From a virus (Duplodnaviria; Caudoviricetes): a DNA stretch of 64,000 nucleotides. How positions within the stretch are numbered: position 1 is the first letter of the stretch; the number at the start of each line of letters is the position of its first letter. A model generated the notes under the pieces. That model worked only from the letters and a program-made list of their open reading frames with translations. It had not been told where the DNA came from and did no database searches. Location of the stretch: positions 1 through 64,000 of the IMG/VR virus record IMGVR_UViG_2795386107_000001; one strand, given 5' to 3'. Shown here piece by piece: positions 1-64,000 of this stretch. Both the position numbers and the translations under genes were made by a program.

Positions 1-1239
1 TCACGCCGCGACAGACTCGGCGGGCTGCGACGGCCGCGCCGTGAGGCCAGCGGCGATGGCGCCGTGCGTGTCCGCGTGGTCCCGCAGGAGGTGGCTGTAC
101 GTCCGGCGCAGCTCCTCGACGGAGTCACCGACCCACGCCGCCACGGTGTGCTCCGGGATTCCGTTCTGAAGGCACGTGGAGATGAAGGTGTGCCGCAGGT
201 CATGGAACGTGGGGAGCTTCCCCTCCTCGTCCTTGATCCCCAGCTTCCGCAGCGTGGGCTTCCACGCGTCGTCGTTGAAGTGGTTCCGGCAGATGAGGTT
301 GTTGCGCGCGCTCCAGAACAGGGCGCGTGCCGTGCCGCGCTTGCACTCGGTGAGCGTCTTCTTGTGCTCCCACAGGACGTTCTGGGTGACCCGCGGCGGC
401 TGCCGCTCCATGAACTCCTCCAGGGCGTCCACCAGGTACGGCGGCATCGGGACGTCTTTGGTGTTCAGGCGCGGGCTCGTCTTGAGCCTGTCGACGAGCG
501 TGGGGCTGTAGCGGGTCTCCTTGGTCCGGAGGATCTGCCGGCGCACGGTGAGCAGCTTGCTGTCCGTGTCGATGACGTCCTCGCACACGGCCAGGGCCTC
601 TGCTTGGCGGAGTCCGCACGCGAACCCGAGCATGGGTATGAGGCGGTACCGCTTGGGAAACTCGTCGTAGATCGCCCAGCACTCGGCCGGGCTGAAGACG
701 TAGGAGGTCGACTCGGCGACGTAGGGCCCGTCTACCTCGTACGTGGGGTTGGATGCGATCTTTCCGTTCTGGAGGGCGTCCTTGAGGATCATCTTGAAGA
801 CCTTCCAGTGCCCCTCCGCGGTGGAGTTGGCGAGGTCTTTGTTGGCCTCCATCTCCTGTACCCACGCCTCGACTTGGGCCTTCCTGATGGTGCGAAGGCG
901 CTTGCTTCCCCAGCGGGGGTTGAGGTGGACGCGGACGGCGGACTCGTAGCTGGCGACGCTGATCTCCTTGGCGCGTCGTCGGCCCAGCCAGTCGGCTGCC
1001 CATTGCTTGAAGGTGAGGTTCGTTTCGACGGGCTCGGGGGTTGCGCCGGGGGCCATTCCGTCGAGGATCGCTTGTGCTTGAGCCTGCGTCAGGCCGACTG
1101 ATTCGGGGATCGTCGCGCGCGTGCGGCTGCCTTCGTCAGTCGTGCGGTTGTAGGACCAACTATGGCCGCACCCGCCCTTCTTCGGCCTGTTCTGGTCAGG
1201 GCAGTCGCACCTTTTGTAGACAGTGGGCTTGCGTGCCAC
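1..1239 (-). CDS. int: Tyrosine integrase
   Basis: Catalytic motifs GLRQAE, LKT, FHDLRH, RTYSH; N-terminal binding region TFKQWAADWL; GTG start. Confidence 0.95.
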   Translation of the reverse strand: MARKPTVYKRCDCPDQNRPKKGGCGHSWSYNRTTDEGSRTRATIPESVGLTQAQAQAILDGMAPGATPEPVETNLTFKQWAADWLGRRRAKEISVASYESAVRVHLNPRWGSKRLRTIRKAQVEAWVQEMEANKDLANSTAEGHWKVFKMILKDALQNGKIASNPTYEVDGPYVAESTSYVFSPAECWAIYDEFPKRYRLIPMLGFACGLRQAEALAVCEDVIDTDSKLLTVRRQILRTKETRYSPTLVDRLKTSPRLNTKDVPMPPYLVDALEEFMERQPPRVTQNVLWEHKKTLTECKRGTARALFWSARNNLICRNHFNDDAWKPTLRKLGIKDEEGKLPTFHDLRHTFISTCLQNGIPEHTVAAWVGDSVEELRRTYSHLLRDHADTHGAIAAGLTARPSQPAESVAA

Positions 1240-1404
1240 GGGACGCCTTTCGCGATCTTGGTCGTTTCTCAGGTGACTCCCTGGCCAGGGGAGTTGGACT
1301 GTACGTAGGCGTAGCCATGGCAGGTCAAGTCGTTGCGTCAGAGGCTGTGTCGTCGGCGAGGGCCCTGTATTCGCAGCTATAACTCACGTGCCGGCGCCAG
1401 ATCT

Positions 1405-1590
1405 TCATTCCGTGCGCGCGTCTAGCCATGCCTCGAAATCGCGCTCCCGTACGCGGAGAATTCGATCGCTGATGCGCACGACGGGGATGTCCCAAGTTCT
1501 GTAGTTGTCGAGCACCGTGCGCTTTGGGACTTCCATGCGCTCGGCAATCGTCTCGAAACTCAGCAATGTATTTGAACCGCCGCGAGCCAT
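1405..1590 (-). CDS. xis: Excisionase / HTH DNA-binding protein
   Basis: 61 aa with xis-like pattern LLSFETIAERMEV...IPVVRI..RILRVRERDFEAWL, directly upstream of int. Confidence 0.8.
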   Translation of the reverse strand: MARGGSNTLLSFETIAERMEVPKRTVLDNYRTWDIPVVRISDRILRVRERDFEAWLDARTE

Positions 1591-1674
1591 GGTCGTCCTT
1601 GTTCATCCGTAGGTGCCCCCGGGCGGACTGTTCCGGCCGGATGGAGCCGGTTGTGTTCAGTCCGGCACCGGTAA

Positions 1675-1704
1675 GTACGTGGATCGCCGAAATCTGTTAC
1701 ACCT
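1675..1704 (-). promoter_or_regulatory. Putative ECF-sigma promoter for xis-int (AGGTGTAAC-N16-CGTAC)
   Basis: Minus strand aggtgtaac-agatttcggcgatcca-cgtac; near-identical element at 7967-7996. Confidence 0.7.
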
Positions 1705-2060
1705 GTGGAGGCGTAGGGCGCCTGCAGGGGCCTGGCGCGGCTCCGGGGTGCCCGTCGGGTCGGTCCTCGGCGACGAGACCGTTGGCGTCTGGAGGCTGGC
1801 GTTTGGTGGCCGCGCGTCACGAGCGACGCTGATCGAGCAGTGTGGGCGGGCGTGTGGTGCCAGGAGTCTGGCTGTGCGGCAGGTTGGTGAGTGGCGCGCG
1901 GTATCGCAGGCCTGTTCGATGCGATCCGTAAAGGATTGGTTATGCTGCCTCAGCGCCGCATCGGAACGTGATCGTCCGTTGGTGGGGGAACTGGGAAGGT
2001 GGGCCCGAGTGCGGCGTCGTAGCTGATCAACACAGCACCGGCTTGGGGGGATAACACGCC

Positions 2061-2729
2061 GTGACCGACACTCTGGAGGCACTGGTCGCACGCGCCGCAG
2101 CAGGCGGGGACGACGGGGCTGACGCCATTGGGGCGTTGTACGACGAACTGAATGACACCGTGTACCACTGGGTGCGGTTCTACATCCGGGACGGGCACTT
2201 CGCGGAAGACCTTTGTCAGGAAGTGTGGCTGAAGGTCGCTCAGAACATCGGTAAGTACCGCGCGGGGACGAGTCTGCTGGCTTGGCTGCGCACGATCACG
2301 AAGAACACCGCGCTTGATCACCTGCGCTCGGTGCAGAGGCGGCCCTCGGAAGTGCTGTACGCCGATCATCTTGAGCTCGACCGGCCGCGCTTTGACCAGA
2401 GCCCGGAGGAGCACGCTGAGCGGCGGGCACTGGCTGAGGCCGTTGCCGCCCGCATGCAGAAGTTGCGACCTGAGCAGCGCGAGGTCCTGATCCTGCGGTT
2501 CTTCGACGGGCTGACCCCTGGCCAAACCGCGGAGATCATGGGGAAGAGCGACGGCGCGGTCCGTACCCTCACGGTACGAGCCCTACGCAAACTCGCCGAA
2601 GTCATGCCGGCCGGGCAGTCGTCTCCCCAGCTGATCGAGGAACTGCTGACGGCGGTAGCGGGCAGAAATAGGGTTGTCGGAACACGGGCAGAGACACGAG
2701 AGGCGAGGGCGCATGTCGCGACGCGCTGA
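2061..2729 (+). CDS. ECF RNA polymerase sigma factor, BldN-like
   Basis: Region 2 (LYDELNDTVY, AEDLCQEVW, AWLRTITKN..DH) and region 4 (LRPEQREVLILRFFDGL...TAEIMGKSDGAVRTL..RALRKL). Confidence 0.92.
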   Translation: MTDTLEALVARAAAGGDDGADAIGALYDELNDTVYHWVRFYIRDGHFAEDLCQEVWLKVAQNIGKYRAGTSLLAWLRTITKNTALDHLRSVQRRPSEVLYADHLELDRPRFDQSPEEHAERRALAEAVAARMQKLRPEQREVLILRFFDGLTPGQTAEIMGKSDGAVRTLTVRALRKLAEVMPAGQSSPQLIEELLTAVAGRNRVVGTRAETREARAHVATR

Positions 2730-3099
2730 GCAGAGCGAGCGCCTAGAGCGGGCGCTGGATGGCGGGCCCACCCCTCACGATGAGGAGACCCGCGAGATGT
2801 TGGCCGCCGCGGGTGCGCTGCGGCCCGGTTATCAACGCAGCCCTTCGCGGGTGCGCGATGCGAAGGAAGCGATGCTTCGCGAGTTCGCGCGCGTCCAGAA
2901 CCCGCAGGAGGCGCGGGAAGACGCCGGATCGGGTGACGGCCTGGATGAGCCGAAGCTCCATCGTGAGGAGATCGAACTTCCCGATGGTGCTCAGCTCGTC
3001 CTCACCGACATCGAAGACATCACGCCTGAGCGTGCCGAGAAGACGGCCGCGCGTATCGCTCGGATCTTGAACACCAGGGAAAGGGACCGCCAGAGTTGA
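2713..3099 (+). CDS. Putative anti-sigma factor / hypothetical protein
   Basis: ATG at 2713 overlaps the 3' end of the sigma gene; helical N-terminus RRAEQSERLERALD loosely reminiscent of RsbN-type anti-sigma N-termini. Confidence 0.55.
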   Translation: MSRRAEQSERLERALDGGPTPHDEETREMLAAAGALRPGYQRSPSRVRDAKEAMLREFARVQNPQEAREDAGSGDGLDEPKLHREEIELPDGAQLVLTDIEDITPERAEKTAARIARILNTRERDRQS

Positions 3100-3139
3100 G
3101 CAGCGCAACATCCGGGGGCCTCGGCAGCTGGGGTCAGTC

Positions 3140-4753
3140 GTGACCGAGTCACAGCCTCGCGTCCGAATCCACATCCTGACCCCCGAGGACGAGGACGACG
3201 CAGAGCTCACCGACCTGGGACTTGTCAACCTGGGGGGTGAACGCCTCCTGTTCTTGAAGCCCCAGAGTTTCGACTCTGCCGTACGGCAGGTGCGGTCTGC
3301 GTTGCCTGATCTCCCACTGGAGCAGGTCGAACGCTTGGTCCGTGAGCACCCGGAGTTCAAGGACTTCGGTGAACTGCTGGGAACCGTCAAGACAGCTCCA
3401 CCACTCGACATCACCCCCATGCCCGACGAGCCCCTCTTGCCCGGACGCCCTCGCGGCCGAGCGAGGCGGTGGGTAATCGCTGCGGCGTTGGTGCCTGCAC
3501 TCGCAAGCAGTTGGGCGCTGGGCTACCTCACCGCCGGCAGCCCAGCAGGAACCTCAGCGAGTGCTCCGGACAAGAGCTCGTCGCCGAGTCCTTCCGGTGC
3601 CTCGGTCGGGCAGTCTTCGGTGAAGCCGTTCGTCGGCTCGGAGTTTCTGGACTTCTCCGAGGCTGGCCAGATCGACTGCAAGCCGATCGCCAATCTCGAG
3701 GCAGAGTGCACGGACGCTGACGGCATGGTGATGGCAAGCAAGGCGGCCATCGGACCGGACAGCACGATCTTCACCTTCTCGTACGGCGCAGAGCGCATAG
3801 GACTGAGGATCTTCGCAGACAAGGACTATGCGAAGACGTGGGTCCGGCAGGACGGCACGACGGAGCTGTACCCCAACCTCTCCCGATCCGGCCGGTACGT
3901 GCTCTGGGGCACGGACAAGGGGCGGTTGTCGGAGTACACGGACTTGATCCAAGACACGGAAGCCAACTCGTCGGCGAAAACGAACGTGTCGGGCATGGCA
4001 GCGCCGCTCCCGCCTCGTCTGGCCGCGCTCACCCTAGGTACGTTGGGGCTGGACAGGCAGGACGTGGAGACCATCCTGTACTCGCCGCACAGCGCGGCGG
4101 TTGACGAACAGGTTCTCCTGGCCGCGCAGTCAGTGCTCGGCGTCCAAACCACCGCCCCGCGGTTCACGGGCGGCGACGACATAGTGGCGATCGCTGCTGG
4201 TCTTGATCAGCCGCCCGTGGTGTCCCTGCCTGTGCACACTGCGGACATGGAGCCCCCGGTTGTGCCTGTGGTGGACGGCGGCACTGCTTCCCCTCCGACA
4301 GCGAGTACGGAAGGGACGCAGCCAGCTCCTACGACCACCACCCCGTCGACGGAGCCGAGCACCCCGACAGACCCGACGGAGCCGTCCACCGGGGACACGA
4401 CGCCGAGTGAGCCTCCCGCAGAGACGACTCCCACGGCCTCGGAGCCGTCGGACCTTCCGGCCACCGACCCGGTAGAGGAGACGCCGACTGCTCCCGTCGA
4501 GGAGACCCCGGTCCCGGCCGACGAGACGCCGACCACCCCGGTCGAGGAAACCCCGGCGCCCGCGGAGACACCGGCCGCTCCCGCCGAGGAGACGCCCGCG
4601 CCTGTCGAGGACACGCCCGCCCCGATCGAAACGCCTACAGAAGGCGCCGAGCCTCCCGGGCAGGCGGTAACTCCGCCCGTGGACACCACGGACCAGGTCG
4701 ACGATGGCGACCTGCTCATCCTGGACTCCGCCTGGACCGTCGCTGCGGCCTGA
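3140..4753 (+). CDS. Membrane-anchored protein with Pro/Thr/Glu-rich repeat stalk
   Basis: TM segment WVIAAALVPALASSWALGYL after basic RRARR-type residues; C-terminal (V/A)EETPxxP repeats. Confidence 0.75.
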   Translation: MTESQPRVRIHILTPEDEDDAELTDLGLVNLGGERLLFLKPQSFDSAVRQVRSALPDLPLEQVERLVREHPEFKDFGELLGTVKTAPPLDITPMPDEPLLPGRPRGRARRWVIAAALVPALASSWALGYLTAGSPAGTSASAPDKSSSPSPSGASVGQSSVKPFVGSEFLDFSEAGQIDCKPIANLEAECTDADGMVMASKAAIGPDSTIFTFSYGAERIGLRIFADKDYAKTWVRQDGTTELYPNLSRSGRYVLWGTDKGRLSEYTDLIQDTEANSSAKTNVSGMAAPLPPRLAALTLGTLGLDRQDVETILYSPHSAAVDEQVLLAAQSVLGVQTTAPRFTGGDDIVAIAAGLDQPPVVSLPVHTADMEPPVVPVVDGGTASPPTASTEGTQPAPTTTTPSTEPSTPTDPTEPSTGDTTPSEPPAETTPTASEPSDLPATDPVEETPTAPVEETPVPADETPTTPVEETPAPAETPAAPAEETPAPVEDTPAPIETPTEGAEPPGQAVTPPVDTTDQVDDGDLLILDSAWTVAAA

Positions 4754-4760
4754 ACAACCC

Positions 4761-4794
4761 CGAGGGGCCCCGGACATCAGCCCGGGGCCCCTCG
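4761..4794. terminator. Bidirectional hairpin terminator between convergent genes
   Basis: cgaggggccccgg-N8-ccggggcccctcg, perfect 13-bp stem. Confidence 0.8.
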
Positions 4795-4806
4795 AGTGCG
4801 TAGCGG

Positions 4807-5262
4807 TCAGAACGGCGGATCTTCAGGCGCTGGTCCCGCCCACGGGTCATCGGCAGCGGGCCGCCCCTGCGCCGCGGCCGCCGGGCGCTGTGCGCCGCCT
4901 CCGGTCTTGGTGACCTTCGCGGTGGCGTTGCGCAGGCTCGCGCCGACCTCTTCGACGTCCAGCTCGAACACGGTGCGCTTGACGCCCTCACGGTCCTCGT
5001 AGGACCGCTGCTTGAGGCGCCCCTGAACGATGACGCGCATACCGCGCTGCAGGGACTCGGCAACGTTCTCGGCTGCCTGCCGCCACACAGCGCAGGTCAG
5101 GAACAGGCTCTCGCCGTCCTTCCACTCGTTGGTCTGCCGGTCGAAGGTGCGGGGAGCCGAAGCGACACGGAACTTCGCGACCGCGGCGCCGGAGGGAGTG
5201 AAGCGAAGTTCGGGGTCGTCGACCAGGTTGCCGATGACGGTGATGACGGTCTCGCCTGCCAC
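4807..5262 (-). CDS. ssb: Single-stranded DNA-binding protein
   Basis: [34 protein letters not shown], typical actinobacterial SSB; acidic C-terminal EDPPF. Confidence 0.97.
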
Positions 5263-5317
5263 GGGCGGGCCTTTCAGGAGTCGGGGGCCGGCCCGCGGGT
5301 GCGGGCTGGCCGAGGGG

Positions 5318-6235
5318 TCAGGAGAACAGAAGGCGCCAGGTCAGCGGCCCGGGGATACCGTCCGCGTCGCCCCGCAGCTCCGCGCGGGAGAGCTGGAAGT
5401 CACGGACGTTCAGCCGGTCCGCCTCGCCCCACTTCGGCCCGGGGCCGGAGGTGTAGTGCTTGCCGTAGCCCTTCCGGACGAGCTGCTGCCCGAGCAGGGT
5501 GATGCTCGCGTTGGACTTGCCGGGCCCGAACTTGTCGGCGCCGGGGAAGGGCGGTGCGGGCTTCGGGGTGGGCTTGGTGGTGGAGCCGCCGGTCGAACCG
5601 CCCTTGAGGGCCGCGGCCTTCGTCTTCGCCCTCGCCAGGATCGCGGTGATGTCGATGTCACCAGGATCGCCGTGCACGTTCTCCGGGGGGTGCTGGTGGC
5701 CGCACACGCCGGAGAAGCCCCGCCACTCGGCGAAGGTCATCCGCGCCTTGCTGTTGCCGTACGAGGCCGGGTAGGGAAGCCACTCGCCCGGCGCCTTCAG
5801 AGGGACGCCGTTCTTGACGTTCTGCCAGGCCAGGAAGTCGGCGAGGTCGTCGAGCGCCCAGTCCGGGGCGTCCGGCCAGTAGATGTAGTGCACGCCCGCC
5901 TGCAGCTTGCCCCAGGTCTTGCGGTGCGCGGGGTCGCAGGTGCCGACGAGTTCGACCTGGACGACGTCGTCGGTGTTGGTCTCCACGCCGCCGGCCTTGT
6001 TGACCAGAGCCCGCGCGGAGCGGTCGAACGCGTAGTGCTGGTACCAGTCCAGCCGCTTCTTGTCGAAGTTCGGCTTCGCCGTGATGTTCGGCGCGACGGC
6101 GCCCTTGGAGTAGTCGACGAGGGTGGTGCCCTCGGTGGTGTGCAGGAGGACCTTGTCAGGGTCCATCAGGTCACCCTTGTAGCTCCCCGAGAAGTCGTAC
6201 GCGCGGCTGGCGCCCGGGTAGTAGGTGGTGGTCAC
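5318..6235 (-). CDS. Endolysin (amidase-2-like domain + peptidoglycan-binding domain)
   Basis: LLHTTEG, VQVELVG, CGHQH.PEN.HGDPG motifs; C-terminal [13 protein letters not shown]-binding motif; GTG start at 6235 with GGAGG RBS. Confidence 0.9.
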
Positions 6236-6272
6236 GGTGCTTTCCTCCAGTGCTGGTGAGCAGGGAGGGAGC

Positions 6273-6303
6273 ACCGTGCAAGGCGGTGGGGGTTAACGTC
6301 GCG
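6273..6303 (-). promoter_or_regulatory. Late-type promoter motif before endolysin
   Basis: CGCGACGTTAA-N14-CACGGT. Confidence 0.7.
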
Positions 6304-6358
6304 CCGTGGAAATGACGGTGATCCCGGCGGTGACCGGGGCCGTCCATCAGGGGTGTGG

Positions 6359-6997
6359 TCAGTCGACGACCTCGGCGTCGACGACGCTGCCGTCCTCCAG
6401 CTCCGGCGGGTACTCGACGGCGAACAGGCTCTTGTCCAGGCGCTCGGCGAGCGCGGACAGATCGACAGGTTGCTCGTCGGCGCCGATCGGTGCGCCGAGT
6501 CCTGTGATCTCGACGGCCACCACGGCGTCCTTGCCGTAGTGCTCGCGGTGCTGCCGCTCGAGGTACCAGGCGTCCGCGCGCCAGTCTGGGGAGGTGCGGT
6601 CCTCGACGGTCTCCTCGACGATCTCGCCGGTGACGGAGTCGCGAAACCGGCGTGTGGTGACCTTGGTGACGATTCCGCCGTCCGCGACCCTGCGGATGTT
6701 GGCCATGGCCCGCGCGGCCGCGGTGGCGCGCGCGGTGCGGACCTTCTCGTACAGGGCGGCGTACTCCTCCAACTCCGGGTCGGGGGCCTCGCCTGCGTCG
6801 CGGGCCTCGATCTCGGCGCGGCCCTCGGCCATCCACCGGAGGAAGGTGGTGCGGGAGATCCCGGCCATCTCCGCGGCCAACTCGACGGCGACGCCTGTGC
6901 GGGAGGCCGCGACGAGCCGCTGCTCGACCTCTTCGGAGAGCAGGCGTGGGCGGCCGCCGCGGCTACTGGGCCGGCGGGCCTTGCGTCGAGTGGACAT
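6359..6997 (-). CDS. Terminase small subunit-like HTH protein
   Basis: GGRPRLL...AAEMAGISRTTFLRW HTH and DWRADAWYLER.H.E.YG motif typical of TerS-like proteins. Confidence 0.65.
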   Translation of the reverse strand: MSTRRKARRPSSRGGRPRLLSEEVEQRLVAASRTGVAVELAAEMAGISRTTFLRWMAEGRAEIEARDAGEAPDPELEEYAALYEKVRTARATAAARAMANIRRVADGGIVTKVTTRRFRDSVTGEIVEETVEDRTSPDWRADAWYLERQHREHYGKDAVVAVEITGLGAPIGADEQPVDLSALAERLDKSLFAVEYPPELEDGSVVDAEVVD

Positions 6998-7017
6998 GGG
7001 CGGACCTCTGCGACGGG

Positions 7018-7650
7018 TCAGCGGCCGGTGTTGAACATGTGGCCGCAGGCAGGGCAGGTGGTGTGTGCGGCGCGGCCGTCGTCGTCAGGGCTGAGGCTGG
7101 CCCCGTCGCCGTCGTCGGGCAGGTGGAGGGTGGGCGGTTCGTCTTCGCGGATGCCGCCGGGCAGGGTCTCGGGGTCGACCTGGCCGAGGAGCTTGTCGAG
7201 TTCGTCGTACGGGATGGCGAGGGAGTCGAACAGCTCCATCTCGTTGGTGGCCAGGTCCTCGAGGATCGCGGCGAACTCGCGGGGGTCCCAGCCGCCTTCG
7301 CCGGGGAGCCGGTTGAGCTTGATGGCCAGGGCCTCGGCCTCGGCGTCGGACTTGGAGGACCAGCCGCGCAGCAGGGGGACGAGCCATCCGCCGTCCTCGT
7401 CGAGGACGACGCCGCCCGGCAGGGGCATTCCGCGGTTCTGCATCTCTATCAGGGCCTCGCGGCGGCCGTGGCCGTGCAGGACGCATTGGGTCCGCTCGTC
7501 GGCGACGGGGACTTCGACCAGGCCGTGCATGCGGATCGCGTCGATGAGGAGTTCCAGCTCGTGCCGCTTGGGGTTTCGCGGCGCCGGCGTGAGGTTGGTG
7601 AGCGGCACGTACGCGATGAAGCGCGGCGGTTGAGCGATCGTCTCGGTCAC
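7018..7650 (-). CDS. ParB N-terminal-like domain protein with C-terminal Cys knuckle
   Basis: LTPAPRNPKRH...IRMHGLVEVPV...LHGHGRREAL; C-terminal CPACGH. Confidence 0.8.
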   Translation of the reverse strand: MTETIAQPPRFIAYVPLTNLTPAPRNPKRHELELLIDAIRMHGLVEVPVADERTQCVLHGHGRREALIEMQNRGMPLPGGVVLDEDGGWLVPLLRGWSSKSDAEAEALAIKLNRLPGEGGWDPREFAAILEDLATNEMELFDSLAIPYDELDKLLGQVDPETLPGGIREDEPPTLHLPDDGDGASLSPDDDGRAAHTTCPACGHMFNTGR

Positions 7651-7672
7651 GGCTGGTGCGGTCCTCTCCCAT

Positions 7673-7788
7673 GCGTCGGTACCGGCGGCGGGTGAGGACT
7701 GCGAGCCCGCGGACTCCTACCGCGGCGCCCCGCCTCGCAAGCGGGACATGCCGTCATGGCCGGTCCTCGCCCGCTGCCGGGCCGGCGC
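7673..7788. other. Structured leader element (28-bp stem enclosing 2-3 hairpins)
   Basis: 7673-7701 pairs with 7761-7788 (G-U pairs on + strand); inner ccgcgg/ccgcgg and cccgc/gcggg hairpins. Confidence 0.55.
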
Positions 7789-7867
7789 TGCCCTCGTTCC
7801 GGTTGGGGTGGCGCCGGAGCTCCACCGGCTCCCGGTGACGTCGCCAGAAGTGGTAGGGCCGCGGGGG

Positions 7868-7897
7868 AACGTAGGTAGACACGCCTCTTGCGTCGCG
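7868..7897 (-). promoter_or_regulatory. Late-type promoter motif before parB-like/terS-like genes
   Basis: CGCGACGCAAG-N13-TACGTT. Confidence 0.6.
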
Positions 7898-7911
7898 TTC
7901 TACACACGCGA

Positions 7912-7928
7912 GTCTCATTGCTGTACTA
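7912..7928 (+). promoter_or_regulatory. 17-bp operator-like site, copy 1
   Basis: gtctcattgctgtacta; exact reverse complement at 12725-12741. Confidence 0.65.
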
Positions 7929-7966
7929 TCGACGTGGCTGGGAGAGCGACCCAGCTACCTGGGCCT

Positions 7967-7996
7967 AGGTGTAACAAAAATCGGCGGCTGTCGTAC
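7967..7996 (+). promoter_or_regulatory. Putative ECF-sigma promoter for the replication operon
   Basis: aggtgtaac-aaaaatcggcggctgt-cgtac (N16 spacer). Confidence 0.7.
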
Positions 7997-8083
7997 CTCC
8001 ATGCGACGCCCCGAGACGCCCCGCCCGGGACAGCCCTAAACCCCTGGCCCTTTGGCGTCCGGGGAAATGGAAGGAAGCACCGC

Positions 8084-8683
8084 ATGGCGAACGGCGCCAC
8101 CGAGGAAACTCGGGCCGGTCAGTCAGTTGAGCCGCCTCTCTCAGAGGTTGGCCTCGTCGGGGCCCTCGCCCGTCTCCTGAACGAGCGGACCGCAAGGATC
8201 ATCAAGCCGCGGGTGGACGCGCCGAAGGCGCGCCTGATCAAGGCGTACGAGGGCGGGCAGTCCGAGCTTGTTGTCCGAGTCGGTGACGACGTCATCGGCC
8301 GTTACAAGGTGAACGTGGCGCAGCCGAAGGTCGTTGTGGACCCTGACAACGAAGACGCGTTGAACGCCTACGCCGACGAGCACGGCGGCACCGAGGTCGT
8401 CATCCGTCGAAACGCAAAGTGGGAAGAGGCCCTGCTCAAGTACGCGGAGTACGACGAAGAGACGGGCAAGATCGTCGATTCCCGCACTGGCGAGTTCGTC
8501 CCTGGTCTCAAGTACGAGAAGGGCGGGGAGCCCACAGGGAGCCTGACCTTTACGTGGGAGCAGAAGGACGTCGGCAGGAAGCGGCTGATGCGCCACTACC
8601 AGGACGGCACACTGAACCACCTCCTGGGTGAGACGCCGGAGTTGATGGCCGGCCCCCGGCCCGCCGCCGACGACCAGCGCTGA
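8084..8683 (+). CDS. Hypothetical phage protein
   Basis: ATG at 8084 after GGAAGG RBS; normal composition; first gene of a coupled operon. Confidence 0.75.
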   Translation: MANGATEETRAGQSVEPPLSEVGLVGALARLLNERTARIIKPRVDAPKARLIKAYEGGQSELVVRVGDDVIGRYKVNVAQPKVVVDPDNEDALNAYADEHGGTEVVIRRNAKWEEALLKYAEYDEETGKIVDSRTGEFVPGLKYEKGGEPTGSLTFTWEQKDVGRKRLMRHYQDGTLNHLLGETPELMAGPRPAADDQR

Positions 8684-8737
8684 CCGCCTCGGGCCTGGCC
8701 TCCCATGGCCAGGTCCCGCTCTCCCCAAGGGACACCA

Positions 8738-9031
8738 ATGACCACTCCCTCTGACGTGATGGCGCCTGCGCTTGCCAGCGGTATATCTGATCGTGCGTTC
8801 CGAGTCCTTCACGTTCTGGCCCTGCACATGGATCACGGATGGGTCTCCATCCCGCCCATTGCTGAACTCCTCGGGATGACCCCCCATCAGATCCGTCTTC
8901 CGCTCGCCGAACTGCGTGCGGCAGGCATGGTCGAGCACGACCGCCGCTACGAGACTGGCGACACGGGTCGCAAGACGTGGCACACGTACGTCCGCCTCGC
9001 CGACGACACGCCCGCCGAGGCCGCTGCATGA
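8738..9031 (+). CDS. Winged-HTH DNA-binding protein
   Basis: ISDRAFRVL...SIPPIAELLGMTPHQIRLPLAELRAAGMVE; ATGA overlap with next gene. Confidence 0.8.
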   Translation: MTTPSDVMAPALASGISDRAFRVLHVLALHMDHGWVSIPPIAELLGMTPHQIRLPLAELRAAGMVEHDRRYETGDTGRKTWHTYVRLADDTPAEAAA

Positions 9032-10023
9032 GCCGCAATAGCGCCTCGGGCAGTGTCCGCGTAAAACGGCGGACGCCGTTCGTCATCATCGAGTCGGCGA
9101 CCGCCCGCGACACACGCCTGAGCTACCGCGAACTCGGGTTGCTGACCTACCTCCTGGACCAGAGCGAGGACTGGCAGGTCCGTTCGGAGCAGCTCTCCCA
9201 GGGCGAGGGACGCGAAGGCCGTGACGCCGTCCGTAAGTCCCTTCACAGACTTGCGGCCTGCGGGTACTACCGCCTTGAGCGGCGTCGCTTCCGCAACGGC
9301 AAGACCGCCATGGGCACGGCCATCTCCGACCATCCCGTCGAGCAGTGGGCCACCGACTACGTGACGTTCGGCAACAAGCTCGATATCCCCGTGGTGGAAC
9401 AGGAAGACGGCACCTTCTGCGTGAAGTACGCGGACGGCACCCTCGGTAGCGACGGGTTCGACGTGGCCCCCGAGGACGTTGAGCCCCCAGCCGAGGAGGA
9501 GCCGGAGGAGGAACCAGCCGCTGGTGAACCGGAGCCCTCGGCCGCCGCGCCAAAGGACACCTCCACGACGCAGCCCGCCAAGAAGACGTCCACCCAGAAG
9601 ACCGCGGCACAGGAGAAGGCGGCCACGGCCGAGGAGAAGGCCGCGCAGGAGAAGGCCGCCGACGCGGCTGCTCGCAAGGTCGCCACTTGGTGGTGGGACC
9701 ACGCCGAGAAGCACCTAGGCAAGTACGTCGGCCAACGTGGCGGATTCATGGCCGTCGTAGCCATGGTCCGGCGCGCGCTGGACGCGGGCTACAGCCAACA
9801 GGAATGCGCGAAGGCACTTCAGCACGCCCGAAAACACTTCCCCGCCGCACAGCAGTGGCAGGACGCCCTTGGCGTGGTCACCAACCACATCCAGCCGCAG
9901 CAGCGCAGCGGACGCATTCCGTACAGCGACTCGGCGACCTGGGGCACGACGAACGACGCCCCGAGCCAGACCCCGACTGACGACGCAGACGACGCCACCT
10001 TCGGCGTGGTCGCCCGCCTGTAA
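9028..10023 (+). CDS. Phage replication initiator (N-terminal wHTH)
   Basis: FVIIE...RDTRLSYRELGLLTYLL...EGRDAVRKSL..L...GY; followed by a DnaC-like ATPase. Confidence 0.8.
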   Translation: MSRNSASGSVRVKRRTPFVIIESATARDTRLSYRELGLLTYLLDQSEDWQVRSEQLSQGEGREGRDAVRKSLHRLAACGYYRLERRRFRNGKTAMGTAISDHPVEQWATDYVTFGNKLDIPVVEQEDGTFCVKYADGTLGSDGFDVAPEDVEPPAEEEPEEEPAAGEPEPSAAAPKDTSTTQPAKKTSTQKTAAQEKAATAEEKAAQEKAADAAARKVATWWWDHAEKHLGKYVGQRGGFMAVVAMVRRALDAGYSQQECAKALQHARKHFPAAQQWQDALGVVTNHIQPQQRSGRIPYSDSATWGTTNDAPSQTPTDDADDATFGVVARL

Positions 10024-10035
10024 GGAGCGTGACCG

Positions 10036-10857
10036 ATGTCTCTCACTACGGACGCCCCGGCGATCCCTGCCCCTGCCCGCGGTCTCAACGCGCTCGGCGA
10101 CCTCAGCGAGCACGTTCTCAGCGTGCTCAAGAGGGGCGGCGCGGACCTGTCCCAACTCGGTGTCCCCGCACAGCCGGAACCAGAAGACGGTCTGTGGGAG
10201 GACGTAAGCGTGCCGCAGGCCCGCGTCCGCCGCGACGTATGGAGGAACAGCATGCTGGACGCCGCGCACCACGAGTACCTGCACTTCCGGTTCGAGCACC
10301 TGGACCCGAACCAGAAGCCGAACACGCTGCGGAACTGGCTCGGCTCCCTGGTGGAGGCGAAGAAGCGCAAGGCGCGGCCCGAGGTCCTGAACCTGATCGT
10401 GCCCGGGAACATCGGCAGCGGTAAGACGGCCGCGGTTTGCGCGCTGGGCAACGAGGCGTCCGAGCAGGGCCTGGTCGTGCGCTTCGTGAAGCACGCCACC
10501 TACCTGACGTGGCGTCGCCCGGACTCCGCCCCGCACAACCTGACCGCACATCAGGTGCGGGAGCGGTTCGTCACCTGCGACCTGCTCGTCCTCGACGAAC
10601 TGTGCGGCGAGATGGACATGACCGCCACGGAGTTCGCCCGCAAGGAGACCATCGACCTGATCGACTCCCGGCTGGCTGCCGGCCGTGCAACGGCGTTCTC
10701 GACGAATCTCCGCAGCCGTAGTCAGCCGGGCAGCCCCGGCCTCGGCGTGGTCGACATCCTCGGAGAGCGGTTGCTGTCGCGGCTCGAAGCCTCTGCCCAC
10801 CTGCTGAAGATCACGGGCGCGGACCGGCGGAAGCCCCTCAAACCCCTCGACTGGTAG
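10036..10857 (+). CDS. DnaC/IstB-like AAA+ ATPase (helicase loader)
   Basis: Walker A GNIGSGKT, Walker B LLVLDEL, STNL, R.LSRL, GADRR. Confidence 0.9.
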   Translation: MSLTTDAPAIPAPARGLNALGDLSEHVLSVLKRGGADLSQLGVPAQPEPEDGLWEDVSVPQARVRRDVWRNSMLDAAHHEYLHFRFEHLDPNQKPNTLRNWLGSLVEAKKRKARPEVLNLIVPGNIGSGKTAAVCALGNEASEQGLVVRFVKHATYLTWRRPDSAPHNLTAHQVRERFVTCDLLVLDELCGEMDMTATEFARKETIDLIDSRLAAGRATAFSTNLRSRSQPGSPGLGVVDILGERLLSRLEASAHLLKITGADRRKPLKPLDW

Positions 10858-11003
10858 CCATCTCGAACTTCCCCAGCCGATAGCCGAACTGACATGGCGT
10901 GAGCAAGTCAGCGCGAGAGATCAAAAGACGCTATATCGTTTAGTCGACCCGGAAGGCCATGAGCATAAGCCGACCGGGAAGGCCCGAACGAAGGGATGGT
11001 GTC

Positions 11004-12209
11004 TTGCCGAAGGTGTCGTTTTTCCGCGCCCGCCGGGGCAGCGAGCAGAAGCCGACAAAGCTGCTCAACGAGTCCGGGGTGCCGCCGTTTACCCGCTGGG
11101 AGCGCTTCGGTGCCAGCTTGACCGCAGTGGGTGGGGCCGCCGTTGGAGGCCTCGGCTTCTACGCATCGTTCGACGCCGTGTCGACCGCCGCCGCATCCTG
11201 GGGCTTCACGGAGCCGTGGGTCCTTCCTACCGCCATTGACTCGGCCATCCCGGTGTTCACCGGGGCATACCTCTTCCTGATCCGTATGGGTATGCCGCTC
11301 GCCTGGGCGCGGATCGTCCCCTGGACTCTGAGCCTGATCACCTGCGCGCTGAACGTCGCGGCTGGCAGCTCATTGTGGTCCAAAGTTGCGCACGGCTCCA
11401 TGTCCCTGCTCTGGGTTGCCGTCTCTGAAATCGCCGCGCACATCTACGCCGTCCGGATTGGTGCCGCCACCGGGCGTCAACTCATGGACAAGGTCAGGTG
11501 GGCTCGCTGGTTCCTCTCGCCGCTGGCTACCTTCCTGCTCTGGCGTCGTATGAAGCTGTGGGAGCTGACGTCGTACGACGACGCGCTCGACCTGGAGCAG
11601 GAGCGACTCGTCTACCAGGCGCTGCTCCGCGGCCGGTTCGGGCGGGCGTGGCGCAGGAAGGCTCCGGTCGAGTCGCTGCTGCCGCTACAACTCGTCCGCC
11701 GCGGTGTCCCGCTTGTCGAGACGGCTGCCAGCGGTCTTCGCGCGGCAGGCATCGAGCCCACGGGCATCTTCGCTCGGCCGCCGGCCGCGCCGGTCGAGGA
11801 GGTGACGGCGCTCCCGGCCGCGGCCCCGGCCACGACACCCGCCCCAGTCCTGGCTCCGACGGTTCCGGTGGCCGCCAACAAGCCGCGCGCGGTCAGGGCC
11901 TCCGTGCCCCCGCAGTCGCCGCCGCGGAACCAGCAGCAGTGGAGCATCCCGCAGTGGAGCACTGAGGATGAGCTGTACGAGATCATCAAGGACGTCCTGG
12001 ACAACGGGCACCGGGAGGCCTTCAGGGGACCGCTGACCGGCAAGGCGATCGGGCTAGTCCTCGGCAAACACGAGGGCGAGGGCCGTAAGGTCCGTGGCCG
12101 CCTCATCAAGACCTACGCCGCGACGAAGGGCATCAGCATCCCGGACAAGGCCACCATTGGCGAGATCTTCGCGCTGTTCGGCCAGGCACTGACGCCAGTC
12201 AACCCGTAA
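11004..12209 (+). CDS. DUF2637 / SpdB-like multi-pass membrane protein
   Basis: Four hydrophobic segments, GFYASFDAV, LPTAID, RWFLSPLATFLLWRRMKLWE; TTG start inferred from RBS. Confidence 0.75.
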   Translation: MPKVSFFRARRGSEQKPTKLLNESGVPPFTRWERFGASLTAVGGAAVGGLGFYASFDAVSTAAASWGFTEPWVLPTAIDSAIPVFTGAYLFLIRMGMPLAWARIVPWTLSLITCALNVAAGSSLWSKVAHGSMSLLWVAVSEIAAHIYAVRIGAATGRQLMDKVRWARWFLSPLATFLLWRRMKLWELTSYDDALDLEQERLVYQALLRGRFGRAWRRKAPVESLLPLQLVRRGVPLVETAASGLRAAGIEPTGIFARPPAAPVEEVTALPAAAPATTPAPVLAPTVPVAANKPRAVRASVPPQSPPRNQQQWSIPQWSTEDELYEIIKDVLDNGHREAFRGPLTGKAIGLVLGKHEGEGRKVRGRLIKTYAATKGISIPDKATIGEIFALFGQALTPVNP

Positions 12210-12232
12210 GGCATCCTGCCTCTACCCGTACC
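12205..12232 (+). promoter_or_regulatory. Third putative ECF-type promoter (CGTAAG-N16-CGTACC)
   Basis: cgtaag-gcatcctgcctctacc-cgtacc, one mismatch to the GTAAC core. Confidence 0.5.
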
Positions 12233-12287
12233 GAAGCGGCGGGCTCCCCTCCTGGGGTGCCCGCCGCCTGCATGATCGGACCCTTCC

Positions 12288-12701
12288 ATGACACCGGAGA
12301 TCCTGGCCCGGATCGCCGCCGCCCGTGCTGCCCGCGACCTTTCCGACCTGGCCCGGCAGGCGGTTGGCATGACAGCCGAGACGACCGGCGTCACCGAACG
12401 AATCGCGAGCGCCCGCCGCCTGCGCCAGATGGTGAACGAGTACGTCGACCGGGTCGTCCTGGCCGAGGTACTGGCCGGCGCCGACTGGGCGGAGGTCGCT
12501 CAGGCGCTCAGCCGCCGCGACCCGGGCACGGTGGAGGCAGAGTACGCCGACGCCGTGGCGGAGTGGAGCGCGCTCACCGAGGACGAAGCCAACGAGGCGG
12601 CCGCCGGCGTCGAGGACCTGGACGACTGGTACGCCCGGCACCGCGAGGATCACGACCCTGACCTCGAAAAACCCGTCGCTGATCTGTTGAACAGGCATTG
12701 A
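12288..12701 (+). CDS. Hypothetical protein
   Basis: 137-aa helical ORF with normal composition. Confidence 0.7.
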   Translation: MTPEILARIAAARAARDLSDLARQAVGMTAETTGVTERIASARRLRQMVNEYVDRVVLAEVLAGADWAEVAQALSRRDPGTVEAEYADAVAEWSALTEDEANEAAAGVEDLDDWYARHREDHDPDLEKPVADLLNRH

Positions 12702-12724
12702 GTCGGGCCTTCGTACGGGTAGAC

Positions 12725-12741
12725 TAGTACAGCAATGAGAC
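12725..12741 (-). promoter_or_regulatory. 17-bp operator-like site, copy 2 (inverted)
   Basis: tagtacagcaatgagac, the reverse complement of 7912-7928. Confidence 0.65.
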
Positions 12742-12815
12742 CAGCGAGAGCTTAGCGCTGTCGCTGACTCATCCTGCGCGGGAGAGCAACCCGCGGGCCC
12801 GAACGAAGGAACACG

Positions 12816-14513
12816 ATGCCTGGTATCACCACGCCCCAGCGCGAGCGCAGATCACGCAAGCCGACCGGTCTCCCGAACCCGCCCATGATCGTGCTGTGCG
12901 GACCCGAGAAGTGCGGCAAGAGCTACGAGGCCGCCCTCGGCACGGCATCCGACCTGGTCGGCATGACGTACTGGATCGAGGTGGGCGGGTCCGAGGGTAC
13001 GGCCGACTACTACGGCCGGATTCCCGGAGCCCGGTACGAGATCGTCGAGCATGAGGGCACCTACCAGGACATCCTCGACGCGGTTCGATGGGTCATCGCT
13101 CAGCCCCGGGTCAACGGCAAGCCCAACATGATCGTGGTGGACAACGGCACGAACATGTGGGACATGCTCAGCGACGAGCAGGCCCTGTTCGCCCGGCGGC
13201 GGGCCGTGCGCAAGGCACAGGACAACCGGCGTCGGGCCCCTTCGCTGGACGACCCGGTCGTCGTCGACGCGGACCTGTGGAACCGGGCCAAGGACCGCTG
13301 GGGCGAGTTCTTGTGGCTGCTCCGTCGGCACTCCGGCCCCGTGGTGATCATCGCCCGTCAGGAGATCGTCACGGCGTTCGAGAACGACAAGCCCACGCGC
13401 AACACCACCCGGAAGATCAAGGCGGAGAAGAACCTCCCGGCCGCGGTCGACGCCATCGTGGAGCTTCACAGCCTGGGCGAGGCGTACCTGACTGGTGTGC
13501 GAACCCTGCACTGGGACGTCAAGCCCGGTGAGACGGTCCCGTTCCCGGACTTCTCTATCGACACCCTCTTGCGTCGGCTCGGGTTCGAGGAGGCAGCCGC
13601 CGTCCGGCAGGTCACCGAGGCCCGGCCCGAGGCGTACCTGCAGGAGCAGGACGACCAGCGCGCCCAGCAGCGGCAGCCCTCCCCGCAGCAGGCACCGGCC
13701 CGGCAGCAATCCGGGCACCCGTCGGGCCTGACGGGGGAGCGGGCCGTGGAGCTGGTCTACAAGGCCCTCAAGGACGAAAACAACCCGGAGGCGTGCCTGC
13801 ACGCCATCCGTGAGGAGTGGGGCATCCGCACCCTTCGGCAGATCCGCACTCGTACGAAGCTGTGGGGCGAGATGAACGCGGACGCTCTGATCACCAAGTC
13901 TCTCGCGTACATCAAGGAGCAGGCGGAGCAGCGCAAGAACGCCGCCGGCGGAGGGAAGCCGGCCGGGCCCAGCACCCCGCCGCCCGGTCAGGGGGAGCAG
14001 GAGCAGGCGCGCGAGCACCACGAGCCCCCGGCCCAGCCGCAGACCCCCAGCGAGCCGGGCACCGAGCAGGCGCCGCCGGACGAGAACGACGCGCCCCCGC
14101 CGCCGGACCCGCAGGCCGAGGAGCCCCCGCCCGCGGAGTCCGCGGAGGACACCAGCGCGGCCGAGGAGCCGCAGGACCTCCCGCCCCAGCGCGCCGCCAA
14201 GGCCGCCCCATCCCGGAAGAAGGACGACCCGAAGCAGATCGCGTACCAGGCTCTGCTCGACGAAGCCGAGGTTCAGGCCCGGGTGAAGTTCACTACCGTG
14301 GGTGAGCATCTGGGGCCGGTCACCGAGGTCGGAGAACCCGGCCTCGGGCAGCTCCGGGACTACATCCAGGCCCACCGCGCCGAGGTCATCACTCTCCTGG
14401 AGGAGGCCGACGAACCCGCGCTCGCCGATCTCTACCGCAGGGCGCCGATGCCGGATCTCGGCATCAAGAAGAAGTTCGCCGACTACTTCGACCGCGCGCC
14501 CTCCCGGCAGTGA
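12816..14513 (+). CDS. AAA_24 / Sak4-like ATPase (putative recombinase) with long Pro/Gln-rich extension
   Basis: Walker A GPEKCGKS, Walker B IVVDN, VIIARQ, AEKNLPAAVD. Confidence 0.8.
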   Translation: MPGITTPQRERRSRKPTGLPNPPMIVLCGPEKCGKSYEAALGTASDLVGMTYWIEVGGSEGTADYYGRIPGARYEIVEHEGTYQDILDAVRWVIAQPRVNGKPNMIVVDNGTNMWDMLSDEQALFARRRAVRKAQDNRRRAPSLDDPVVVDADLWNRAKDRWGEFLWLLRRHSGPVVIIARQEIVTAFENDKPTRNTTRKIKAEKNLPAAVDAIVELHSLGEAYLTGVRTLHWDVKPGETVPFPDFSIDTLLRRLGFEEAAAVRQVTEARPEAYLQEQDDQRAQQRQPSPQQAPARQQSGHPSGLTGERAVELVYKALKDENNPEACLHAIREEWGIRTLRQIRTRTKLWGEMNADALITKSLAYIKEQAEQRKNAAGGGKPAGPSTPPPGQGEQEQAREHHEPPAQPQTPSEPGTEQAPPDENDAPPPPDPQAEEPPPAESAEDTSAAEEPQDLPPQRAAKAAPSRKKDDPKQIAYQALLDEAEVQARVKFTTVGEHLGPVTEVGEPGLGQLRDYIQAHRAEVITLLEEADEPALADLYRRAPMPDLGIKKKFADYFDRAPSRQ

Positions 14514-15247
14514 GGTGACGTGAGGTGACGCGCGCCCGGGACCGCTCGGGCGCGCCCACCGCTCTGCGTGGCCTCCCCGTGCTCGTCACCTCACCTCACC
14601 TCAAGGGGCGCGCCGCGCGGCTCGCACTCGCCTGCAGGCGCGCCCTGGGCCGGTGGCCGGCGCGCCCGTGATCGCCGCCCGAGGCGCACCCGCGCCGCGC
14701 GCCGCGCTCCCTCGACCGCGCGCCTTCCCCACGGTGGCGCGCCCCGGCCTGGCGCGCCACGGGCTGATCTTGGCGCGCCCTCAGCCGCGCGCATGCGCCC
14801 GCGCGGGCCAGGCGCGCCCCGATCTGGCACGCGGCGCTCCCGCCTTGCCGCGCCGCGCGCCGCACCGATCTGAGACGAGCGCGCGCCGCGCCCCGTGCCC
14901 GCGCGGCATCGCGCGCCGCCGGGGGCGCGCCCCACCTTTCGGGAGGCGCGCGCCCTGTGACCTGCGAATTCGCCGACGGCGCGCCCCCTTCCCCGGTGGG
15001 TGCGCGCCTGCCCGCGCGAGTGATCAACAACGGTTGGCGCGGCGCGCGGGCTGGCTGGGCGCGGCCCTCGAGCGCGCGCCCTCGACGTGGAGCGGGGCGC
15101 GGCCGCGCGGTCAGGTTCCGCGCGCTGGTTCCCTCGAGCGCGCGGGCTCGGCGCGCTCGCGCTCGTGGTCGAGGCGCGCCCGGAGACGACGAAGGGCGCG
15201 CCGCTGGGCGCGCCCTCTTCGGTGTTCCGGCCTGTTGCCGCGCGCCT
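14514..15247. repeat. GCGCGC-dense intergenic tract
   Basis: About 28 GCGCGC hexamers counted by eye in ~720 bp between convergent genes. Confidence 0.8.
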
Positions 15248-16072
15248 CTACGGCGCGCGCTTCGTCGTGGCTCGGCGGACCGCGCGCGCGTCCCGGCGCG
15301 CTTCCCGCTTCCCCTCCTGCAACTCTGCACGCACCTGGTGCAGGAGGCTCGACAGCTCCTCGGGGTGCTTGTCGCCGAGGAGGCGAAGCGCACGCAGCCG
15401 TACGTTCGGCTCGCTCGGCATCCGGCCGTAGCGCGCCTCGGCGTACTGGATTGCGTACCGCAGGAAGCGCTGTTCTGCAGCGGCCCGGTCGCGGAGACCA
15501 CGGACACGGGCGTCGTGCGCCTTACGGCTCTCGTCGGGCGCGGCCGCCGGCAGGAACCGGCCCGGCTCCTCCGCCATCAGGCGGCAGACCTCGTCCGCCC
15601 TGGCCGCTACCCTCGGTGACCGAAAGGCGAGGGCCTGCACCCGCCGCGGCACTGGTCCCGTGACCGGCTCGTCGAGGACGAACGCCGTCCACCGCCGGGT
15701 GAACGTCTCGTCGTCGAGCGCTGCAAGGTGCTTGGCCTCCTCGTGCGCCAGGTCCTCGACGACGTCCTGATACGGACGCATGGCCGCCTGCAGGCTGGCA
15801 CGGAACGGTGCGATGCGGGCCGCCTGCTGCTTCCTGCTCTCGCCCTCCTGGAGAGGCAGGAAGGTGCGGGCCCGCTTGATGGCCAGCTCCAGCGCATCAA
15901 GGGTCCGCGGTGCCATCTGGGGCGCGGCCAACGCGGCGGCCTGGACGTCGTGCGGGGCGTCGCGCTTGTCGGGGGCCCCCGTGATGTGGCGGACAACCGC
16001 GTTCATGAACTCGTCGGGCCCCATGCCCGACAGGCGCTTGATCGCCGCCTCGACCTCGTGCGCTTCGGCCAT
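15248..16072 (-). CDS. Hypothetical protein with two tandem ~95-aa repeats
   Basis: GGAGG RBS; VQAAALAAP..FLP..ESRK..AR duplicated as VQALAFRSP..FLP..ESRK..AR. Confidence 0.8.
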   Translation of the reverse strand: MAEAHEVEAAIKRLSGMGPDEFMNAVVRHITGAPDKRDAPHDVQAAALAAPQMAPRTLDALELAIKRARTFLPLQEGESRKQQAARIAPFRASLQAAMRPYQDVVEDLAHEEAKHLAALDDETFTRRWTAFVLDEPVTGPVPRRVQALAFRSPRVAARADEVCRLMAEEPGRFLPAAAPDESRKAHDARVRGLRDRAAAEQRFLRYAIQYAEARYGRMPSEPNVRLRALRLLGDKHPEELSSLLHQVRAELQEGKREARRDARAVRRATTKRAP

Positions 16073-16149
16073 GCGGTCTGTTCCTCCGGTTCGGGTCGGG
16101 CCCGCTGCTCTCGGGCCTAAAGTGCGCGTCGTGCCTGCTGGGGCAGCAA

Positions 16150-16353
16150 GAGGTGGCCGTACCGAGCCTTGCGACAGCGTGTGCCGGGTTCATCGCAGGA
16201 GCAACCACTCCCCGGCCCCGAGTGCTCTGCACGCACCCGGTGGTCTCGATGCACTTGTCAGGCGCGCCCTGGGGAAGGAACACCGCGGTGTCTCTGAACC
16301 CAACGCCTGACGGCAGTCTCAACGCTTTGTCGCGGCAGCGATACAGCCACCTC
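16150..16353 (-). ncRNA. Candidate structured ncRNA (~200 nt)
   Basis: Terminal 15-bp helix GAGGUGGCUGUAUCG/CGGUACGGCCACCUC (G-U pairs only on the minus strand) plus at least five further helices. Confidence 0.6.
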
Positions 16354-16402
16354 GAGTGCTGATGGTACCCGCCGGCGGAGGGCCGGACGGGCGTCGTCGC
16401 TC

Positions 16403-16723
16403 TTATTCGGCCTGCTGGGGCGTCCTCTTGGTCGTCAGGGCCTCGATCATCGGTGCGAGCTTGCTGGGCTTCCACAGAAGGTCGTAGCTGGTCTGGGAGG
16501 CGGCGAGGACGCCGAGGAGGGTGGCGGCCGTCAGCTTTCCGTGCTGGAACTGGTCCAGGCCCCCGTCGGCGCCGACGGCCGCGACACCGGCGATCAGCGC
16601 GGCCACGACCGCTACGACCTTCTTCCACTTCGCCGGCCAGGCCGGGCGCTGCACCACCGCGGTGAGAAGCGGGAGCACAGCGCCCACCTGGGCGCCGGTC
16701 GTCAGGGACTGCAGAGTGCTCAT
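16403..16723 (-). CDS. Holin
   Basis: 106 aa, three hydrophobic segments, GAVLPLLTAVVQRPAW actinophage holin-like pattern. Confidence 0.75.
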   Translation of the reverse strand: MSTLQSLTTGAQVGAVLPLLTAVVQRPAWPAKWKKVVAVVAALIAGVAAVGADGGLDQFQHGKLTAATLLGVLAASQTSYDLLWKPSKLAPMIEALTTKRTPQQAE

Positions 16724-16760
16724 GGGTCCTGCCCTTCATGCTGGGTTGCGTGTCGGGCGG

Positions 16761-16791
16761 ACTGTGCGCGGCGCCGGTGCCTTGCGTCGCG
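16761..16791 (-). promoter_or_regulatory. Late-type promoter motif before holin
   Basis: CGCGACGCAAG-N14-CACAGT. Confidence 0.7.
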
Positions 16792-16798
16792 TGCTCGC

Positions 16799-17209
16799 TC
16801 AGGTACCGGGCCCGTCGACCAGGTCCTCGGCGAGTTCGCGCGGCGGCGTGGGGGCGGGACGGTCGTACAGCTTGGCGACCAGGGCGCGGAGCTGGTGGAT
16901 GTATTCGACCGCCGCGGCCTTCCAGCGGCGCCACTGCCGCTGTTCCTCCTCCAGGCGCTCGACGCGGTTCTCCAGCGTGGTCACCCGCTCGAGGGTCTTG
17001 GCGTTCGTCTCGCGCTGCTGCTCCAGGAGCTTGGTGAAGCCCTCGGTCACGGTCTGGACGGACGCCACGAAGGTGTTGGCCTCCTGCGTCTGCGCGTCGC
17101 TGTCGGTCTTGCGCTTGTTCCCCCGGTACACCAGCCACGCCCCGCCCAGCACACCGGTCATGCCGAAGAAGGGGGAGAGGACAGGCGCCAGAGAGGTGAG
17201 CCACTCCAC
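16799..17209 (-). CDS. Single-TM coiled-coil membrane protein (lysis accessory)
   Basis: N-terminal TM, coiled coil, C-terminal PTPP; GGAGG RBS; adjacent to holin. Confidence 0.75.
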   Translation of the reverse strand: MEWLTSLAPVLSPFFGMTGVLGGAWLVYRGNKRKTDSDAQTQEANTFVASVQTVTEGFTKLLEQQRETNAKTLERVTTLENRVERLEEEQRQWRRWKAAAVEYIHQLRALVAKLYDRPAPTPPRELAEDLVDGPGT

Positions 17210-17291
17210 GGGGCGCCTCCTCGGTCATCGGTCGTCAGCTTGGGTGCGCGGGAGCCTGGGCCCGAAGGCCCGCGGCCCCCCGCAGCGCGGG

Positions 17292-17322
17292 ACCCTGCAT
17301 CACGGCGAACGCTTATGTCTCC
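17292..17322 (-). promoter_or_regulatory. Late-type promoter motif
   Basis: GGAGACATAAG-N14-CAGGGT. Confidence 0.5.
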
Positions 17323-17693
17323 GTCAGCGTCGGTTGCGCGGATGTCGGGCTGACGCCGGCGACTGCGTTCCAGCCGGTGCGGATCGCTTCGAGGATCTGG
17401 TCATCCGTGATAGCGGCGGCCATGGCTGGCGCTTCCGTCGTCCCGGTGGCGGCTGCGGCGGCGACCATCGGAGGCGAGGCGACGATGCCGACCATCATCT
17501 GCACGGTCTGTGCCGCCGTGGGGCTCAGCACGGTCTTGGCCAGGTTCCAGCGCAGCGGGTAGCCGGGTGTGTCCGGAGACTCGGCAAAGACTTCCTGCGC
17601 GATCATGGCGATGGCTAGGCGGACGCGCGGCAGTAACGTCGGCTCGTCGGCGAGACCACAGAGGGCGCTCAGCGGGAGCGGCAGGGTGGGCAA
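17313..17693 (-). CDS. Hypothetical protein (possible tail-fibre accessory)
   Basis: TTG start after GGAGG immediately downstream of the tail fibre stop. Confidence 0.65.
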   Translation of the reverse strand: MPTLPLPLSALCGLADEPTLLPRVRLAIAMIAQEVFAESPDTPGYPLRWNLAKTVLSPTAAQTVQMMVGIVASPPMVAAAAATGTTEAPAMAAAITDDQILEAIRTGWNAVAGVSPTSAQPTLTET

Positions 17694-17704
17694 CGGGGGC
17701 CTCC

Positions 17705-20700
17705 TCACTTCGTGTAGGTGACGCGCAGCTTCGGGGGGTTGGTCTGGCCGTAGCCGCGTGCGCGGCCGTAGTAGGTCAGGCTCGAGTTGTTTGGGTCCAG
17801 CGCGATGCCCCGCCACTTCGTGGAGTCGAACACCGATGTGATGTCCACCCACTTGCCTTCGTTCTTGGCCCAGGAAATCGTCTTGGACTCGGGGTCGCAG
17901 GAGAACGTGGAGGGGCGAGACGTGAAGCCGTGTGCCTTGATCACGGCGCTACCGCCGTTGTTGTAGTACCAGTGATCGAAGTACAGGTAGACCTCGGCCT
18001 TTTGGATGGTCGCACCGGACAGATCGGTGCCCAGGGACGACGAGAAGCCGATGAGGCTCGCCTGCATGCCGTTCGTGGAGCTGTAGTAGCCCTGATAGCA
18101 GGAGTTGCCCCAGTAGCTGTTGTACGAGCCGCGGTTCGAGTACGACCCGGACCAGGTCGCGGAGTAGGTCTTGGTGTACTGCACGACGGGCGGGGTGGCT
18201 GTGCCGCCTCCGGTGTTGTATCCGCCGGTCTTCGGGATCTCCGGGCCGATGTCCTCGGCGTAGAAGACGCAACTGCGGCCGGTGGTGGGTAGGCCCAGTT
18301 CGAATGTCGTGCCGCTGGTGCTGCCGGAGTTCTCGAAGGAGAGCAGGAATCGGTGCAGGCCGGCGCCGAGCGTGCTGCCCGGAACGATGTACTCGAGCTC
18401 CGCTGTCCAGTACCGGCCCGTGTGTGAAGGGGTGAGGATGACGTGCTGGCGCAGCGTCGACGTGATTGTGGGCGTGGCGGTGCCGCCGTCTCGGAGGTAG
18501 AGGCGGGCCTCCCCGTCGTTGTTGTTGTCGAAGTCGGCCGTGGCGTGGAACTTGATGCGGTACATCCGGCCGGACTCGATCGTGACGGGCAGCTCGAAGT
18601 AGCCGAGCTCTGTGCCGGTTGCTGTCACGGTCGTGGCGGGCACGCCGTAGGAGATGATTCCGCGCGGCCGCTGGTCGAGGACTGTGACCAAGGGGTCCCC
18701 GCCCACAGTGAGGGTGTCGGCGACCGCCAGGCTCTGGAAGTAGGCGCCGCCGGTCTGGTCGATCGTCGCGACGGGCAGGCCGTCCGCGCTGAGCGTCAGG
18801 TAGTTGGGGCGGCCGGTCAGAAGGGAGACCGCTTCCTCCCCGTTGTCGTCAAAGAGCTGCAGGCCTCGGGGACTGATTTCTGAGCGGGCTCCGGCGAAGC
18901 CGGACGCGAGGACGATGCGCGCCTTCGCGTTGTCGTACTGGACGGTGCCGACGCTGGAGTTGACGGTGGAGCACGCGATGCGGAGCTGCGTCGTGCCGGC
19001 GGGGGCAGCATCGTCGGGAACGCCGCTCAGCGTGGTCCATGCGCCCTTGACTGCTGCGTTGTCCCCGGTGGTCACGGTGCTGTACCCGAGGATGTTCCCG
19101 GCCGTGTCCAGCCACTGCCCGTAGAGGCTGACCCGGAGACCGTTCCAGTCGGTGGAGGCGTAGTAGTCGATGGCCAGCCACAGCTTTTGGCCTGGCATCC
19201 CTGGCACCGTGGCCAGCGTCATGGAGCGGGTGACGGCCGTGGGGTTGGCGGCGTTCACCTGCAGGGCCTGCGGGGTGTTGTTGCCGGGGCTGACGATGGA
19301 CCAGTACGTGCTCGTGGAGGCGCGGCCGGTCGAGATGGCGCCCTCAAAACTGGGGTCGGCGATGAGGTTGCCGTCAGTGCCGAGGGACAGCCGGTCGGCG
19401 GTGATCGCTCCGGCCTTGATGTGGGTGGCGTCGATGGCACCTGCGGCGATGGCGGTTGCCGTCACGCTGTTCACGGCCATCTTGTCCGCCGTGATCGACA
19501 GCGCCGCCAGCTTGTCGGTGGTGATCGCCAGGGAAGCGATCTTCTCAGCCGTGACGGACAGGGCGATGAGCTTGTCCGTCGTGATGGACCCGGCCAGGAT
19601 CTTCGGCGCAGTGATCGAACCGTCCGCGATCTGCACCCCGGGGACGAGCGGGCGGAGCGCCGCGTTGTCGAACCACACGTCGCCAGCAGTGACCTGGGCG
19701 GCCTCGATCCGAATGCTGGCCCGGACGGTCCCAGCCGGCGCTGTGAAGGTGCCGGACACCCGCCCCCAGGTCCCGACTGCGGGCGTTCCCGGTGTTCCGG
19801 CGACGCCGTAGCCGAGGATCGTTCCCGAGGCGTCTTCCCACCGCGTGTGGATGTTCACCCCGCTGCCGGCCCAGTCCGCGGACAGGTAGTAGTCGGCCCC
19901 TAGGTACAGCTGGTCACCGGCGAGTACCGGGATCAGGGTCAGGGGCACGGCCCGGTAGATCGCAGTGGCAGAGCGGCAGTCGATTTTGACGGAAGCGGCG
20001 GAGCCATTGCCCTTGGTCTTGTCCTGCGCTGCGTACGAGATTCCGAGGACGAGCGAGGCGGTGACGGCTCCCTCGAACGAGGGGTCGGGCAGGATGTTGG
20101 ACCCGCCGGTGACCGTCAGCTTGTCCGTGGTGATGGCGCCTGCTGCTACCGCGTTCGCCGTGACGGAGCCAGCCGCCAACTCGGAGGCTGTGACGGAGTT
20201 GGCCTGCAGCTCCCGCGCACTGATCGCGTCTGCGGCGATCTTTCCGGCGGTCACGGCGTCCGCGGCGAGCGCTGCGGTGTTCACGGCCCCGGCCGTGATG
20301 TTGACGGAGTCGACGATGCCGGTCTTGAGGGCTTCGAGCGTCACGCAGTCGACCTGCATGACGCTGGTCGATGTCCCGCCGAGCCCGTTGTAGTTGAGCC
20401 ACACGTACGGCGCGAGGAAGCGGACGTCGTTGTGTACGACGCCGGGGTTCCGCGGGTCGTTGTTCGGGCCGGTCGAGCCGACCGCGGCGCGGTCCTTGAC
20501 GAAGCCGACGACCGTCACCCAGCCGTCAGCGGTCGTGATGGGCTTGCCTGACGCGGCGACGTAGTAGTGCGAGTTCGGGCTACCGGCGGTGCCGTTGCGG
20601 TTGACGAGAGTCTTTCCGTCCGCGCCGATGCCGGCGACGCCGACATAGAACGTCTCGGTGGCTCCGACCGGGCCGGTGAGGCGGACTCTGGCGCTCAGCC

Positions 20701-21658
20701 GGTACAGCACGCCGGGTTCGTACGGGATGGCCGTGGTGCCCTGCAGACGGTTGTAGCCGGTGGCCTGCCCAACGTTCTGGCTGGTGGGGGCGTCCGCGAC
20801 GCCGGAGCGGTAATCCCAGACGCCCCCGGTGCCCTTGTCCGTGACGGTCCACGCGGCGGGGTCGTTCATCGTGTCGACGTAGCGCTGTGCTGCGCTGTCG
20901 CTGAGGGCGCCGCCGAGGGCGTTGATCAGGACGGCACCGTTGGCGATCTTCCCGACGGTGACCGCGGCCTTGGCGAGCTTGTCCTCGAGGACCGCGCCGT
21001 CGGCGAGTGCGGTGGACCCGACAGCGCCGAGGGCGATCTTCGCCGCGGTGACCGCGTTCTGTGCGAGCTTGACATCGGTGACCATCCCGTCGACGAGGTC
21101 CTCGCTGACGGCCTGGCGGGGCTTGCCCTCAACGGCGGTGGAGGGCGGCCCGGTGACCGCCGCGGTGTTCGCGGCGACCAGGCGCACCCAGACGCTGGTG
21201 TAGCCCTCGGTGCCGACCGTGACGGTGCCGCCGAGGGGGGCCGTGATGGTGCCGACCTGGGTGATGACGGAGGGCTCGAACGTCTCGGTGGTGCCGAGGT
21301 GGACCTGGACGAGCGAGAAGTCGGAGGGAGCCTCAGCGGCGTCCGTCCAGGCGCCGTCCCATCCGACGGTCAGGCCGGCCAACTTGGACTCGATGACCGG
21401 AGGGGTGGGGGTCGGGGGTGGGGTGGTGTTGACGGGGACCAGGGCGACGCCGCCGTCGGGCTGCACGCCGACGGAGCCCTTGAGGGTGCCCTCGTCGTCG
21501 TAGATGTCGAGGCTGCCGCCCTCGATGCTCGCGTTGTTGAGTTGGTTGGACCGTTCGAGCGCTGCCAGCCGGTCCTCGAGCTGCTTGAAGTAGGAAGCGA
21601 ACTGCTTCGCCTTCTCCCGCTTGTCCAGGTTGAAGGACGACACCCGTCCTCCCTCCAC
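17705..21658 (-). CDS. Tail fibre / receptor-binding minor tail protein with carbohydrate-binding modules
   Basis: Fn3-like N-terminus, repeated ITADKL/VTAGKI segments, two N(I/L)xxDPSFEG CBM-like modules. Confidence 0.85.
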   Translation of the reverse strand: MEGGRVSSFNLDKREKAKQFASYFKQLEDRLAALERSNQLNNASIEGGSLDIYDDEGTLKGSVGVQPDGGVALVPVNTTPPPTPTPPVIESKLAGLTVGWDGAWTDAAEAPSDFSLVQVHLGTTETFEPSVITQVGTITAPLGGTVTVGTEGYTSVWVRLVAANTAAVTGPPSTAVEGKPRQAVSEDLVDGMVTDVKLAQNAVTAAKIALGAVGSTALADGAVLEDKLAKAAVTVGKIANGAVLINALGGALSDSAAQRYVDTMNDPAAWTVTDKGTGGVWDYRSGVADAPTSQNVGQATGYNRLQGTTAIPYEPGVLYRLSARVRLTGPVGATETFYVGVAGIGADGKTLVNRNGTAGSPNSHYYVAASGKPITTADGWVTVVGFVKDRAAVGSTGPNNDPRNPGVVHNDVRFLAPYVWLNYNGLGGTSTSVMQVDCVTLEALKTGIVDSVNITAGAVNTAALAADAVTAGKIAADAISARELQANSVTASELAAGSVTANAVAAGAITTDKLTVTGGSNILPDPSFEGAVTASLVLGISYAAQDKTKGNGSAASVKIDCRSATAIYRAVPLTLIPVLAGDQLYLGADYYLSADWAGSGVNIHTRWEDASGTILGYGVAGTPGTPAVGTWGRVSGTFTAPAGTVRASIRIEAAQVTAGDVWFDNAALRPLVPGVQIADGSITAPKILAGSITTDKLIALSVTAEKIASLAITTDKLAALSITADKMAVNSVTATAIAAGAIDATHIKAGAITADRLSLGTDGNLIADPSFEGAISTGRASTSTYWSIVSPGNNTPQALQVNAANPTAVTRSMTLATVPGMPGQKLWLAIDYYASTDWNGLRVSLYGQWLDTAGNILGYSTVTTGDNAAVKGAWTTLSGVPDDAAPAGTTQLRIACSTVNSSVGTVQYDNAKARIVLASGFAGARSEISPRGLQLFDDNGEEAVSLLTGRPNYLTLSADGLPVATIDQTGGAYFQSLAVADTLTVGGDPLVTVLDQRPRGIISYGVPATTVTATGTELGYFELPVTIESGRMYRIKFHATADFDNNNDGEARLYLRDGGTATPTITSTLRQHVILTPSHTGRYWTAELEYIVPGSTLGAGLHRFLLSFENSGSTSGTTFELGLPTTGRSCVFYAEDIGPEIPKTGGYNTGGGTATPPVVQYTKTYSATWSGSYSNRGSYNSYWGNSCYQGYYSSTNGMQASLIGFSSSLGTDLSGATIQKAEVYLYFDHWYYNNGGSAVIKAHGFTSRPSTFSCDPESKTISWAKNEGKWVDITSVFDSTKWRGIALDPNNSSLTYYGRARGYGQTNPPKLRVTYTK

Positions 21659-21695
21659 TGCTTCCGCGGCCGCCGGGATCTCCGGGGCAAGCGGG

Positions 21696-21726
21696 AGAGT
21701 GGAAGGAAGGAGGGGTTAGTGTCGCG
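21696..21726 (-). promoter_or_regulatory. Late-type promoter motif before tail fibre
   Basis: CGCGACACTAA-N14-CACTCT. Confidence 0.7.
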
Positions 21727-21732
21727 GTCTGG

Positions 21733-22932
21733 TCATCCGTAGAAGTCGCTGCGCGTGAGCTGCAGGACCGCGGTGCCGGCGGCGGGGTCGATCTCCTCGG
21801 AGACAACGCGGTGCCAAATGGCGAGTTCGCCCACCCACGGCACGTCGACCTGGAGGAGGATGCGGTCGCCCAGCGCCCACGAGCCAAGCGGGGCGTTGGG
21901 GTGGTGGCGGATCGCGATGGACGGAATCGTGAGCTGTTCCGAGTGGCGGGCGCGTTCCTTCTTGCCGTACTCGGTCAACGTCCTCGCGTTCGCGGTGCTC
22001 TTGTGCGTGATGATCTTCGCGCGGCGCAGCCGCTTGTCGTCGACGACGACGCGGACCCGGGCCGTCTTTTGCCCGCTGCCCTTACCCAGCACGTAGACGT
22101 TGTTCGCGAAAAAGTCCCCCTGATAGTTGGGGGTGGCGATCTCGATGACGTTCTCGCCCTGCGCAAATCGCAGGTCGGAGCGGGCCTTGCCGAGTCGCCG
22201 TGTGCCCAGGTCGATGTGGTGAAGGATCTTCTCCTTCGTGCCGTCCCAGTAGTGCCGCTCGAGGAAGTCGCCCTTCGCGAGGTTCATGACGTCGGTGATC
22301 GTGGAGCCACAGTCGGGGTTGTCCCACCACAGCAGCTCCCACGGGTCCTCGCCGTTCGAGGCACCGAGCTTGTACCCGGAGTCGTGGCCGTCGAGGGTGA
22401 CGCCCAGCTTGCCCATCTTGTAGTCCTGCAGGTGGGCCCAGATGTGCCGGACGACGTCGTACGCATCCCATCGGGTGCTGACCTTGTCCTTCGGCTTCTT
22501 CGGCATCTTCTTCTTTGGGTGGGTGCCGTCGATGTAGCCGTCGTGGTTCTTGTCCTTGCCGTCGTACGCCCATTTCTGGGCAACCTTGGCGCCGGAGCGG
22601 ATCACCGACCCGAGGTAGGGCATGCCGCTGGGGTAGGCGGTGTATCCAGCACAGGACACCTTCATCGCCTGGCCCTCGAACGACAGGTTCGTGACCAGGC
22701 CGCCCCATCGGATGCGGCCCTCGAACTCGGCGAACAGGGCCGTCGACCACTCGGAGATGACCGGTAGACCGTCCGGCTTGGCCATCAGCCGCAGATACTC
22801 CGGCTCGATCTTCCCCGTCATCTGGCCGGGCCCGTTCAGCTCCCGCTTGGGCGGGGAGTCCGCGACGAACGGCACGTCCCAGTCGAGGAAGTCACCCGTC
22901 ACCGCGCGCATTGCGATGTACCGCCAGGCCAT
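21733..22932 (-). CDS. Minor tail (hub/Tal-like) protein
   Basis: Start MAWRYIAM overlaps upstream TGA; ELNGPG, IRWGG, WALGDRI motifs of siphovirus minor tail proteins. Confidence 0.8.
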   Translation of the reverse strand: MAWRYIAMRAVTGDFLDWDVPFVADSPPKRELNGPGQMTGKIEPEYLRLMAKPDGLPVISEWSTALFAEFEGRIRWGGLVTNLSFEGQAMKVSCAGYTAYPSGMPYLGSVIRSGAKVAQKWAYDGKDKNHDGYIDGTHPKKKMPKKPKDKVSTRWDAYDVVRHIWAHLQDYKMGKLGVTLDGHDSGYKLGASNGEDPWELLWWDNPDCGSTITDVMNLAKGDFLERHYWDGTKEKILHHIDLGTRRLGKARSDLRFAQGENVIEIATPNYQGDFFANNVYVLGKGSGQKTARVRVVVDDKRLRRAKIITHKSTANARTLTEYGKKERARHSEQLTIPSIAIRHHPNAPLGSWALGDRILLQVDVPWVGELAIWHRVVSEEIDPAAGTAVLQLTRSDFYG

Positions 22933-23900
22933 CAGGCGCTCACCGGCTCTTGCGAGTAGGTCACTTCGAGCGACAGCACCGTGTACGCGTCCGCGCGAAG
23001 GACGCCGGTGAAGCCCGCCGTGCCGATGCCCTCGATGTCGATGTCCCGCATCTGCCCGCGGTCGGCGGGGTCGAGGAGGAACCGGTGCCCGGCCTGGACG
23101 GCGAGCCGGCCCGCTTGGGTGGCCCCGTACGGCATGCCGACACCGTGCTGGTCGTTGAAGGACACCCGCACCTGCCCGCGGGCCTCCGTGGTGTCCGGGT
23201 GCAGCAAGCCCGTGATGAGGACGTGCACGCTCACGTGCGTCGCCCACTCCGGCACCTTCTCCGTCCACGTGGCACCGAGCGGGAACAGCTCCCAGACGTC
23301 GGTGATGGGCCCGACGTCGTCCGGGGACGCCCACGCGCCGGGCAGGTAGCGGCGTGAGGTCTGCGTGCGCGGCCGCGCGATCTGCCGCAGGTCGGTGACC
23401 ATGCTGGCGGTGATGGCGGTCGTCGACAGCGGCAGGTCGACCCGGGCGAGCGTGATGGCGGTGGAGTCGGGGTCGATGTCCAGGATGCTCGTGGTGCCGG
23501 GCGGCACGTCGGGGATGACCCTGGTATAGACGTACGGGCCCACCGTCGGGTCTTCGGGCGCTGGCCACGTCTCCCCGCCGTAGGGGTCCTCGACCCTGGC
23601 GATGATCAGGTCCGACCGTCCCCCGTCCGAGGACGTCGGCTCGATGTCCACCTGCCCGGACGTCGGCATGCGGGCCGCGTACGACTGATCGCCTCCGCCC
23701 GCGGCCGCGCGCCGCTTCGCGACCATGGCCCCCGGCGCGACCTGCACGGCGCCGGCCGGGGCGTCCAGCGCGGTGACGAGGAGGTCGGCGGGGGCGATGA
23801 CGCCCTCACCGCCGCACGCTGCCGCCTCGACGATCAGGCGCAGCGTCTCCTCGGACGCTGCCGTGCCCTCGACGAACCAGGGGATGCCGTCCCATGCCAT
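22932..23900 (-). CDS. Minor tail protein
   Basis: RSDLIIARVEDP, ITLARV...ITASMVTDLR actinophage minor tail motifs. Confidence 0.8.
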   Translation of the reverse strand: MAWDGIPWFVEGTAASEETLRLIVEAAACGGEGVIAPADLLVTALDAPAGAVQVAPGAMVAKRRAAAGGGDQSYAARMPTSGQVDIEPTSSDGGRSDLIIARVEDPYGGETWPAPEDPTVGPYVYTRVIPDVPPGTTSILDIDPDSTAITLARVDLPLSTTAITASMVTDLRQIARPRTQTSRRYLPGAWASPDDVGPITDVWELFPLGATWTEKVPEWATHVSVHVLITGLLHPDTTEARGQVRVSFNDQHGVGMPYGATQAGRLAVQAGHRFLLDPADRGQMRDIDIEGIGTAGFTGVLRADAYTVLSLEVTYSQEPVSA

Positions 23901-23932
23901 GACTTGTTCTCCTTCTCCGTACGGGAGAGGAG

Positions 23933-23963
23933 AGAGTGAGAGGCCGAGGGCGCTACTGTCGCC
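23933..23963 (-). promoter_or_regulatory. Late-type promoter motif
   Basis: GGCGACAGTAG-N14-CACTCT. Confidence 0.55.
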
Positions 23964-23966
23964 CGC

Positions 23967-25010
23967 TCACCACCACGAGTACGCATCCCGCCAGGCCATC
24001 CGAATCCGCGGCCCTTCAAGGGCGCGGGCCGACGACTTGGTGTAGGACAGCGACGCCGTCCAGTACCCGGGCGGGAGGAACATCTGCGACAGCCGCGGAC
24101 TCGACCGGGTCAGCTTGTCCGCCACCGACTTCGACGACGAGCTGGTGTAGTGGGTGACCGTACGCACCCACGGGCGGGCGTCGATCGTGACGTGCTCGCC
24201 GTCGGGAATCGTCATGGAGAGCTGCACTTCCCACAACGCCGGCGTCACCGTGAGCTTCGGGTTCTTGCACGGCCCGTGGATCTCGACGTAGGGGTATGTG
24301 TTGAGGGTGCCGCGCTGCTGGAAGGAAGCGGTCTTCTTCGACTGGAACAGCCAGGCGCCGCCCCCAATCCGGCCGGGCCGCCCTGGCAGCCCAATGAACT
24401 GGTGGTCGTACAGCTCGACTTCCTTCTCCGTCTGCTCGTAGAACCGATCGTCGACGGCCGCGAACTCGCAGACAACGGGCGTGTAGCCCTGACGGCTCAG
24501 GCGGGAGTGGGAGACGGCGAACTTCCGCGGCCGCCCGTACAACTGGCGGGTGCGTCCCCCAGAGCTGTGCACCAGCCAGGCAGCCCGGCCGGCCTTTCCG
24601 CGGATGCCGTCGGCCCGCCACACCTGCCGCAGCATGTTCACGCCGTCCAGGCCCCACTGATACGGCCCCTGGTCCTTCTTGTTGTAGGCCGCGAGCACCG
24701 CCTCCGTGTTGCTCCAGTCGCCGACCCGGGTTCCTCGCGGCCACGGGCGCATCGGCCAATGCAGGTCGATGGGGCCGCCCACGCCGTCGACGCCCAGCTC
24801 GAACGTGACCGTCGCGTTGCGCTGGTAGTCGCGGCCCATGCGAACGCCGTCCTCGCCCGGCATTGCCGCGTCGGCCAGGTCCATGTCGGCGAACGTGATG
24901 TCCGGTTCGCTCAGACAGTAGATGCCCTGCGCCTCGCGGCCGAAGGTCAAAGATGCCCCGGGATAGTTGTCGTAGGAGGAGTAGCCGAGGAGCCATTCAC
25001 CGTCACGCAT
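23967..25010 (-). CDS. Distal tail (Dit-like) protein
   Basis: Directly after TMP; DGVRMGRDY, LYGRPRKF, GPCKNP, WRDAY motifs. Confidence 0.8.
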   Translation of the reverse strand: MRDGEWLLGYSSYDNYPGASLTFGREAQGIYCLSEPDITFADMDLADAAMPGEDGVRMGRDYQRNATVTFELGVDGVGGPIDLHWPMRPWPRGTRVGDWSNTEAVLAAYNKKDQGPYQWGLDGVNMLRQVWRADGIRGKAGRAAWLVHSSGGRTRQLYGRPRKFAVSHSRLSRQGYTPVVCEFAAVDDRFYEQTEKEVELYDHQFIGLPGRPGRIGGGAWLFQSKKTASFQQRGTLNTYPYVEIHGPCKNPKLTVTPALWEVQLSMTIPDGEHVTIDARPWVRTVTHYTSSSSKSVADKLTRSSPRLSQMFLPPGYWTASLSYTKSSARALEGPRIRMAWRDAYSWW

Positions 25011-28000
25011 TGCCTCCACCTCCCAGGCGGATGCGGCGCAGCTCGAACATGGCGTCCTCCAGAGCGGTTCCCGTCGATGCGACCGCACCGATGTTCAGAT
25101 TGAGGTCACCGCCGACGAGCGACCCGGCAGCCTGCGCGGCCGCCGTTCGCTGCCTGACGGTGGTGGCGCGCGTCCGTACGCCGCCCTGGGCGTACTGGCG
25201 CATCGCGCCGTTGGCGAAGTAGATGACCCGGCCGCCGAACATCTCGGCGACGCGCTCGAGGATCGCCTCGCTGCGCTTGCGCTTGCTGGGGGCCAGGGGG
25301 ATGTACGCCTCACCGCCGGTCTCCGGCTCCGCCCACAGCCGCCACTCGCCGGGCTTGCCGATCTGCGCAATGTGGTTCTCAGCTCCGGCCGCGAAGGCAC
25401 GGACGCTGTCCATAGCGCGGCGGATGCCGCCATTGGCGTACCTCACGATGCCGCCGTCCGCGTGCGTACGGACCACGGAGGGCTTGCCTGACTCGCTGTA
25501 CTGGACGGTGACGTGCACGGTCTTGCCGGTCAGGTTGTTGATCGCGGTCTGGATGCGCTGCACGTTCGCGAGCGGCGACTTCGTCGGGGCCGTGATCCTG
25601 ACCGTCTTGCCGCCCTTGCCGTCAACGTTCTGGATCTTGTAGCCGAGATCCTTGAGCGCCTTCTGGGCGACGGCGGTGGGCGTCTTGACCTCGATGGACT
25701 TGCCCTTGGGCAGGCCCGCGACTTTCTGTTGGACATTCTTCAGGTCGCCGGCGGCCTTCTGGATGATCGCCTGGACTGTGACCTTCTTCTTGTCCGGGGC
25801 GTTGGCGATGTCCTGCGCCAGGGCGGCGATGTTGACGCGCGCGCCCCCGGTCGGGGCCGAGACGGTCACCTTCTTGCTGCCGGGGATTCGCTGCACGGTG
25901 AAGCCGAGGGCTTCGAGCTGTTCGCGGGCGGCGACGGTGGGCGCGTTGATCTGGATGCCCTTGCCCGGCGGGATGCTTTCGAGCTTGCCGCGCAGGGCCA
26001 GGACTTCGGCGGTCGCCTCCGGGATGCCCTTGGCGGTGACGAGGGTGGTGATGGTGTCGGGCACGAAGCCCATCTGGTCGACGAGCGCCTTCGCCTGGTC
26101 CTTCGGGATGCCCATGTCCCGGGCGAGTTCGAGGGCCTTCTTCCGGGCCTTCTCCATGGCGGCCTGACCCTTGTCCATGGCATCGGACATGGGCATCAGG
26201 CCCTGCTCCCCGGCCTCCTGCGCCTTGGTGGCGACGGCCAGCATGTTGTCGCGCAGCTCCGTGAGCTGGCTGTTGAGGGTCTGCCCGTTCTTTGTGCTGG
26301 TGTCGACCAGGTGGTCGTTGCCGACGAGTGCCTTGCCCCAGCCGTCGGCGTGGTCGATGTTCGACTTCATCGTGTCGTCGATCTGGAGCATCACGTTGTT
26401 GAGCTGGGCCTCAGCGTCGTGGAAGCTCTGGGTGTTGCCGTTGAGGGCGTCCAGTGCCCGCTTGAGGGCGTCGGTCCGCTCGTCCGCGCTCTTGGTCTTG
26501 TCGGAGAAGCCCTGCACGGCCGTCTGCAGCCGGTCGTATGCCGTGGTGCCGGTGGAAGTGCTGCCGTTCGTCGCGTCGGCGAGTTCCTGCTGTCTCTTCC
26601 TCGTCTCCTTGAGGGTGCCGTTCATGTCCCCCAAGGCGTCGGCCGCTGCCTTGTACTTCTCGCCCTGCTCCGTGTAGACGAGTTCGGACGCCTTGTCGGC
26701 GGCGTAGCTCTTGTAATACTTCGTGGCATCGGCAAGGGTCGTAAGCTTCTTCTGCAGGTCGTCGACTGAGCCGCCCTGGTCCAGGTAGGCGTTCGTGACG
26801 TCCTTGAGGCTCACGCCGGCGTCGCGCAGAACATCGACCAACTTGCCCTTGCCGTCGGCGAGCTTGACGTCATACAGGTACGCCGCTGCCTGCGCCCGTA
26901 CGTTGGCGTCGACCTCGCCGTTCGACTGGGCCAGGGCCTGCGCCAGGTTCTCGACCTGTTCCTCGTGGGCCTCCGCGGCGCGCGCCGCGGCCTCCTGCTT
27001 CGAGGCGAGCCAGCCCAGACCGATCGTCGCGGCGGTGATGGCGATACCGAGGGGGCCGCCGAGTGCACCGGTGATGCCGCCGAGTGCCCGTACGGCGACC
27101 TTGTTGGCGGCGCCGATACCGCGCAGGGTGCCGGTCAGGCGGCCGCCCTGCTGCGAGACGCGGCTGTAGACACCCGACATGCGGCCCCAGAGGCTCAGGC
27201 TCGTGCCTGACGCGGTCGCGGTGCCGCGCAGCGTGGTGTTCAGCGTGCGCACGGAGGTTCCCGCGGCCACGACGGATGTGCCGAAGCCACGGAGCATAGT
27301 GGCGACGCCGCTGACGACCTTGAGGGCGAGCATCGTGCCCAGGAAGATGGCCAGGGCGCTGTTCGCACCGGGTATCACGCCCATGATCCCGTTGAAGATC
27401 TGCAGCAGGCCGTTGAAGGTCACCAGCAGAACGCCGAGCCCGGAGCCGGCCGCCGACAGGTTCCCGATCGCCGTGGCGATGTTCGAGATCACGGAGATGA
27501 GTGCGGGCCCCACGGTCTGGCCGAGGGAGCTGAAGAAGGTGCCCAGGGCGGGCATCAGCTCGAGGCGGATCTGCCGGACCAGGTCAGTGATTCCGCCGTC
27601 CTTCATGGACCGGCCGAGCCCGCGCATGAGGTCCCCGAAGAGGAGGTTCACCTCGTGGAAGGTGGGTGCGGCGTCGCTGAACAGCTGCTTCATCGCCTTC
27701 TGTCCGGCGCCCGAGTTGGCGTAGCGCTCGAAGCGCTTCATGCTGCCCTCGAGGCCGTCCAGCATGGCGTTGCCGGTGTCCATGGCCGCGCGGCCGACTC
27801 CGCCGAGTCCCCGGATCAGGCTGCCGGTTGTCCGACCGAGCTGCGCGGCCTTGTCCCCTGCGTGATCGAGGAACTTCGCGAGGCTGCCGGTTTCCCGGCC
27901 TGCCTGCACAGAGGCCCGGAACCACTGCGTCAGTCGCTTGCCGCCCTGGGCGACCCGCTCGACGAACGGGCCGGAGGCGACGAGGAAGTCGGTGGTGGCG

Positions 28001-29034
28001 TGGCCCATGTTGGCCAGGCCGTCGACCAGGTTGCCGACGACGCGGGAGTTCGTGCCCGCGATCGTCTTGAAGTCCTTGCGGAAGACGCCGGACTTCATGG
28101 CCTTGGCGGCGCGGTCGGCGAGGGAGCCCATCTGTGAGGCGGAGTCGCCGAGGGCGTCCTTCAGCAGGGGAAGGACTGACTTCGCCAGGGGCTTGATGTC
28201 CCCGGAGATCTTGGAGAAGAACCGCTCACTGATGCTCTTGCGGACCTTGCTCCACGCGCCGGAGAGGGACGAGACCTCGGTGACGGTCTCGCGGGCCGAC
28301 TGCGACAACTTGCCGAGGGCCTGGTCGAGCTTCTGCTGTTCGGCCTTGGTGACCTTGGTCCCAGCGGCATGCTGCTGCTGGATCTTCAGCGTCTCCTTGA
28401 GCGCGTCGCCGAAGCCGGAGAAAGCGATCTTCGTGCCGATGGCGGCGGTGCCCGCCGCGGCGATCAGCCCGGGTATCGCGCCGAGGACACCGACCGCGGG
28501 CGCGGCCGCCGAGACCAGGGCGGTGAGTCCGGCGCCGTACTGGCCGATGAGGGCGACCGCGGGCTCCAGCAGGGAGAGGAGTCCGCCGATGAGGAGCCCG
28601 CGGCCGCGGGGCATCTTCGCCCGTATCGGGACGTTGACCGGGCGGCGGTCTGCCTCATCCTGGGCGCCGGTGATGAGGTTACGGAGCCCGCTGAGGAGAC
28701 CGCCGCCGCGGCGGCCGCCGTTGTCGCCGTCGCCGTCCGGTCTGACGGGAAGGTTCAGGTCGAGGTCGTCGATACTGCGGCGGATGCCGTCGAGTTCACT
28801 GCGGAACCGCTCCTCGTCGACCTTGACCTTGACCTTGGCGGTGACGCCCTTGGACGCCTCCTCCGCGGCCTTCTTGAGCTGCTTGCGGAGCCCCTTTGCG
28901 TTGACCTCGACCTTGATCTTGGCGGCCAGGCCCTCGGCGGCCACCTCGACTTCGCTGCGCAGCTTCGCCGCGAAACCCGCAAGGTCGGCAACGACCGGCA
29001 CGTCGAGGCGGCCGGCCTGCAGGCCCTCAGCCAC
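25003..29034 (-). CDS. Tape measure protein
   Basis: 1343 aa, Ala/Gly/Leu-rich helical, central hydrophobic region, C-terminal WAEPETGGEAYIPL motif. Confidence 0.93.
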   Translation of the reverse strand: MAEGLQAGRLDVPVVADLAGFAAKLRSEVEVAAEGLAAKIKVEVNAKGLRKQLKKAAEEASKGVTAKVKVKVDEERFRSELDGIRRSIDDLDLNLPVRPDGDGDNGGRRGGGLLSGLRNLITGAQDEADRRPVNVPIRAKMPRGRGLLIGGLLSLLEPAVALIGQYGAGLTALVSAAAPAVGVLGAIPGLIAAAGTAAIGTKIAFSGFGDALKETLKIQQQHAAGTKVTKAEQQKLDQALGKLSQSARETVTEVSSLSGAWSKVRKSISERFFSKISGDIKPLAKSVLPLLKDALGDSASQMGSLADRAAKAMKSGVFRKDFKTIAGTNSRVVGNLVDGLANMGHATTDFLVASGPFVERVAQGGKRLTQWFRASVQAGRETGSLAKFLDHAGDKAAQLGRTTGSLIRGLGGVGRAAMDTGNAMLDGLEGSMKRFERYANSGAGQKAMKQLFSDAAPTFHEVNLLFGDLMRGLGRSMKDGGITDLVRQIRLELMPALGTFFSSLGQTVGPALISVISNIATAIGNLSAAGSGLGVLLVTFNGLLQIFNGIMGVIPGANSALAIFLGTMLALKVVSGVATMLRGFGTSVVAAGTSVRTLNTTLRGTATASGTSLSLWGRMSGVYSRVSQQGGRLTGTLRGIGAANKVAVRALGGITGALGGPLGIAITAATIGLGWLASKQEAAARAAEAHEEQVENLAQALAQSNGEVDANVRAQAAAYLYDVKLADGKGKLVDVLRDAGVSLKDVTNAYLDQGGSVDDLQKKLTTLADATKYYKSYAADKASELVYTEQGEKYKAAADALGDMNGTLKETRKRQQELADATNGSTSTGTTAYDRLQTAVQGFSDKTKSADERTDALKRALDALNGNTQSFHDAEAQLNNVMLQIDDTMKSNIDHADGWGKALVGNDHLVDTSTKNGQTLNSQLTELRDNMLAVATKAQEAGEQGLMPMSDAMDKGQAAMEKARKKALELARDMGIPKDQAKALVDQMGFVPDTITTLVTAKGIPEATAEVLALRGKLESIPPGKGIQINAPTVAAREQLEALGFTVQRIPGSKKVTVSAPTGGARVNIAALAQDIANAPDKKKVTVQAIIQKAAGDLKNVQQKVAGLPKGKSIEVKTPTAVAQKALKDLGYKIQNVDGKGGKTVRITAPTKSPLANVQRIQTAINNLTGKTVHVTVQYSESGKPSVVRTHADGGIVRYANGGIRRAMDSVRAFAAGAENHIAQIGKPGEWRLWAEPETGGEAYIPLAPSKRKRSEAILERVAEMFGGRVIYFANGAMRQYAQGGVRTRATTVRQRTAAAQAAGSLVGGDLNLNIGAVASTGTALEDAMFELRRIRLGGGGNA

Positions 29035-29470
29035 TGCGGACCATTCCTCTCTGCATGGCGGCCATGAGCATCTGGCGGTGGCCGGTCATGCGGGGCGCCG
29101 GCGGCTCCGGTTCGGGCTGCGGCTGCTGCGGCGGGGGGCCGGAGCGGCTGTGCTTCGCTGTGGTGGAGCGCGGCGGGCGAACGATGGTGGTCGGCTCCTC
29201 ACGCCGCTTGTCTGCGGCGAGGAGTCCGATCTCCTCGACGATCAGCGCCAGTAGCTCCAGGACGCGGTTCCAGCCCCCGAGGGGGCGTGAGCGGACCTGG
29301 GAGTCGTCTGGCAGACCGTCGACGAGGGAGATCAGCCGTCGGAGGCCGATGAATCCGGGCTGTCCTGGTCGGAGCCAGACGCGTCGGGCGTCGATTCCGT
29401 GGAAGCGGGAGAGGTCGGATTCGACGTCTGCGAATCGTTCGCGGAGGAGTCGTCCGACCTGAAAAGTTTC
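29027..29470 (-). CDS. Tail assembly chaperone, -1 frameshifted extension (gpGT-like)
   Basis: -1 frame open from GGGGAAACTTTTCAG to TGA at 29027, reading ...RERFADVESDLSRFHGIDARRVW...; not in the ORF track. Confidence 0.75.
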   Translation of the reverse strand, partial: ETFQVGRLLRERFADVESDLSRFHGIDARRVWLRPGQPGFIGLRRLISLVDGLPDDSQVRSRPLGGWNRVLELLALIVEEIGLLAADKRREEPTTIVRPPRSTTAKHSRSGPPPQQPQPEPEPPAPRMTGHRQMLMAAMQRGMVRSG

Positions 29471-29856
29471 CCCAGCTCAACCCCGTAGACCTGGATCAGG
29501 GCGATCGTCAGGCGGACGTAGTCGCCGATGAACGGGCGTGCCTTCAGGAAGTCCTCGTGCTGGTCGCCGAGCAGGATCGCGTACGTCTGGCGTACGGCCT
29601 CCAGGAACTTGAGCGGCAGGGACGGGCGGCGGAAGAGGGCGTTGACGACCTCCTTCACGCCGGCGTCGCCGTCGGAGGACTCGAGGACCTCGCCAAGGAG
29701 GCCAATCAGGTCCAGTTCCTCGGACAGGATCGGGTCAAGGGCGTCGGCCGGTAGCTCCGCCGGGAAGATGAACTGCTCTCCGCCGAACAGGACCGGGATG
29801 CCGTCGGGGTGCTGAACCTCGCGGCGTTCGGCGTCCAGGTCGATGACGAACGACAT
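29332..29856 (-). CDS. Tail assembly chaperone (gpG-like)
   Basis: Between MTP and TMP; start MSFVIDLD with GAGG RBS. Confidence 0.8.
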   Translation of the reverse strand: MSFVIDLDAERREVQHPDGIPVLFGGEQFIFPAELPADALDPILSEELDLIGLLGEVLESSDGDAGVKEVVNALFRRPSLPLKFLEAVRQTYAILLGDQHEDFLKARPFIGDYVRLTIALIQVYGVELGKLFRSDDSSANDSQTSNPTSPASTESTPDASGSDQDSPDSSASDG

Positions 29857-29911
29857 GGGTGTGACCTCTCGTGTCTGCGTAGCTGAGTCGCGGTGGTGCG
29901 GCAGCGCGCGG

Positions 29912-29942
29912 ACAGTGGCAAGCCGTTGGGGCTTGTGTCGCG
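29912..29942 (-). promoter_or_regulatory. Late-type promoter motif
   Basis: CGCGACACAAG-N14-CACTGT. Confidence 0.7.
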
Positions 29943-29957
29943 CGCTGCCGCGAGGGG

Positions 29958-30548
29958 TCACGTCGCGGGCGCGAAGGCCGGGTCATCGGTGAGGACGTAC
30001 CAGGCGTCGAGGTCATCGCCGCCCTGGACCGCGAGCCTGAGCGGCAGCACGGCCTCCTTGGTCTTGGCGAGGTCCTTGGAGACGCCTTCCATCTGCATGC
30101 AGCGGGGGACGACGTAGCGGTAGTGCTTGCCGCCGTCGATGACCTCGATGACGGCCATCACCTCGGTGCGGGAACCGATGCGCGGCGGGGTGAACTTGTA
30201 GTGCGTTGCCGCCGGCGGCCCGGCGACGCTGATGGTGCTGATCTCGCCGCCGCCGTACACCGCGCGGAAGTTCTCGCCGGACCACTGCTGCAGGTCGACC
30301 TCGATAGTGGCCGCATCGGAGGTCTGGAACGTGCGGGTCGGGTACGAGGACTGGGCGGACTTGACCTGCTCGAAGTTCGGTTCGGAGTTGAACTTCAAGC
30401 TGTCCTCGGTGGTGAGACCGACGCTGCGCAGTGCGGCCGGCAGCGCCGCGGTGGCGTCGGCCGGCGCGGTCGTGCCGACGGGGGCCAGATAGACCCGGGT
30501 GATAGACGGAATGACGATCTGGTTGTTGTTGGTGGTCTCGCCTGCCAT
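29958..30548 (-). CDS. Major tail protein
   Basis: RVYLAPVGTTAP...VGLTTEDS pattern; position before chaperones. Confidence 0.85.
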   Translation of the reverse strand: MAGETTNNNQIVIPSITRVYLAPVGTTAPADATAALPAALRSVGLTTEDSLKFNSEPNFEQVKSAQSSYPTRTFQTSDAATIEVDLQQWSGENFRAVYGGGEISTISVAGPPAATHYKFTPPRIGSRTEVMAVIEVIDGGKHYRYVVPRCMQMEGVSKDLAKTKEAVLPLRLAVQGGDDLDAWYVLTDDPAFAPAT

Positions 30549-30587
30549 GACGGGGTTCTCCAAGGTGTCCGGTGCTAGGGCGCGGAC

Positions 30588-30618
30588 ACCTTGGAGAGCT
30601 GGGGTGGTTAACGTCGCG
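30588..30618 (-). promoter_or_regulatory. Late-type promoter motif before MTP, -10 inside a 14-bp inverted repeat
   Basis: CGCGACGTTAA-N14-CAAGGT; tctccaaggtgtcc/ggacaccttggaga at about 30557-30597. Confidence 0.7.
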
Positions 30619-30621
30619 TCG

Positions 30622-31047
30622 TCACGGGTGGAGGGTCACGGAGAGGTTCATCAGCCATCGGGGTTGGCCGTCGACGAGGGGCGACCAGACGAGGAGGCCG
30701 GAGGGCTTGACGCCGTTGATGACCGGCCGGCCGGGCGTGTGCGGCGCCTCGACGATGCCCTGCGCGACCTGGGCGCAGCGGACGAGGATGCGGCGTAGCT
30801 CCGCCCTTCCTGGCCAGCCGCCCGGGTCTCCGTGCACCTCGAGCGTCACCTCCGGCGCGGTGGCCCATCGCAGGTCGCGCAGGTCTCCGCCGGGGCCGTG
30901 GCCGATGACGAGGTGCGGCCAGGGTGCTTCAGGGATGCCGGACACGCGGCCGGGACCGCCGAGGGCGTCGGCGGCCTCATCGCTCTGTTGGAGCCAGGCC
31001 AGGAGCACGGAGACCGGGTCGGCGTCCGCGACGGTCAGCTCGGTCAT
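30622..31047 (-). CDS. Tail terminator/completion protein
   Basis: Size (141 aa) and position immediately before MTP. Confidence 0.7.
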   Translation of the reverse strand: MTELTVADADPVSVLLAWLQQSDEAADALGGPGRVSGIPEAPWPHLVIGHGPGGDLRDLRWATAPEVTLEVHGDPGGWPGRAELRRILVRCAQVAQGIVEAPHTPGRPVINGVKPSGLLVWSPLVDGQPRWLMNLSVTLHP

Positions 31048-31319
31048 CGTGAGCGGGCGGTGAAGCCCTGCCCGCGCAGGCGGTGGGCGTAGTCCGGGGA
31101 CACGTTGATCTCGGCACCGGGCGTGTAGTCGGCGCCGTCGATGCGCAGATGATGCGACAGGGTGACGGTCACCGGTTCCTGGCCTTCACCGAGGGGCGGG
31201 CCGACGACGGTCGGGGCGCGGCGGGCGCGCTCCGGGCGGGCCTCGGCGGTCTCGGTGACGGCCTCGGTGTTCTCCTCCGCCGCGGTGGCGGGCTTCTTGG
31301 TGGTGGTGTTCGTAGCCAT
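31044..31319 (-). CDS. Small hypothetical structural-module protein (likely leaderless)
   Basis: MATNTTTKK; ATG 7 nt after the promoter -10. Confidence 0.65.
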   Translation of the reverse strand: MATNTTTKKPATAAEENTEAVTETAEARPERARRAPTVVGPPLGEGQEPVTVTLSHHLRIDGADYTPGAEINVSPDYAHRLRGQGFTARSR

Positions 31320-31326
31320 GGCGCGC

Positions 31327-31356
31327 ACTGTGCGGACGGGGGCCGCTTGTGTCGCG
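31327..31356 (-). promoter_or_regulatory. Late-type promoter motif
   Basis: CGCGACACAAG-N13-CACAGT. Confidence 0.7.
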
Positions 31357-31359
31357 TCG

Positions 31360-31896
31360 TCAGCGGCGGGCGGCAACGATGGCGGCCGCACGGGACATGA
31401 AGTGTGTGCCGTCCGCTCGCAGGTTGCCCGGGTAGACGGTGCCGACCTCGGCCTCGACGACCATCGGGGCCTGCACGGACACGGTGACGGTGACCTTCTT
31501 CCCGGCCACGACCGGCTGTCCCGTATTGATGTGCCGGGCGATGCCCTCCGGGTCGCTGTGCGTGGTGCAGCGGCAGTTCTTGAGGTTGGCCACAGCGCGG
31601 GAGCTCTCGTCGCGGGGCTCCAGCATGTACGTCTGCGCACCCACGCCGCGGTGCTTGATGTCCCACTCCATGGAGTTGATCGAGAAGCGCAGGTTCCCGG
31701 GGACTTCCTGCCCCTGCGCCGCGACGTGGGTCGGGCGGACCTTGTCGTCGCCGACGGTCACCCATCGCTTGGTGGGCGGGGCCAGCCGCTTCGCCTCGAT
31801 CTCGACCTGGTGCGCGATGCGCTGCATTGCCGGGGCGATCATGCGGGCCAGGGCCTCCTCGAGCCCCTGGTTCGGCGTGAACTTGGCGCCGGCCAT
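31360..31896 (-). CDS. Neck protein (HK97 gp10-like) with MuF-like insert
   Basis: EAKRLAP...VEAEVGT frame with inserted KRWVTVGDDKVRPTH...NCRC. Confidence 0.65.
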   Translation of the reverse strand: MAGAKFTPNQGLEEALARMIAPAMQRIAHQVEIEAKRLAPPTKRWVTVGDDKVRPTHVAAQGQEVPGNLRFSINSMEWDIKHRGVGAQTYMLEPRDESSRAVANLKNCRCTTHSDPEGIARHINTGQPVVAGKKVTVTVSVQAPMVVEAEVGTVYPGNLRADGTHFMSRAAAIVAARR

Positions 31897-32231
31897 CACA
31901 GCACCTCGGGCGGGTTCAGGGTCGCGGCGGCCTGGACGTAGTCCACATCCGGGCAGCCGGGCACCTTGTGGTTGCGGGGGGTGCCTGTCAGCGTCCAGGA
32001 CCGGCCAGTCTCGTCGCTGATGGTGTCGCCCTCCTTGACGGGCCATGCCTGCGGGTCGAGCCGTACCGTCCATGAGCCGTCGTCCTGTCGGAGGACGGAC
32101 CCGGGCCAGGTGCCGCGGGGGGCGGGCTTCTGGTTCGGGTTTGGGGGGACGGGCACACCGTTGGCGTCCCGGCCCCAGGGATGGGCGAGGACGTACACGG
32201 TCAGCAGGGCGTTCGGGAGGACGACGGCCAT
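31896..32231 (-). CDS. Head-tail adaptor / head closure protein
   Basis: 111 aa, position in neck module, overlap with next gene. Confidence 0.65.
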   Translation of the reverse strand: MAVVLPNALLTVYVLAHPWGRDANGVPVPPNPNQKPAPRGTWPGSVLRQDDGSWTVRLDPQAWPVKEGDTISDETGRSWTLTGTPRNHKVPGCPDVDYVQAAATLNPPEVL

Positions 32232-32232
32232 G

Positions 32233-32868
32233 TCAGCCTGCCCCGGAGACGACGAGGGCCTTGGAGACGCCCAGCTTGACCGCGGTGACGTACGCCGTGA
32301 ACGCCGCGGTGGTGTTCTTGCGGTTGGCCCGGGTCATGTCGCCGTTGAGGAAGAATGCCGCGCGCTGGGCCGTGCTGATCTCGAGCTGGACGCCCTTGCC
32401 GCGGCTGTTCCGGTTGCAGATGTTCGTGGGGTCGTTGCCGTTCAGCTCCTCGGTGGCGAGCTGCACGGTGAACCCGGCGTCCTTGAGGCACTGGCCGATC
32501 TGGTCGCGGAGGTTGAAGTCCATCCCGCCCAGGTACGTGAACGCCGTGGCGCCCGTCGCGCCGTGCCACGACACGATATGCGTGGCGGCCTGCGCCATCG
32601 CGAGGGCCTGCGGCTCGTCATACCGGGTCGACGTGATGTGCAAGTCCCCGTTGGAACCGGCGGGCTTGAAGGCGTCGAGGCTGTAGAAGTCGTGGATGTC
32701 GGCTGCGGCCGCATCGGCGAGTTCGGTTGTGCCGGTCTCGATCCCGCCCCCGTGGATGGCCAGGTGCAGCAAGGTCGAGACCTCGGAGACGCGCCAGATC
32801 CGTTGGTAGTCGATGCCCTCGATCTGGCAGCCGGCCATCTCACCGTAGGACTGGTAGAGGTCGCCCAT
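32233..32868 (-). CDS. Poly-gamma-glutamate hydrolase family protein (DUF867/PghP-like)
   Basis: AIHGGGIETGTTELA, LHITSTRYDEP, SWHG, NICN, GVQLEIS. Confidence 0.88.
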   Translation of the reverse strand: MGDLYQSYGEMAGCQIEGIDYQRIWRVSEVSTLLHLAIHGGGIETGTTELADAAAADIHDFYSLDAFKPAGSNGDLHITSTRYDEPQALAMAQAATHIVSWHGATGATAFTYLGGMDFNLRDQIGQCLKDAGFTVQLATEELNGNDPTNICNRNSRGKGVQLEISTAQRAAFFLNGDMTRANRKNTTAAFTAYVTAVKLGVSKALVVSGAG

Positions 32869-32888
32869 CGGGCTCGCTCCTTTCGGGT

Positions 32889-33752
32889 TCAGCGGTAGTA
32901 GCGGCCACGGGATGAGGAGTACGGCCAGGGTGGGCGCGGCGGGCGGTTGAGTGGCTGGTAGAGGCGGCGGCGTAGCCGGTTCAGGGTTGCCAGCGCGGGC
33001 AGCGCCCCGGCCTGCCCCTCGGTGGGAGCGGCTTCGTAGGAGATCGACTGCCCCTCGGCGCTCACGGAGGACACCCGGCGCCCTGAGTTGCCCACGCCGC
33101 CGGGTCGCTGCCGCTCGGACTCCGCGGCGTGCGCGGTGACGTAGCGGACGATGGTCTCCTCGGTGGCGCCGTTGAGACCGACCAGGAAGTCGACGTCGTA
33201 GGTGCCATCCGCGTGCGGCCGGTAGGCGATGACTCGAACGGTGTCGTCCTGGTCGGGCAGAGGCCAGGAGTCGGCGTCGTCCAGGTCGCCGGTGAAGAAC
33301 GGCGTGACGGCGCGCAGAGTGATGGCCTTCGGCACGACCGGACGGTTGAGGTAACCCACCACGTCGGCCTGTGCGTTGCGGATGGCTGTCTCGAGCGCAC
33401 TGCGCTGCTCGGCCGTGATCGGGAGCGGTACGCCGAGTGCATCGGCGACGGCTTCCGGGGAAGCGACGAGGCCCATGCCCATGGGCAGGTCGAGGCGCAC
33501 GCTGGTGTCCTTGACCGGCTGGACCCCGTCGCTCGGGGTGAAGGTGACCATGCCCCAGTAGCGGCCGGCCGGTACCTCGGGCAGGTCGAACCGGTACACC
33601 CCGGGGCGTAGCCGGGTGACCGTGGTCGCCGCGGCGACTACCGGGCCGCTGCGGTCGGCCGTGCCGTACAGGTCCAGGCGGCTGACTGCGCCGCCGGCCG
33701 GCTCGGGGTCGTAGTGCGCCCCGCCGTACATGGGTTCATAGTCGAAGACCAC
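32889..33752 (-). CDS. Head-tail connector with extra N-terminal domain
   Basis: LVASPEAVADALG...AQADVVGYLNR...VSSVSAEGQSISY adaptor-like motifs. Confidence 0.65.
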   Translation of the reverse strand: MVFDYEPMYGGAHYDPEPAGGAVSRLDLYGTADRSGPVVAAATTVTRLRPGVYRFDLPEVPAGRYWGMVTFTPSDGVQPVKDTSVRLDLPMGMGLVASPEAVADALGVPLPITAEQRSALETAIRNAQADVVGYLNRPVVPKAITLRAVTPFFTGDLDDADSWPLPDQDDTVRVIAYRPHADGTYDVDFLVGLNGATEETIVRYVTAHAAESERQRPGGVGNSGRRVSSVSAEGQSISYEAAPTEGQAGALPALATLNRLRRRLYQPLNRPPRPPWPYSSSRGRYYR

Positions 33753-33763
33753 CCCGGGCCCCC

Positions 33764-34318
33764 TTACTTCTCGTCGCTGTCCGCGTCGGTCTGGGCGGCG
33801 AGCTGTTCGGCCTGTGCTACCAGGCGCTCACGGATGCGGGCCGCGATGCTCTCGGAGACGTGGGCGCCCTTGGGCTGCAGCAGGCGCTCGACGGGGCTGC
33901 GGTGCGGTCCGAGGAACGTGCGCTCGATGAGGCGGACCGTGCACGTGAGGGTGGAGCCGTACGGGGTGACGGGCTGGAAGACGGCGTCGACGTCGGCCGG
34001 GGGCTTCTTGGTGGCGTCGTCGAGGATGACCTCGGCGATGTCGTCGGGGATGACCTCGGTCGGGGAGACGTAGCCGGTGTCCGCCGGGGGCTCGGGCGCC
34101 TCATGGACGGTCGGCGGTTCGAGCGGGGCCACGTCGGGCGCCTTGGGGGTGGCGTCGGCCGTGGGCGTCTCCTCGGCGGCCGCGGTGGTGGCGGTCTCCT
34201 GCGGGCTGGAGTCGCCCGTGGGCTCCGCGGATGTCTGCGCGGTCTCGGCGACGGTGGCGTCGCCGGTCTCGGCGGTCTTCGCGGTGGGGGTCTTGCGGGT
34301 TCGGGTGGTGCCTGCCAT
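33764..34318 (-). CDS. Hypothetical head-module protein (low-complexity N-terminus)
   Basis: MAGTTRTRK start with GGGAG RBS. Confidence 0.7.
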   Translation of the reverse strand: MAGTTRTRKTPTAKTAETGDATVAETAQTSAEPTGDSSPQETATTAAAEETPTADATPKAPDVAPLEPPTVHEAPEPPADTGYVSPTEVIPDDIAEVILDDATKKPPADVDAVFQPVTPYGSTLTCTVRLIERTFLGPHRSPVERLLQPKGAHVSESIAARIRERLVAQAEQLAAQTDADSDEK

Positions 34319-34357
34319 GGGTGGCTCCCTCTCGGGGTGGTGTTCCGGTCGGCGCGC

Positions 34358-34388
34358 ACCCTGCACACCGGGCGGCGCTTGTGTCGCG
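34358..34388 (-). promoter_or_regulatory. Late-type promoter motif
   Basis: CGCGACACAAG-N14-CAGGGT. Confidence 0.7.
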
Positions 34389-34429
34389 TCCTGCCGCTGG
34401 AGGACGGCGCGCGGACGTACGGTGACACC

Positions 34430-34461
34430 GGACGGCCCCCTGCCCGAGCTGGGGGCCGTCC
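34430..34461 (-). terminator. Hairpin terminator
   Basis: ggacggccccc-N10-gggggccgtcc just after the 34474 stop. Confidence 0.65.
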
Positions 34462-34473
34462 TGGCGTCTGGGC

Positions 34474-34935
34474 TCAGGCGTAGGTGAAGCCGTTGGTCTT
34501 GGTGACGTTGCCGGCGTCGTCGACGAGGACGACGTTCACCGCCCCGGCAGCGCCCGCGGGCGTCTTGACGCGCAGCTCCGTCGCGGAGACGACGTCGAGC
34601 GACGTCCCGGCGGTGGCACCGAAGTTCACCGCGGACACACCGTCGAGACCGGTGCCGGTGATGGTGACCGTGGTTCCGCCCGCGGCCGGGCCGGTGGACG
34701 GCGTGACCGTGGCGATGGTCGCCGCGGTGAACAGCCGGTCGACCACGGACTGCGGGACGACGTCCCCGGGCTGGTAGAGCAGGTGGCGCCGGGAGCCCTC
34801 GGGGCGGCCGTCGCCGCGGCCGTACGGCTCGGTCTGGTAGACGTTCTCGGTGATGCGCATGGGCGGGTCGGAGACGGCGACGGCGGGGAATGCCGCCTTC
34901 GTGATCCGCTGCCCGCTCTCTCGGTAGAGGCCCAT
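34474..34935 (-). CDS. IPT/TIG (Ig-like) domain protein, possible capsid decoration
   Basis: VTPSTGPAAGGTTVTITGTGL...VNFG...FTY. Confidence 0.85.
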   Translation of the reverse strand: MGLYRESGQRITKAAFPAVAVSDPPMRITENVYQTEPYGRGDGRPEGSRRHLLYQPGDVVPQSVVDRLFTAATIATVTPSTGPAAGGTTVTITGTGLDGVSAVNFGATAGTSLDVVSATELRVKTPAGAAGAVNVVLVDDAGNVTKTNGFTYA

Positions 34936-34974
34936 CGGTGTCCTTCCGCTGCTTCCGTGTGTGGTGGCCGCGGA

Positions 34975-35005
34975 AGGATGAGACACGGGTCAGGCTTGCG
35001 TCGTG
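34975..35005 (-). promoter_or_regulatory. Late-type promoter motif
   Basis: CACGACGCAAG-N14-CATCCT. Confidence 0.6.
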
Positions 35006-35021
35006 CCCTGGGTTCGGAGGC

Positions 35022-35051
35022 GCTTGCACAATTGTGCAAGAACGATCTTGG
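35022..35051. repeat. 30-bp element with 18-bp perfect palindrome, copy A
   Basis: gcttgcacaattgtgcaagaacgatcttgg; exact inverted copy at 41315-41344. Confidence 0.9.
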
Positions 35052-35056
35052 ACGCC

Positions 35057-36304
35057 CTACAGGAGCCGAAGGTCGTCCCAGCCGTCCGGGCCGACACTGA
35101 ACACCAGAAGGCCGGCCGCGGAGACTTCGCCGCTGCGGGCGGTGTACCAGTCGGAGCCGTTGTCGAGGGTGGGGGCCTGAATCCACAAGCGGCCGTTGCC
35201 CACCTGCTGTGTCCGGAAGTGATGGAAGTGGCCGGTGATCAACACGTCCGCGTCCGCGATCGGCTGACGGCCGAACGTCTGGCCACGCCACCAGTCCACG
35301 GCCTTGTCCGGGCGCGGGTACTGGTGCCCGTGCGCCAGGCCCACGATCTTCCCGGCGACGTCCAGCGATACGGACTCCCGCCATCGCTCCGGCATGACGA
35401 AGCTGACGTGACCGTAGGCGTCCTCGTTGCGGGCGTAGGCGTCCGCGATCTGCGACAACACCTCTATGCCCCAGTCGTCGCTGGGCGGCCCAACTGCCTC
35501 ACGGCCGCGCCTGACACGCCCATGGTTGGAGCCGCACGTCGCGGCGACAACTCGGCCGAAGCGTCCGGCGAGACGGTCCAGGCCCTCAAAGGTGATCCGC
35601 CGGTGGACGCGGATCATCTCCGTCATGGCGAGGTCGTTGGTGTACGCCTGCTGCGCGGTGTTCTCGTAGTTCTCGACGCAGTCACCGGCGTCCATCCAGT
35701 ACGCGGCGGTGGGGCCACGACCGACGGCCTTGAGGTCGCGCAGGTGGTCGTCGAGCCGGTCGAACCGCTCAGCGACCCGGGCGACGAGTTCGGGGGTGCC
35801 GCCGTCCCTGCCGACCTTCCCGGCCTGTGCGTCGGCGTAGACGACGACCAGGGCGCGCTCCGCGGTGTCGAGGGCGGGCCGGGGCTTGCGGCGGCGGCGC
35901 ATAGCGTCACGTACGAGGGCGTCGACGTCGCCGGTGGACAGCCACGCTTGGGCGGCAGGCTCGATGACGTAGCGGCAGCGCCAGACGGCGCGGGTTACGG
36001 CGTCTTCGCCCTGGGCGTCGCGGTGCCATGCGGCCGGGTCGTGCCGGGCTTCAACGAGGCGGACGCGGAACCCTTCGGGGATGGCGAGGCCCATCTCCTC
36101 GACGCGCTCGCGCCAGTCCGCTTCGCCGGCGGGCGGTGTCTCGGCGGGCGGGGCGGTGACGACCATCGTGCCGCCCGGCTCGTACCGCACTCCGCTTTCC
36201 CAGCCGCGAGGGGCGGTGGGCTGTGTCCGCTGCACCTGAGTGGCGTGGCTCTGCTCAGGGGAGGCAGGTTCGAGCAGCGCCTGCAGGTCGTTGTTCAGGG
36301 TCAT
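35057..36304 (-). CDS. Calcineurin-like metallophosphoesterase
   Basis: ADAQ, GDCVE, GSNHG, AHGH, GHFH motifs; ATGA overlap with upstream gene. Confidence 0.85.
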   Translation of the reverse strand: MTLNNDLQALLEPASPEQSHATQVQRTQPTAPRGWESGVRYEPGGTMVVTAPPAETPPAGEADWRERVEEMGLAIPEGFRVRLVEARHDPAAWHRDAQGEDAVTRAVWRCRYVIEPAAQAWLSTGDVDALVRDAMRRRRKPRPALDTAERALVVVYADAQAGKVGRDGGTPELVARVAERFDRLDDHLRDLKAVGRGPTAAYWMDAGDCVENYENTAQQAYTNDLAMTEMIRVHRRITFEGLDRLAGRFGRVVAATCGSNHGRVRRGREAVGPPSDDWGIEVLSQIADAYARNEDAYGHVSFVMPERWRESVSLDVAGKIVGLAHGHQYPRPDKAVDWWRGQTFGRQPIADADVLITGHFHHFRTQQVGNGRLWIQAPTLDNGSDWYTARSGEVSAAGLLVFSVGPDGWDDLRLL

Positions 36305-36576
36305 CGGTCGCACCGGCATCCGTTGGACTCACCGCGCCGCCGGTGCCTGGCCACCGTGTACGCGGTGATCGGGTCGCCGTACCGGCTGAGAGTGTCGGCA
36401 ATGGCCTTGGCGGTGACACGGTCGGAGTCCAGTGCCGCGCGGAGGGAGACCGCTACGTCATCATCTGCGACGGCCAGGAAGGCGCCGACGCTGCATTGGG
36501 GGCCCCGGTGAGTGGCGGGAGCGCCGGCGAGCGCGTCCAACTCTTCCGCGAGGCCAATGGGTTGCTTCTCGATCAC
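36301..36576 (-). CDS. Small Cys/His-containing hypothetical protein
   Basis: GTG start with GGAGG; CSVG...HRRRG...CRC. Confidence 0.7.
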   Translation of the reverse strand: MIEKQPIGLAEELDALAGAPATHRGPQCSVGAFLAVADDDVAVSLRAALDSDRVTAKAIADTLSRYGDPITAYTVARHRRRGESNGCRCDR

Positions 36577-36609
36577 CGGCGTCCTCCGTCGTCGTGATGG
36601 TGGTACGTG

Positions 36610-36643
36610 GAGGGGGTGCACCCGCGGTCGGGCGCACCCCCTC
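36610..36643 (-). terminator. Terminator hairpin after capsid gene
   Basis: gagggggtgc...gcaccccctc stem. Confidence 0.7.
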
Positions 36644-36656
36644 ACCCGCGTCCTGG

Positions 36657-37949
36657 TCAGCCGGTCGGCTGGGTCCAGGTGCCGATGACGAACGACTCGG
36701 GGCGCGGGACCTCGAGGGCCAGGCGCTCGTCGGCACGGAAGGTGATCAGGCCCTTCTCGAAGTTGTCCGCGTTCTCCGAGGAGACGGTGACGCTGACGTT
36801 CTCCCTGTCGTGGAGCTGGGCACCCAACCCGAAGGCGCCGATCAGGAAGTCGTCGTCCGCCATGGCCGTGGTCTCGACGACGTTGAGCCGCCAGACCTTC
36901 TTCTCCGCGCCGATGGCGACGGCGACGGCGACGCGGAACGCGCCGTTCTTGTCCTCTTCGACCTCGACGTGCTCCCACATCGTCGGGGACAGGACGATGC
37001 CGGTCGGCTCGTACTCGGCCAGGAGCGCCTTGGTGATGGCGCGCCGGATCTGGACGCTGTACTTGTCGGTCGCGAGGCCGGTGTACTGCTGGACTCCGGG
37101 GGTGTTGTAGATGCCGGTGAGGGACTGGCCGTCGCCGACGGAGTGGAGAAGGTCCCAGTCCTCCTGGTACTTGACGCCCTCGACCATGCGCCCGTTGATG
37201 AACGTCTTGAGGCGCGGCTCGTCGCTCAGGATGTTCTTATGCGCGTCGATCAGGTGGGCGACTTCGGCGACCGGGTACATCACCGGGGTGAGGGACAGCT
37301 TCGACCGCGGCGCGCGGCCCCAGGTGTCGGTGTCCGCGCCGGTTGCCGGGCTGACGCCGTCGGCGGCGTAGCGCTCCTTCACCTGTCGGGCGTTGTTGGT
37401 CCAGCCGGTCTCTCGGGCGCCGTAGAGGACGGCGTTCTTCGTCGAGGACTTCGGGAACAGGTCGCGGATGTGCCACTTGCGGTAGGCCCGCTCGGCGATG
37501 CCCAGGTTCTGGACGCTGCCGAGGGTCTGGTGCGTGACCGTGCCCGCTGACAGGGAGAAGATCGACTTCCCCTCCATCTCGGCACGGACGTACGGCCGAT
37601 CGCGGAAGCCGGCCTCTGCGGCGCGCTTGAAGGAGTCGGACTCGACGAACAGGTCACCGAGCGACTTCTGCTCCATGGTCGGGGTCTGCCCGTAGTGGGT
37701 GGCCGCGGCCGGCGGGTTCTCCGGGGCGTCGAGGTACGACTTGACCTCGATCAGGCCCTGCTCGGCGTCGATGAGGGCCTTGATCTCCTGCGCCTCGCTG
37801 GAGACCTTGCGGAACTTGGTGGCCTGCTCGGTGGAGACGACGAAGCCGCCACCGTCCTCGACCTTGAATCCCTTGCTGATCTCCTCGGCCTCCGCGGCCT
37901 TCACCTGGAGCTGCCGCTGCAGTTCCTTGATGCGAGCGTTGTCGGGCAT
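36657..37949 (-). CDS. Major capsid protein (HK97 fold)
   Basis: N-terminal coiled-coil delta domain, IRDLFP, ILSDEPRL, GDGQSLTGI, NFEKGLITFRADERLALEVPRPESFV. Confidence 0.95.
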   Translation of the reverse strand: MPDNARIKELQRQLQVKAAEAEEISKGFKVEDGGGFVVSTEQATKFRKVSSEAQEIKALIDAEQGLIEVKSYLDAPENPPAAATHYGQTPTMEQKSLGDLFVESDSFKRAAEAGFRDRPYVRAEMEGKSIFSLSAGTVTHQTLGSVQNLGIAERAYRKWHIRDLFPKSSTKNAVLYGARETGWTNNARQVKERYAADGVSPATGADTDTWGRAPRSKLSLTPVMYPVAEVAHLIDAHKNILSDEPRLKTFINGRMVEGVKYQEDWDLLHSVGDGQSLTGIYNTPGVQQYTGLATDKYSVQIRRAITKALLAEYEPTGIVLSPTMWEHVEVEEDKNGAFRVAVAVAIGAEKKVWRLNVVETTAMADDDFLIGAFGLGAQLHDRENVSVTVSSENADNFEKGLITFRADERLALEVPRPESFVIGTWTQPTG

Positions 37950-38034
37950 TTCTGCTCTCTCCCTGATGCTGGGGTGCGGTTGACGTGCGTCGCTCCGCCC
38001 GGCCAGCACCGGGACAGCCTCAACGCGAGGCGGA

Positions 38035-38065
38035 ATGGAAAGGGGAGAGAGGGGTTAATGTCGCG
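38035..38065 (-). promoter_or_regulatory. Late-type promoter upstream motif before capsid (-10 atypical)
   Basis: CGCGACATTAA; no CANNNT at N14. Confidence 0.55.
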
Positions 38066-38174
38066 TGCTGCCCGCTCAGTTCGTCAAGAGCGGGCAGCAC
38101 ATAGGGTGTGACCTGCGGTTTCATCGATGTGGGGCCGGTTGCCCGCGGTCGTGGACGAGAGGCTGAGTCGCGAC

Positions 38175-40370
38175 TCAGCTCTGCAGCAAGGCGAGTGCGG
38201 CCTTCACCTCGTCCGCCTCCAGCCGCACCGTGGCGGGGTCCTTCTTGTCCTGGTCGACGGCGTCCTCGGGGGCCGTGCCTTCGCTCGACGTCTCGTCCTC
38301 GGTGGGCACTTCGTCGTCGTCGCCGTCGTCGAAGGTGTACTCGTCCCACAGGTCCATGCCGGTCGGACCGGCCGCGCGGTTGGGTGCCGGGGCGGGCTGC
38401 TTCGGCGGCTGGTCGACGTCGAGTCCCTTGCGGGACAGGGCGCTGATGAGGGCGCGCACCTTGTCGCGTACGCCTTCGAGCTGGCCGGGGTTCGCGTCCG
38501 ATGTGCTGATGCGGGCGGTGGCGTCGCTGAGTGCGTCGACAGTGGGCTGCACGACGCGGGCGTCGATCTCCTCGTCCTCATCTGCCTCGCGCGGGCCGTC
38601 GTCGTCATCGGGGACGACCACGGTTGCCAGCTCCACGCGCTGCGGTTGCCCCAGCGCCACGTCGTCCGCGTCGCCGTCTCCTCCGAGCGTGTACGGGACC
38701 AGGTAGTGCTGCTCGTCTTCGCCGTCGGAGTGGACGGAGGCGATGACGTGGTCCGGGTAGGTGCCCTGGATGCATGCCCACGTGTCTTCGTCCGCGGCGA
38801 GGAGGGTGCGGACGGCTTGGCCGAGTCGGTCGCGGATCTGCTCGAACGAGGCGGGAAGGGGCTGGATCGTGTTCATGGGCTCTCCAGGGGCGGCGAGGCG
38901 GGCTTTGGCTTCGAGGACGGCGCGGTGAGCGCTCTTGCTCTCGGCGGCGTGGGTGGCGGGGTAGATCCCCAGGGCGTCTTTGTGGCGCAGGTTGCAGTAG
39001 CCCTTGGCGTTGTCCGGGCTCATGTGGCGTCCGGCGATGGCGACGCAGCGGTTGAAGTCGCCGGGGGTGCCCCAGCCGATTTGGGCGCCGCCTTCGCCGT
39101 GGACGTACCAGTGCCGCAACTGCTCGGCGTCGCCGCGGTTCTGGTCCGTGCCCCCGGCGGCCTTGGCCTCAGCGACCATGGCGCGTGCCGACTTGTGCTC
39201 GACCTGCGATCCGTGGATGCGGGCGGCCGCCACGGCGGCCCGCGTGGACTTCTTCTCTCCGCCGAGGGCGGCGTAGGTGTTCATGACGCCGGCGGCGAAC
39301 TGCTGGGCTTCGGGGCTGGGCTGTGTGCTCGGCGGGCCCTGGGGCAGGGTGGCACCGGCCAGGAGCGACCAGGGGGTGTCTCGGCACTCCGGCCGGAGCA
39401 GCGACATGTCGGGGAGGGCGGTGATGGGCCACCAGGCGGTGACCTCCGTAGCCTCGCCGTCCGGGTCGTCGGGGTTGGCCACGCGCCGCTCACCGTGGGG
39501 CCGGTTGAGCGAGACGGCCGACTCGCTGGGGACGACCGCGACATAGCCGCGGTAGATGCCGTTCGGGGCGGTCCAGGAACCGACGATGCTTGCCGTTCCC
39601 GGCAGGTCTGCGCCGGTCTCTTCCTGCCACTCGCGCAGGGCCGCGGCGAGGGCGTCTTCGTCCTTCTCCCGGTGACCGCCGGGGAACTCCCAGGTGCCGG
39701 CTGCCGGATCGTCGTCTTCGAGGGCGCGCTGGATGAGCAGTACGCGGCCGGTGTCGGCTGCCTTGAGGGCCAGGCCCGCGACCTTGATGCGGTCCTCGTC
39801 CTTGACGGCTTCGAGTTCGACGGGGCTCGGGGTGGCCTTGTACTCCATGCCGGGGTTGGCTGCGGCCTTGACCTCGAGGGCCCGGGTCATGGGGTGCGCG
39901 CCGTGCAGGACGGGGCTGACCTCGAAGAGGTCGAGTCGGTGGATGACGCGGACGCCGTCAGCGCGGCGGGCGGCTCCGTCAGCGGGGACGCGGTAGCCGA
40001 TGGAGAACGCGGCTTCGCCGTGCTCGTACCACTGTTTGACCTGCTCGTAGGTGTCGCGGCCCTTGCTGGTGCGGCGGTTGTACTCGACGGTTGCGACCAG
40101 GGCGCCGGCTTCGGCAGGCCAGTTGGGAATCTCGGCGAACCGGGGGTCGCCGGGCATCCACTCCTCGACGGCCAGGACGACGCCGACGGCATCCTTCCAT
40201 TCGTGGTGCCAGACGGCTTTGACGCGGCGGGTGGCGAGGGTGTGAGCGAAGGCGCCGGGGACGATGAGGTCGTTGACCTCGTCGACCACACCAGTGACGG
40301 CGTAGATTGCCCGGCTGGTGCCTCGCAGGGTGCTGGGGTGTGACGATCTTGTGGGTGGAGCGCTCGGCAC
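38175..40370 (-). CDS. Prohead protease (HK97-type) fused to NUDIX domain and scaffold-like tail
   Basis: D.VNDLIVPGAF, WHH, FSIGY, LFEVSPVLHGA; NUDIX box PGGHREKDEDALAAALREWQEETG. Confidence 0.9.
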   Translation of the reverse strand: MPSAPPTRSSHPSTLRGTSRAIYAVTGVVDEVNDLIVPGAFAHTLATRRVKAVWHHEWKDAVGVVLAVEEWMPGDPRFAEIPNWPAEAGALVATVEYNRRTSKGRDTYEQVKQWYEHGEAAFSIGYRVPADGAARRADGVRVIHRLDLFEVSPVLHGAHPMTRALEVKAAANPGMEYKATPSPVELEAVKDEDRIKVAGLALKAADTGRVLLIQRALEDDDPAAGTWEFPGGHREKDEDALAAALREWQEETGADLPGTASIVGSWTAPNGIYRGYVAVVPSESAVSLNRPHGERRVANPDDPDGEATEVTAWWPITALPDMSLLRPECRDTPWSLLAGATLPQGPPSTQPSPEAQQFAAGVMNTYAALGGEKKSTRAAVAAARIHGSQVEHKSARAMVAEAKAAGGTDQNRGDAEQLRHWYVHGEGGAQIGWGTPGDFNRCVAIAGRHMSPDNAKGYCNLRHKDALGIYPATHAAESKSAHRAVLEAKARLAAPGEPMNTIQPLPASFEQIRDRLGQAVRTLLAADEDTWACIQGTYPDHVIASVHSDGEDEQHYLVPYTLGGDGDADDVALGQPQRVELATVVVPDDDDGPREADEDEEIDARVVQPTVDALSDATARISTSDANPGQLEGVRDKVRALISALSRKGLDVDQPPKQPAPAPNRAAGPTGMDLWDEYTFDDGDDDEVPTEDETSSEGTAPEDAVDQDKKDPATVRLEADEVKAALALLQS

Positions 40371-40409
40371 GGCGGGAAACCTCCGGCGGTGGACAGTGGG
40401 CCGCCGGGC

Positions 40410-40440
40410 ACCGTGCCGTTCGCGTCTGTCTAGTGTCCTG
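40410..40440 (-). promoter_or_regulatory. Late-type promoter motif before protease
   Basis: CAGGACACTAG-N14-CACGGT. Confidence 0.6.
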
Positions 40441-40639
40441 TGCTGGCCGCAGGCTCGGCCTGGGCGTCCTCAGCCTCCGAGCGGGCCATGGACCAGCCGC
40501 GCGACCAGTAGCGATAGCCGAACTGCTGCTCCGCGTTTCCGAGGCGGTCGTACGGGCTGGCATCGCCCGGGTCGCCGGCCTGGTAGGCGGCCTTGCCCTC
40601 CTGCTGCAACCGCAGGGCGGTCGCACGGTTCAACTGCAC
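40430..40639 (-). CDS. Small Rmf-like fold protein
   Basis: EGKAAYQAG...SPY...YWSRGW resembles the ribosome modulation factor pattern. Confidence 0.55.
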   Translation of the reverse strand: MQLNRATALRLQQEGKAAYQAGDPGDASPYDRLGNAEQQFGYRYWSRGWSMARSEAEDAQAEPAASTGH

Positions 40640-40651
40640 GTCGTCAGCTCC

Positions 40652-41254
40652 CTACTGGAACATCGAGTCCTGTACGCCGCGGTCGCTCGCAGGAGCGGCC
40701 TGGGGCGGGCTGGCGGCCTCGTCGGCTTTGCTGTGCGTTCGGGTCATGTGGGCGTCGTCGACGTCGATCGCCCACGCGTCCGGGTCTGTGTAACGCCACA
40801 CCTGTCCTGTCCCATCCCTCACCCATCCGGTCAGTGTGCCGTCCGGGTCCTGATCCAGCCACGCCTGTTCGCCGTTGCTGCCGGTGTAGGAGGCGAAGGC
40901 GTTGGCCGGGTCCGTCTCGTCGCCCTCGTCGTAGGGATCGCCTGCCCACTGGCGGGCGTCGTCGGAAGGCGGTTCCGGGGCGTCGGCCGGTGGCTCGTTG
41001 CCGGGCGGTTGTGTCCCGTCGGCGGGCTGCTCCGGCGGTGCGGCCGGTTCCGGGGCGGCCGGGTCTGCTGGTGGTGCGCCCGGGTCCGTCGGGTCGGCCG
41101 GATCGCTGGGCGTCTCCTCTGCGAGCGCCCCCGGGTCGAGGTCCTCGTCGGGCGTCTCCGCGCCGGGGTCCGTGGTCTGTTCGTCGTCCTCTTCCCCGAA
41201 CGGCTTGCCGCCCTTCTTGGGGAGAGCCTTGATGGCGTATCCGTATCTGGTCAC
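40652..41254 (-). CDS. Acidic Pro-rich hypothetical protein (likely leaderless GTG)
   Basis: GTG 6 nt after -10; folded-looking C-terminal part (AWLDQDPDGTLTGWVRD). Confidence 0.7.
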   Translation of the reverse strand: MTRYGYAIKALPKKGGKPFGEEDDEQTTDPGAETPDEDLDPGALAEETPSDPADPTDPGAPPADPAAPEPAAPPEQPADGTQPPGNEPPADAPEPPSDDARQWAGDPYDEGDETDPANAFASYTGSNGEQAWLDQDPDGTLTGWVRDGTGQVWRYTDPDAWAIDVDDAHMTRTHSKADEAASPPQAAPASDRGVQDSMFQ

Positions 41255-41260
41255 GGGCGG

Positions 41261-41291
41261 AGGATGGAGGGGCGAAGCCGTTTGTGTCCCG
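41261..41291 (-). promoter_or_regulatory. Late-type promoter motif
   Basis: CGGGACACAAA-N14-CATCCT. Confidence 0.65.
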
Positions 41292-41314
41292 GCCTCACCC
41301 CGCCACCTCACGGA

Positions 41315-41344
41315 CCAAGATCGTTCTTGCACAATTGTGCAAGC
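41315..41344. repeat. 30-bp element with 18-bp perfect palindrome, copy B (inverted)
   Basis: ccaagatcgttcttgcacaattgtgcaagc. Confidence 0.9.
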
Positions 41345-41352
41345 CCCTCGGA

Positions 41353-41625
41353 TCAGCTCTCTGGCACGCGTGCCTGCCGGGGCGCGCCCTGCCCCTCGTC
41401 GAACACGTGGGTGTGCTCGCGGAGTACGGCGAGCACGGTCGCCTCATCACCTCCGGCCACCGTCCGCACGGGGCCGGTTGGGGACAGGGAGATGGGCTCA
41501 CCCTGGTGGAGCTCCACCAGGGCCGCGGCGCGGTGCGACCCGATCACCGGGCGTTCGGCCCGCCCGGTGACCTGCACGCTGTAGGTCGCCCCGTCGTCGA
41601 ACGCTCCGGTGACGGTGAATGGCAT
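41353..41625 (-). CDS. Small hypothetical protein
   Basis: GAGGAG RBS right after the giant gene stop. Confidence 0.7.
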   Translation of the reverse strand: MPFTVTGAFDDGATYSVQVTGRAERPVIGSHRAAALVELHQGEPISLSPTGPVRTVAGGDEATVLAVLREHTHVFDEGQGAPRQARVPES

Positions 41626-41636
41626 CAGTGCTCTCC

Positions 41637-44600
41637 TCATCGTGTGGCGAGCAGGCCCAGGAGGAACGCCCGAAGGTCGTCGTCCAGGTACCAGTCGCCG
41701 TTAAACATCGACTGAACAGACCGCGCGAGGGTGTCACCAGTGTCCGGTTGCGTCTGCTGCCGCGACAGGATGCGGCTCAGGGCACTGCGCCGCATGCGGC
41801 GGGCGCCCGGTCGGCCGGTGTGGGTCTGGGTGAACCAGAAGATCCGCTGAGCGGCGTCCAAGTCGTCCAGGTGCTGCGCCAGATGCTGTGCGAGGGCGTA
41901 CCCGGCGGTCCCGAGGCCCTCGTCGGCGAGGTCAGCGACCGTGATCCGCTGGCCGTCGGGCTCGTAGCGGCCCGCGTCGCCGTCCACAGCGGTCACACGG
42001 CGCGCGGCCGGGGTGTTGAGCCACGACCGCGGTACGAGGCGCTGCACGCCCCGTACGGCCCGCTCGGCGTCCGGGGTGCTGTCCGGGCCGAACACGATGC
42101 CGGCGTTGCCGCCGGGACCCATGTCGCGGATCTCGGCGAGCGCGGCCGCGACCGCATCGGGTACCGCAGCGGCGTACCGGGAACGCAGGTTCTCCCACTC
42201 CCGTCGCGCGGCCGCCGCTTCCATTCGCGCCGCGGCGATCTCCACCTCGAGGTCCGGGTCGTCCGGGATGGTGGAACTGGTGCGCGCCGCCTGGAGGTTG
42301 ACCAGGCGCCGCTCGGTGGTGGCCACGTAGTCGTCCGCGTGCTGGAGCGTGCCGTGCGGGTCGCTTCCGAAGTCGTCGCCGAGAGAGTCGGCGAGACGGC
42401 GGGTCACCGCCTGGTCGACGTCGCCGCCGGCCGCCCGCAGGGCAGCCATGTGGCGAAGCCCGGTCGGGCCAGGGCCACCGTCCGCGGCCTGGTCCGGGGA
42501 CCAGCGGACACGGTCGCTGCGCCCCGGGAGCCGCCCGGCGGCGAGCTGCGCCCACGTCGTGGGCTGCCACCAGGTGACGCGACGCTGCGCCTGGCCGAAC
42601 CGTCCGGGCTCCGGCAGGAGTCCGGCCCAGTGGGAGACCCGGGCGGCCAGGGACTCGCCATCGGCCTCGGGCAGGTCGAGCGCGCGGTGCAGGCGGGCCA
42701 GACGCCGGGACTCCGGCCAGTCACGGACACGGCGGGCGAGTCGGCCGAGGAACGCGCGGAGTCGAGCTATGCGTTCCCGGGCGTCCCGCCACTTCTCGGC
42801 GATCTTCTCGGCTCCGGCCTTCACCAGGAGCGCGATGCGCTTGGCGAGGCGGACGAGCGCCGCGACGATCCGGGCGAGCAGGCCCGGCTGACGGCCGGCC
42901 TGCGGCGACGCCGCGGCGACGCGCCGCGCAATCTGGCGGGCGGTCGCCTGCCGGGAGCCATCCATGCGCCGGGTGATGGCACGGGCGATCCTCTCGGCGT
43001 CACCCGGGTCCACGCCCGCGGCCTGGAGCTGCTGCAGCACGGCGTTCACCGCGTCGTCGACGTGTCCCGCGACGGTGCGGTTGACGTCCGCGTCGCCGTC
43101 GGTGTCCGGCCCGTTGGGGGTGCCTGCGATCCGGTCGGGGATGAGGCTGAGCAGGTCCCGGGCGCGTGCGGCGAGGTCCTCGTCGCTCTCGTCGGGCAGG
43201 GGCTCGAGGTCGTTGATGGTGCGCAGTGCTGCCCGAACCGTCGCGGTGTGGGAGTCCTGCGCTACCGCTCCGAGTGCCAGCATGGCGGCGGAGCGCTCGG
43301 GACCGTTGACAGCAGCGGCGTCGAGGGCGGCTTGAGCGTCCTCGCGTGCTGCCGTACGGGCTTCTTGCAGCGCCTCGGGGGTGAGGCGCTGGGCAATCTG
43401 CTCGCGCAGAGCGTGAATGTCGCCGGGCGGTTCGGTGCCCGCAATGGCCTCGTCGATGATGCGAACGGCAAGGCTACGGGCGTGGTCGCGGATGATCCGG
43501 TCTGCGTCGGCCTGCGGCGCCGGGTTGGGGTCGCGGTGCGCCCCGGCCGGCGGGAGGGCCGGGGAGTTAGGGCCAGCCGGCACAAGCGCGGTGTTGTCGC
43601 CCTCGGGCTGCGGCTCACCGAGCTGCCACAACGGCATCGCACCGTGGACCACACGCCGGCGCGTACGGCCGTCTTCCCCTTCCAGCAGAAGGGAACGGAC
43701 TCCGCCGGGGCCGTCCTGGACGTCGCGAACGCGGTAGACGGTCACACCGTTGCCGCGGGTGTCCGGGAGGGCGATGGTGTCGTCTTCGGCGACCTGAGAG
43801 GCGTTGGACGGTCGCGGCCGGCCGAGTTCAGCCGGAGGTGTCCGGCCAACGGCACGGTCGAGGTGATCCGCGGCGCGCAGTGCAGCACGGCCCTCGGGCG
43901 TCGACGGGTCTGCCGAGTCGCGGAGCTGCGCGGCGAGTGCGGCCGCCTGCTCCGGGGTGACCGGCAGATCCGTCGTGATGCGCACGGCGCCCTGCTGGGC
44001 GTCCAGGTCATCGTCCGGGCCGTCGGCAAGGTCCCCGATGACGTCCCGGTCGCCCGTGGTCAGTTCAGGGTCGACGGTCGGGCCGGTGACCGGCTCGACT
44101 CGGTGAGGCGGCTCGTGCACCGTGAGGTCGTCCGGCGTGTCCGGGGCGTCCTCCGGGCCGAGGTCGGGGGCGCTGCCGTCGGCACCCTGGGCCCGTGGGA
44201 GGACCGTGGCGGCGTCCACGTCGATCTGGCCGATCTCGCCCGTGGTGGTGTCGGCGTAGTCGATGGTGACCCGGTCGCCGTCCCGCTGGGTGCCGGTGAC
44301 CGCCACGGTGGTGAGGGTGCCGTCGAGGTCCAGGACCACGACGTCGTCCTCCTTGAGGTCCGCGGCCGCCGGGTCGTCGAGGCCGGTCACCGGGGCGGTG
44401 GCCGGGTTGGTGTCGTCCCGGACTTCGCCGGCGACGCGGAGGTCTCCGGCGCTGCGGGTGGTGGTGCCTTCAGCGGTGGTGATGGTGACGCGGTCGCCGT
44501 TGACCTCGTCGACGGGCCCGAGCAGCGCACCGTCGGAGTCGGTCACGATGTGGCCCGGGGTAACGCGCTGCCCGGATGCGGTCCAGCCGTCGGGACGGTC

Positions 44601-47600
44601 GCCGCCGGTCACCGTGAGGGTGGTGGGCGTCAGGCCGTCGGCGGTGTCGTCGTTGTCCCAGCGCACAGACACGGTGGTGCTGGTGGCGCCGGTGACGGTG
44701 CCTTCCCGGCTGCGGAGCCCGTCAACACCGGTGACGGTGCTGCCCGGGAACAGGCCGCGGCCGTTGCGGTCCGTGGGCACCCTGTCGGGCAGGCTGCCGG
44801 TCTGTACGGCGCTCTGGGCGCCGCTGGCCGGCGAGCCGGGCACGGTGTCGTCCGGGGCTTCAGCGCGGGCGGCGGTGGCGTTGAGCGGCGTGAAGACGTG
44901 GCCGCGCTTGCCGGTGCCGTCCGGGTTCTCCGTGACGTACGTACGCCACATGTGCTCGGTGCGGCCGTTGCGGGTGACCTCCACGCGCACCGGGCCCGTG
45001 AAGACGTACCCGGACCGCGTGACGGCGCGCCCGTTCCTCCTCCTGCCGTCCATGCGGACCATGTCGCCGGGCACCAGGTCCGAGACCCGGGCCCAGTTCG
45101 CGGGCTGGCCGCCCACGGGCTCGGGCTCGCCCTGCGGCTCCTCGGCCGGGACGTCGGGCGTCGCAGGCTCGGGCTCCGCGGGGGCCCTGTCCGGGGTCGG
45201 CTCCGGCCGCGCGGCAGGCTCCGGGGTGCTCGTGGGCTCGGCCTGCGGGGTCGTCTCGTTGGTCGAACGGTCGTCGCGGCCGTCGTCTCTGGTGGATGCC
45301 TCGTCGGGCCGCGGGCGGCGGCGTACGACGCCCAGGTTCGGGAACGCCTCGTCGATGTTGGCGTGCTCGCCGTACTGGTTCGTCCAGGAACCCTCTGCCG
45401 GGTAGCGGTGGAGCTGCGGGTTACCGACGGCGGAGAACTCGGAGCGGTAGCGGAACGGCTCTCCCTCGCCGGTCACCGTGGCGTGCACAGTGCCCACGTA
45501 CTCGTCCCGCGGAGAGATGTTCTGGCCGCGGGAGGTGGCCATGGGGAAGCTGATCTCATCGCCGGGGCGGAGGTCCGCCGGGTCAACCGGGATGGAGTAG
45601 CCGGCCTCTTCCTCCCGGGTGTTCCACTCGGCTTCCTGCTGGTTCCACGTGCGGTGGTGCAGGGCCTGCCCACGGTCGCTGTTCCACGGCTCGTAGACGT
45701 TGCCGACGCCGTTCAACCGCTCGGCGGCCTCACCGAAGAGGGTGTTGCCGTCTGCACTACGGAAGGCGCGGGCACGTTCCGCGGCGTCGGGCGCGTCCCA
45801 GGGGAACGGGTTGCCGTCCGCATCCGTGATGCCCTCGAGGACGCGGGCAACCTCGCGGGCACGTTCGGGGTTGTGGAACCCGTCTCGGAACAGGGGCTGC
45901 ATGCTGCCCGGGAGGGCCACGTTGAACCGCTGGCCGCGGCCTACGCCGGCGCGCGCTGCCTCGTTTCCGTAGATGAGCAGACGACCGCCGTCGGAGAGCT
46001 GCGTGCTTTCGGCGTCGGCGATCTCCCCGCGCTCCTCGGGCGAGGGCTCGTCAGCGCGCTGGTCCTCCGGTACCTCGTCGAGGCGCCCATTGCGGATGTG
46101 ATCCCGCAGGGCCTCCTCATCGGTGAAGCGGGGCTTGGCAGGGTCGTACGGCTCGGGCTCCGTGGTGGCGGGCTCCGCTGGGGCCTGGCCGACGTCCGCC
46201 TGCTGGCGCTGCTCCTCTTCGGCCTGTCGGCGCTGTTCCTCCTCGAAGATTTCCCGGTCTCTGCGGTCGTTGTCCCGGTACTGCAGCTTGAACTGGTTGT
46301 AGGTGACGCGGCCGCCGTTGGCGTCGTACCAGTTGATCAGCTCCTCACTGGCGTACTCCCTCCAGCGCCCGAACTTGGCCAGCTCGCCGCCGGAGAACAG
46401 TGAGCGCTCGTCGGGACGGTTGTCGCCGTACTTGTGCTTGCGGTTGAAGAAGTAGCCGTTCGTCTCCTCGATGGCCTGCTGGTAGCGGGCCTCGTCGAAG
46501 TCAGCGAACGCCGCGCGGATGATGTCCTCTTGGGTGCGGCGGGGCCGGGTGATGTCGGCATTTCCGAAGCCCAGGGCCTCGTCCATGGCCTTGCCGCGGC
46601 GCTCGGCCTCCTCGGCGTTCTCCGGCGGGGTGTCCGGAACGGCGTTGCGGATGACCGGGTCCGGGTTGTCGCGCCGGTCCATCTCCGCCGCGACGCGCAT
46701 CATGTCGTCCTGGCTGAGGGGCTGACTCACGAGCGCGTCAAGCGCATCGTCGTCAAGCTCAGTCAGGTCGGCAGGCAGTACGGGGGCGTCGGTGGTCTCC
46801 GCGGCTCGCTGCTGCTCGAAGTCGTCACGGGCAGCGTGAAGCGCGCGCTGCAGGTTGCGGCCCTCGCTGTCGCGCCACTGGCTGACGGTGCTGGGCCCCC
46901 AGGGCTGGTGCCAGTCGAAGGGCTGTCCGTCGCTGCCGGTGATCTCCTCGAAGCGACTGGCAAGGGCGCGGGCCTCCTCGGGGTTGTCGGTGCGCAGGGT
47001 CAGGCCGGGCAGGTTGGTGCCGTTGCGGGCCTGAGCGAACCGCCACAGGGTGGTGCCGTCGTCCTGCGGCTCCGGCCATGTGACCAGCCCACCGCCCGGG
47101 GAGAGAACCATGCCTTCCCGCTCAGCGGCCTGCGCGAGGGCGGCGCGCCGCTCGGGGGTGTCCTCAGCCGCGGTGAGACCTTCGCCGTTCCTCCAGGCGC
47201 GGCGAAGGGAGTCCACGTCACCGTGACGGACCGGAGAGCGGCGGCCGCGGCCGTTGGGGGCGTGCCCCTCGCCGTCGCCACCGGTGCCGGTTGCGGCCGG
47301 AACGTTGAGGTCGGGCAGGTTCAGGTGAGGCAGGCCGGGCCCGCCGAGGCCACCAGGACCGCCGGGGCCACCGTTGCCGCCGTTGCGGCGTCGGCGACGC
47401 CTGCGCCGGTTGCGGTCGTCCTGCTCGTCCTCGTTGTCCTGGTCTTCGGCGTCCGGCTCGTCCTGCTGGTCGTCGGCGTTGTCCGGCGCGTCGGAGCTGT
47501 TGCCGTTCTCCTCATCGTCGGACGGGGCGTCAGGGGTGTCGGCTCCGCCCCCGTCAGGGTCGGCGGCGCCGCCGTCGAGGTCACCGTCACGGCGCTGCCG

Positions 47601-50600
47601 GCGTTCCTCGTCGCCCTGGTCCTGGTCCTCCTCGCTGTCGCTGGTGTTGTCCGGGGCGTTGGCCTCGTCGCGGTTGTTCTCGTCGTCGCGGCGGTCGTTG
47701 CCGCCGTCGTCCTCGCCCCGCGCGATCCGGGCGGCGCGGCGGAACCGCTCGGCCGCGCGCTCCCCATCGGGGCCACCCAGTTCGTACATCTCCGCGAGGG
47801 AGTCGAGCCGGTCGGCGGCGTCGCGCAGCTCGGCGTCGGGGTCGTCGGAGTCCGCCGCGCGCCCCATGGCGTCGGTGACGTCGCGGATCTCTGGAAGATC
47901 GTCCCCGCCCGCTTCGTCGGTGGCCTGGCGCACCAGGCCGGACATGCGGTCGGTGCGGTCCTTGATGTCGCTCCGGCCGCTGACCGGGGTGGCCTCCGGC
48001 TCGTCGACCGCGGGCTCGTCGACGTCGGGAGTACCGTCGGTGCCGGTCGTGCTGGTCTCGTCGACGTTGGGCTCGGAACGCTCGTACCTGTGGTTGTCGG
48101 GGATCTCCTCGTCCGGGTAGCGCAGCCGCACTTGGGCGTCGGAGTTGTAGAAGCGCTCCTCACCGTCGTTGGTGACGATGCGGGTACGGCCGCGGCCGGT
48201 ACGCGCGGGCGGCTCGGCCACGGTGTGCGTACGGCCGTCGGCGTCGGTGTACCGGTCGCCCGGCTCCAGGTCGGCGGCGTTCCGCATCTGCGCCGGACGC
48301 AGGTCGCTGGTGTCGCGGCCTTCGGCATCGGCGAACATGTCCGGCGTGCCGAACTCGTCGGCAGGCCGGACCTCCGGGTTGTCCGGGTCCGCGGTGCTGT
48401 CCGCCTGACGGGTGGTCGGCTCGTCGACGTCGAAGAGGCCGCCGGGCTCCTCCCTGGTCTGCTTGGGCTTGGGCTCCTGCTTCGGGGCGCGGCCGGCGCG
48501 GCGGGCCTCTTCCGCTTCGAGGACCTGCAGGCGGGTGCGGTCAACACCGGACAGTTCCCCGCCGTTGGCCATCTCGCGGCCCATCAGGTCCACGATCTCG
48601 TCGCGAATCTCGCCATCGTCCATCGAGGACGGAGCCTTGGACCCCTCGGGGCGTACGGCGTCGAGCTGGTCGGACACCTCGTCCGGAGTCAGGGTGACGG
48701 TGTCGTTGCCTTCCTCGCCGTCTGCCGCGCTCTGGTCGCCGCCCTGGTCCTGGTCGTCGTTGCTGTCGTTGCTGTCGTTGCTGTCGTTGCTGTCGTCGCC
48801 GAGGTCGCCTGTGCCCGGGGTGTCGGCCGGCGGCTCGTCGTCGCCTCCGTCGCCCGCGCTGCCAGCGTCCGGGGTGTTGGTCTCCTCGGTGTCCGGCGCA
48901 TCGGCGTCCGGGGTGGCGTCGGTGGAGTCGCCGCCGTTGCTCTCCCACTCCTCGCGGCGGCGGCGCAGATCGGCCGCGGCCTCGTCGATGGCCTTGCGGT
49001 AGGCGCGGTATGCGCGCACCTCGGACGGGTCGGACTCCAGCCCTTCGCCGCCTTCCAGCGTCCATGCCCACTCCAGGAGTGCGCGGTGTACCTCGATGGG
49101 GCCCGTGACCTTGAGCGTGCCCTTACGGCCCGGCTTGGCCTCCTTGAGCGCCTTCCGGGTGTCCGGGTCCTCCATGGCCGCGGTCTCGTCGACGTTGAGG
49201 AAGTCGACGAGTGCCGCCGGCATGGTCAGCGTGACGAAGTCCTCGGGCTTGTCCCACGCGTACTTGAGCGGTTCGCCGGGCTCCTCCGCGTCCGCGGTGT
49301 CCTGGCTCTCCGTGTCGTCAGGTCGGATGCTGGCGAGGGTGTCGCTGACCTCGTCCTGGGAGAGGCGAACGGTGTCGTCGTGCTCCTGGTCGCTGTTCTC
49401 GTCGCCGAGGTCGCCGAGGTCGCCGAGGTCGCCGAGGTCGCCGGTGCTCAGGGTGTCGGCCGACTGTCCCTCGTCGCCTGTACCGCTGGCGTTGTCGGGC
49501 CCCGCGGTGTTCGTCTCCTCGGGGCCCGATGCGTCGGCGTCCGGGGTCGTGTCGGTGGAGTTGCCGTCACCGTTGTCGGTCTGCGAGGCGTCGTGCGCCG
49601 GGGGGTTGGGGGTCAGACGCGCGAGGGTGTCGCGCACCTCGTCCTCGGTGAGGTGAACGGTGTCGTCCCTCTCCGGCTCCGGGTTCTGCTCGTCCCAGCG
49701 CTGGAGGTTAGCCACGGCTTCGTCGACCGCGGCCTGCAGCGGTGCCCGCTCCTCGCGCCGCTCCTTGGCCATCGTCTCGCGGTCGTGCTTCTTGTACCGC
49801 TTCTTGTCGAGTTCGTCGGGGTCAATCTCGGGCTTGGCGTCGAGGTCGGTGATGCGGGCGACGACCTCCTCGAGCAGGTTGGCCCGTGCCCGTGCGTGGT
49901 CGATCTGCGGGGTGAGGTCTGCGGCTGCGTGTGCGGACTGGAGCAGGGCTATTTGCTCGTCCAGCTCGGGGACCTTGGCCCGGTCCGACTCCTGCAGGGC
50001 GGGCGCCTTGTCGAGAGCATTGCCAAGGCGGGTGATCATGCCCGACCCGGCGCCCTTCTTCTGGAGGTCTTCGACCGTGCGCTCAAAGTCGGAGTTCCGG
50101 AGGTCCGGGAAGCCGACGTGCGCGACGAGCCTGCCGTCCTCCTTCCGCTCCGTACGGACGCCGAAGTCCAGGCCGCGGAACTGGCCGATGACGTGCCACG
50201 GGCTCATGCCCTCGCGGTTGTGATCCAGGAGCCGGGCGGTCACCTGGCGGTGCAGCGCCTTGCCGGCGTCGGAGCGCTCGCCGTACGGGGAGCCGCCGAT
50301 GGTCATGGTGAAGCGGTCGCCGGCCTCTTGGATGCGGGGCAGAGCCTGCTCGCGGCGCTGGATGCCGTCGCGGGTGGCCTGGGATTCCTGGCGCAGCTCA
50401 TCGAGGGCTTCGGCGCGACGGATACGCTCGGCGGCCTCGTTGTGCTGGTCGATCTCAAGGTCCTTGAGACGGCGGCGGGCCTTCATGAGATGACTCATGT
50501 AGGGGTTGCCGCCCATCTCGGCTTCCATGGTTTCGTAGTCGAACTCGGCGCCGTCGATCTCCTGGACGACGTCGCTGGTGTCGCCCTCCGTCGGCTCCGG

Positions 50601-53600
50601 CCGCTGGATGTCGACCAGGCCCTCGGCCTTGGCGGCGACGAACCCGGCCTTCCAGCCGTCCATGGAGCCCTTGGTCCCGAAAATGTCGATCTCGACCTCG
50701 GGGTTCTGATTGCCGTAGCGCAGGATGCGGCCGTTGCGCTGCTCCATCTGCGCCGCGCCCCAGTCGAGGTCGACGTGCGTGAGGGAGATCATGCGGTCCT
50801 GGGCGTTCATGCCCGTGCCCGCGACGGCGCTGGAACCGATCAGGACCGAGATCTCACCTTCGCGGGCCTTGCGGAACAGCTCCGTCATGTCCTCGGGCTT
50901 GCCGGACTTCTTGGCGTCCTGGACAAAGGCGATCTTGTCGGCGGGGACGCCGCCGGTGACCATGAGCTGCTTGAGTTCGGCGTAGGCGTCGAAGCCGCCC
51001 TTGTTGTCGCTGTCCGGGACGCCTTCGTTCAGGAAGATCATCTGGAGGGCGCCGGGGACGGGGTGGTCCTCGTCGCTGCCGTAAGCGACCTTGTAGACGC
51101 GGTCCTTGGTGGCGTGGTACCGCTCGATGTGCCGGTCCGCGACGGCCTTGAGCTTGTTGCCCGCGGGGGCGTTGCCGTCGACGAGCCGCGGGTCCAGGGC
51201 CACGCTGGTGCCCTCGTTGGACACCGTGAGCATGTTGTCGTCGACCAGGGCGCCCTTGCGGGTGCGGATCTGCTGAGGCTCACCGTTGTGGATGGCGCGG
51301 CCGCGGGCGACGAGCCCCTTGAGACGCTTCTTCTGGTCCGGGGTCGCGTCGACCAGGATCAGGTTGTGGGTGCCGCCCTTGAGCTTCGGCCGGGGAATGC
51401 CGACGTCGTCGGCCCGCTTGGTGTCCGCGACCAGGCCCCACATGGTCTTCATGGCGCGCTTGTTGTGGAACTCGGAGAAGCGCTCCACGACGCGCAGGCC
51501 AGACCCGTCGGGGGCGTTCTCGATACGCAGGGTCTTGCGGCCGAAGGTGTTGGCCCACAGGTCCGGGGCGCCCGCCTTGTAGGCGTCGAGCACCCACGGC
51601 GCCGCGAACTGGAGCATGGTGAACTGCTCGCTGATGCTGTTGGACAGCGGCGTGCCGGTGGCGAGCGTGATGGTGGCGCGGCCGCCGCGGCGGCGGTGCA
51701 GGTCGGTGGTCTTCTGGTGCAGGTCGACGCCGCGGATGGACGCGGGGTCGCCGCCGGCCTCCTTGGAGCGGAAGCCAACGCCCTTGTAGCGGTGAGCCTC
51801 GTCGACGACGAAGTAGTCGAAGCCGAGGTCGTCCCAGTACGTCTCGCCCGGCTTCCGCATGGGCGCGGCGTTCTTGTTGATGTTCCGCTGGACCGTCGCG
51901 ATGCGCTGCTCGATCTTCGCGACGATGAACGGGTGGTTGGGGTTGTCGGCGTCCTCGTACTGGCGGTCAAGCTGCTCGCGCAGCGACTCCAGCTCCCGGA
52001 ACTCGTACTCCTCCTGAGCCTCCGGGCTCATCTTGATGGAGCCGAAGGCCTCTTCGGTGAAGATGACCAGGTCCGGCTTGTTGGCGCGCAGCCACTCCAG
52101 CGTGCTGGAGCGCCGGTCACCGGCCAGGTCTGCCGAGGTGATCAGGTGGATATCGGCGTTCGGGTACAGGTACCGCGCTTCGTCCGCCCACTGCTTCGCC
52201 AGGTGGTTGGGCACCACGGCCATGGGCTTTTCGATCTGCCCGGACGCCTTGAGCGCCTGGGTGCCCATGACGAGCGTTGAGGTCTTGCCGAGGCCCACCT
52301 CGTGGGCGAGGATCACGCCCCGCTCGAACTGCATCCGGGCGGCGCCGGCGAGCTGCCAGGAGTGCGGGGTCCTGTCGGGCGTGAAGCCTTCCAGGGTGGG
52401 CGACATGCCCTCGTACGAACGGACGACGTGCCCGTTCATGATGCGGTTGTAGGACTCAGTGAGGGTCGTCAGTCGCTCGGCGTTCGCCGTGGCGTACTTG
52501 GCGAACTCGGCCCGCATCTGGTCGGCCTTCTGCCGGATCAGACGGGAGGTCGTCTCGTCGACGTCCTTGCGCTTGTCGTCGTGGTAGACGGTCAGCGATC
52601 CGAAGCCGAGGACCGCGCGGGCGATCTCTACGGCGGACTTGCCCTTGGTGCCCTTCTCCGGGTTGGCCGGGACGCCGTACATGACGTTGTTGGCCTCGGG
52701 CACACGGCCGGTGTTGAGAATCCAGCCGTACCGGTCATCGTGCGCAACGCGCAGGGTCCGGTCGCCCAGGTACTCGCGCAGGAAGCCCTGCAGCAGCTCC
52801 GGAGGCGTCCAGTGTGCGCCCATCTCGGGCGTGAACTGGCCGATGGTCCGCTCCGGCGGCTGTACCGCCTCCAGCGCGGCCACGTTGACCGCGTACGCCG
52901 GGTCCTTCTCCGCGGCCTTGCGGGCGGCGTCGAGCTTGTCGCGGACGGCACCGGACAGGTAGGCGCTGGCCAGATCGAGGCGGCCGGTGGCCGGGTTGGT
53001 GAAGACCTCGTTACCGAGGCGCTTCAGCGCCTCCTGCGGGTCGACGTCGAGGAGGCGCGCGACTTCCCCGAGGTCCACGTCGCCGTGCGCGGCGACGACC
53101 GCGGCCAGGGCCGCCTTCGGGTCGTCGGTCGACGTCAACTGACGCCGACGGGCCGCAGCGCGCTCGGTGAAGATGCGGGAGAGGACCGGCTCACCGGTCT
53201 TGGCGTCCCACCGCTCCAGGGCGAGGACAGCCGCGGCGTCCGGGTCGGCTCGGAAGTAACCCCACGCCGTCGGGCGGCCGTTCTTGGTGCGGTGCTGGCC
53301 GGGCTTGGACAGCGGCCCGTACTGCTCGACGTAGGCGGCGTGCAGGTCGCGGAGCTGGGCGCGGAGGGCGTCGGCGCGCTCCTCCTCGTCGTTCTTGCGG
53401 TCCAGCTCGCGCAGTTCGGCGGCGACGTCGCGGAGCTGCATGAGGTCGCGGAGCTGGGCGGTGTTGCCGTCGGCCGGGTCGATGAGGACCGGCTCAGCGC
53501 CGTTGACGTGCTGGTAGAACTGGCCGTCGTCGCCCTCGTAGAGGCGGCCGGTCCAGTCGTTGGCGTGCTTCTCCCGGGCGGTCTGCAGGTGCACCGGGGG

Positions 53601-56600
53601 CCGGTCGTCGCCGTCGGGGTGCGGCTCGTAGCCGCGGCCGTCGGCCTTCGCCTTCTCAGCCATGTCCTCGAGCGCCTTGCGGAGCTGTTCGGCTGCCTTG
53701 GCCGGGTCGCCCTTAACGGTGACCTCCGGCCCGTACGGGCCGGACTGGGTGGTCAGCGTGCCGAGGATGTGCTCGGGGTGCTCGTCGAAGTAGGCGTTGA
53801 TGTGGTGCGGGGTGCCGTTGAGGTCCCGTTCGGGGGCGTCCAGCCATGAGGTGTCGGCCGGCTCGGTGCCGTCCTCACGGCGCCGGAACACGAGCACGTC
53901 GGTGGTGACCCCGGTGCCGGCGTCGTTGAAGACGCCGGAGGGCAGACGGATGGCGCCCACCAGGTCGCCGTACTTGGCCATCTGACGGCGGGCCTTGTCG
54001 CCCTTGGAGTCGAGCGTCTGCCGGGAGGTGATGACGGCCGTGATGCCGCCCGGACGGACGAGGGCGATCTCCTTGGTGACGAACCCGTTGTGCAGGCTCT
54101 CCGCCGGGTACCGCTTGTCATCGAACGGGACGCGGGCGAACGGCACGTTGCCGATCGCCGCGTCAAAGGTCCCCGGCCGGGCGTCGCTCTCCGCGAAGGA
54201 CTCGTTCAGGACGTTGGCGTGCGGGTAGATCGCCTGAGCGATCCGGGCCGTGGTCGGGTCGAGCTCCACACCGGTCAGGCGCGCACCGTCGGGGGCGACG
54301 CCGAAGAACGTGCCCGCGCCGGAACCGGCTTCGAGGACGTCGCCACGGTCGAACCCGAAGGCGCGCAGGCCATCCCACATCGCCTCGGCGATGGGCTGCG
54401 GCGTGTAGTGCATGGACAGCACGCCGCGGGACGCCTGCCGGAACTCAACCGGCGTCAGAACGCGCTGCAGCTCGCTGCGGATGTCGCTGTACTCGGACCA
54501 CCGCTCGTGGTCCTTGGCGAACTTGCCGTACCGAGTGCCGCCCTGCTGGTAGCGCGGTTCCTTCTCGTTCGGCTCGCTGGCGAAGATGATCGGCACCGAG
54601 CCCCACCCGGACCAGCGGGCGAGGATGCGCTTCTCCTCGTCGGTGGCCGGCCGGTTCTCGGCCTCCAGCTTCTTGAGGACCTTGATGGCCTCGACGTTGG
54701 CGGCCGCACGCGCGCGTGCGCCCTTGGGCGCGTCGGCCGGGTCCGGCCGGAACCGCGCTACGCGTCGTACATCGCGTCCCTGATCTCCTGCAGGTGCTGC
54801 TCCATCGGCGTCTGCTCGGGCGCCTTCTCCGCGCCCTCCTCCGGCTCGGGCAGAAGCTCCCTCAGAACCATCGCCGTCGCGTCCGCCCTGATCTGCTTGA
54901 GCCGGCCGACCCTCTCGTCGTAGCCCTCCGGCTCCGGCACCGTCTCCTCCAGCGCCTGCTCCGCGACCAGAATCCGGCTCTCGATCTCCCTGGCCTTCGT
55001 CTCCACGAACGCCTCCGGATCGTCCATCGCCGCCCACTCCTGCGGCAGGTACGTCCGCCAGTGATCCCGGACCGTCGGACTGAACATGTTCATCGTCGTC
55101 GCCTCCCAGCGCTGCACGGAGCGCGGCCTGCTGTGCCTCGATCTCCTCGCGGGAGATGACCTTCTGGTCGTCGTTCCCGCCATTCTTGCGGACTGCCTCA
55201 CGGGCTGACTCAATCGCGTGCAGTGCCACGTTGATGGAATTGAGTCGGGTCTTGGCCTTCGCCCGGTCCGACTTGTCCGCGTCGCGGTCCGCGGCCTGCA
55301 CGGACATGTCCCGCGACAGTTCTTCCGTCACCCGGTGCAGCTCCGCGAGGAGACCCTCGGGAATGACCAAGTTCCGGCCCTTGATGTGGTGGCCCTTCTT
55401 GCTGCTGGGCACCAGCGGGTTCACGCCGTCGTCCCAGCCGTACCGGTCCCGGAACAGGTGGAAGAGGTACTGGCGTTCCTCGGATGCGTTGGAGAGCCGG
55501 TCGCCGAGGCGGGCCGTCTGGTACAGCTCGACGAACATCTTCGGGACGAACACGCGCCGCTCACGGCCCCAGGTGCGCTCACCTCGGGTGTCCGGGTCCT
55601 GGTCGTAGGCGCGGACCAGCGCGGCCAGGGCGGCGGCTCGCGAAGGGTACGCCGTGTTGCCGTGGCCCCAGGAGTTCTTGCCCCAGGTCCAGCCGATCTC
55701 TCGGCGGTCGCGCCCGTAGCCGAGGTTCTGGTTGTAGTCGATGTAGCCGTACCCGGCGCCGCCGTCGATGCTGATTTGCCCGTTGGAGTCGGGGTTGTCG
55801 ACGCGGGCGAGGAGCTGTTCGACCTCGGGGGTGGTGTCCCGGCGGTTCAGTTCGGCCTCGATGGCGGCCATGCGTGCCTCGCGGGCCGCCTTGACGTCGT
55901 CCGACTCGTAGTTCGAGCGGCCGCGGCGCAGCTCGGTGTACTCGTCGAGCAGCTTCTTGGAGTCGACGGCGTCGGGGGTGTCCCGGTCCGTGATGGCCCG
56001 CTTCTCCCGCTCGCGTCGCTCCTGCTTGATGTCCTCCAGGCGGCCCTCGAGGACCCGCTGAGCCTCCGGGGACGCCTTGCGGAAGTCCCGCTTGATGAGT
56101 TCGTTGTATTCCTCGGACAGGGCTTCGTCGTCGAGGTCAGCGACCGGCGGCCGGTCGGCGATCTGCTCGGCGCGGCGCCGCTGCTGCTCACCGACGATCG
56201 CGTCGTGCCGCTTCTGCAGGGCGGCGCGTACGGTCTGCTCGGCCTCGTGGTCGTCGCCGGCGGCCTGGTGCAGGGTGACCCGGTGGGCGACGGCGTCGCG
56301 GGCCTTGGCGAGGTCCTCCTCGGCCATCGTGGTCAGGTCGGTGTTCTCGTCGACCAAGGCCTGGGAGCGGCGGCGGCGCTCGCTGTAGATGGCGCGCTCG
56401 ACGTCGTTCGCGGGCTCGCCCCTGCGGGAGCCGTACGTGCCGCGTTCCTGCTGCGACTCCTTGACGCGGGCCTCGATGTCGGCGTCGCTGAGCTGGGTGG
56501 CGTCGCGGGCCGCGGCTTCGTCCCGCTCCTTCCGCCGGCGCTTCTGCTCCTCGGTGATCAGGTCGATCTCGCTGTCGAGGCGCCGACGGTTGGCTTCGGA

Positions 56601-58778
56601 GCGGGAGGTGCGGTATTTCGTGTACCGCTCGTTCTTCATCGTGTTCAGCCGGGCGTCGGTGGCGTCGCTGATCTCGCGGCGCAGCGCGGCAGTTTCGTCG
56701 CCTCCGTCCCCGGGTGCGTCGGGGGTGCCCTGGCTGGTCTCGTCGGTGACGTGGACGTTGCGGCCCTGGCGGGCGAGATTGCTCAGGACCTCCGAGATGC
56801 GTTCGTCCCGGGTGGCGTCGGTCATGTTCGCCTGGGTCTGCCAGGAGCCGACGGGGCCCATCGTCGGGGCCCACTTCACGGCCTTGACCTTGCCAACCGC
56901 GTCGTAGTCCCGCTGGTCGCCCTTGATGGTGCCGCGGAAGACCATGACGCGCTTGGCGGGCTTGCCGTCCTTGCCCGGCTTCATCACCCACGCCGCGGTG
57001 ACGCGGTCCCGCTTCTGCGGGTTCTGCGCGGCAAGGTGGAGGCGTGCCATGACCTGGGCGCCCTGCGGGGGGTACTGCGGGACGGGGACAACGACGCCGT
57101 TGATCGTGGCCTTCGGCGGGTAGCCGCGCTCGCTGGTGGCGGCGACCTGCCCGTCGGGGCCGTACAGGGTGATCGCGCCGCCGTCGTTGACGAAGTGGTA
57201 GCCGTCGACGCCGTCGACGGGCCGTGCGCCGTCCGGGAGGGCCGGGGTGGGCTCCGGCTGTGCCTCCGGCTGCTGGGGGGCGTCGGGGGCGTTCGGGGCC
57301 TGGGGCGCGGCTGCCGGGGCGTTCTGGCCGGCGGGGGCGCCACCGCCCTGTTCCAGCTGGAGCTTGGCGAGGGCCTCGTCGACGACCTCGCGGAAGGACT
57401 TGTTGTCCTCGGACCGCCACTTGCTCACGGTGACGTGGGAGAGGTCCAGCGGCTTGCCGTCCTCGCCCTTGAGGTTGGAGGCGACGAGGAAGCGGCCGAA
57501 GCGCTGTGCTTCCTGCTGGGTCTCGAAGCGGGGGTGCAGGGTGAAGCCACTGCCGGTGGCGACGAGTCGCCAGTTGCCGTCTCCGTCCCGGTGGGTGACG
57601 AGCTGTCCGCGTCCGACGAGCTTGAGGCGGTCGTCGGCGATGAGGCTGTCCAGCTTCTGGAGCGCGGCGCGGGACGTGGGGTCGGTGTGCTGGCTCAGGC
57701 GCTCGCGGATGCCCTGCCAGTGCGTGCGGACGTCCTGCAGGGTGGTGAACCGTCGCCCGTCCGCGGCCGGGGCCGCCGGGGTAGCCGGGTTGGTGGTCGG
57801 CGCTGGGGTGGCGTCGAACTCCTTGCGGGCTCGGATGATGGCGCCCTGGATGTTCTCGCCCTTGGTGGAGCGCCAGTCACGGGCGGCGCGGTCGAGCTGC
57901 GGGTCAGAGAAGTCGAACGGCTGGCCGAACTTGGTGATCTGCCCGTTGACGGCGGTCTTGTCGAGGTGGTCGGCGAACCGGGCGGCGTCCTGCGGGGTGT
58001 CGAAGTCGCCGGCGCCGTCCATGCGCTGTCCGGTGCCGGTGGCCGTCAGGTACCAGCGACCGTTGTCGTCACGGAGGATCGCGAAGCGGCCGTTCGGGGT
58101 CACCTGCAGGTCGTCGTCGTAGGCAACCGAACGCAGGAAGGTGGCCATCTCCGGCCTGGTACCGGGCTGCTGGGCGAGCTGCGTGAAGTGGCGGCGGACG
58201 GCAGCGGTGTCGGCGTACCGGGCTCCGGCTGCGTTCTGCTGGTTGGGAAGCGCGTCGAGGTTGACGGGGTGGGCGCCGTCTTCCGGCTCGTCCTGGTCGT
58301 CCTCGCGGTCCGGGCCGTCGCCCTCGTCGTCGCCGATCGGGCGGCCCTGGTCGTCGGCGTTGTGGGGGTCGTTGGGGGTGTCCGGGTCGCCGTCGTCGTC
58401 CCGGGCCACGCCGTTGCCGCGGCGCGGGTCCTCGTGCCGACGCTCGTCCTCGGCTGCGACCTTGTTCTCGTCCTCGGTCGGCGCGGTGCCGTCGGGACGG
58501 GCGACCATCGTCACCCACTTGGCACTCGTGGTGTGCCGGCGTCCCCGGAACTCGTTGGGGCCGCTTTGGTCCTGGACGAGGACGCGGTCGTGCGGAAGGG
58601 CGCGCACGACGCGCGCGAGCTTGCCGCCCCAGAGCCTGACCGTTCCACCCGTCTCGATGAAGCGGCCCTTGCTGTCGCGGGGGTGCAGGGCAGGGTTCCA
58701 CGGCCGACGCGTGACCTTGACCTCGAGGTCGCGATTCAGGTCCTGCGACTCAGCCTGTGCAGTGGGGCGATTCAGCAT
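41637..58778 (-). CDS. Giant DarB-like polyvalent protein: N6-adenine methyltransferase + SNF2 helicase + repeated unknown domains (~5,713 aa)
   Basis: HYTPQP, VLEAGSGAG, GVELDP, IGNVPF (MTase); HEVGLGKT, VDEAH, ATGTP, GTGMN, QRNGRILRYGN (SF2); start set at the leaderless ATG 58778. Confidence 0.9.
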   Translation of the reverse strand: MLNRPTAQAESQDLNRDLEVKVTRRPWNPALHPRDSKGRFIETGGTVRLWGGKLARVVRALPHDRVLVQDQSGPNEFRGRRHTTSAKWVTMVARPDGTAPTEDENKVAAEDERRHEDPRRGNGVARDDDGDPDTPNDPHNADDQGRPIGDDEGDGPDREDDQDEPEDGAHPVNLDALPNQQNAAGARYADTAAVRRHFTQLAQQPGTRPEMATFLRSVAYDDDLQVTPNGRFAILRDDNGRWYLTATGTGQRMDGAGDFDTPQDAARFADHLDKTAVNGQITKFGQPFDFSDPQLDRAARDWRSTKGENIQGAIIRARKEFDATPAPTTNPATPAAPAADGRRFTTLQDVRTHWQGIRERLSQHTDPTSRAALQKLDSLIADDRLKLVGRGQLVTHRDGDGNWRLVATGSGFTLHPRFETQQEAQRFGRFLVASNLKGEDGKPLDLSHVTVSKWRSEDNKSFREVVDEALAKLQLEQGGGAPAGQNAPAAAPQAPNAPDAPQQPEAQPEPTPALPDGARPVDGVDGYHFVNDGGAITLYGPDGQVAATSERGYPPKATINGVVVPVPQYPPQGAQVMARLHLAAQNPQKRDRVTAAWVMKPGKDGKPAKRVMVFRGTIKGDQRDYDAVGKVKAVKWAPTMGPVGSWQTQANMTDATRDERISEVLSNLARQGRNVHVTDETSQGTPDAPGDGGDETAALRREISDATDARLNTMKNERYTKYRTSRSEANRRRLDSEIDLITEEQKRRRKERDEAAARDATQLSDADIEARVKESQQERGTYGSRRGEPANDVERAIYSERRRRSQALVDENTDLTTMAEEDLAKARDAVAHRVTLHQAAGDDHEAEQTVRAALQKRHDAIVGEQQRRRAEQIADRPPVADLDDEALSEEYNELIKRDFRKASPEAQRVLEGRLEDIKQERREREKRAITDRDTPDAVDSKKLLDEYTELRRGRSNYESDDVKAAREARMAAIEAELNRRDTTPEVEQLLARVDNPDSNGQISIDGGAGYGYIDYNQNLGYGRDRREIGWTWGKNSWGHGNTAYPSRAAALAALVRAYDQDPDTRGERTWGRERRVFVPKMFVELYQTARLGDRLSNASEERQYLFHLFRDRYGWDDGVNPLVPSSKKGHHIKGRNLVIPEGLLAELHRVTEELSRDMSVQAADRDADKSDRAKAKTRLNSINVALHAIESAREAVRKNGGNDDQKVISREEIEAQQAALRAALGGDDDEHVQSDGPGSLADVPAAGVGGDGRSGGVRGDEGQGDREPDSGRGAGAGGDGAGAGGLRREGRPAQADQGGRDGDGSEGASARAGGGRGEGARADADGAAPAGDQGRDVRRVARFRPDPADAPKGARARAAANVEAIKVLKKLEAENRPATDEEKRILARWSGWGSVPIIFASEPNEKEPRYQQGGTRYGKFAKDHERWSEYSDIRSELQRVLTPVEFRQASRGVLSMHYTPQPIAEAMWDGLRAFGFDRGDVLEAGSGAGTFFGVAPDGARLTGVELDPTTARIAQAIYPHANVLNESFAESDARPGTFDAAIGNVPFARVPFDDKRYPAESLHNGFVTKEIALVRPGGITAVITSRQTLDSKGDKARRQMAKYGDLVGAIRLPSGVFNDAGTGVTTDVLVFRRREDGTEPADTSWLDAPERDLNGTPHHINAYFDEHPEHILGTLTTQSGPYGPEVTVKGDPAKAAEQLRKALEDMAEKAKADGRGYEPHPDGDDRPPVHLQTAREKHANDWTGRLYEGDDGQFYQHVNGAEPVLIDPADGNTAQLRDLMQLRDVAAELRELDRKNDEEERADALRAQLRDLHAAYVEQYGPLSKPGQHRTKNGRPTAWGYFRADPDAAAVLALERWDAKTGEPVLSRIFTERAAARRRQLTSTDDPKAALAAVVAAHGDVDLGEVARLLDVDPQEALKRLGNEVFTNPATGRLDLASAYLSGAVRDKLDAARKAAEKDPAYAVNVAALEAVQPPERTIGQFTPEMGAHWTPPELLQGFLREYLGDRTLRVAHDDRYGWILNTGRVPEANNVMYGVPANPEKGTKGKSAVEIARAVLGFGSLTVYHDDKRKDVDETTSRLIRQKADQMRAEFAKYATANAERLTTLTESYNRIMNGHVVRSYEGMSPTLEGFTPDRTPHSWQLAGAARMQFERGVILAHEVGLGKTSTLVMGTQALKASGQIEKPMAVVPNHLAKQWADEARYLYPNADIHLITSADLAGDRRSSTLEWLRANKPDLVIFTEEAFGSIKMSPEAQEEYEFRELESLREQLDRQYEDADNPNHPFIVAKIEQRIATVQRNINKNAAPMRKPGETYWDDLGFDYFVVDEAHRYKGVGFRSKEAGGDPASIRGVDLHQKTTDLHRRRGGRATITLATGTPLSNSISEQFTMLQFAAPWVLDAYKAGAPDLWANTFGRKTLRIENAPDGSGLRVVERFSEFHNKRAMKTMWGLVADTKRADDVGIPRPKLKGGTHNLILVDATPDQKKRLKGLVARGRAIHNGEPQQIRTRKGALVDDNMLTVSNEGTSVALDPRLVDGNAPAGNKLKAVADRHIERYHATKDRVYKVAYGSDEDHPVPGALQMIFLNEGVPDSDNKGGFDAYAELKQLMVTGGVPADKIAFVQDAKKSGKPEDMTELFRKAREGEISVLIGSSAVAGTGMNAQDRMISLTHVDLDWGAAQMEQRNGRILRYGNQNPEVEIDIFGTKGSMDGWKAGFVAAKAEGLVDIQRPEPTEGDTSDVVQEIDGAEFDYETMEAEMGGNPYMSHLMKARRRLKDLEIDQHNEAAERIRRAEALDELRQESQATRDGIQRREQALPRIQEAGDRFTMTIGGSPYGERSDAGKALHRQVTARLLDHNREGMSPWHVIGQFRGLDFGVRTERKEDGRLVAHVGFPDLRNSDFERTVEDLQKKGAGSGMITRLGNALDKAPALQESDRAKVPELDEQIALLQSAHAAADLTPQIDHARARANLLEEVVARITDLDAKPEIDPDELDKKRYKKHDRETMAKERREERAPLQAAVDEAVANLQRWDEQNPEPERDDTVHLTEDEVRDTLARLTPNPPAHDASQTDNGDGNSTDTTPDADASGPEETNTAGPDNASGTGDEGQSADTLSTGDLGDLGDLGDLGDENSDQEHDDTVRLSQDEVSDTLASIRPDDTESQDTADAEEPGEPLKYAWDKPEDFVTLTMPAALVDFLNVDETAAMEDPDTRKALKEAKPGRKGTLKVTGPIEVHRALLEWAWTLEGGEGLESDPSEVRAYRAYRKAIDEAAADLRRRREEWESNGGDSTDATPDADAPDTEETNTPDAGSAGDGGDDEPPADTPGTGDLGDDSNDSNDSNDSNDDQDQGGDQSAADGEEGNDTVTLTPDEVSDQLDAVRPEGSKAPSSMDDGEIRDEIVDLMGREMANGGELSGVDRTRLQVLEAEEARRAGRAPKQEPKPKQTREEPGGLFDVDEPTTRQADSTADPDNPEVRPADEFGTPDMFADAEGRDTSDLRPAQMRNAADLEPGDRYTDADGRTHTVAEPPARTGRGRTRIVTNDGEERFYNSDAQVRLRYPDEEIPDNHRYERSEPNVDETSTTGTDGTPDVDEPAVDEPEATPVSGRSDIKDRTDRMSGLVRQATDEAGGDDLPEIRDVTDAMGRAADSDDPDAELRDAADRLDSLAEMYELGGPDGERAAERFRRAARIARGEDDGGNDRRDDENNRDEANAPDNTSDSEEDQDQGDEERRQRRDGDLDGGAADPDGGGADTPDAPSDDEENGNSSDAPDNADDQQDEPDAEDQDNEDEQDDRNRRRRRRRRNGGNGGPGGPGGLGGPGLPHLNLPDLNVPAATGTGGDGEGHAPNGRGRRSPVRHGDVDSLRRAWRNGEGLTAAEDTPERRAALAQAAEREGMVLSPGGGLVTWPEPQDDGTTLWRFAQARNGTNLPGLTLRTDNPEEARALASRFEEITGSDGQPFDWHQPWGPSTVSQWRDSEGRNLQRALHAARDDFEQQRAAETTDAPVLPADLTELDDDALDALVSQPLSQDDMMRVAAEMDRRDNPDPVIRNAVPDTPPENAEEAERRGKAMDEALGFGNADITRPRRTQEDIIRAAFADFDEARYQQAIEETNGYFFNRKHKYGDNRPDERSLFSGGELAKFGRWREYASEELINWYDANGGRVTYNQFKLQYRDNDRRDREIFEEEQRRQAEEEQRQQADVGQAPAEPATTEPEPYDPAKPRFTDEEALRDHIRNGRLDEVPEDQRADEPSPEERGEIADAESTQLSDGGRLLIYGNEAARAGVGRGQRFNVALPGSMQPLFRDGFHNPERAREVARVLEGITDADGNPFPWDAPDAAERARAFRSADGNTLFGEAAERLNGVGNVYEPWNSDRGQALHHRTWNQQEAEWNTREEEAGYSIPVDPADLRPGDEISFPMATSRGQNISPRDEYVGTVHATVTGEGEPFRYRSEFSAVGNPQLHRYPAEGSWTNQYGEHANIDEAFPNLGVVRRRPRPDEASTRDDGRDDRSTNETTPQAEPTSTPEPAARPEPTPDRAPAEPEPATPDVPAEEPQGEPEPVGGQPANWARVSDLVPGDMVRMDGRRRNGRAVTRSGYVFTGPVRVEVTRNGRTEHMWRTYVTENPDGTGKRGHVFTPLNATAARAEAPDDTVPGSPASGAQSAVQTGSLPDRVPTDRNGRGLFPGSTVTGVDGLRSREGTVTGATSTTVSVRWDNDDTADGLTPTTLTVTGGDRPDGWTASGQRVTPGHIVTDSDGALLGPVDEVNGDRVTITTAEGTTTRSAGDLRVAGEVRDDTNPATAPVTGLDDPAAADLKEDDVVVLDLDGTLTTVAVTGTQRDGDRVTIDYADTTTGEIGQIDVDAATVLPRAQGADGSAPDLGPEDAPDTPDDLTVHEPPHRVEPVTGPTVDPELTTGDRDVIGDLADGPDDDLDAQQGAVRITTDLPVTPEQAAALAAQLRDSADPSTPEGRAALRAADHLDRAVGRTPPAELGRPRPSNASQVAEDDTIALPDTRGNGVTVYRVRDVQDGPGGVRSLLLEGEDGRTRRRVVHGAMPLWQLGEPQPEGDNTALVPAGPNSPALPPAGAHRDPNPAPQADADRIIRDHARSLAVRIIDEAIAGTEPPGDIHALREQIAQRLTPEALQEARTAAREDAQAALDAAAVNGPERSAAMLALGAVAQDSHTATVRAALRTINDLEPLPDESDEDLAARARDLLSLIPDRIAGTPNGPDTDGDADVNRTVAGHVDDAVNAVLQQLQAAGVDPGDAERIARAITRRMDGSRQATARQIARRVAAASPQAGRQPGLLARIVAALVRLAKRIALLVKAGAEKIAEKWRDARERIARLRAFLGRLARRVRDWPESRRLARLHRALDLPEADGESLAARVSHWAGLLPEPGRFGQAQRRVTWWQPTTWAQLAAGRLPGRSDRVRWSPDQAADGGPGPTGLRHMAALRAAGGDVDQAVTRRLADSLGDDFGSDPHGTLQHADDYVATTERRLVNLQAARTSSTIPDDPDLEVEIAAARMEAAAARREWENLRSRYAAAVPDAVAAALAEIRDMGPGGNAGIVFGPDSTPDAERAVRGVQRLVPRSWLNTPAARRVTAVDGDAGRYEPDGQRITVADLADEGLGTAGYALAQHLAQHLDDLDAAQRIFWFTQTHTGRPGARRMRRSALSRILSRQQTQPDTGDTLARSVQSMFNGDWYLDDDLRAFLLGLLATR
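48756..48795. repeat. 9-bp tandem repeat (gtcgttgct x4; Asp-Ser-Asn)
   Basis: Read directly; in frame within the giant gene. Confidence 0.85.
49401..49443. repeat. 9-bp tandem repeat (gtcgccgag x4; Gly-Asp-Leu)
   Basis: Read directly; in frame within the giant gene. Confidence 0.85.
54758..55093 (-). CDS. Overprinted gene nested in the giant ORF (TnpV-like, 111 aa)
   Basis: GGGAGG RBS 8 nt before ATG; protein-like sequence MNMFSPTVRDHWRTYLPQEW...YDERVGRLKQIRADATAMVLRELL; the host frame here is a Gly/Asp/Arg linker. Confidence 0.72.
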   Translation of the reverse strand: MNMFSPTVRDHWRTYLPQEWAAMDDPEAFVETKAREIESRILVAEQALEETVPEPEGYDERVGRLKQIRADATAMVLRELLPEPEEGAEKAPEQTPMEQHLQEIRDAMYDA

Positions 58779-58785
58779 GCCGCGG

Positions 58786-58816
58786 ACCATGTAGAGCGCG
58801 GGTGCTTAGCGTCGCG
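58786..58816 (-). promoter_or_regulatory. Late-type promoter motif before giant gene
   Basis: CGCGACGCTAA-N14-CATGGT-N7-ATG. Confidence 0.7.
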
Positions 58817-58935
58817 GCCTCGTGGCCGGGTACGGACCGGCTACTTCGGCGTGAGGAGGCGGAACGGCGAGCCAGCCGGGGAATCCGAACCCGCCGACGG
58901 CGAGTGTGGATCTGCCGACCTTGCTGGTGCGGGTG
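58816..58935 (-). pseudogene. Degenerate duplicate of the 3' end of the 61443-61655 gene
   Basis: TRTSKVGRSTLAVGGFGFPGWLA vs TRTSKVGRAIFAVGWFGFSGWFA; DNA similarity to 61419-61539. Confidence 0.85.
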
Positions 58936-59147
58936 GGAGGGTCATGCCCCTTTCCGGATCTGACGTGGAATTCAGGTCTGAGACGAAGCCGTGCTGCCGC
59001 GCGCGTGTTCGAAGGTTGGCAACTCTGAGACCAAGTCCGATGCCGGATGATTGGATACCGGTGTCTGGCGGTGTGGGGGGTCGTTGGCCTTTCTGTAGGC
59101 CGCAGATGCACGAACAGGCTCGGTTCGAGGGAATGGAGGGCCGGGCG

Positions 59148-59906
59148 GTGAGCGATCGCAGTTCGATCGAGTGGACCGAGGCAACGTGGAACCCGACCAC
59201 GGGATGCGACCGTGTCTCCGCAGGCTGCGACAACTGCTACGCGCTAGCTCTGGCGAAACGTCTGAAAGCTATGGGCTCGCCGAAGTACCAGAGCGACGGT
59301 GATCCACGTACCTCCGGGCCGGGGTTCGGGCTGACCCTGCACCCAGACTCGCTGGAGATCCCCTACGGATGGAAGAGCCCGCGGACGGTGTTCGTCGACT
59401 CCATGAGTGATCTGTTCCACGCTCGGGTGCCCCTCGACTACGTACGCCGCGTGTTCGAAGTGATCGCAGGTACCCCGCAGCACACCTACCAGGTGCTCAC
59501 CAAGCGCGCACGCCGACTGAGATTGGCTGCCGACCGGCTTCAGTGGCCGGAGAATCTGTGGATGGGCGTCTCGGTGGAGAGCGCCAAGGAACTGCCCCGG
59601 GTTGACGACCTGCGGCAGGTTCCTGCAGCGGTGAAGTTCCTTTCGTGCGAGCCCTTGCTGGGGCCGCTGGACGGGCTGGAATTGACCGGCATCGACTGGG
59701 TCATTGCAGGAGGTGAGTCCGGGCCCGGGCACCGGCCGCTCGACCCGGCCTGGGTGACACACATCCGCGACACCTGCCAGCAGGACAAGGTGGCCTTCTT
59801 CTTCAAGCAGTGGGGCGGCCGTACACCCAAGGCTGGCGGCCGTGAACTGGACGGTCGCACTTGGGACGAAATGCCGCACCGTGCGTTGGCTCTTGCGGCA
59901 GGTTAG
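59148..59906 (+). CDS. DUF5131 (phage Gp37/Gp68) family protein
   Basis: SSIEWTEATWNPTTGCDRVSAGCDNCYA, SMSDLFH, LTKR, FLSCEPLLG, WVIAGGESG, FFFKQWGG; GGAGG RBS. Confidence 0.93.
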   Translation: MSDRSSIEWTEATWNPTTGCDRVSAGCDNCYALALAKRLKAMGSPKYQSDGDPRTSGPGFGLTLHPDSLEIPYGWKSPRTVFVDSMSDLFHARVPLDYVRRVFEVIAGTPQHTYQVLTKRARRLRLAADRLQWPENLWMGVSVESAKELPRVDDLRQVPAAVKFLSCEPLLGPLDGLELTGIDWVIAGGESGPGHRPLDPAWVTHIRDTCQQDKVAFFFKQWGGRTPKAGGRELDGRTWDEMPHRALALAAG

Positions 59907-60050
59907 CCCCGAGGCCGCTGGCTGCGGCACCTGACGCGATCGGCTGCGCGCCTATGGAGGAACCAAGTCCTCACCCGTCGCCCTGAGCGGGCACATCAGC
60001 CTGGTCGCAAAGCGCCATAACAGCACGCACTTCGGTCTCGATGCCATGCA

Positions 60051-61370
60051 GTGAAGAGCCATTTCCCCGCAACACCGGTACACACCCAGGGCATCTGCCG
60101 CAAAATCGTCCCAACCATGTCCATCGAGCTGACAAGGCGGGGGATCTTGGACGAGTCCGAGGCAGTGCTCGACGAAAAAGTTCTCGATCTGAGCGGTGAG
60201 AGCGCCGACGACACGGAACTCGACAGCAGTAGCCCGTTCTTCGTCAGCAAGAAGGCCGCTGCTGTGCTCAAACATGCGATCCTCGACCAGTATGTGGTTC
60301 CCTTCGCCAGCAAGGTCGGCAGGTACGCACCGGACGGCCGTGTCGTCTACCTCGACAGCTACGCGGGACCAGGTCGTTACGAGGACGGCACCCCAGGATC
60401 ACCCGCTCTGATCCTGGAATCGGCAGCGCGCATCGCAGGCTTCCGCCAGCTTGACTGCTACTTTGTCGAGCGCGGGCGCAAAAGCTACCGCTCTTTGGCC
60501 GCTCTCGCCGAGGAAGCGAGCGGCAGCGGGCTGACCGCGCACGCGCTACAAGGACGAGCCGAGAAGCACCTCGATCACGTGCTCCAACGAGCCGCAGGGC
60601 AACCCCTGTTCGCCTTCCTGGACCCATTCGGACTCGGGCTCAGTTTCCAAGCCCTCACCCAGCAGATCTTCGGCTCCCGCAGCACCCACGGAACCACCGG
60701 CCGCTATGCCACAGAGGTCCTGCTCAACTTCAACGCCAATGCAGTGCGTCGCATCGGAGGTCTGCTCACTAGCCCCAAGGACACACCGGGGAAACCGGCC
60801 ACGCTGCGCGCAATGGACGCGGCCTGCGGCGGACCCTGGTGGCGTGACGAGTTCCACGACTCCAAAGACAACGCCGAGGCCGTCCAGCGCATCACCGCTG
60901 GCTTCGCTCGGCGTGTCGCACGTACTGTCCGTGCAGGCTACTGGACCATCGAAGTCCGTAACCGTGCTCACCACCAAGTCGCATACCACCTCGTGCACTT
61001 CAGCCGCCACAAGGATGGCCTCTGGCTGTTCGGGGAAGCCGCCAGTCGGGCTCAGATCGAATGGCGCCGTGCTTGCCTCCCCCCGCCTGACGAAGGCGCT
61101 CTCTTCGGCGCCGCTGACACCTTCGATGACGAGGAAGAGCGCCGGGCACAGGCCTGGGTCAAACAGATCCGTCGGAATATCGAAGGCCTGCAGCAGCGCG
61201 TTGGCCCCTTCCGAATCGGTGACCACCAGGCGGAGGTCCTCGCCGGAGTTCTTGGCCAGGCATGGAGCAAGCACATCCGCGCCGCAGTGAAGCAGTTGTA
61301 TAAGGACGGCATGACCAACTGCACCGGAGTCGGCGATGTGCGCGAGCTGCGCATCACCCCACCGCGATGA
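60051..61370 (+). CDS. tcmP: Three-Cys-motif partner protein (TcmP, SAM-methyltransferase-like); true start probably later
   Basis: KHAILDQY, YLDSYAGPG..DG..GSP, FAFLDPFG, EVLLNF; canonical neighbour of DUF5131. Confidence 0.85.
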   Translation: MKSHFPATPVHTQGICRKIVPTMSIELTRRGILDESEAVLDEKVLDLSGESADDTELDSSSPFFVSKKAAAVLKHAILDQYVVPFASKVGRYAPDGRVVYLDSYAGPGRYEDGTPGSPALILESAARIAGFRQLDCYFVERGRKSYRSLAALAEEASGSGLTAHALQGRAEKHLDHVLQRAAGQPLFAFLDPFGLGLSFQALTQQIFGSRSTHGTTGRYATEVLLNFNANAVRRIGGLLTSPKDTPGKPATLRAMDAACGGPWWRDEFHDSKDNAEAVQRITAGFARRVARTVRAGYWTIEVRNRAHHQVAYHLVHFSRHKDGLWLFGEAASRAQIEWRRACLPPPDEGALFGAADTFDDEEERRAQAWVKQIRRNIEGLQQRVGPFRIGDHQAEVLAGVLGQAWSKHIRAAVKQLYKDGMTNCTGVGDVRELRITPPR

Positions 61371-61442
61371 GACGCTTCGAGCCGCGACCGCATCGACACA
61401 ACACCAGCTGCTGCGCGTGGCCTCGCGGAGGAATCGGGCCGG

Positions 61443-61655
61443 CTACATCGTCTCCGTGAGGATGTGGATGGCGAACCAGCCGGAGAATCCGAACCAGCCT
61501 ACGGCGAAGATGGCTCTGCCGACTTTGCTGGTGCGGGTGCGGAAGAGTCGGCGGACGTTCTCCGACAGGGTGTCCTTGTCGCGCGCGTTGGCAAGGGCAA
61601 TGCCCTCTGCCACGGCGAACGCGATGGTCCATGCGATCCAGATTGCTACCCACAT
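61443..61655 (-). CDS. Small two-TM membrane protein
   Basis: AAGGAG RBS; MWVAIWIAWTIAFAVAEG...DTLSENVR. Confidence 0.75.
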   Translation of the reverse strand: MWVAIWIAWTIAFAVAEGIALANARDKDTLSENVRRLFRTRTSKVGRAIFAVGWFGFSGWFAIHILTETM

Positions 61656-61660
61656 GACAG

Positions 61661-64000
61661 TTACTCCTTCGGGTCGGTGACGTAGTGGAGGCGGCATCGG
61701 CAGTTGATCGTGAGGGCGATCGGTGCGAATGGGTCGCCGGGGTAACGGAGGCTGGAGCCGTCGACGGTGTACGGGGTGCCGACGGGGAGCGTCTTGCCGT
61801 TCAGCGCCTTGTGGGCGGGGCGTACGCGGTCGTCTCCGCGGGTGATCCAGGTTCGGACGACGCCGGGGCCGGCGTGTTCGGCGGCGGCGTCTGCTGCGCC
61901 GTTGATGGTCGAGATGGCGCAGGTCTCGGCGATCCGGGCGATCAGGGCGGGCTCTGCGGAGTGGTAATGGCTGACGACGGCGTGCTCCAGGTCGCCCACG
62001 TCCTTGGCGTCGTTCTGCGCGGCGGCGAGGGCGTCGGCCAGTTCGGTGAGGAACGCGGTCACGGCCTCGCCGGCGAACGCCGCGGTGACGATGGCGGCCG
62101 CGGCCGCGGAGGGGGGAACGTCGTCCGAGCCGGTGAGGGCCTGCCCCACCTTGCGGGCGGTGGCGATGGCTGCCTGTTGGAGGATCGGCGTCAGGGTCTG
62201 GGAGGTCTCCTCAGCCCAGCGGGCGGCGCTGACGACGCGGTTCTGGTCGAGGTCGGCGTCGACGTGCCGGACGTCGTTGTCGTTCTCCGGCTGCCAGTAG
62301 CGGGTGTACTTGCGGATCTTCGGTGCGCGGAGCCGGGCCAGGATGACGCCTTCCTGGCGCGCCAGGAGGGCGGTGACGGCGGCTGCCACGGCCATGGAGA
62401 GGGCGTCGAAGTCGTCGTCTGTGACCTCGAATCCGTCGTCCTGGGGGAGTGCCTTGCTCTCGATCGTGTCGCGGGCGGCGGCGACGTCCTCGGCGGCCTC
62501 GCCGGGCTGGGTCTGCTCTTGGGCGTTCCGGGCGCGGTCGACGTCGGCGGCCGCATCGCCCGGGGCGGTGGCGGTGTTCGTGGCGCGTGCTGAGGCGACG
62601 GCGTCCGCGGCGGTGCTGCCTGCGGGCAGTGCGAGGGGGGCCTGCGCTCGTGCTGCGGTGACGGCGGCCGCCGCGTCCTGGCCGGGATCGACGGCGCGCG
62701 CGGCTGCCACGTCCGCGGCCGCGGAGTCTTCCGGAGCGGCGCCCTGGGGGAGCGGGGCGCCGGTGGGCGCCGCGCCGGGCATTCCGCCGGCGGCCGGGTC
62801 GGGACCGAGGCCGAGAGCCGCGGCGTCCTGCGGGTTGGCGGGTATGGGGGCCTTCTGCGGGCTGATCCACAGGGCGCGGGACTGCGGGACGTTGAAGGCT
62901 TCCCGGCCTGCGATCTCCCGGTACTCGTCGATGGTGATGAGGCCCTTGTCGAACTCCTCCCGGGCTTCTTGCCGGGCCTGGCGGCGGGGGAACTCGAGGG
63001 CCTGGACGCGGGAGGTGTCGTACCGGACGGTCCAGCCGTCGTCCAGCTCAGGGTCGAACCCGGAGGCCACCAGGTTGAGGTGGGGCAGTTCGGTGTGGTC
63101 CCAGAAGTTCCACTCTTCCCGGTCCGCGTTGGCGTAGGTGCGCTCGGAGGCGTTGCCGACGATGCTCTCGGGCACGCCGAAGGCGGCCAGGATCTCGCCC
63201 TTGGAGATGCCGGCCAGCGTCTCGTACGCCATCTCGCGCGGCCGGGCGGAGGTGTCGACGTATGTGACACCGCCGGGGCCGGTGCCGACGAGGGTGAGCT
63301 GCCCGGCGTTGTGCGCGCCGGGGGCCAGGCGCTTCTGGATGCGGTCGACTTCGCGCGGGTCGACGCCGTCCAGGTCGATACCGACAATTCCGCCCGGTCT
63401 GCCGTCATTGTCAATAAATGAGATGTTGTATGTGCGCGCCTTGACGTCGAGGTCGACGGACAGGCCCGCGGCCTCAAGCGGGGTGACACCGCAGAACGGA
63501 TCGGTGGGGTGGGGGTCCCTGATCCAGATGACGTGTTTCGGCTTCAGCTCCCGGACCTGACCGGCGTAGTTGGTGAACTCGAAGTGCTTGACGTAGTCGC
63601 CGTTCTCGTCGTCCGGGATGATCTGGACGCGGTCTGGTGGCAGCAGATCGAGCCGGGTGAGGGTGCCGCCCCGTGAGTAGGTCTTCTCGATGAACACGCC
63701 CTTCTTCGACAGAAGGAGCTGCGCGCTCAGCCGCTTCTTGAAGACGTCGGCGGTCTCCAAGGGGTTGGACTTCTTGTTCAGCAGGCGAAGAAGCGGGTGG
63801 TCGTCGAGGGTCTCCTCGAAGCGCCGCTCGTCGCCTCCCCGGCCTATTTGGATCGGTAGGGTACTGGCGTGCTTGCTGATCGCCTCGATGGACTTGAAGG
63901 TCCAGATGCTGCGTTCGTAGCCCTCGATGATGACGCGCTCGAGGTCCCAGCCGTCCGCGCGGCCTGGTGTCCCCCAGACGTTCGTGACGCCGGCGTACGT
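61661..64000 (-). CDS. Portal protein fused to C-terminal MuF/minor head domain (5' end outside window)
   Basis: Frame open to window edge; HPLLRLLN, GVTPL, EILAAFGVP portal motifs; WITRGDDRVRPAH...PGDP...INCRC MuF motif. Confidence 0.92.
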   Translation of the reverse strand, partial: TYAGVTNVWGTPGRADGWDLERVIIEGYERSIWTFKSIEAISKHASTLPIQIGRGGDERRFEETLDDHPLLRLLNKKSNPLETADVFKKRLSAQLLLSKKGVFIEKTYSRGGTLTRLDLLPPDRVQIIPDDENGDYVKHFEFTNYAGQVRELKPKHVIWIRDPHPTDPFCGVTPLEAAGLSVDLDVKARTYNISFIDNDGRPGGIVGIDLDGVDPREVDRIQKRLAPGAHNAGQLTLVGTGPGGVTYVDTSARPREMAYETLAGISKGEILAAFGVPESIVGNASERTYANADREEWNFWDHTELPHLNLVASGFDPELDDGWTVRYDTSRVQALEFPRRQARQEAREEFDKGLITIDEYREIAGREAFNVPQSRALWISPQKAPIPANPQDAAALGLGPDPAAGGMPGAAPTGAPLPQGAAPEDSAAADVAAARAVDPGQDAAAAVTAARAQAPLALPAGSTAADAVASARATNTATAPGDAAADVDRARNAQEQTQPGEAAEDVAAARDTIESKALPQDDGFEVTDDDFDALSMAVAAAVTALLARQEGVILARLRAPKIRKYTRYWQPENDNDVRHVDADLDQNRVVSAARWAEETSQTLTPILQQAAIATARKVGQALTGSDDVPPSAAAAAIVTAAFAGEAVTAFLTELADALAAAQNDAKDVGDLEHAVVSHYHSAEPALIARIAETCAISTINGAADAAAEHAGPGVVRTWITRGDDRVRPAHKALNGKTLPVGTPYTVDGSSLRYPGDPFAPIALTINCRCRLHYVTDPKE

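Follow-up and report, generated by a model that had tools for sequence, protein, structure and literature searches.

The c4 RNA of the phage-plasmids P1 and P7 (Rfam family C4) is an antisense RNA of the immI operon; it is promoter-proximal, with loops that show complementarity to the ribosome-binding region of a downstream gene carried on the same transcript. Y RNAs of the YrlA type, which are found in bacteria and phages, are partners of the Ro orthologue Rsr. The solved examples of structured RNAs (riboswitches, ribozymes, Y RNAs, pRNA, and bridge and omega RNAs) have each revealed a mechanism, and covariation-supported structures of the size described below are rare. The available text of one catalogue of viral candidate RNAs lists motifs of 29 to 151 nt (PMC10690425); its entries could include a fragment of the RNA described below.

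Here, we describe an RNA family carried by Gilgamesh-like Streptomyces phage-plasmids of ~125 to 130 kb. The RNA was found in a 64,000-nt stretch of Caudoviricetes DNA (positions 1 to 64,000 of IMG/VR record IMGVR_UViG_2795386107_000001; referred to as the window), where it lies between a holin-like gene and the gene for a 274-aa orphan protein, on the strand that encodes both. An initial annotation, made from the letters alone, had proposed a multi-stem noncoding RNA at 16144 to 16361 on the minus strand and suggested a cis-regulatory leader, a 6S-like decoy, or an RNA partner of the downstream protein as its role. Our analysis confirms that this is a real, strongly conserved folded RNA and a member of an undescribed family. 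The initial interpretation stands in part: the noncoding RNA is upheld, while the 6S-like decoy, one helix, and a promoter motif are not. The features of the locus, in the direction of transcription, are as follows.

16403 to 16723, minus strand: upstream gene, encoding a 106-aa small membrane protein that is holin-like (weak PHROG holin match to phrog_1299, E = 0.0081; GC3 0.91).
16368 to 16391, minus strand: hairpin CCCGUCCGGC / GCCGGCGGG, right after the stop codon of the holin-like gene, read from the sequence.
16362 to 16367, minus strand: TACCAT, a −10-like hexamer (TAnnAT) inside an invariant GGGTAnnATC.
16150 to 16353, minus strand: structured RNA core of 204 nt, a full-length covariance-model match (cmsearch, 216.5 bits).
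16322 to 16353, minus strand: 5′ strand of the rod (P1, 16339 to 16353; P2a, 16334 to 16336; P2b, 16328 to 16333; P3, 16322 to 16325).
16248 to 16318, minus strand: P4 (P4a to P4d, helices 5 to 8), a long variable arm with GA/GA opposed at its base.
16274 to 16280, minus strand: UUCCUUC, the 3′ side of the P4 internal loop, single-stranded and CU-rich; candidate anti-Shine-Dalgarno seed.
16218 to 16240, minus strand: P5 hairpin, CCGGGUGC-GUGCAGA-GCACUCGG.
16183 to 16216, minus strand: P6 (GCCGG/CCGGC) and its inner hairpin P6a (GGAGY-loop-GCUCC), with a 9-nt 3′ bulge, UGCGAUGAA.
16150 to 16180, minus strand: 3′ strand of the rod (P3, 16177 to 16180; P2b, 16171 to 16176; P2a, 16166 to 16168; P1, 16150 to 16164).
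16136 to 16148, minus strand: small hairpin UGCUG-CCC-CAGCA, directly 3′ of P1, by inspection.
16099 to 16117, minus strand: leader hairpin GGCCCG-AGAGCAG-CGGGCC, ~12 to 30 nt upstream of the Shine-Dalgarno sequence.
16082 to 16087, minus strand: Shine-Dalgarno sequence GGAGGA of the 274-aa gene, whose start codon is at 16070 to 16072.
15248 to 16072, minus strand: downstream gene P0001, encoding a 274-aa, all-helical, Arg-rich orphan protein (GC3 0.88).

The minus strand of this region folds far more stably than expected. The interval originally proposed (16144 to 16361) reaches −115.5 kcal/mol (z = −4.74) and the shorter conserved core −108.8 kcal/mol (MFE z = −4.37), with no equally stable sequence among 200 shuffles in either case; the plus strand of the longer interval reaches −100.4 kcal/mol (z = −2.71, 3 of 200 shuffles equally stable). 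Related RNAs behave similarly, with z-scores of −3.40 in Gilgamesh and −5.94 in locus L051 (0 of 200 shuffles each).

We assembled 38 distinct homologous sequences of ~205 to 240 nt from Streptomyces phage Gilgamesh, IMG/VR contigs, Streptomyces plasmids of ~125 to 130 kb, and prophages. Standard pairs fill 95.6% of the 2,501 pair cells in these sequences, a percentage somewhat inflated because the alignment was fitted to the covariance model, compared with 36 to 41% in controls in which the partners were slid. Compensatory changes occur at 43 of 68 pairs, and the covariation score of 0.343 exceeds that of shuffled alignments (0.131; none of 500 reached 0.343) and of slid partners (0.039 to 0.053). 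Folding each sequence on its own by MFE recovers P1 in all 38 members, P5 in 37, P2 in 28, and P4b/P4c in 27, and a model-free alignment (MAFFT plus RNAalifold) still yields P1, P3, P5, and P6. As had been pointed out from the window alone, the G-U pairs favor the transcribed strand: 184 of the 2,501 cells are G-U or U-G, and pairing falls from 95.6% on the minus (gene) strand to 89.8% when the complement is read. The P5-P6 sequence is nearly invariant although the flanking proteins diverge to 54 to 60% identity. Together, these comparisons show that the RNA is under purifying selection.

The consensus structure is a 28-bp rod (P1 to P3) that leads into a four-way junction bearing the arms P4, P5, and P6/P6a, with strong conservation of the nucleotides in the junction and the loops. 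Compensatory changes support 6 of 15 pairs in P1, 5 of 6 in P2b, 3 of 4 in P3, 21 of 22 in P4, 5 of 8 in P5, and 3 of 5 in P6a, the loop of which is variable. P5 is nearly invariant overall and covaries in divergent members; its fourth pair is non-Watson-Crick in most (G-U in 32 of 38, G-C in 1, unpaired in 5). P6 is identical in all 38 sequences and is thus uninformative on pairing, for or against. The apex of P4 is expanded in related RNAs, with an inserted apical hairpin of 20 to 45 nt in Gilgamesh-type members, and the 3′ side of its internal loop retains G(G)UGnnCCUYY in most members while the facing 5′ side varies. Most members also carry a short hairpin 3′ of P1, of differing sequence, as judged by inspection of the alignment.

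Most helices of the initial annotation recur in this consensus. Its 15-bp closing helix and the helices GCC/GGC, GCGACA/UGUCGC, GCGU/ACGC, GUCAGGCG/CGCCUGAC with its apical hairpin, and GCCGG/CCGGC were all confirmed by comparison. The proposed AGUGC/GCACU helix was not: GCACU sits in P5 (CCGGGUGC/GCACUCGG) in all relatives, and AGUGC is specific to the window, within the 3′ strand of P4. Several further elements were considered and rejected. An extension of P1 by CAGCA/UGCUG, at the outer ends of 16144 to 16361, is not kept in relatives. A pairing partner for the invariant GGGUAnnAUC was sought in the P6 bulge, but the bulge varies (GAUG, GAGG, GAAG, GACG) while CAUC stays constant. Two other contacts, a pseudoknot joining the P6 bulge to the 3′ strand of P4a and a helix of the P6a loop with J4/5, are inconsistent between subgroups. 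A conserved small open reading frame inside the RNA was also discarded, as indels of 1 and 2 nt separate close relatives and a GC3 gene signal is absent.

Searches against described families agree with the earlier proposal that the RNA is novel. Rfam 15 gave no match anywhere in the 64-kb window at the gathering score; at E ≤ 10, the interval 15900 to 16600 returned four chance-level hits, all on the opposite strand (11.6 to 18.2 bits, against gathering scores of 38 to 70). No Rfam match fell at the RNA in nine related loci. ARAGORN reported a tRNA-Arg at 31200 to 31290 as the only such gene in the window and nothing tRNA-like at the RNA, in keeping with the original statement that it is not a tRNA. 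Full-text literature searches turned up no report of the RNA or of phage Gilgamesh, and the passages of PMC13659240 and PMC3765725 that came up are not relevant to it.

The family is restricted to one lineage of Streptomyces elements. Of 151 Streptomyces genomes sampled, 8 contain the RNA, and it occurs as a single copy in every genome or record searched; a blastn search of a phage collection matched Gilgamesh only, under two accessions, and a metagenome scan with a 30-nt degenerate pattern gave no matches. In one complete genome, the carrying element is a circular plasmid of 129.7 kb, and Gilgamesh encodes ParA- and ParB-like proteins.

Within this lineage, the RNA is strictly linked to the downstream 274-aa gene. 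A relative of P0001 follows the RNA in all 38 loci, including two in which only ~100 residues align (L054 and L055, 39% and 34% identity) and two in which the alignment covers only the N-terminal part (L030 and L033). A holin-like homologue precedes the RNA in 36 of the 38, the exceptions being L036, where the locus begins at the RNA, and L055, which gave no significant match. This arrangement holds even where the flanking proteins are only 33 to 46% identical. Among 301 sampled Streptomyces genomes, 11 carry the protein family, and in all 11 the RNA lies directly upstream. Such strict co-occurrence supports some functional link between RNA and protein; it does not separate a cis-regulatory leader from an RNA partner of the protein.

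The sequence of the 274-aa protein matches nothing in Pfam, PHROG, NCBIfam, PADLOC, PDB sequences, or the ESM Atlas. AlphaFold2 predicts 13 helices (pLDDT 86.4), the C-terminal one Arg-rich, and fold searches with this model gave generic helical matches, none convincing (Foldseek E ≥ 0.079; VIA Z ≤ 6.1). A profile search found 42 relatives, some from a shorter family of 160 to 230 aa that matches the C-terminal half; all are annotated as hypothetical, most are from Streptomyces, and they lie on contigs of 129 to 135 kb. Ten of them were compared with Pfam and PHROGs and gave no match. The gene adjoins a conserved array of 10 to 18 GGCGCGCC palindromes, so its product may be a DNA-binding factor, possibly one that serves maintenance of the element. 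The upstream 106-aa protein gave no match in Pfam, NCBIfam, or PADLOC.

Upstream of the RNA, a hexamer of the form TAnnAT is conserved in all 38 homologues (TACCAT, TAACAT, TATCAT, TACAAT, TATGAT), with variation at the two middle positions only and a constant distance of 7 to 8 nt to the first base of P1. This hexamer, which points to a separate RNA gene, had gone unnoticed in the initial annotation. Its conservation pattern suggests that the RNA has its own promoter, with TAnnAT as a putative −10 element. A promoter consensus scan that requires a −35 element came back empty upstream of the RNA, where such an element is not conserved either, and P1 is not followed by a U-tract terminator. The candidate GGGTAnCAT was rejected as a repeated phage promoter: the window holds one exact copy, and 16 one-mismatch matches are expected by chance. 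The earlier suggestion that CGCGACAAAG is close to a late-promoter motif is also unsupported, with 11 one-mismatch occurrences against 6.3 ± 2.3 expected (5 of 100 shuffles reach 11); within the RNA, this sequence forms the 5′ strand of P2b and covaries with its partner.

Two further hairpins flank the RNA. That at 16368 to 16391 abuts the −10-like hexamer with its 3′ arm, of which (C)GGCGGG is conserved, and, by inspection, changes in the 5′ arm preserve pairing in L016, L051, and L055; this hairpin may terminate or insulate the late operon. On the other side, the leader hairpin retains its AGAGCA loop in most members, with compensatory stem variants (GGUCC/GGACC in L028 and L031), and shares the word AGAGCA(C) with P5.

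Contigs identical to the RNA were also found in RNA-library runs from two studies. Contig X8 covers 184 nt (16156 to 16339, 0 differences) and neither flanking gene; X1 covers 16184 to 16373 (0 differences) and spans the putative −10 hexamer; X2 consists of three pieces within 16161 to 16335, with ends at 16161/16162 and 16335. These are assembled contigs of depth 2 to 5 that may include DNA carry-over and are uninformative on starts, ends, and strand. If X1 derives from RNA, it would reflect read-through from the late operon rather than the proposed promoter, since it crosses the hexamer. The limits of X8 and X2 were rejected as a sign of a discrete RNA, as missing cover at such depth carries no weight.

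We tentatively favor, as the best overall explanation, a discrete small RNA that acts with or on the downstream gene, preferably by a c4-like mechanism. A sigma-70-type −10 element at TAnnAT would place the transcript start at the foot of the rod, given its distance of 7 to 8 nt from P1. The 5′ and 3′ ends would then pair into a nuclease-resistant closing helix, and the short hairpins after P1 would allow only partial run-on of transcription into the protein gene. In a second and least certain step, the RNA would act on or with the downstream gene as c4 of phage-plasmid P1 does on icd/ant, through base pairing between the CU-rich P4 loop and GGAGGA, the Shine-Dalgarno sequence of the 274-aa gene. 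The AGAGCA words of P5 and the leader hairpin may provide another contact or a protein site common to both. The outcome would be a set level of the 274-aa protein in the lysogen.

Complementarity bears on this proposal less than the numbers might suggest. Between the CU loop and the downstream GGAGG/Shine-Dalgarno sequence, complementarity extends to 91% of cells, a figure that says little because any CU-rich loop matches any GGAGG and the invariant Shine-Dalgarno sequence allows no covariation. For the P5 loop and the loop of the leader hairpin, the value is 98% of cells, with a bulge required in the window's own subgroup and a failure in L011. The complementarity scan gave 25 windows with at least 90% pairing, mostly GC-rich helices. 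Moreover, an antisense seed needs far less than a four-way junction of 205 nt in which P5 and P6 are near-invariant, so the main function of the RNA may lie elsewhere, for example in binding a protein or ligand.

The main alternative is that the RNA acts in cis as the 5′ leader of the 274-aa gene, the 330-nt intergenic region being a single UTR that starts at P1. Such a leader could respond to a ligand or to the gene's own product, in the manner of a riboswitch or a protein-responsive domain, or could be a plain 5′ stabilizer of the mRNA. We regard it as possible though somewhat doubtful. The RNA lies immediately upstream of the gene in the same orientation and was never seen without it, its junction and loop nucleotides are conserved as in an aptamer, and a second conserved hairpin stands between it and the Shine-Dalgarno sequence. 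The AGAGCA that this hairpin shares with P5 fits a single RNA-binding protein, perhaps the Arg-rich product itself, and hence autoregulation. A riboswitch joins a conserved aptamer to an expression platform through mutually exclusive pairing, and its P1 helix must open. The 28-bp closing rod of this very stable core (−108.8 kcal/mol) is unlike such a helix; furthermore, no Rfam riboswitch matched, the stretch linking P1 to the leader hairpin varies in both sequence and length (L005 and L017 lack 18 nt), and the alternative pairings examined with the RNA included none that is conserved. That only the core was assembled from one soil RNA library would also speak against one continuous leader, an argument left weightless by the low-depth cover.

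The same linkage, strict over deep divergence in 11 of 11 genomes and 38 of 38 loci, would also be expected if the RNA were a partner of the 274-aa protein in a putative ribonucleoprotein, as scaffold, guide, or antidote, and did not regulate the gene. The all-helical protein with its Arg-rich C-terminal helix and the resemblance of the near-invariant P5/P6 to protein-recognition surfaces are in keeping with this; the protein has no recognizable RNA-binding fold or family, and with the GGCGCGCC array beside its gene, DNA may be the target instead. We judge this reading to be quite unlikely. A broader conjecture, which we think unlikely, is that RNA and protein form a new RNA-protein control module for phage-plasmid maintenance (replication, partition, or immunity), in which the RNA would go beyond antisense pairing: its near-invariant P5/P6 face would bind the protein or a small ligand and thereby govern a factor acting on the GGCGCGCC array.

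The RNA could alternatively be a processing and stabilizing module of the late polycistronic transcript, with the rod as an RNase III-type clamp and the conserved, unpaired UAnnAUC as an endonuclease site rather than a promoter. The rod is a 28-bp imperfect duplex, the A/U-containing single strand has a GC-rich hairpin on either side and could plausibly be cut by RNase E/J, and contig X1 crosses the hexamer. A processing stem, however, needs no conserved four-way junction, three arms, near-invariant P5/P6, or fixed non-canonical pair; there is one such element per phage, and T-A-n-n-A-T with only the middle free is the pattern of a −10 hexamer. We consider this very unlikely.

A DNA-level element, that is, a miniature inverted-repeat transposable element or protein-binding palindrome that folds through its inverted-repeat ends, is scarcely credible despite its 15-bp terminal inverted repeats and length of ~200 bp. 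There is one copy per genome or record searched, the syntenic site is constant even at 33 to 46% flanking identity, and the ends show no visible target-site duplication. We saw neither additional copies elsewhere in these genomes, nor close relatives with an empty site, nor a matching transposase end, and there are 43 compensatory pairs and 184 G-U cells that would be A-C mismatches on the other strand.

The family is directly testable at the bench, because Gilgamesh is a cultured phage that grows on Streptomyces lividans. The RNA also marks a widespread, little-studied group of phage-plasmids of ~125 to 130 kb, and the covariance model built here allows these elements to be annotated.

Compared with described systems, the RNA shares general traits with several and matches none. 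Like ROOL, GOLLD, and HEARO, all of which are in Rfam, it is ornate, conserved, prophage-borne, and detectable by covariation; those RNAs exceed 400 nt, compared with ~205 nt here, and show no sequence or structure match, and unlike them this RNA is limited to one Streptomyces element lineage and bound to one protein gene. RNase III processing stems such as the T7 R-sites are likewise long imperfect intergenic duplexes in a phage operon, but here a conserved four-way junction, strong sequence constraint, a single copy, and a −10-like hexamer in front set the RNA apart. Type III toxin-antitoxin systems (ToxI-like) combine tandem repeats with an endoribonuclease toxin, whereas here Tandem Repeats Finder found no array within 16150 to 16353, PADLOC gave no match, and the protein is all-helical. 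We found nothing in favor of the 6S-like decoy: 6S RNA imitates an open promoter by means of a large bubble at the center of a long duplex, while the consensus here is a rod running into a four-way junction with no central bubble, and 6S models are unmatched.

The pRNA of phi29 (Phage_pRNA) is also phage-encoded, noncoding, multi-helical, similar in size, and closed by pairing of its ends. It differs in that Rfam gave no match and the gene here follows lysis-type genes rather than lying beside packaging genes; nothing connects the RNA described here to packaging. Y RNAs resemble this RNA in their long closing stem between the 5′ and 3′ ends, multi-branched head, and length of ~100 to 200 nt, and some are phage-encoded; those of the YrlA type add a tRNA-like module. 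Here, the Rfam Y RNA models are unmatched, ARAGORN found no tRNA-like module, and a Ro/TROVE gene (PF05731) is absent from all three records searched (the window's record, a complete relative, and Gilgamesh), while Deinococcus and Bacteroides controls score.

The likeness to c4 is proposed here. The c4 RNA is ~77 nt long with two short recognition loops, in contrast to the ~205-nt rod and four-way junction of this RNA; the Rfam C4 model is unmatched, the 274-aa protein is not recognizably Icd- or Ant-like (no Pfam or PHROG match), and the Shine-Dalgarno complementarity seen here comes without covariation. What the two share is their setting: both are carried by phage-plasmids, and both are encoded upstream of a protein gene in the same orientation.

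The window has a G+C content of 69.5% and comes from a 72.8-kb IMG/VR record classed as a provirus, with an estimated completeness of 56%. Third-position G+C places the genes between about 40 kb and 15.2 kb on the minus strand, where they form a phage structural module. This module includes a 1343-aa ORF (tape measure-like by placement only) and a 1317-aa tail/fiber protein with PHROG tail matches, the latter followed by small membrane proteins. A tRNA-Arg gene (anticodon CCG; 31200-31290, plus strand) lies on the strand opposite to the structural genes around it, and a single 5717-aa ORF (41637-58790, minus strand; third-position G+C of 0.90, gene-like) is unusually large for a phage gene.

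The codon-position signal is lost in a 330-nt intergenic gap (16073-16402). On one side lies the gene for a membrane protein of 106 aa that matches a holin weakly (phrog_1299, E = 0.0081), and on the other an ORF of 274 aa for which Pfam, PHROGs, NCBIfam, PADLOC, and PDB sequences gave no match. The 129-kb Streptomyces phage Gilgamesh, the sole cultured relative within the phage collection, has a corresponding unannotated gap between genes 75 and 76 and is ~72% identical across this region. The initial annotation proposed that a novel multi-stem noncoding RNA of ~200 nt lies in the gap, on the minus strand. Indeed, 16144-16361 folds at −115.5 kcal/mol (z = −4.74; 0 of 200 shuffles as stable), compared with −100.4 kcal/mol (z = −2.71) for the plus strand. 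Minimum free energy (MFE) z scores are −4.37 for the conserved core (16150-16353), −3.40 for the homologous core of Gilgamesh, and −5.94 for that of one distant relative. The core comprises the following helices, all on the minus strand:

16339-16353 with 16150-16164, minus strand: P1, the closing helix
continuing to 16322 and 16180, minus strand: P2a, P2b, and P3, extending the rod that begins with P1
16248-16318, minus strand: P4, a long variable arm
16218-16240, minus strand: P5
16183-16216, minus strand: P6 with its inner hairpin P6a

A further helix in the initial annotation, AGUGC/GCACU, falls outside this conserved fold.

A search anchored on the protein yielded 6 homologous loci, two scans of viral contigs by pattern yielded 8 and 19, and a genome-contig scan yielded 15, many of them on Streptomyces contigs of 121-128 kb; a scan of metagenome contigs returned no loci. 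The first set came to 33 distinct sequences once duplicates (eight), a truncated locus, and the copy in the window itself were set aside. A covariance model built from the 16 closest sequences, with a structure that we specified, recovered all 33 at 99-242 bits and scored the reverse strand at 20-26 bits at most, in six loci only. Counting the genome at the center of each search, this model detected the RNA in 8 genomes of a 151-genome Streptomyces sample and in 2 of a family-wide sample of 151, with none elsewhere; a broader model run on 151 genomes of the class matched only the center genome. The genomes contributed a divergent subgroup scoring 90-109 bits and a pair of remote members at 40-42 bits, and the final alignment holds 39 sequences (38 distinct). 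In one genome (contig positions 2692-3090, minus strand), a remote member scoring 42 bits lies ~1 kb from the host RNase P RNA gene (284 bits against Rfam RNaseP_bact_a), and the prophage may be integrated beside rnpB.

In the final alignment, 43 of 68 pairs show compensatory double changes (26 of 68 in the earlier 33-sequence alignment), and standard pairs make up 95.6% of 2,501 pair cells, with a covariation score of 0.343. In 500 column shuffles, the observed pairing, compensatory count, and covariation score were never reached, and sliding the 3′ partners by 1-3 columns reduced pairing to 36-41% and scores to 0.039-0.053. Fitting the alignment to the model favors the structure, and we therefore made two independent checks. 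MAFFT alignment followed by RNAalifold recovered P1, P3, P5, and P6, and single-sequence MFE folds contained P1 in 38/38 sequences, P5 in 37/38, P2 in 28/38, P4b and P4c in 27/38, and P6 in 26/38. As initially proposed, G-U pairs (184 cells) favor the gene strand, with 95.6% of cells paired versus 89.8% on the complement. In P4, 21 of 22 pairs covary, and Gilgamesh-type members carry apical insertions. The sequences of P5 and P6 hardly change, yet in the divergent subgroup P5 shows covariation (CUGCGCGC/GCGCCCAG). The fourth P5 pair is non-Watson-Crick or wobble in all but one of 38 sequences, where it is G-C.

No Rfam family matches the RNA, and ARAGORN finds no tRNA-like gene there, in agreement with the initial annotation. 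The RNA lacks tandem repeats such as those of type III antitoxins, and the three records searched lack a Ro/TROVE gene. A miniature transposon is ruled out: there is one copy per genome at a constant syntenic site, kept even where the flanking protein is only 33-46% identical, and internal compensatory changes would be meaningless at the DNA level. Close relatives differ by 1-2-nt indels, so a conserved ORF is not possible. With strong covariation, no Rfam match, and 38 distinct homologs, the RNA is a genuine, undescribed family with a clear anatomy and a fixed genetic partner.

That partner is the downstream gene, a relative of which follows the RNA in 38/38 loci; the holin-like gene precedes it in 36/38. 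In a sample of 301 Streptomyces genomes, a profile of the protein's shorter relatives matches 11, each of which has the RNA directly upstream; it matches 0 of 400 other genomes of the class. The predicted structure of the 274-aa protein (pLDDT 86.4) has 13 helices, including an Arg-rich C-terminal helix; a search for structural relatives gave nothing convincing, and none of 74 close relatives has a name. The profile of shorter (160-230 aa) relatives matches the protein twice, in its N-terminal and C-terminal halves, so the protein may have arisen by partial internal duplication of a single helical domain.

Two hairpins flank the RNA:

16368-16391, minus strand: upstream hairpin, directly 3′ of the upstream gene's stop codon
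16099-16117, minus strand: leader hairpin GGCCCG-AGAGCA(G)-CGGGCC, conserved, with compensatory stem variants

The upstream hairpin has a conserved 3′ arm and, by inspection, changes in its 5′ arm preserve pairing. It is followed by an invariant GGGTAnnATC, not repeated within the window, whose hexamer TAnnAT is present in 38/38 distinct sequences (TACCAT, TAACAT, TATCAT, TACAAT, or TATGAT) and ends 7-8 nt before the first P1 base. The actinobacterial −10 consensus is TAnnnT; with its fixed T-A..A-T, free middle positions, and fixed distance, the hexamer looks like a −10 element, and no conserved −35 element precedes the RNA. P1 is followed directly by a short hairpin whose sequence varies. 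The leader hairpin shares the word AGAGCA(C) with P5 and is followed by GGAGGA and the start codon.

In four public RNA-library runs from two studies (low-depth contigs), sequences identical to the RNA span 16156-16339 (run X8), 16184-16373 (run X1), and three pieces within 16161-16335 (run X2). These contigs show that the sequence is present in RNA libraries, and they give neither ends nor strand nor proof of RNA origin. The X1 contig crosses the putative −10 hexamer and is evidence against an origin from that promoter alone.

The elements carrying the RNA are phage-plasmids, and some copies are chromosomal. The RNA is present on three complete Streptomyces plasmids (125-130 kb), of which the one inspected is circular. 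The plasmid relatives in PLSDB are:

CP108533.1
NZ_CP107934.1
CP109288.1

In many Streptomyces assemblies, a relative makes up an entire contig or a complete plasmid of 121-132 kb. The Gilgamesh genome carries genes for ParA- and ParB-like proteins and for a sigma factor, along with a queuine tRNA-ribosyltransferase-like gene. These observations point to a widespread lineage of phage-plasmids. Immediately downstream of the 274-aa gene, 14514-15247 (~730 nt) has a G+C content of 79-85%, no codon periodicity, and many long inverted repeats (MFE z = −3.68). Of the 20 exact GGCGCGCC palindromes in the window, 13 lie here, in an array at 14549-15214. The array lies 3′ of the homologous gene in 14/14 related loci counted, with 10-22 copies per locus, most packed into ~0.7-0.9 kb; its Gilgamesh counterpart is an unannotated 742-nt gap. 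The stretch looks like a protein-binding DNA array of the phage-plasmid (origin, iteron, or centromere type), and replication-type genes lie on the side away from the 274-aa gene. A 23-nt inverted repeat (14511-14533 and 14581-14603; 91% complementary), at the convergent junction after an AAA-ATPase gene, is made of repeated GAGGTGA/TCACCTC units, three of them consecutive at 14586-14603 on the minus strand; GAGGTG also starts P1.

With the RNA and its linkage to the downstream gene established, we infer as the favored mechanism a discrete small RNA that would start at the foot of P1, be protected by its paired ends, and act on or with the 274-aa gene. A conserved CU-rich single-stranded segment of P4 (16274-16280) is complementary to that gene's Shine-Dalgarno sequence in 91% of cells, as is the P5 loop to the loop of the leader hairpin in 98%; the complementarity shows no covariation, and in sequence so rich in G+C it is weak evidence. 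Both the size of the RNA and its invariant P5 and P6 suggest that it may also, or instead, bind a protein or a ligand, and a ribonucleoprotein partner or an RNase III-type processing module is possible. The main rival, a cis-acting leader of the 274-aa gene, is disfavored because the 28-bp rod is very stable and the linker is variable, without conserved alternative pairing.

The family is carried by an experimentally tractable phage, and the proposed small-RNA mechanism is suited to simple reporters. The c4 RNA of phage-plasmid P1 is encoded upstream of its own target; the RNA described here, encoded upstream of a putative target to which segments of it are complementary, recalls that arrangement.

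What the first reader, a model, noticed from the sequence alone, without database searches (positions are those of the whole stretch)
54758..55093. Overprinted TnpV-like gene nested in another frame just before the methyltransferase domain
Seen: same strand, different frame, strong GGGAGG RBS, a 111-aa helical globular-looking product with GC-rich third positions. Over exactly this interval the giant ORF reads as G/D/R/A-rich off-frame-like sequence yet stays open. From memory the product resembles TnpV-family proteins found near methylase/helicase genes of mobile elements. Inference: a captured partner gene (regulator, chaperone or inhibitor of the MTase-helicase) kept as a dual-coding region.
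Basis: partly seen in the sequence, partly recalled or inferred. Interest (0 to 1): 0.76.

Follow-up and report, generated by a model that had tools for sequence, protein, structure and literature searches.

The report
Small gene nested inside giant phage gene
A 111-residue helical protein gene sits complete, in another reading frame, inside a 5,717-residue phage head-module gene, and comparison with dozens of related actinobacterial elements indicates that both frames are kept by selection, a rare, well-supported case of dual-coding DNA in bacteria.

Summary
At 54758-55093 (minus strand), a 111-aa ORF (B) with GGGAGG-8 nt-ATG and its own TAG lies in the +1 frame of the 5,717-aa ORF. There the codon signature flips wholly to B, and the giant frame reads an open, G/D/A/R-rich stretch predicted disordered.

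It is not an assembly error or chance. Of 30 loci in the first set, 22 have the same A-B-C layout, and junction indels are multiples of three. The methylase-helicase part (C, a P1 DarB homologue) has no start codon of its own.

In other Actinomycetes, C starts shortly upstream of B and reads through it: 14 of 16 lineages are open against 5.1 expected (P = 2e-7). B's synonymous sites are slowed and biased to G. That bias is absent where B and C are separate genes.

B belongs to a family of 1,219 clusters with only sub-threshold similarity to Pfam TnpV. It is almost always found with C.

Best reading: a real nested gene pair, a small ancestral partner protein overprinted by the linker of a DarB-like polyvalent protein. 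"Captured" is probably the wrong direction. Translation and binding are untested.

First readers of this scan noted the same nested gene in six other genomes.

The parts
54758..55093 (-). Nested gene B: 111-aa helical, TnpV-like protein. ATG at 55091-55093, TAG at 54758-54760. It lies in the +1 frame relative to the giant ORF.
   Evidence: - Translation.
- Codon signature.
- AF2 pLDDT 87.7.
- Homologues: 24 plasmid records, 21 Streptomyces genome loci, and 1,219 cluster representatives at E<=1e-3.
55102..55107 (-). Shine-Dalgarno GGGAGG of B, 8 nt before its ATG. In the giant frame it is read as part of Leu-Gly-Gly.
   Evidence: Sequence. It is conserved as GGGAGG-type or GAAGGGG-type in 24 of the 25 Streptomyces loci printed. 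L017, a remnant locus, has GAGAGG.
54756..55109 (-). Giant-frame linker, about residues 1228-1345 of the giant protein. It is G/D/A/R-rich, predicted disordered, and encoded by the -1 frame relative to B.
   Evidence: - Sequence and alignment.
- pLDDT <50 for residues 99-216 of the folded 351-aa segment, with helical flanks at 75-90.
41637..58790 (-). Giant ORF, 5,717 aa: a DarB-like polyvalent protein. It consists of the N-terminal part A, the linker, the methylase-helicase part C, and a long C-terminal part.
55110..58790 (-). Part A: the N-terminal ~1,227 residues. It has no Pfam match. Its end (..KVISREEIEAQQAALRAAL) is conserved right up to B's ribosome-binding site.
50500..54755 (-). Part C: a conserved N-terminal helical region (RFRPDP..ANVEAI..ARWSGWG), an N6-adenine methyltransferase and an SNF2 helicase. 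It is a homologue of phage P1 DarB and has no start codon of its own.
   Evidence: - Pfam.
- hhalign to P1 DarB: probability 99.35%, E = 6.3e-21.
- Start-codon survey.
61661..63760 (-). Context: portal protein with a C-terminal MuF-like domain, upstream of the giant gene.
36657..40370 (-). Context: prohead protease (S78) fused to NUDIX at 38175-40370, and major capsid protein at 36657-38009, both downstream of the giant gene.

Best explanation
This is a genuine same-strand nested gene pair.

How it is read:
- Ribosomes that start at the beginning of the giant DarB-like gene read straight through the interval.
- There they make a roughly 118-residue disordered Gly/Asp/Ala/Arg-rich linker. It joins the N-terminal part (A) to the methyltransferase-SNF2 helicase module (C).
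- Other ribosomes start internally at GGGAGG-N8-ATG. They read the +1 frame and make a separate 111-residue helical protein (B), which ends at its own TAG three bases before the first conserved codon of C.

Origin:
- B is the older frame. It belongs to a large family of small proteins (remote TnpV relatives) that in Actinomycetes is nearly always encoded with this methylase-helicase.
- In most lineages C starts a few codons to a few dozen codons upstream of B and reads across it. The Streptomyces prophage or plasmid lineage has extended that N-terminal region by about 1,230 residues.

What is shown and what is inferred:
- Shown: the anatomy, its conservation, and selection on both frames.
- Inferred: that both products are made, and that B works with C. 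By analogy with P1 DarB and its helper proteins, B could be an accessory subunit or an assembly or packaging helper of the virion-delivered anti-restriction enzyme. Nesting would then guarantee co-transcription and co-inheritance.
For: 1. B is a real protein.
- The codon signature switches to its frame.
- AF2 gives pLDDT 87.7 and pTM 0.69.
- A profile search finds 1,219 representatives at E<=1e-3, and the best 150 are 88-260 aa.
- SD, start and stop are conserved.

2. The giant frame is needed.
- In 22 of 30 loci of the first set, A and C are in one frame that is open for about 3.7 kb upstream of B and on through C.
- Junction indels are +3 nt and +36 nt.
- No ATG/GTG/TTG in the giant frame lies between early B and C. 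In the L021-L030 group there is none at all inside B.
- Three independent DNA runs span the stretch with 0 gaps.

3. The pattern holds outside Streptomyces.
- B = C+1 frame in 27 of 30 loci and in 13 of 14.
- The C frame is open across all of B in 26 of 30 and in 12 of 14.
- The two exceptions among the 14 have a C gene that itself carries a TGA or is split.
- A conserved C-frame N-terminal peptide begins upstream of B.
- The one full-length C locus that the B profile missed (G390) has a diverged 235-aa B-like ORF in the C+1 frame, all but its first 65 nt inside the C ORF.

4. Statistics.
- Among 16 lineage representatives, 14 are open against 5.09 expected, Poisson-binomial P = 2.4e-7.

5. 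Selection on the second frame.
- Four-fold-site divergence of B is 0.198, against 0.417 (A) and 0.314 (C). In the second group it is 0.125, against 0.232 and 0.301.
- Per-position divergence in the overlap is flat at 0.186/0.207/0.183. The flanks show 0.253/0.230/0.362 and 0.132/0.091/0.304.
- B's synonymous codons are biased to G, z = 7.1, against a null from 165 windows with sd 1.25 and maximum 2.76. The bias holds in both halves of B.
- The bias is absent where B and C are separate genes with stops in the alternative frame: L008 z = 0.08 and L062 z = -1.9.

6. The linker is predicted disordered exactly over the overlap.

7. C is a DarB homologue lying between portal and protease/capsid genes.
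Against: - There is no direct evidence of translation of either frame. The only RNA-library contig over B's start (54942-55243) comes from a metatranscriptome that may contain DNA.
- A single open alternative frame is expected in 24-32% of cases.
- The loci are phylogenetically related. The pairwise divergence counts use non-independent pairs and are not a formal dN/dS test.
- The negative control for the G bias rests on one lineage (L008/L062) plus two decaying loci.
- In the pTC1-like lineage the only C-frame start upstream of B is a GTG without a visible ribosome-binding site, so how C starts there is unclear.
- Two database proteins (P0163, P0164) have B fused in frame to C. They may hint at another way of expressing C, although both end in garbled sequence that suggests indel errors.
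- No promoter-like or terminator-like site was found at 54300-56000. B therefore has no sign of a transcript of its own.
- The function of B is not shown.
Confidence: 0.78

Rival explanations
1. C is made mainly, or also, as a B-C fusion. Ribosomes that start at B's ATG would slip -1 near the end of B, or RNA polymerase would slip, and so enter the C frame. The openness of the giant frame would then be incidental.
For: - C lies in the -1 frame relative to B in 27 of 30 and 13 of 14 loci.
- C has no start of its own.
- Two database proteins have B fused in frame to C.
- One locus (L034) has B and C in one frame, separated only by TAG.
Against: - There is no X_XXY_YYZ heptamer in B's frame in the window or in 36 of 44 loci. 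The eight hits are G/C-only and lie mid-gene.
- No homopolymer run is visible in the junction sequences.
- The alternative frame is open, and the G bias is present, over the first half of B as well. A late slip would not require that.
- A conserved C-frame peptide starts upstream of B.
- Both fused proteins end in out-of-frame-looking sequence. L034's C carries a TGA.
Confidence: 0.08
2. Gene-call artefact. A, B and C are three ordinary genes, the giant frame is merely open by chance in G+C-rich DNA, and A ends and C starts by signals that I did not recognise.
For: - Long shadow ORFs are common here, for example a 1,948-aa ORF on the opposite strand.
- 24% of windows of this length are open in this frame.
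- Annotators of relatives split B and C in several plasmids.
Against: - There is no stop for A and no ATG/GTG/TTG for C.
- A and C share a frame in 22 of the 24 loci that have an A-end match.
- Junction indels are multiples of three.
- Lineage statistics give P = 2.4e-7.
- B's synonymous sites are slowed and G-biased.
Confidence: 0.06
3. Relic. The giant read-through is functional, but in this Streptomyces lineage B is no longer translated and survives only because its DNA is constrained by the linker frame.
For: - Within Streptomyces, B's residues diverge about as fast as its synonymous sites. Amino-acid difference is 0.228 against four-fold-site difference 0.198.
- B and linker identities are similar, 0.58-0.63 against 0.51-0.59.
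Against: - SD, ATG and stop are kept in all intact loci across 54-86% identity.
- B's codon signature is intact.
- Residues conserved class-wide (H11, W12, P17, Y58, A72, L77) are kept.
- A low-complexity disordered linker would hardly preserve a foldable +1 frame.
- B persists as an intact ORF even where C is destroyed (L003, L017).
Confidence: 0.06
4. Sequence error. Two compensating indels put a normal in-frame domain out of frame, or they join two genes.
For: None found.
Against: - The same arrangement is found in 22 of 30 loci.
- Three independent runs cover 54300-55600 with 2, 13 and 36 substitutions and 0 gaps.
- B has its own stop.
Confidence: 0.01

Closest known systems
Phage lambda Rz/Rz1 (spanin genes).
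   Same: A complete small gene, with its own start and stop, lies in the +1 frame entirely inside a larger same-strand phage gene. The two products work together.
   Different: - Here the host gene is a 17-kb polyvalent protein gene.
- The nested gene appears to be the older one.
- The host frame over the overlap is a disordered linker.
- Whether the products interact is not shown.
Phage P1 DarB, and the methylase-helicase dyad of polyvalent proteins (Iyer et al. 2017, PMC5512222; passages read).
   Same: - Part C aligns to P1 DarB residues 44-397 with hhalign probability 99.35%.
- It carries the N6-methylase plus SNF2 helicase dyad.
- It sits next to the portal gene in a head module, as darB sits next to prt in P1.
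   Different: - It is 5,717 aa, against 2,255 aa for DarB.
- It has about 1,230 aa in front and about 2,950 aa behind.
- It contains a nested gene.
- The paper's main text has no occurrence of 'TnpV', 'overlapping' or 'frameshift'.
P1 Ulx, a small head protein that works with DarB (PMC12810830; passages read).
   Same: It is a small protein encoded next to the DarB gene and needed for the same anti-restriction activity. This is a functional analogy for B.
   Different: There is no sequence similarity (hhalign probability 0.5%). ulx lies downstream of darB as a separate gene.
TnpV of Tn4451-type elements (Pfam PF14198).
   Same: - It is a small helical protein of mobile elements.
- Some B-family members match positions 23-111 of the 111-position profile.
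- 13 of 68 members hit at E<=0.01.
- Nearest ESM Atlas clusters are auto-named TnpV family.
   Different: - The window protein has no hit, and no member that I scanned reached the 27-bit cut-off.
- TnpV is described beside TnpX-type serine recombinases and was only postulated to aid excision (PMC3158075; passage read).
- B is tied to a methylase-helicase instead.

Membership tests
Pfam TnpV (PF14198) | A score at or above the curated cut-off (27 bits) against the family profile. | tested here: not met
   - Window B: no hit at E<=1 and none in the six-frame search at E<=10.
- Best relatives: 24.9 bits and 26.4 bits.
- 13 of 68 family members hit at E<=0.01.
Pfam TnpV (PF14198) | Genomic setting beside a TnpX-type large serine recombinase in a mobilisable transposon. 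| not tested
   In every locus I examined B lies with a methylase-helicase. I did not search the neighbours for serine recombinases.
DarB-like methylase-helicase dyad of polyvalent proteins | An N-terminal helical region followed by an EcoKI/TaqI-like N6-adenine methyltransferase, homologous to P1 DarB. | tested here: met
   hhalign of alignment A5 against P1 DarB gives probability 99.35%, E = 6.3e-21 over 331 columns. Pfam N6_Mtase, Eco57I and Methyltransf_25 hits are weak.
DarB-like methylase-helicase dyad of polyvalent proteins | An SF2/SNF2 helicase fused C-terminally to the methylase. | tested here: met
   SNF2-rel_dom E = 7.3e-9, ResIII, and Helicase_C.
DarB-like methylase-helicase dyad of polyvalent proteins | Encoded with phage packaging or head genes (virion delivery). 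| tested here: met
   Gene context is met: the gene lies between portal/MuF and the protease and capsid genes. Actual packaging cannot be tested here.
Nested same-strand overlapping gene pair (Rz/Rz1 type) | A complete ORF with its own ribosome-binding site, start and stop, in another frame wholly inside a larger gene. | tested here: met
Nested same-strand overlapping gene pair (Rz/Rz1 type) | Both frames under selection. | tested here: met
   - Open-frame statistics: P = 2.4e-7.
- Slowed four-fold sites.
- Flat per-position divergence.
- G bias z = 7.1 against null sd 1.25.
- Caveat: related sequences, and no formal dN/dS test.
Nested same-strand overlapping gene pair (Rz/Rz1 type) | Both products made in the cell. 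| not testable with these tools
   The only data are one RNA-library contig over B's start. There are no ribosome-profiling or proteome data.

The most novel reading that the evidence does not exclude
Nesting of a TnpV-like gene inside the leader or linker of DarB-like methylase-helicase genes may be an ancient, class-wide and near-obligate dual-coding module of actinobacterial plasmids and prophages. In this reading the two reading frames are mechanistically coupled. Ribosome traffic on the long frame and internal initiation on B's site would set the ratio of enzyme to small partner. The small protein would bind the enzyme, for example to hold it inactive or to load it for transfer or packaging. 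The same DNA would also have let an upstream gene fuse to the enzyme by reading across the intervening gene.
Probability: 0.3. Interest if true: 0.82.

Novelty: new variant of a known kind. Interest (0 to 1): 0.68.

Why it matters
Long same-strand overlaps with evidence of selection on both frames are rare in bacteria and their elements, and annotation pipelines usually discard them. In the public records seen here, either the giant ORF or the small gene is annotated, never both.

This case is conserved across a bacterial class, so it offers a natural system to study three things:
- how two frames share about 330 bases;
- how a disordered linker can be written over a folded protein;
- how genes can fuse across an intervening gene.

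It also points to an unrecognised, near-obligate small partner of DarB-like anti-restriction enzymes. That matters for understanding how phages and plasmids of antibiotic-producing Streptomyces evade restriction.

My literature searches found no description of this nesting (and the text search of PMC5512222). Subscription-only papers and supplements were not searchable.

Tried and rejected
- TnpV membership. The window protein gives no hit against Pfam, NCBIfam or PHROGs. Only relatives give sub-threshold TnpV hits. I therefore call it 'TnpV-like, remote' and do not file it as a member.
- Structure matches. Foldseek against PDB found nothing below E = 1. A profile search of PDB sequences found nothing. 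PADLOC found nothing for B.
- Phage records. tblastn of B found no match in 50,697 records.
- Ulx analogy by sequence: rejected.
- An ATGA stop/start overlap with a third frame at B's start. It is present in the window but not in the L021-L030 group, so I dropped it.
- -1 frameshift signal: none found.
- Internal promoter or terminator motifs: none found.
I did not use the remaining fold job as a substitute for docking, because the tool returns no contacts.
I used the search for related loci, the genome search and the fetch from genomes instead.
- A viral-contig scan with the L039 protein found nothing.
- A search of 401 Actinomycetota genomes with the TnpV profile gave two sub-threshold hits, which I did not follow.
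- RNA evidence. Most X19 pieces are short and unlike the stretch. Only one 302-nt contig fits, so I treat it as weak.
- Rows dropped. L003 and L017 (truncated remnants) were left out of the clustering and open-frame statistics. L047 (a second copy beside L043) was not analysed. L026 was kept in the clustering but was not a representative.
- Supplements of papers were closed and may hold gene lists that bear on TnpV or DarB neighbours.
Full report
**What is in the window**

The minus strand carries one ORF of 5,717 codons, 41637-58790. Inside it, on the same strand and in another frame, an ORF runs from the ATG at 55091-55093 to the TAG at 54758-54760. It encodes 111 residues. GGGAGG lies 8 nt before the ATG.

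A sliding count of G+C by codon position shows the usual Streptomyces-type signature in the giant frame on both sides, with third position 0.9-0.98. Between about 55100 and 54760 the signature moves completely to the nested frame (third position 0.94-0.96, second about 0.40). The giant frame's 'third' position falls to about 0.40.

Over this stretch the giant protein reads as Gly/Asp/Arg/Ala-rich sequence.

**Is it more than chance?**

For one locus, not by itself. In the rest of the giant gene, 24% of 112-codon windows have no stop in the equivalent alternative frame. Given B's residues and the local codon usage, the chance of an open frame is 0.32. The comparative data decide the question.

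**Relatives in Streptomyces**

tblastn of B found 24 actinobacterial plasmid records. A scan of one genome per species found 21 Streptomyces loci with 54-86% identity.

I mapped B, the last 225 residues before it (A-end) and the first 355 after it (C-start) onto 30 loci: the window, 8 plasmid loci and 21 genome loci.
- 22 loci have the window's layout. A-end and C-start are in one frame, and B is in the frame one base ahead of C. The giant frame is open from about 3.7 kb upstream of B to the end of the fetched DNA.
- B keeps its own ribosome-binding site, start and stop.
- The stop lies 3-9 nt before the conserved RFRP..ANVEAI start of C in most loci.
- Where lineages differ in length at that junction, the differences are +3 nt and, in L016, +36 nt.

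There are three exceptions among loci that are related to the window's type.
- L003 and L017 have an intact B, but C is cut to a remnant. In L003 this lies beside an IS5 transposase.
- L026 has a one-base deletion just after B's stop, which puts C out of frame.

In the giant frame, no ATG, GTG or TTG lies between the first 56 nt of B and the conserved start of C. The one early GTG has AGGA directly abutting it. In the L021-L030 group there is no such codon inside B at all. So C cannot start on its own, and A has no stop. The long frame must be read through.

Three independent public DNA runs cover 54300-55600 in single contigs with 2, 13 and 36 substitutions and no gaps. This excludes an assembly error.

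**Relatives outside Streptomyces**

In plasmids of Paenarthrobacter, Nocardioides, Microbacterium and Nocardia, and in a second type of Streptomyces plasmid, B lies directly before the methylase-helicase gene. It is always one frame ahead of it.

A profile of B found matches in 15 of 401 sampled Actinomycetes genomes. In all 14 loci analysed, C follows on the same strand.
- 13 of 14 have B = C+1.
- 12 of 14 have the C frame open across all of B.
- The two exceptions (L034, L039) are loci whose C gene itself contains a TGA or is split. They are decaying copies.

Searching the same 401 genomes with a profile of C found 17 genomes.
- All 15 genomes with B are among them.
- One further genome holds only a fragment.
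- The last (G390) has a diverged 235-aa B-like ORF in the C+1 frame that starts 65 nt before the C ORF's ATG and otherwise lies inside it.

In several lineages the C frame begins with an ATG right after an in-frame stop, 76-170 nt upstream of B. It encodes a conserved peptide (MARR..QIDGQLSLESLW....QPDLFSIL..). No further start codon occurs before C's conserved region (L038, L041, L042, L043).

B nested in the 5' part of the methylase-helicase ORF is thus the common state in this class. The Streptomyces head-module genes have a much longer N-terminal part.

One lineage is different (L008 and its metagenomic relative L062). There C has its own ATG at B's stop (TGATG or TAAATG), and the alternative frame over B has four stops.

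**Statistics**

I clustered B at 60% identity and took one locus per cluster, giving 16 lineages. Fourteen have the alternative frame open, against 5.09 expected from B's residues and local codon usage (Poisson-binomial P = 2.4e-7). For Microbacterium alone the chance is 0.003, with 184 codons.

**Selection on the second frame**

- *Four-fold sites.* B's four-fold degenerate sites differ less between Streptomyces loci than those of the flanks. In group 1 (66 pairs) the values are 0.198 against 0.417 (A) and 0.314 (C). In group 2 (36 pairs) they are 0.125 against 0.232 and 0.301. B's residues do not evolve more slowly than C's.
- *Per-position divergence.* In the overlap it is flat (0.186, 0.207, 0.183). 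A shows 0.253, 0.230, 0.362 and C shows 0.132, 0.091, 0.304.
- *G bias.* B's synonymous choices are strongly biased to G-ending codons, which give Gly, Asp, Glu, Ala or Val in the long frame. Observed 67, expected 41.8 (z = 6.8). With usage from the whole giant gene, z = 7.1. The null from 165 windows has mean -0.01, sd 1.25 and maximum 2.76.
- *Where the bias holds.* It holds in both halves of B, and in nearly all overlapping lineages at z = 2.8-9. L044 is weak at 1.7.
- *Where it is absent.* It is absent in the non-overlapping lineage: L008 0.08, L062 -1.9.

These counts use related sequences and non-independent pairs. They are not a formal test, and the negative control is one lineage.

**The two products**

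With an alignment of 25 sequences, B folds with pLDDT 87.7 and pTM 0.69 into five helices. It has no match in the PDB by fold or by sequence.

The giant-frame segment 1130-1480 folds into confident helices on both sides. Residues 99-216 of the segment have pLDDT below 50 and no secondary structure. These correspond to about 1228-1345 of the protein, which is exactly the overlap.

**What the families are**

*Part C.* It aligns to phage P1 DarB with hhalign probability 99.35%. It carries methyltransferase and SNF2 helicase domains. The gene lies between a portal/MuF gene and the prohead protease and capsid genes.

This fits the 'methylase-helicase dyad' of polyvalent proteins, whose archetype DarB is a virion protein that protects injected DNA from type I restriction (PMC5512222, passages read). 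That the window's protein is packaged is inferred from context only.

*Part B.* It belongs to a large family of small proteins. A profile search found 1,219 representatives at E<=1e-3 and 771 at <=1e-10, and the best 150 are 88-260 aa.

Its link to Pfam TnpV is remote.
- The window protein has no hit.
- 13 of 68 members hit at E<=0.01, and none reaches the cut-off.
- The nearest ESM Atlas clusters are auto-named TnpV family.

The role of TnpV itself is only postulated (PMC3158075, passage read). P1's small DarB helper Ulx (PMC12810830, passages read) is not similar to B.

**How it most likely works**

- *Shown:* two complete reading frames share 336 bases, the arrangement is old and widespread, and both frames bear marks of selection.
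- *Inferred:* ribosomes on the long frame make a flexible spacer in front of the DarB-like module, and internal initiation makes B.
- *Inferred, with about even odds:* B acts with C. This rests on near-obligate co-occurrence and on two database proteins in which B is fused in frame to C. Both of these end in garbled sequence and may be indel artefacts.

I found no frameshift signal that would give a B-C fusion, but I cannot exclude a minor product of that kind.

**Novelty**

Nested same-strand genes are known in phages (lambda Rz/Rz1, recalled). A nested partner gene inside DarB-like polyvalent genes, with the small gene as the older frame, was not found in my searches.

First readers of this scan noted the same thing in six other genomes, and none was followed up.

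Noticed in passing
L035-L041, L045, L046, L063 (C-frame starts upstream of B): The methylase-helicase ORFs of non-Streptomyces lineages begin with a basic stretch and then GQLSLESLW, AQLSLWG or QPDLFS(I/L). From recall this resembles the QL[SD]LF sliding-clamp-binding motif. It could instead be a transfer or packaging signal.
   Followed up: no
L043/L047 (G198:C7:149454-150339): Two B-like matches lie about 350 nt apart on the same strand before one C gene. This may be a tandem duplication of the small gene.
   Followed up: no
L003 (S. hirsutus plasmid) and L017: B survives as an intact stand-alone ORF, with the last ~36 codons of A before it. C is cut to a frameshifted remnant, next to an IS5 transposase in L003.
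   Followed up: partly
P0163, P0164 (database proteins): B is fused in frame to the start of C without a stop. Both proteins end in out-of-frame-looking sequence, so their contigs may carry indel errors. If real, they are natural B-C fusions.
   Followed up: partly
window 54942-55243: A 302-nt contig from a root metatranscriptome library (run X19) matches with one mismatch and spans B's start codon. DNA carry-over cannot be excluded.
   Followed up: partly
window 46434-52280 (+) and 55218-59906 (+): ORFs of 1,948 and 1,562 codons lie on the strand opposite the giant gene. These are typical shadow ORFs of G+C-rich coding DNA and a reminder that openness alone means little here.
   Followed up: no
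window 38175-40370 (-) and 61661-63760 (-): The prohead protease (S78) is fused to a NUDIX domain. The portal protein carries a C-terminal MuF-like domain.
   Followed up: partly
PMC9815147 (passages read): In Streptococcus suis, mobilisable elements that carry a TnpV gene insert specifically into the snf2 gene of conjugative elements. This is a second, unexplained link between TnpV-type genes and SNF2 genes of mobile elements.
   Followed up: no
window 58790 and upstream: The giant ORF's first ATG has no obvious Shine-Dalgarno sequence in the 20 nt before it. A second ATG follows four codons later.
   Followed up: no
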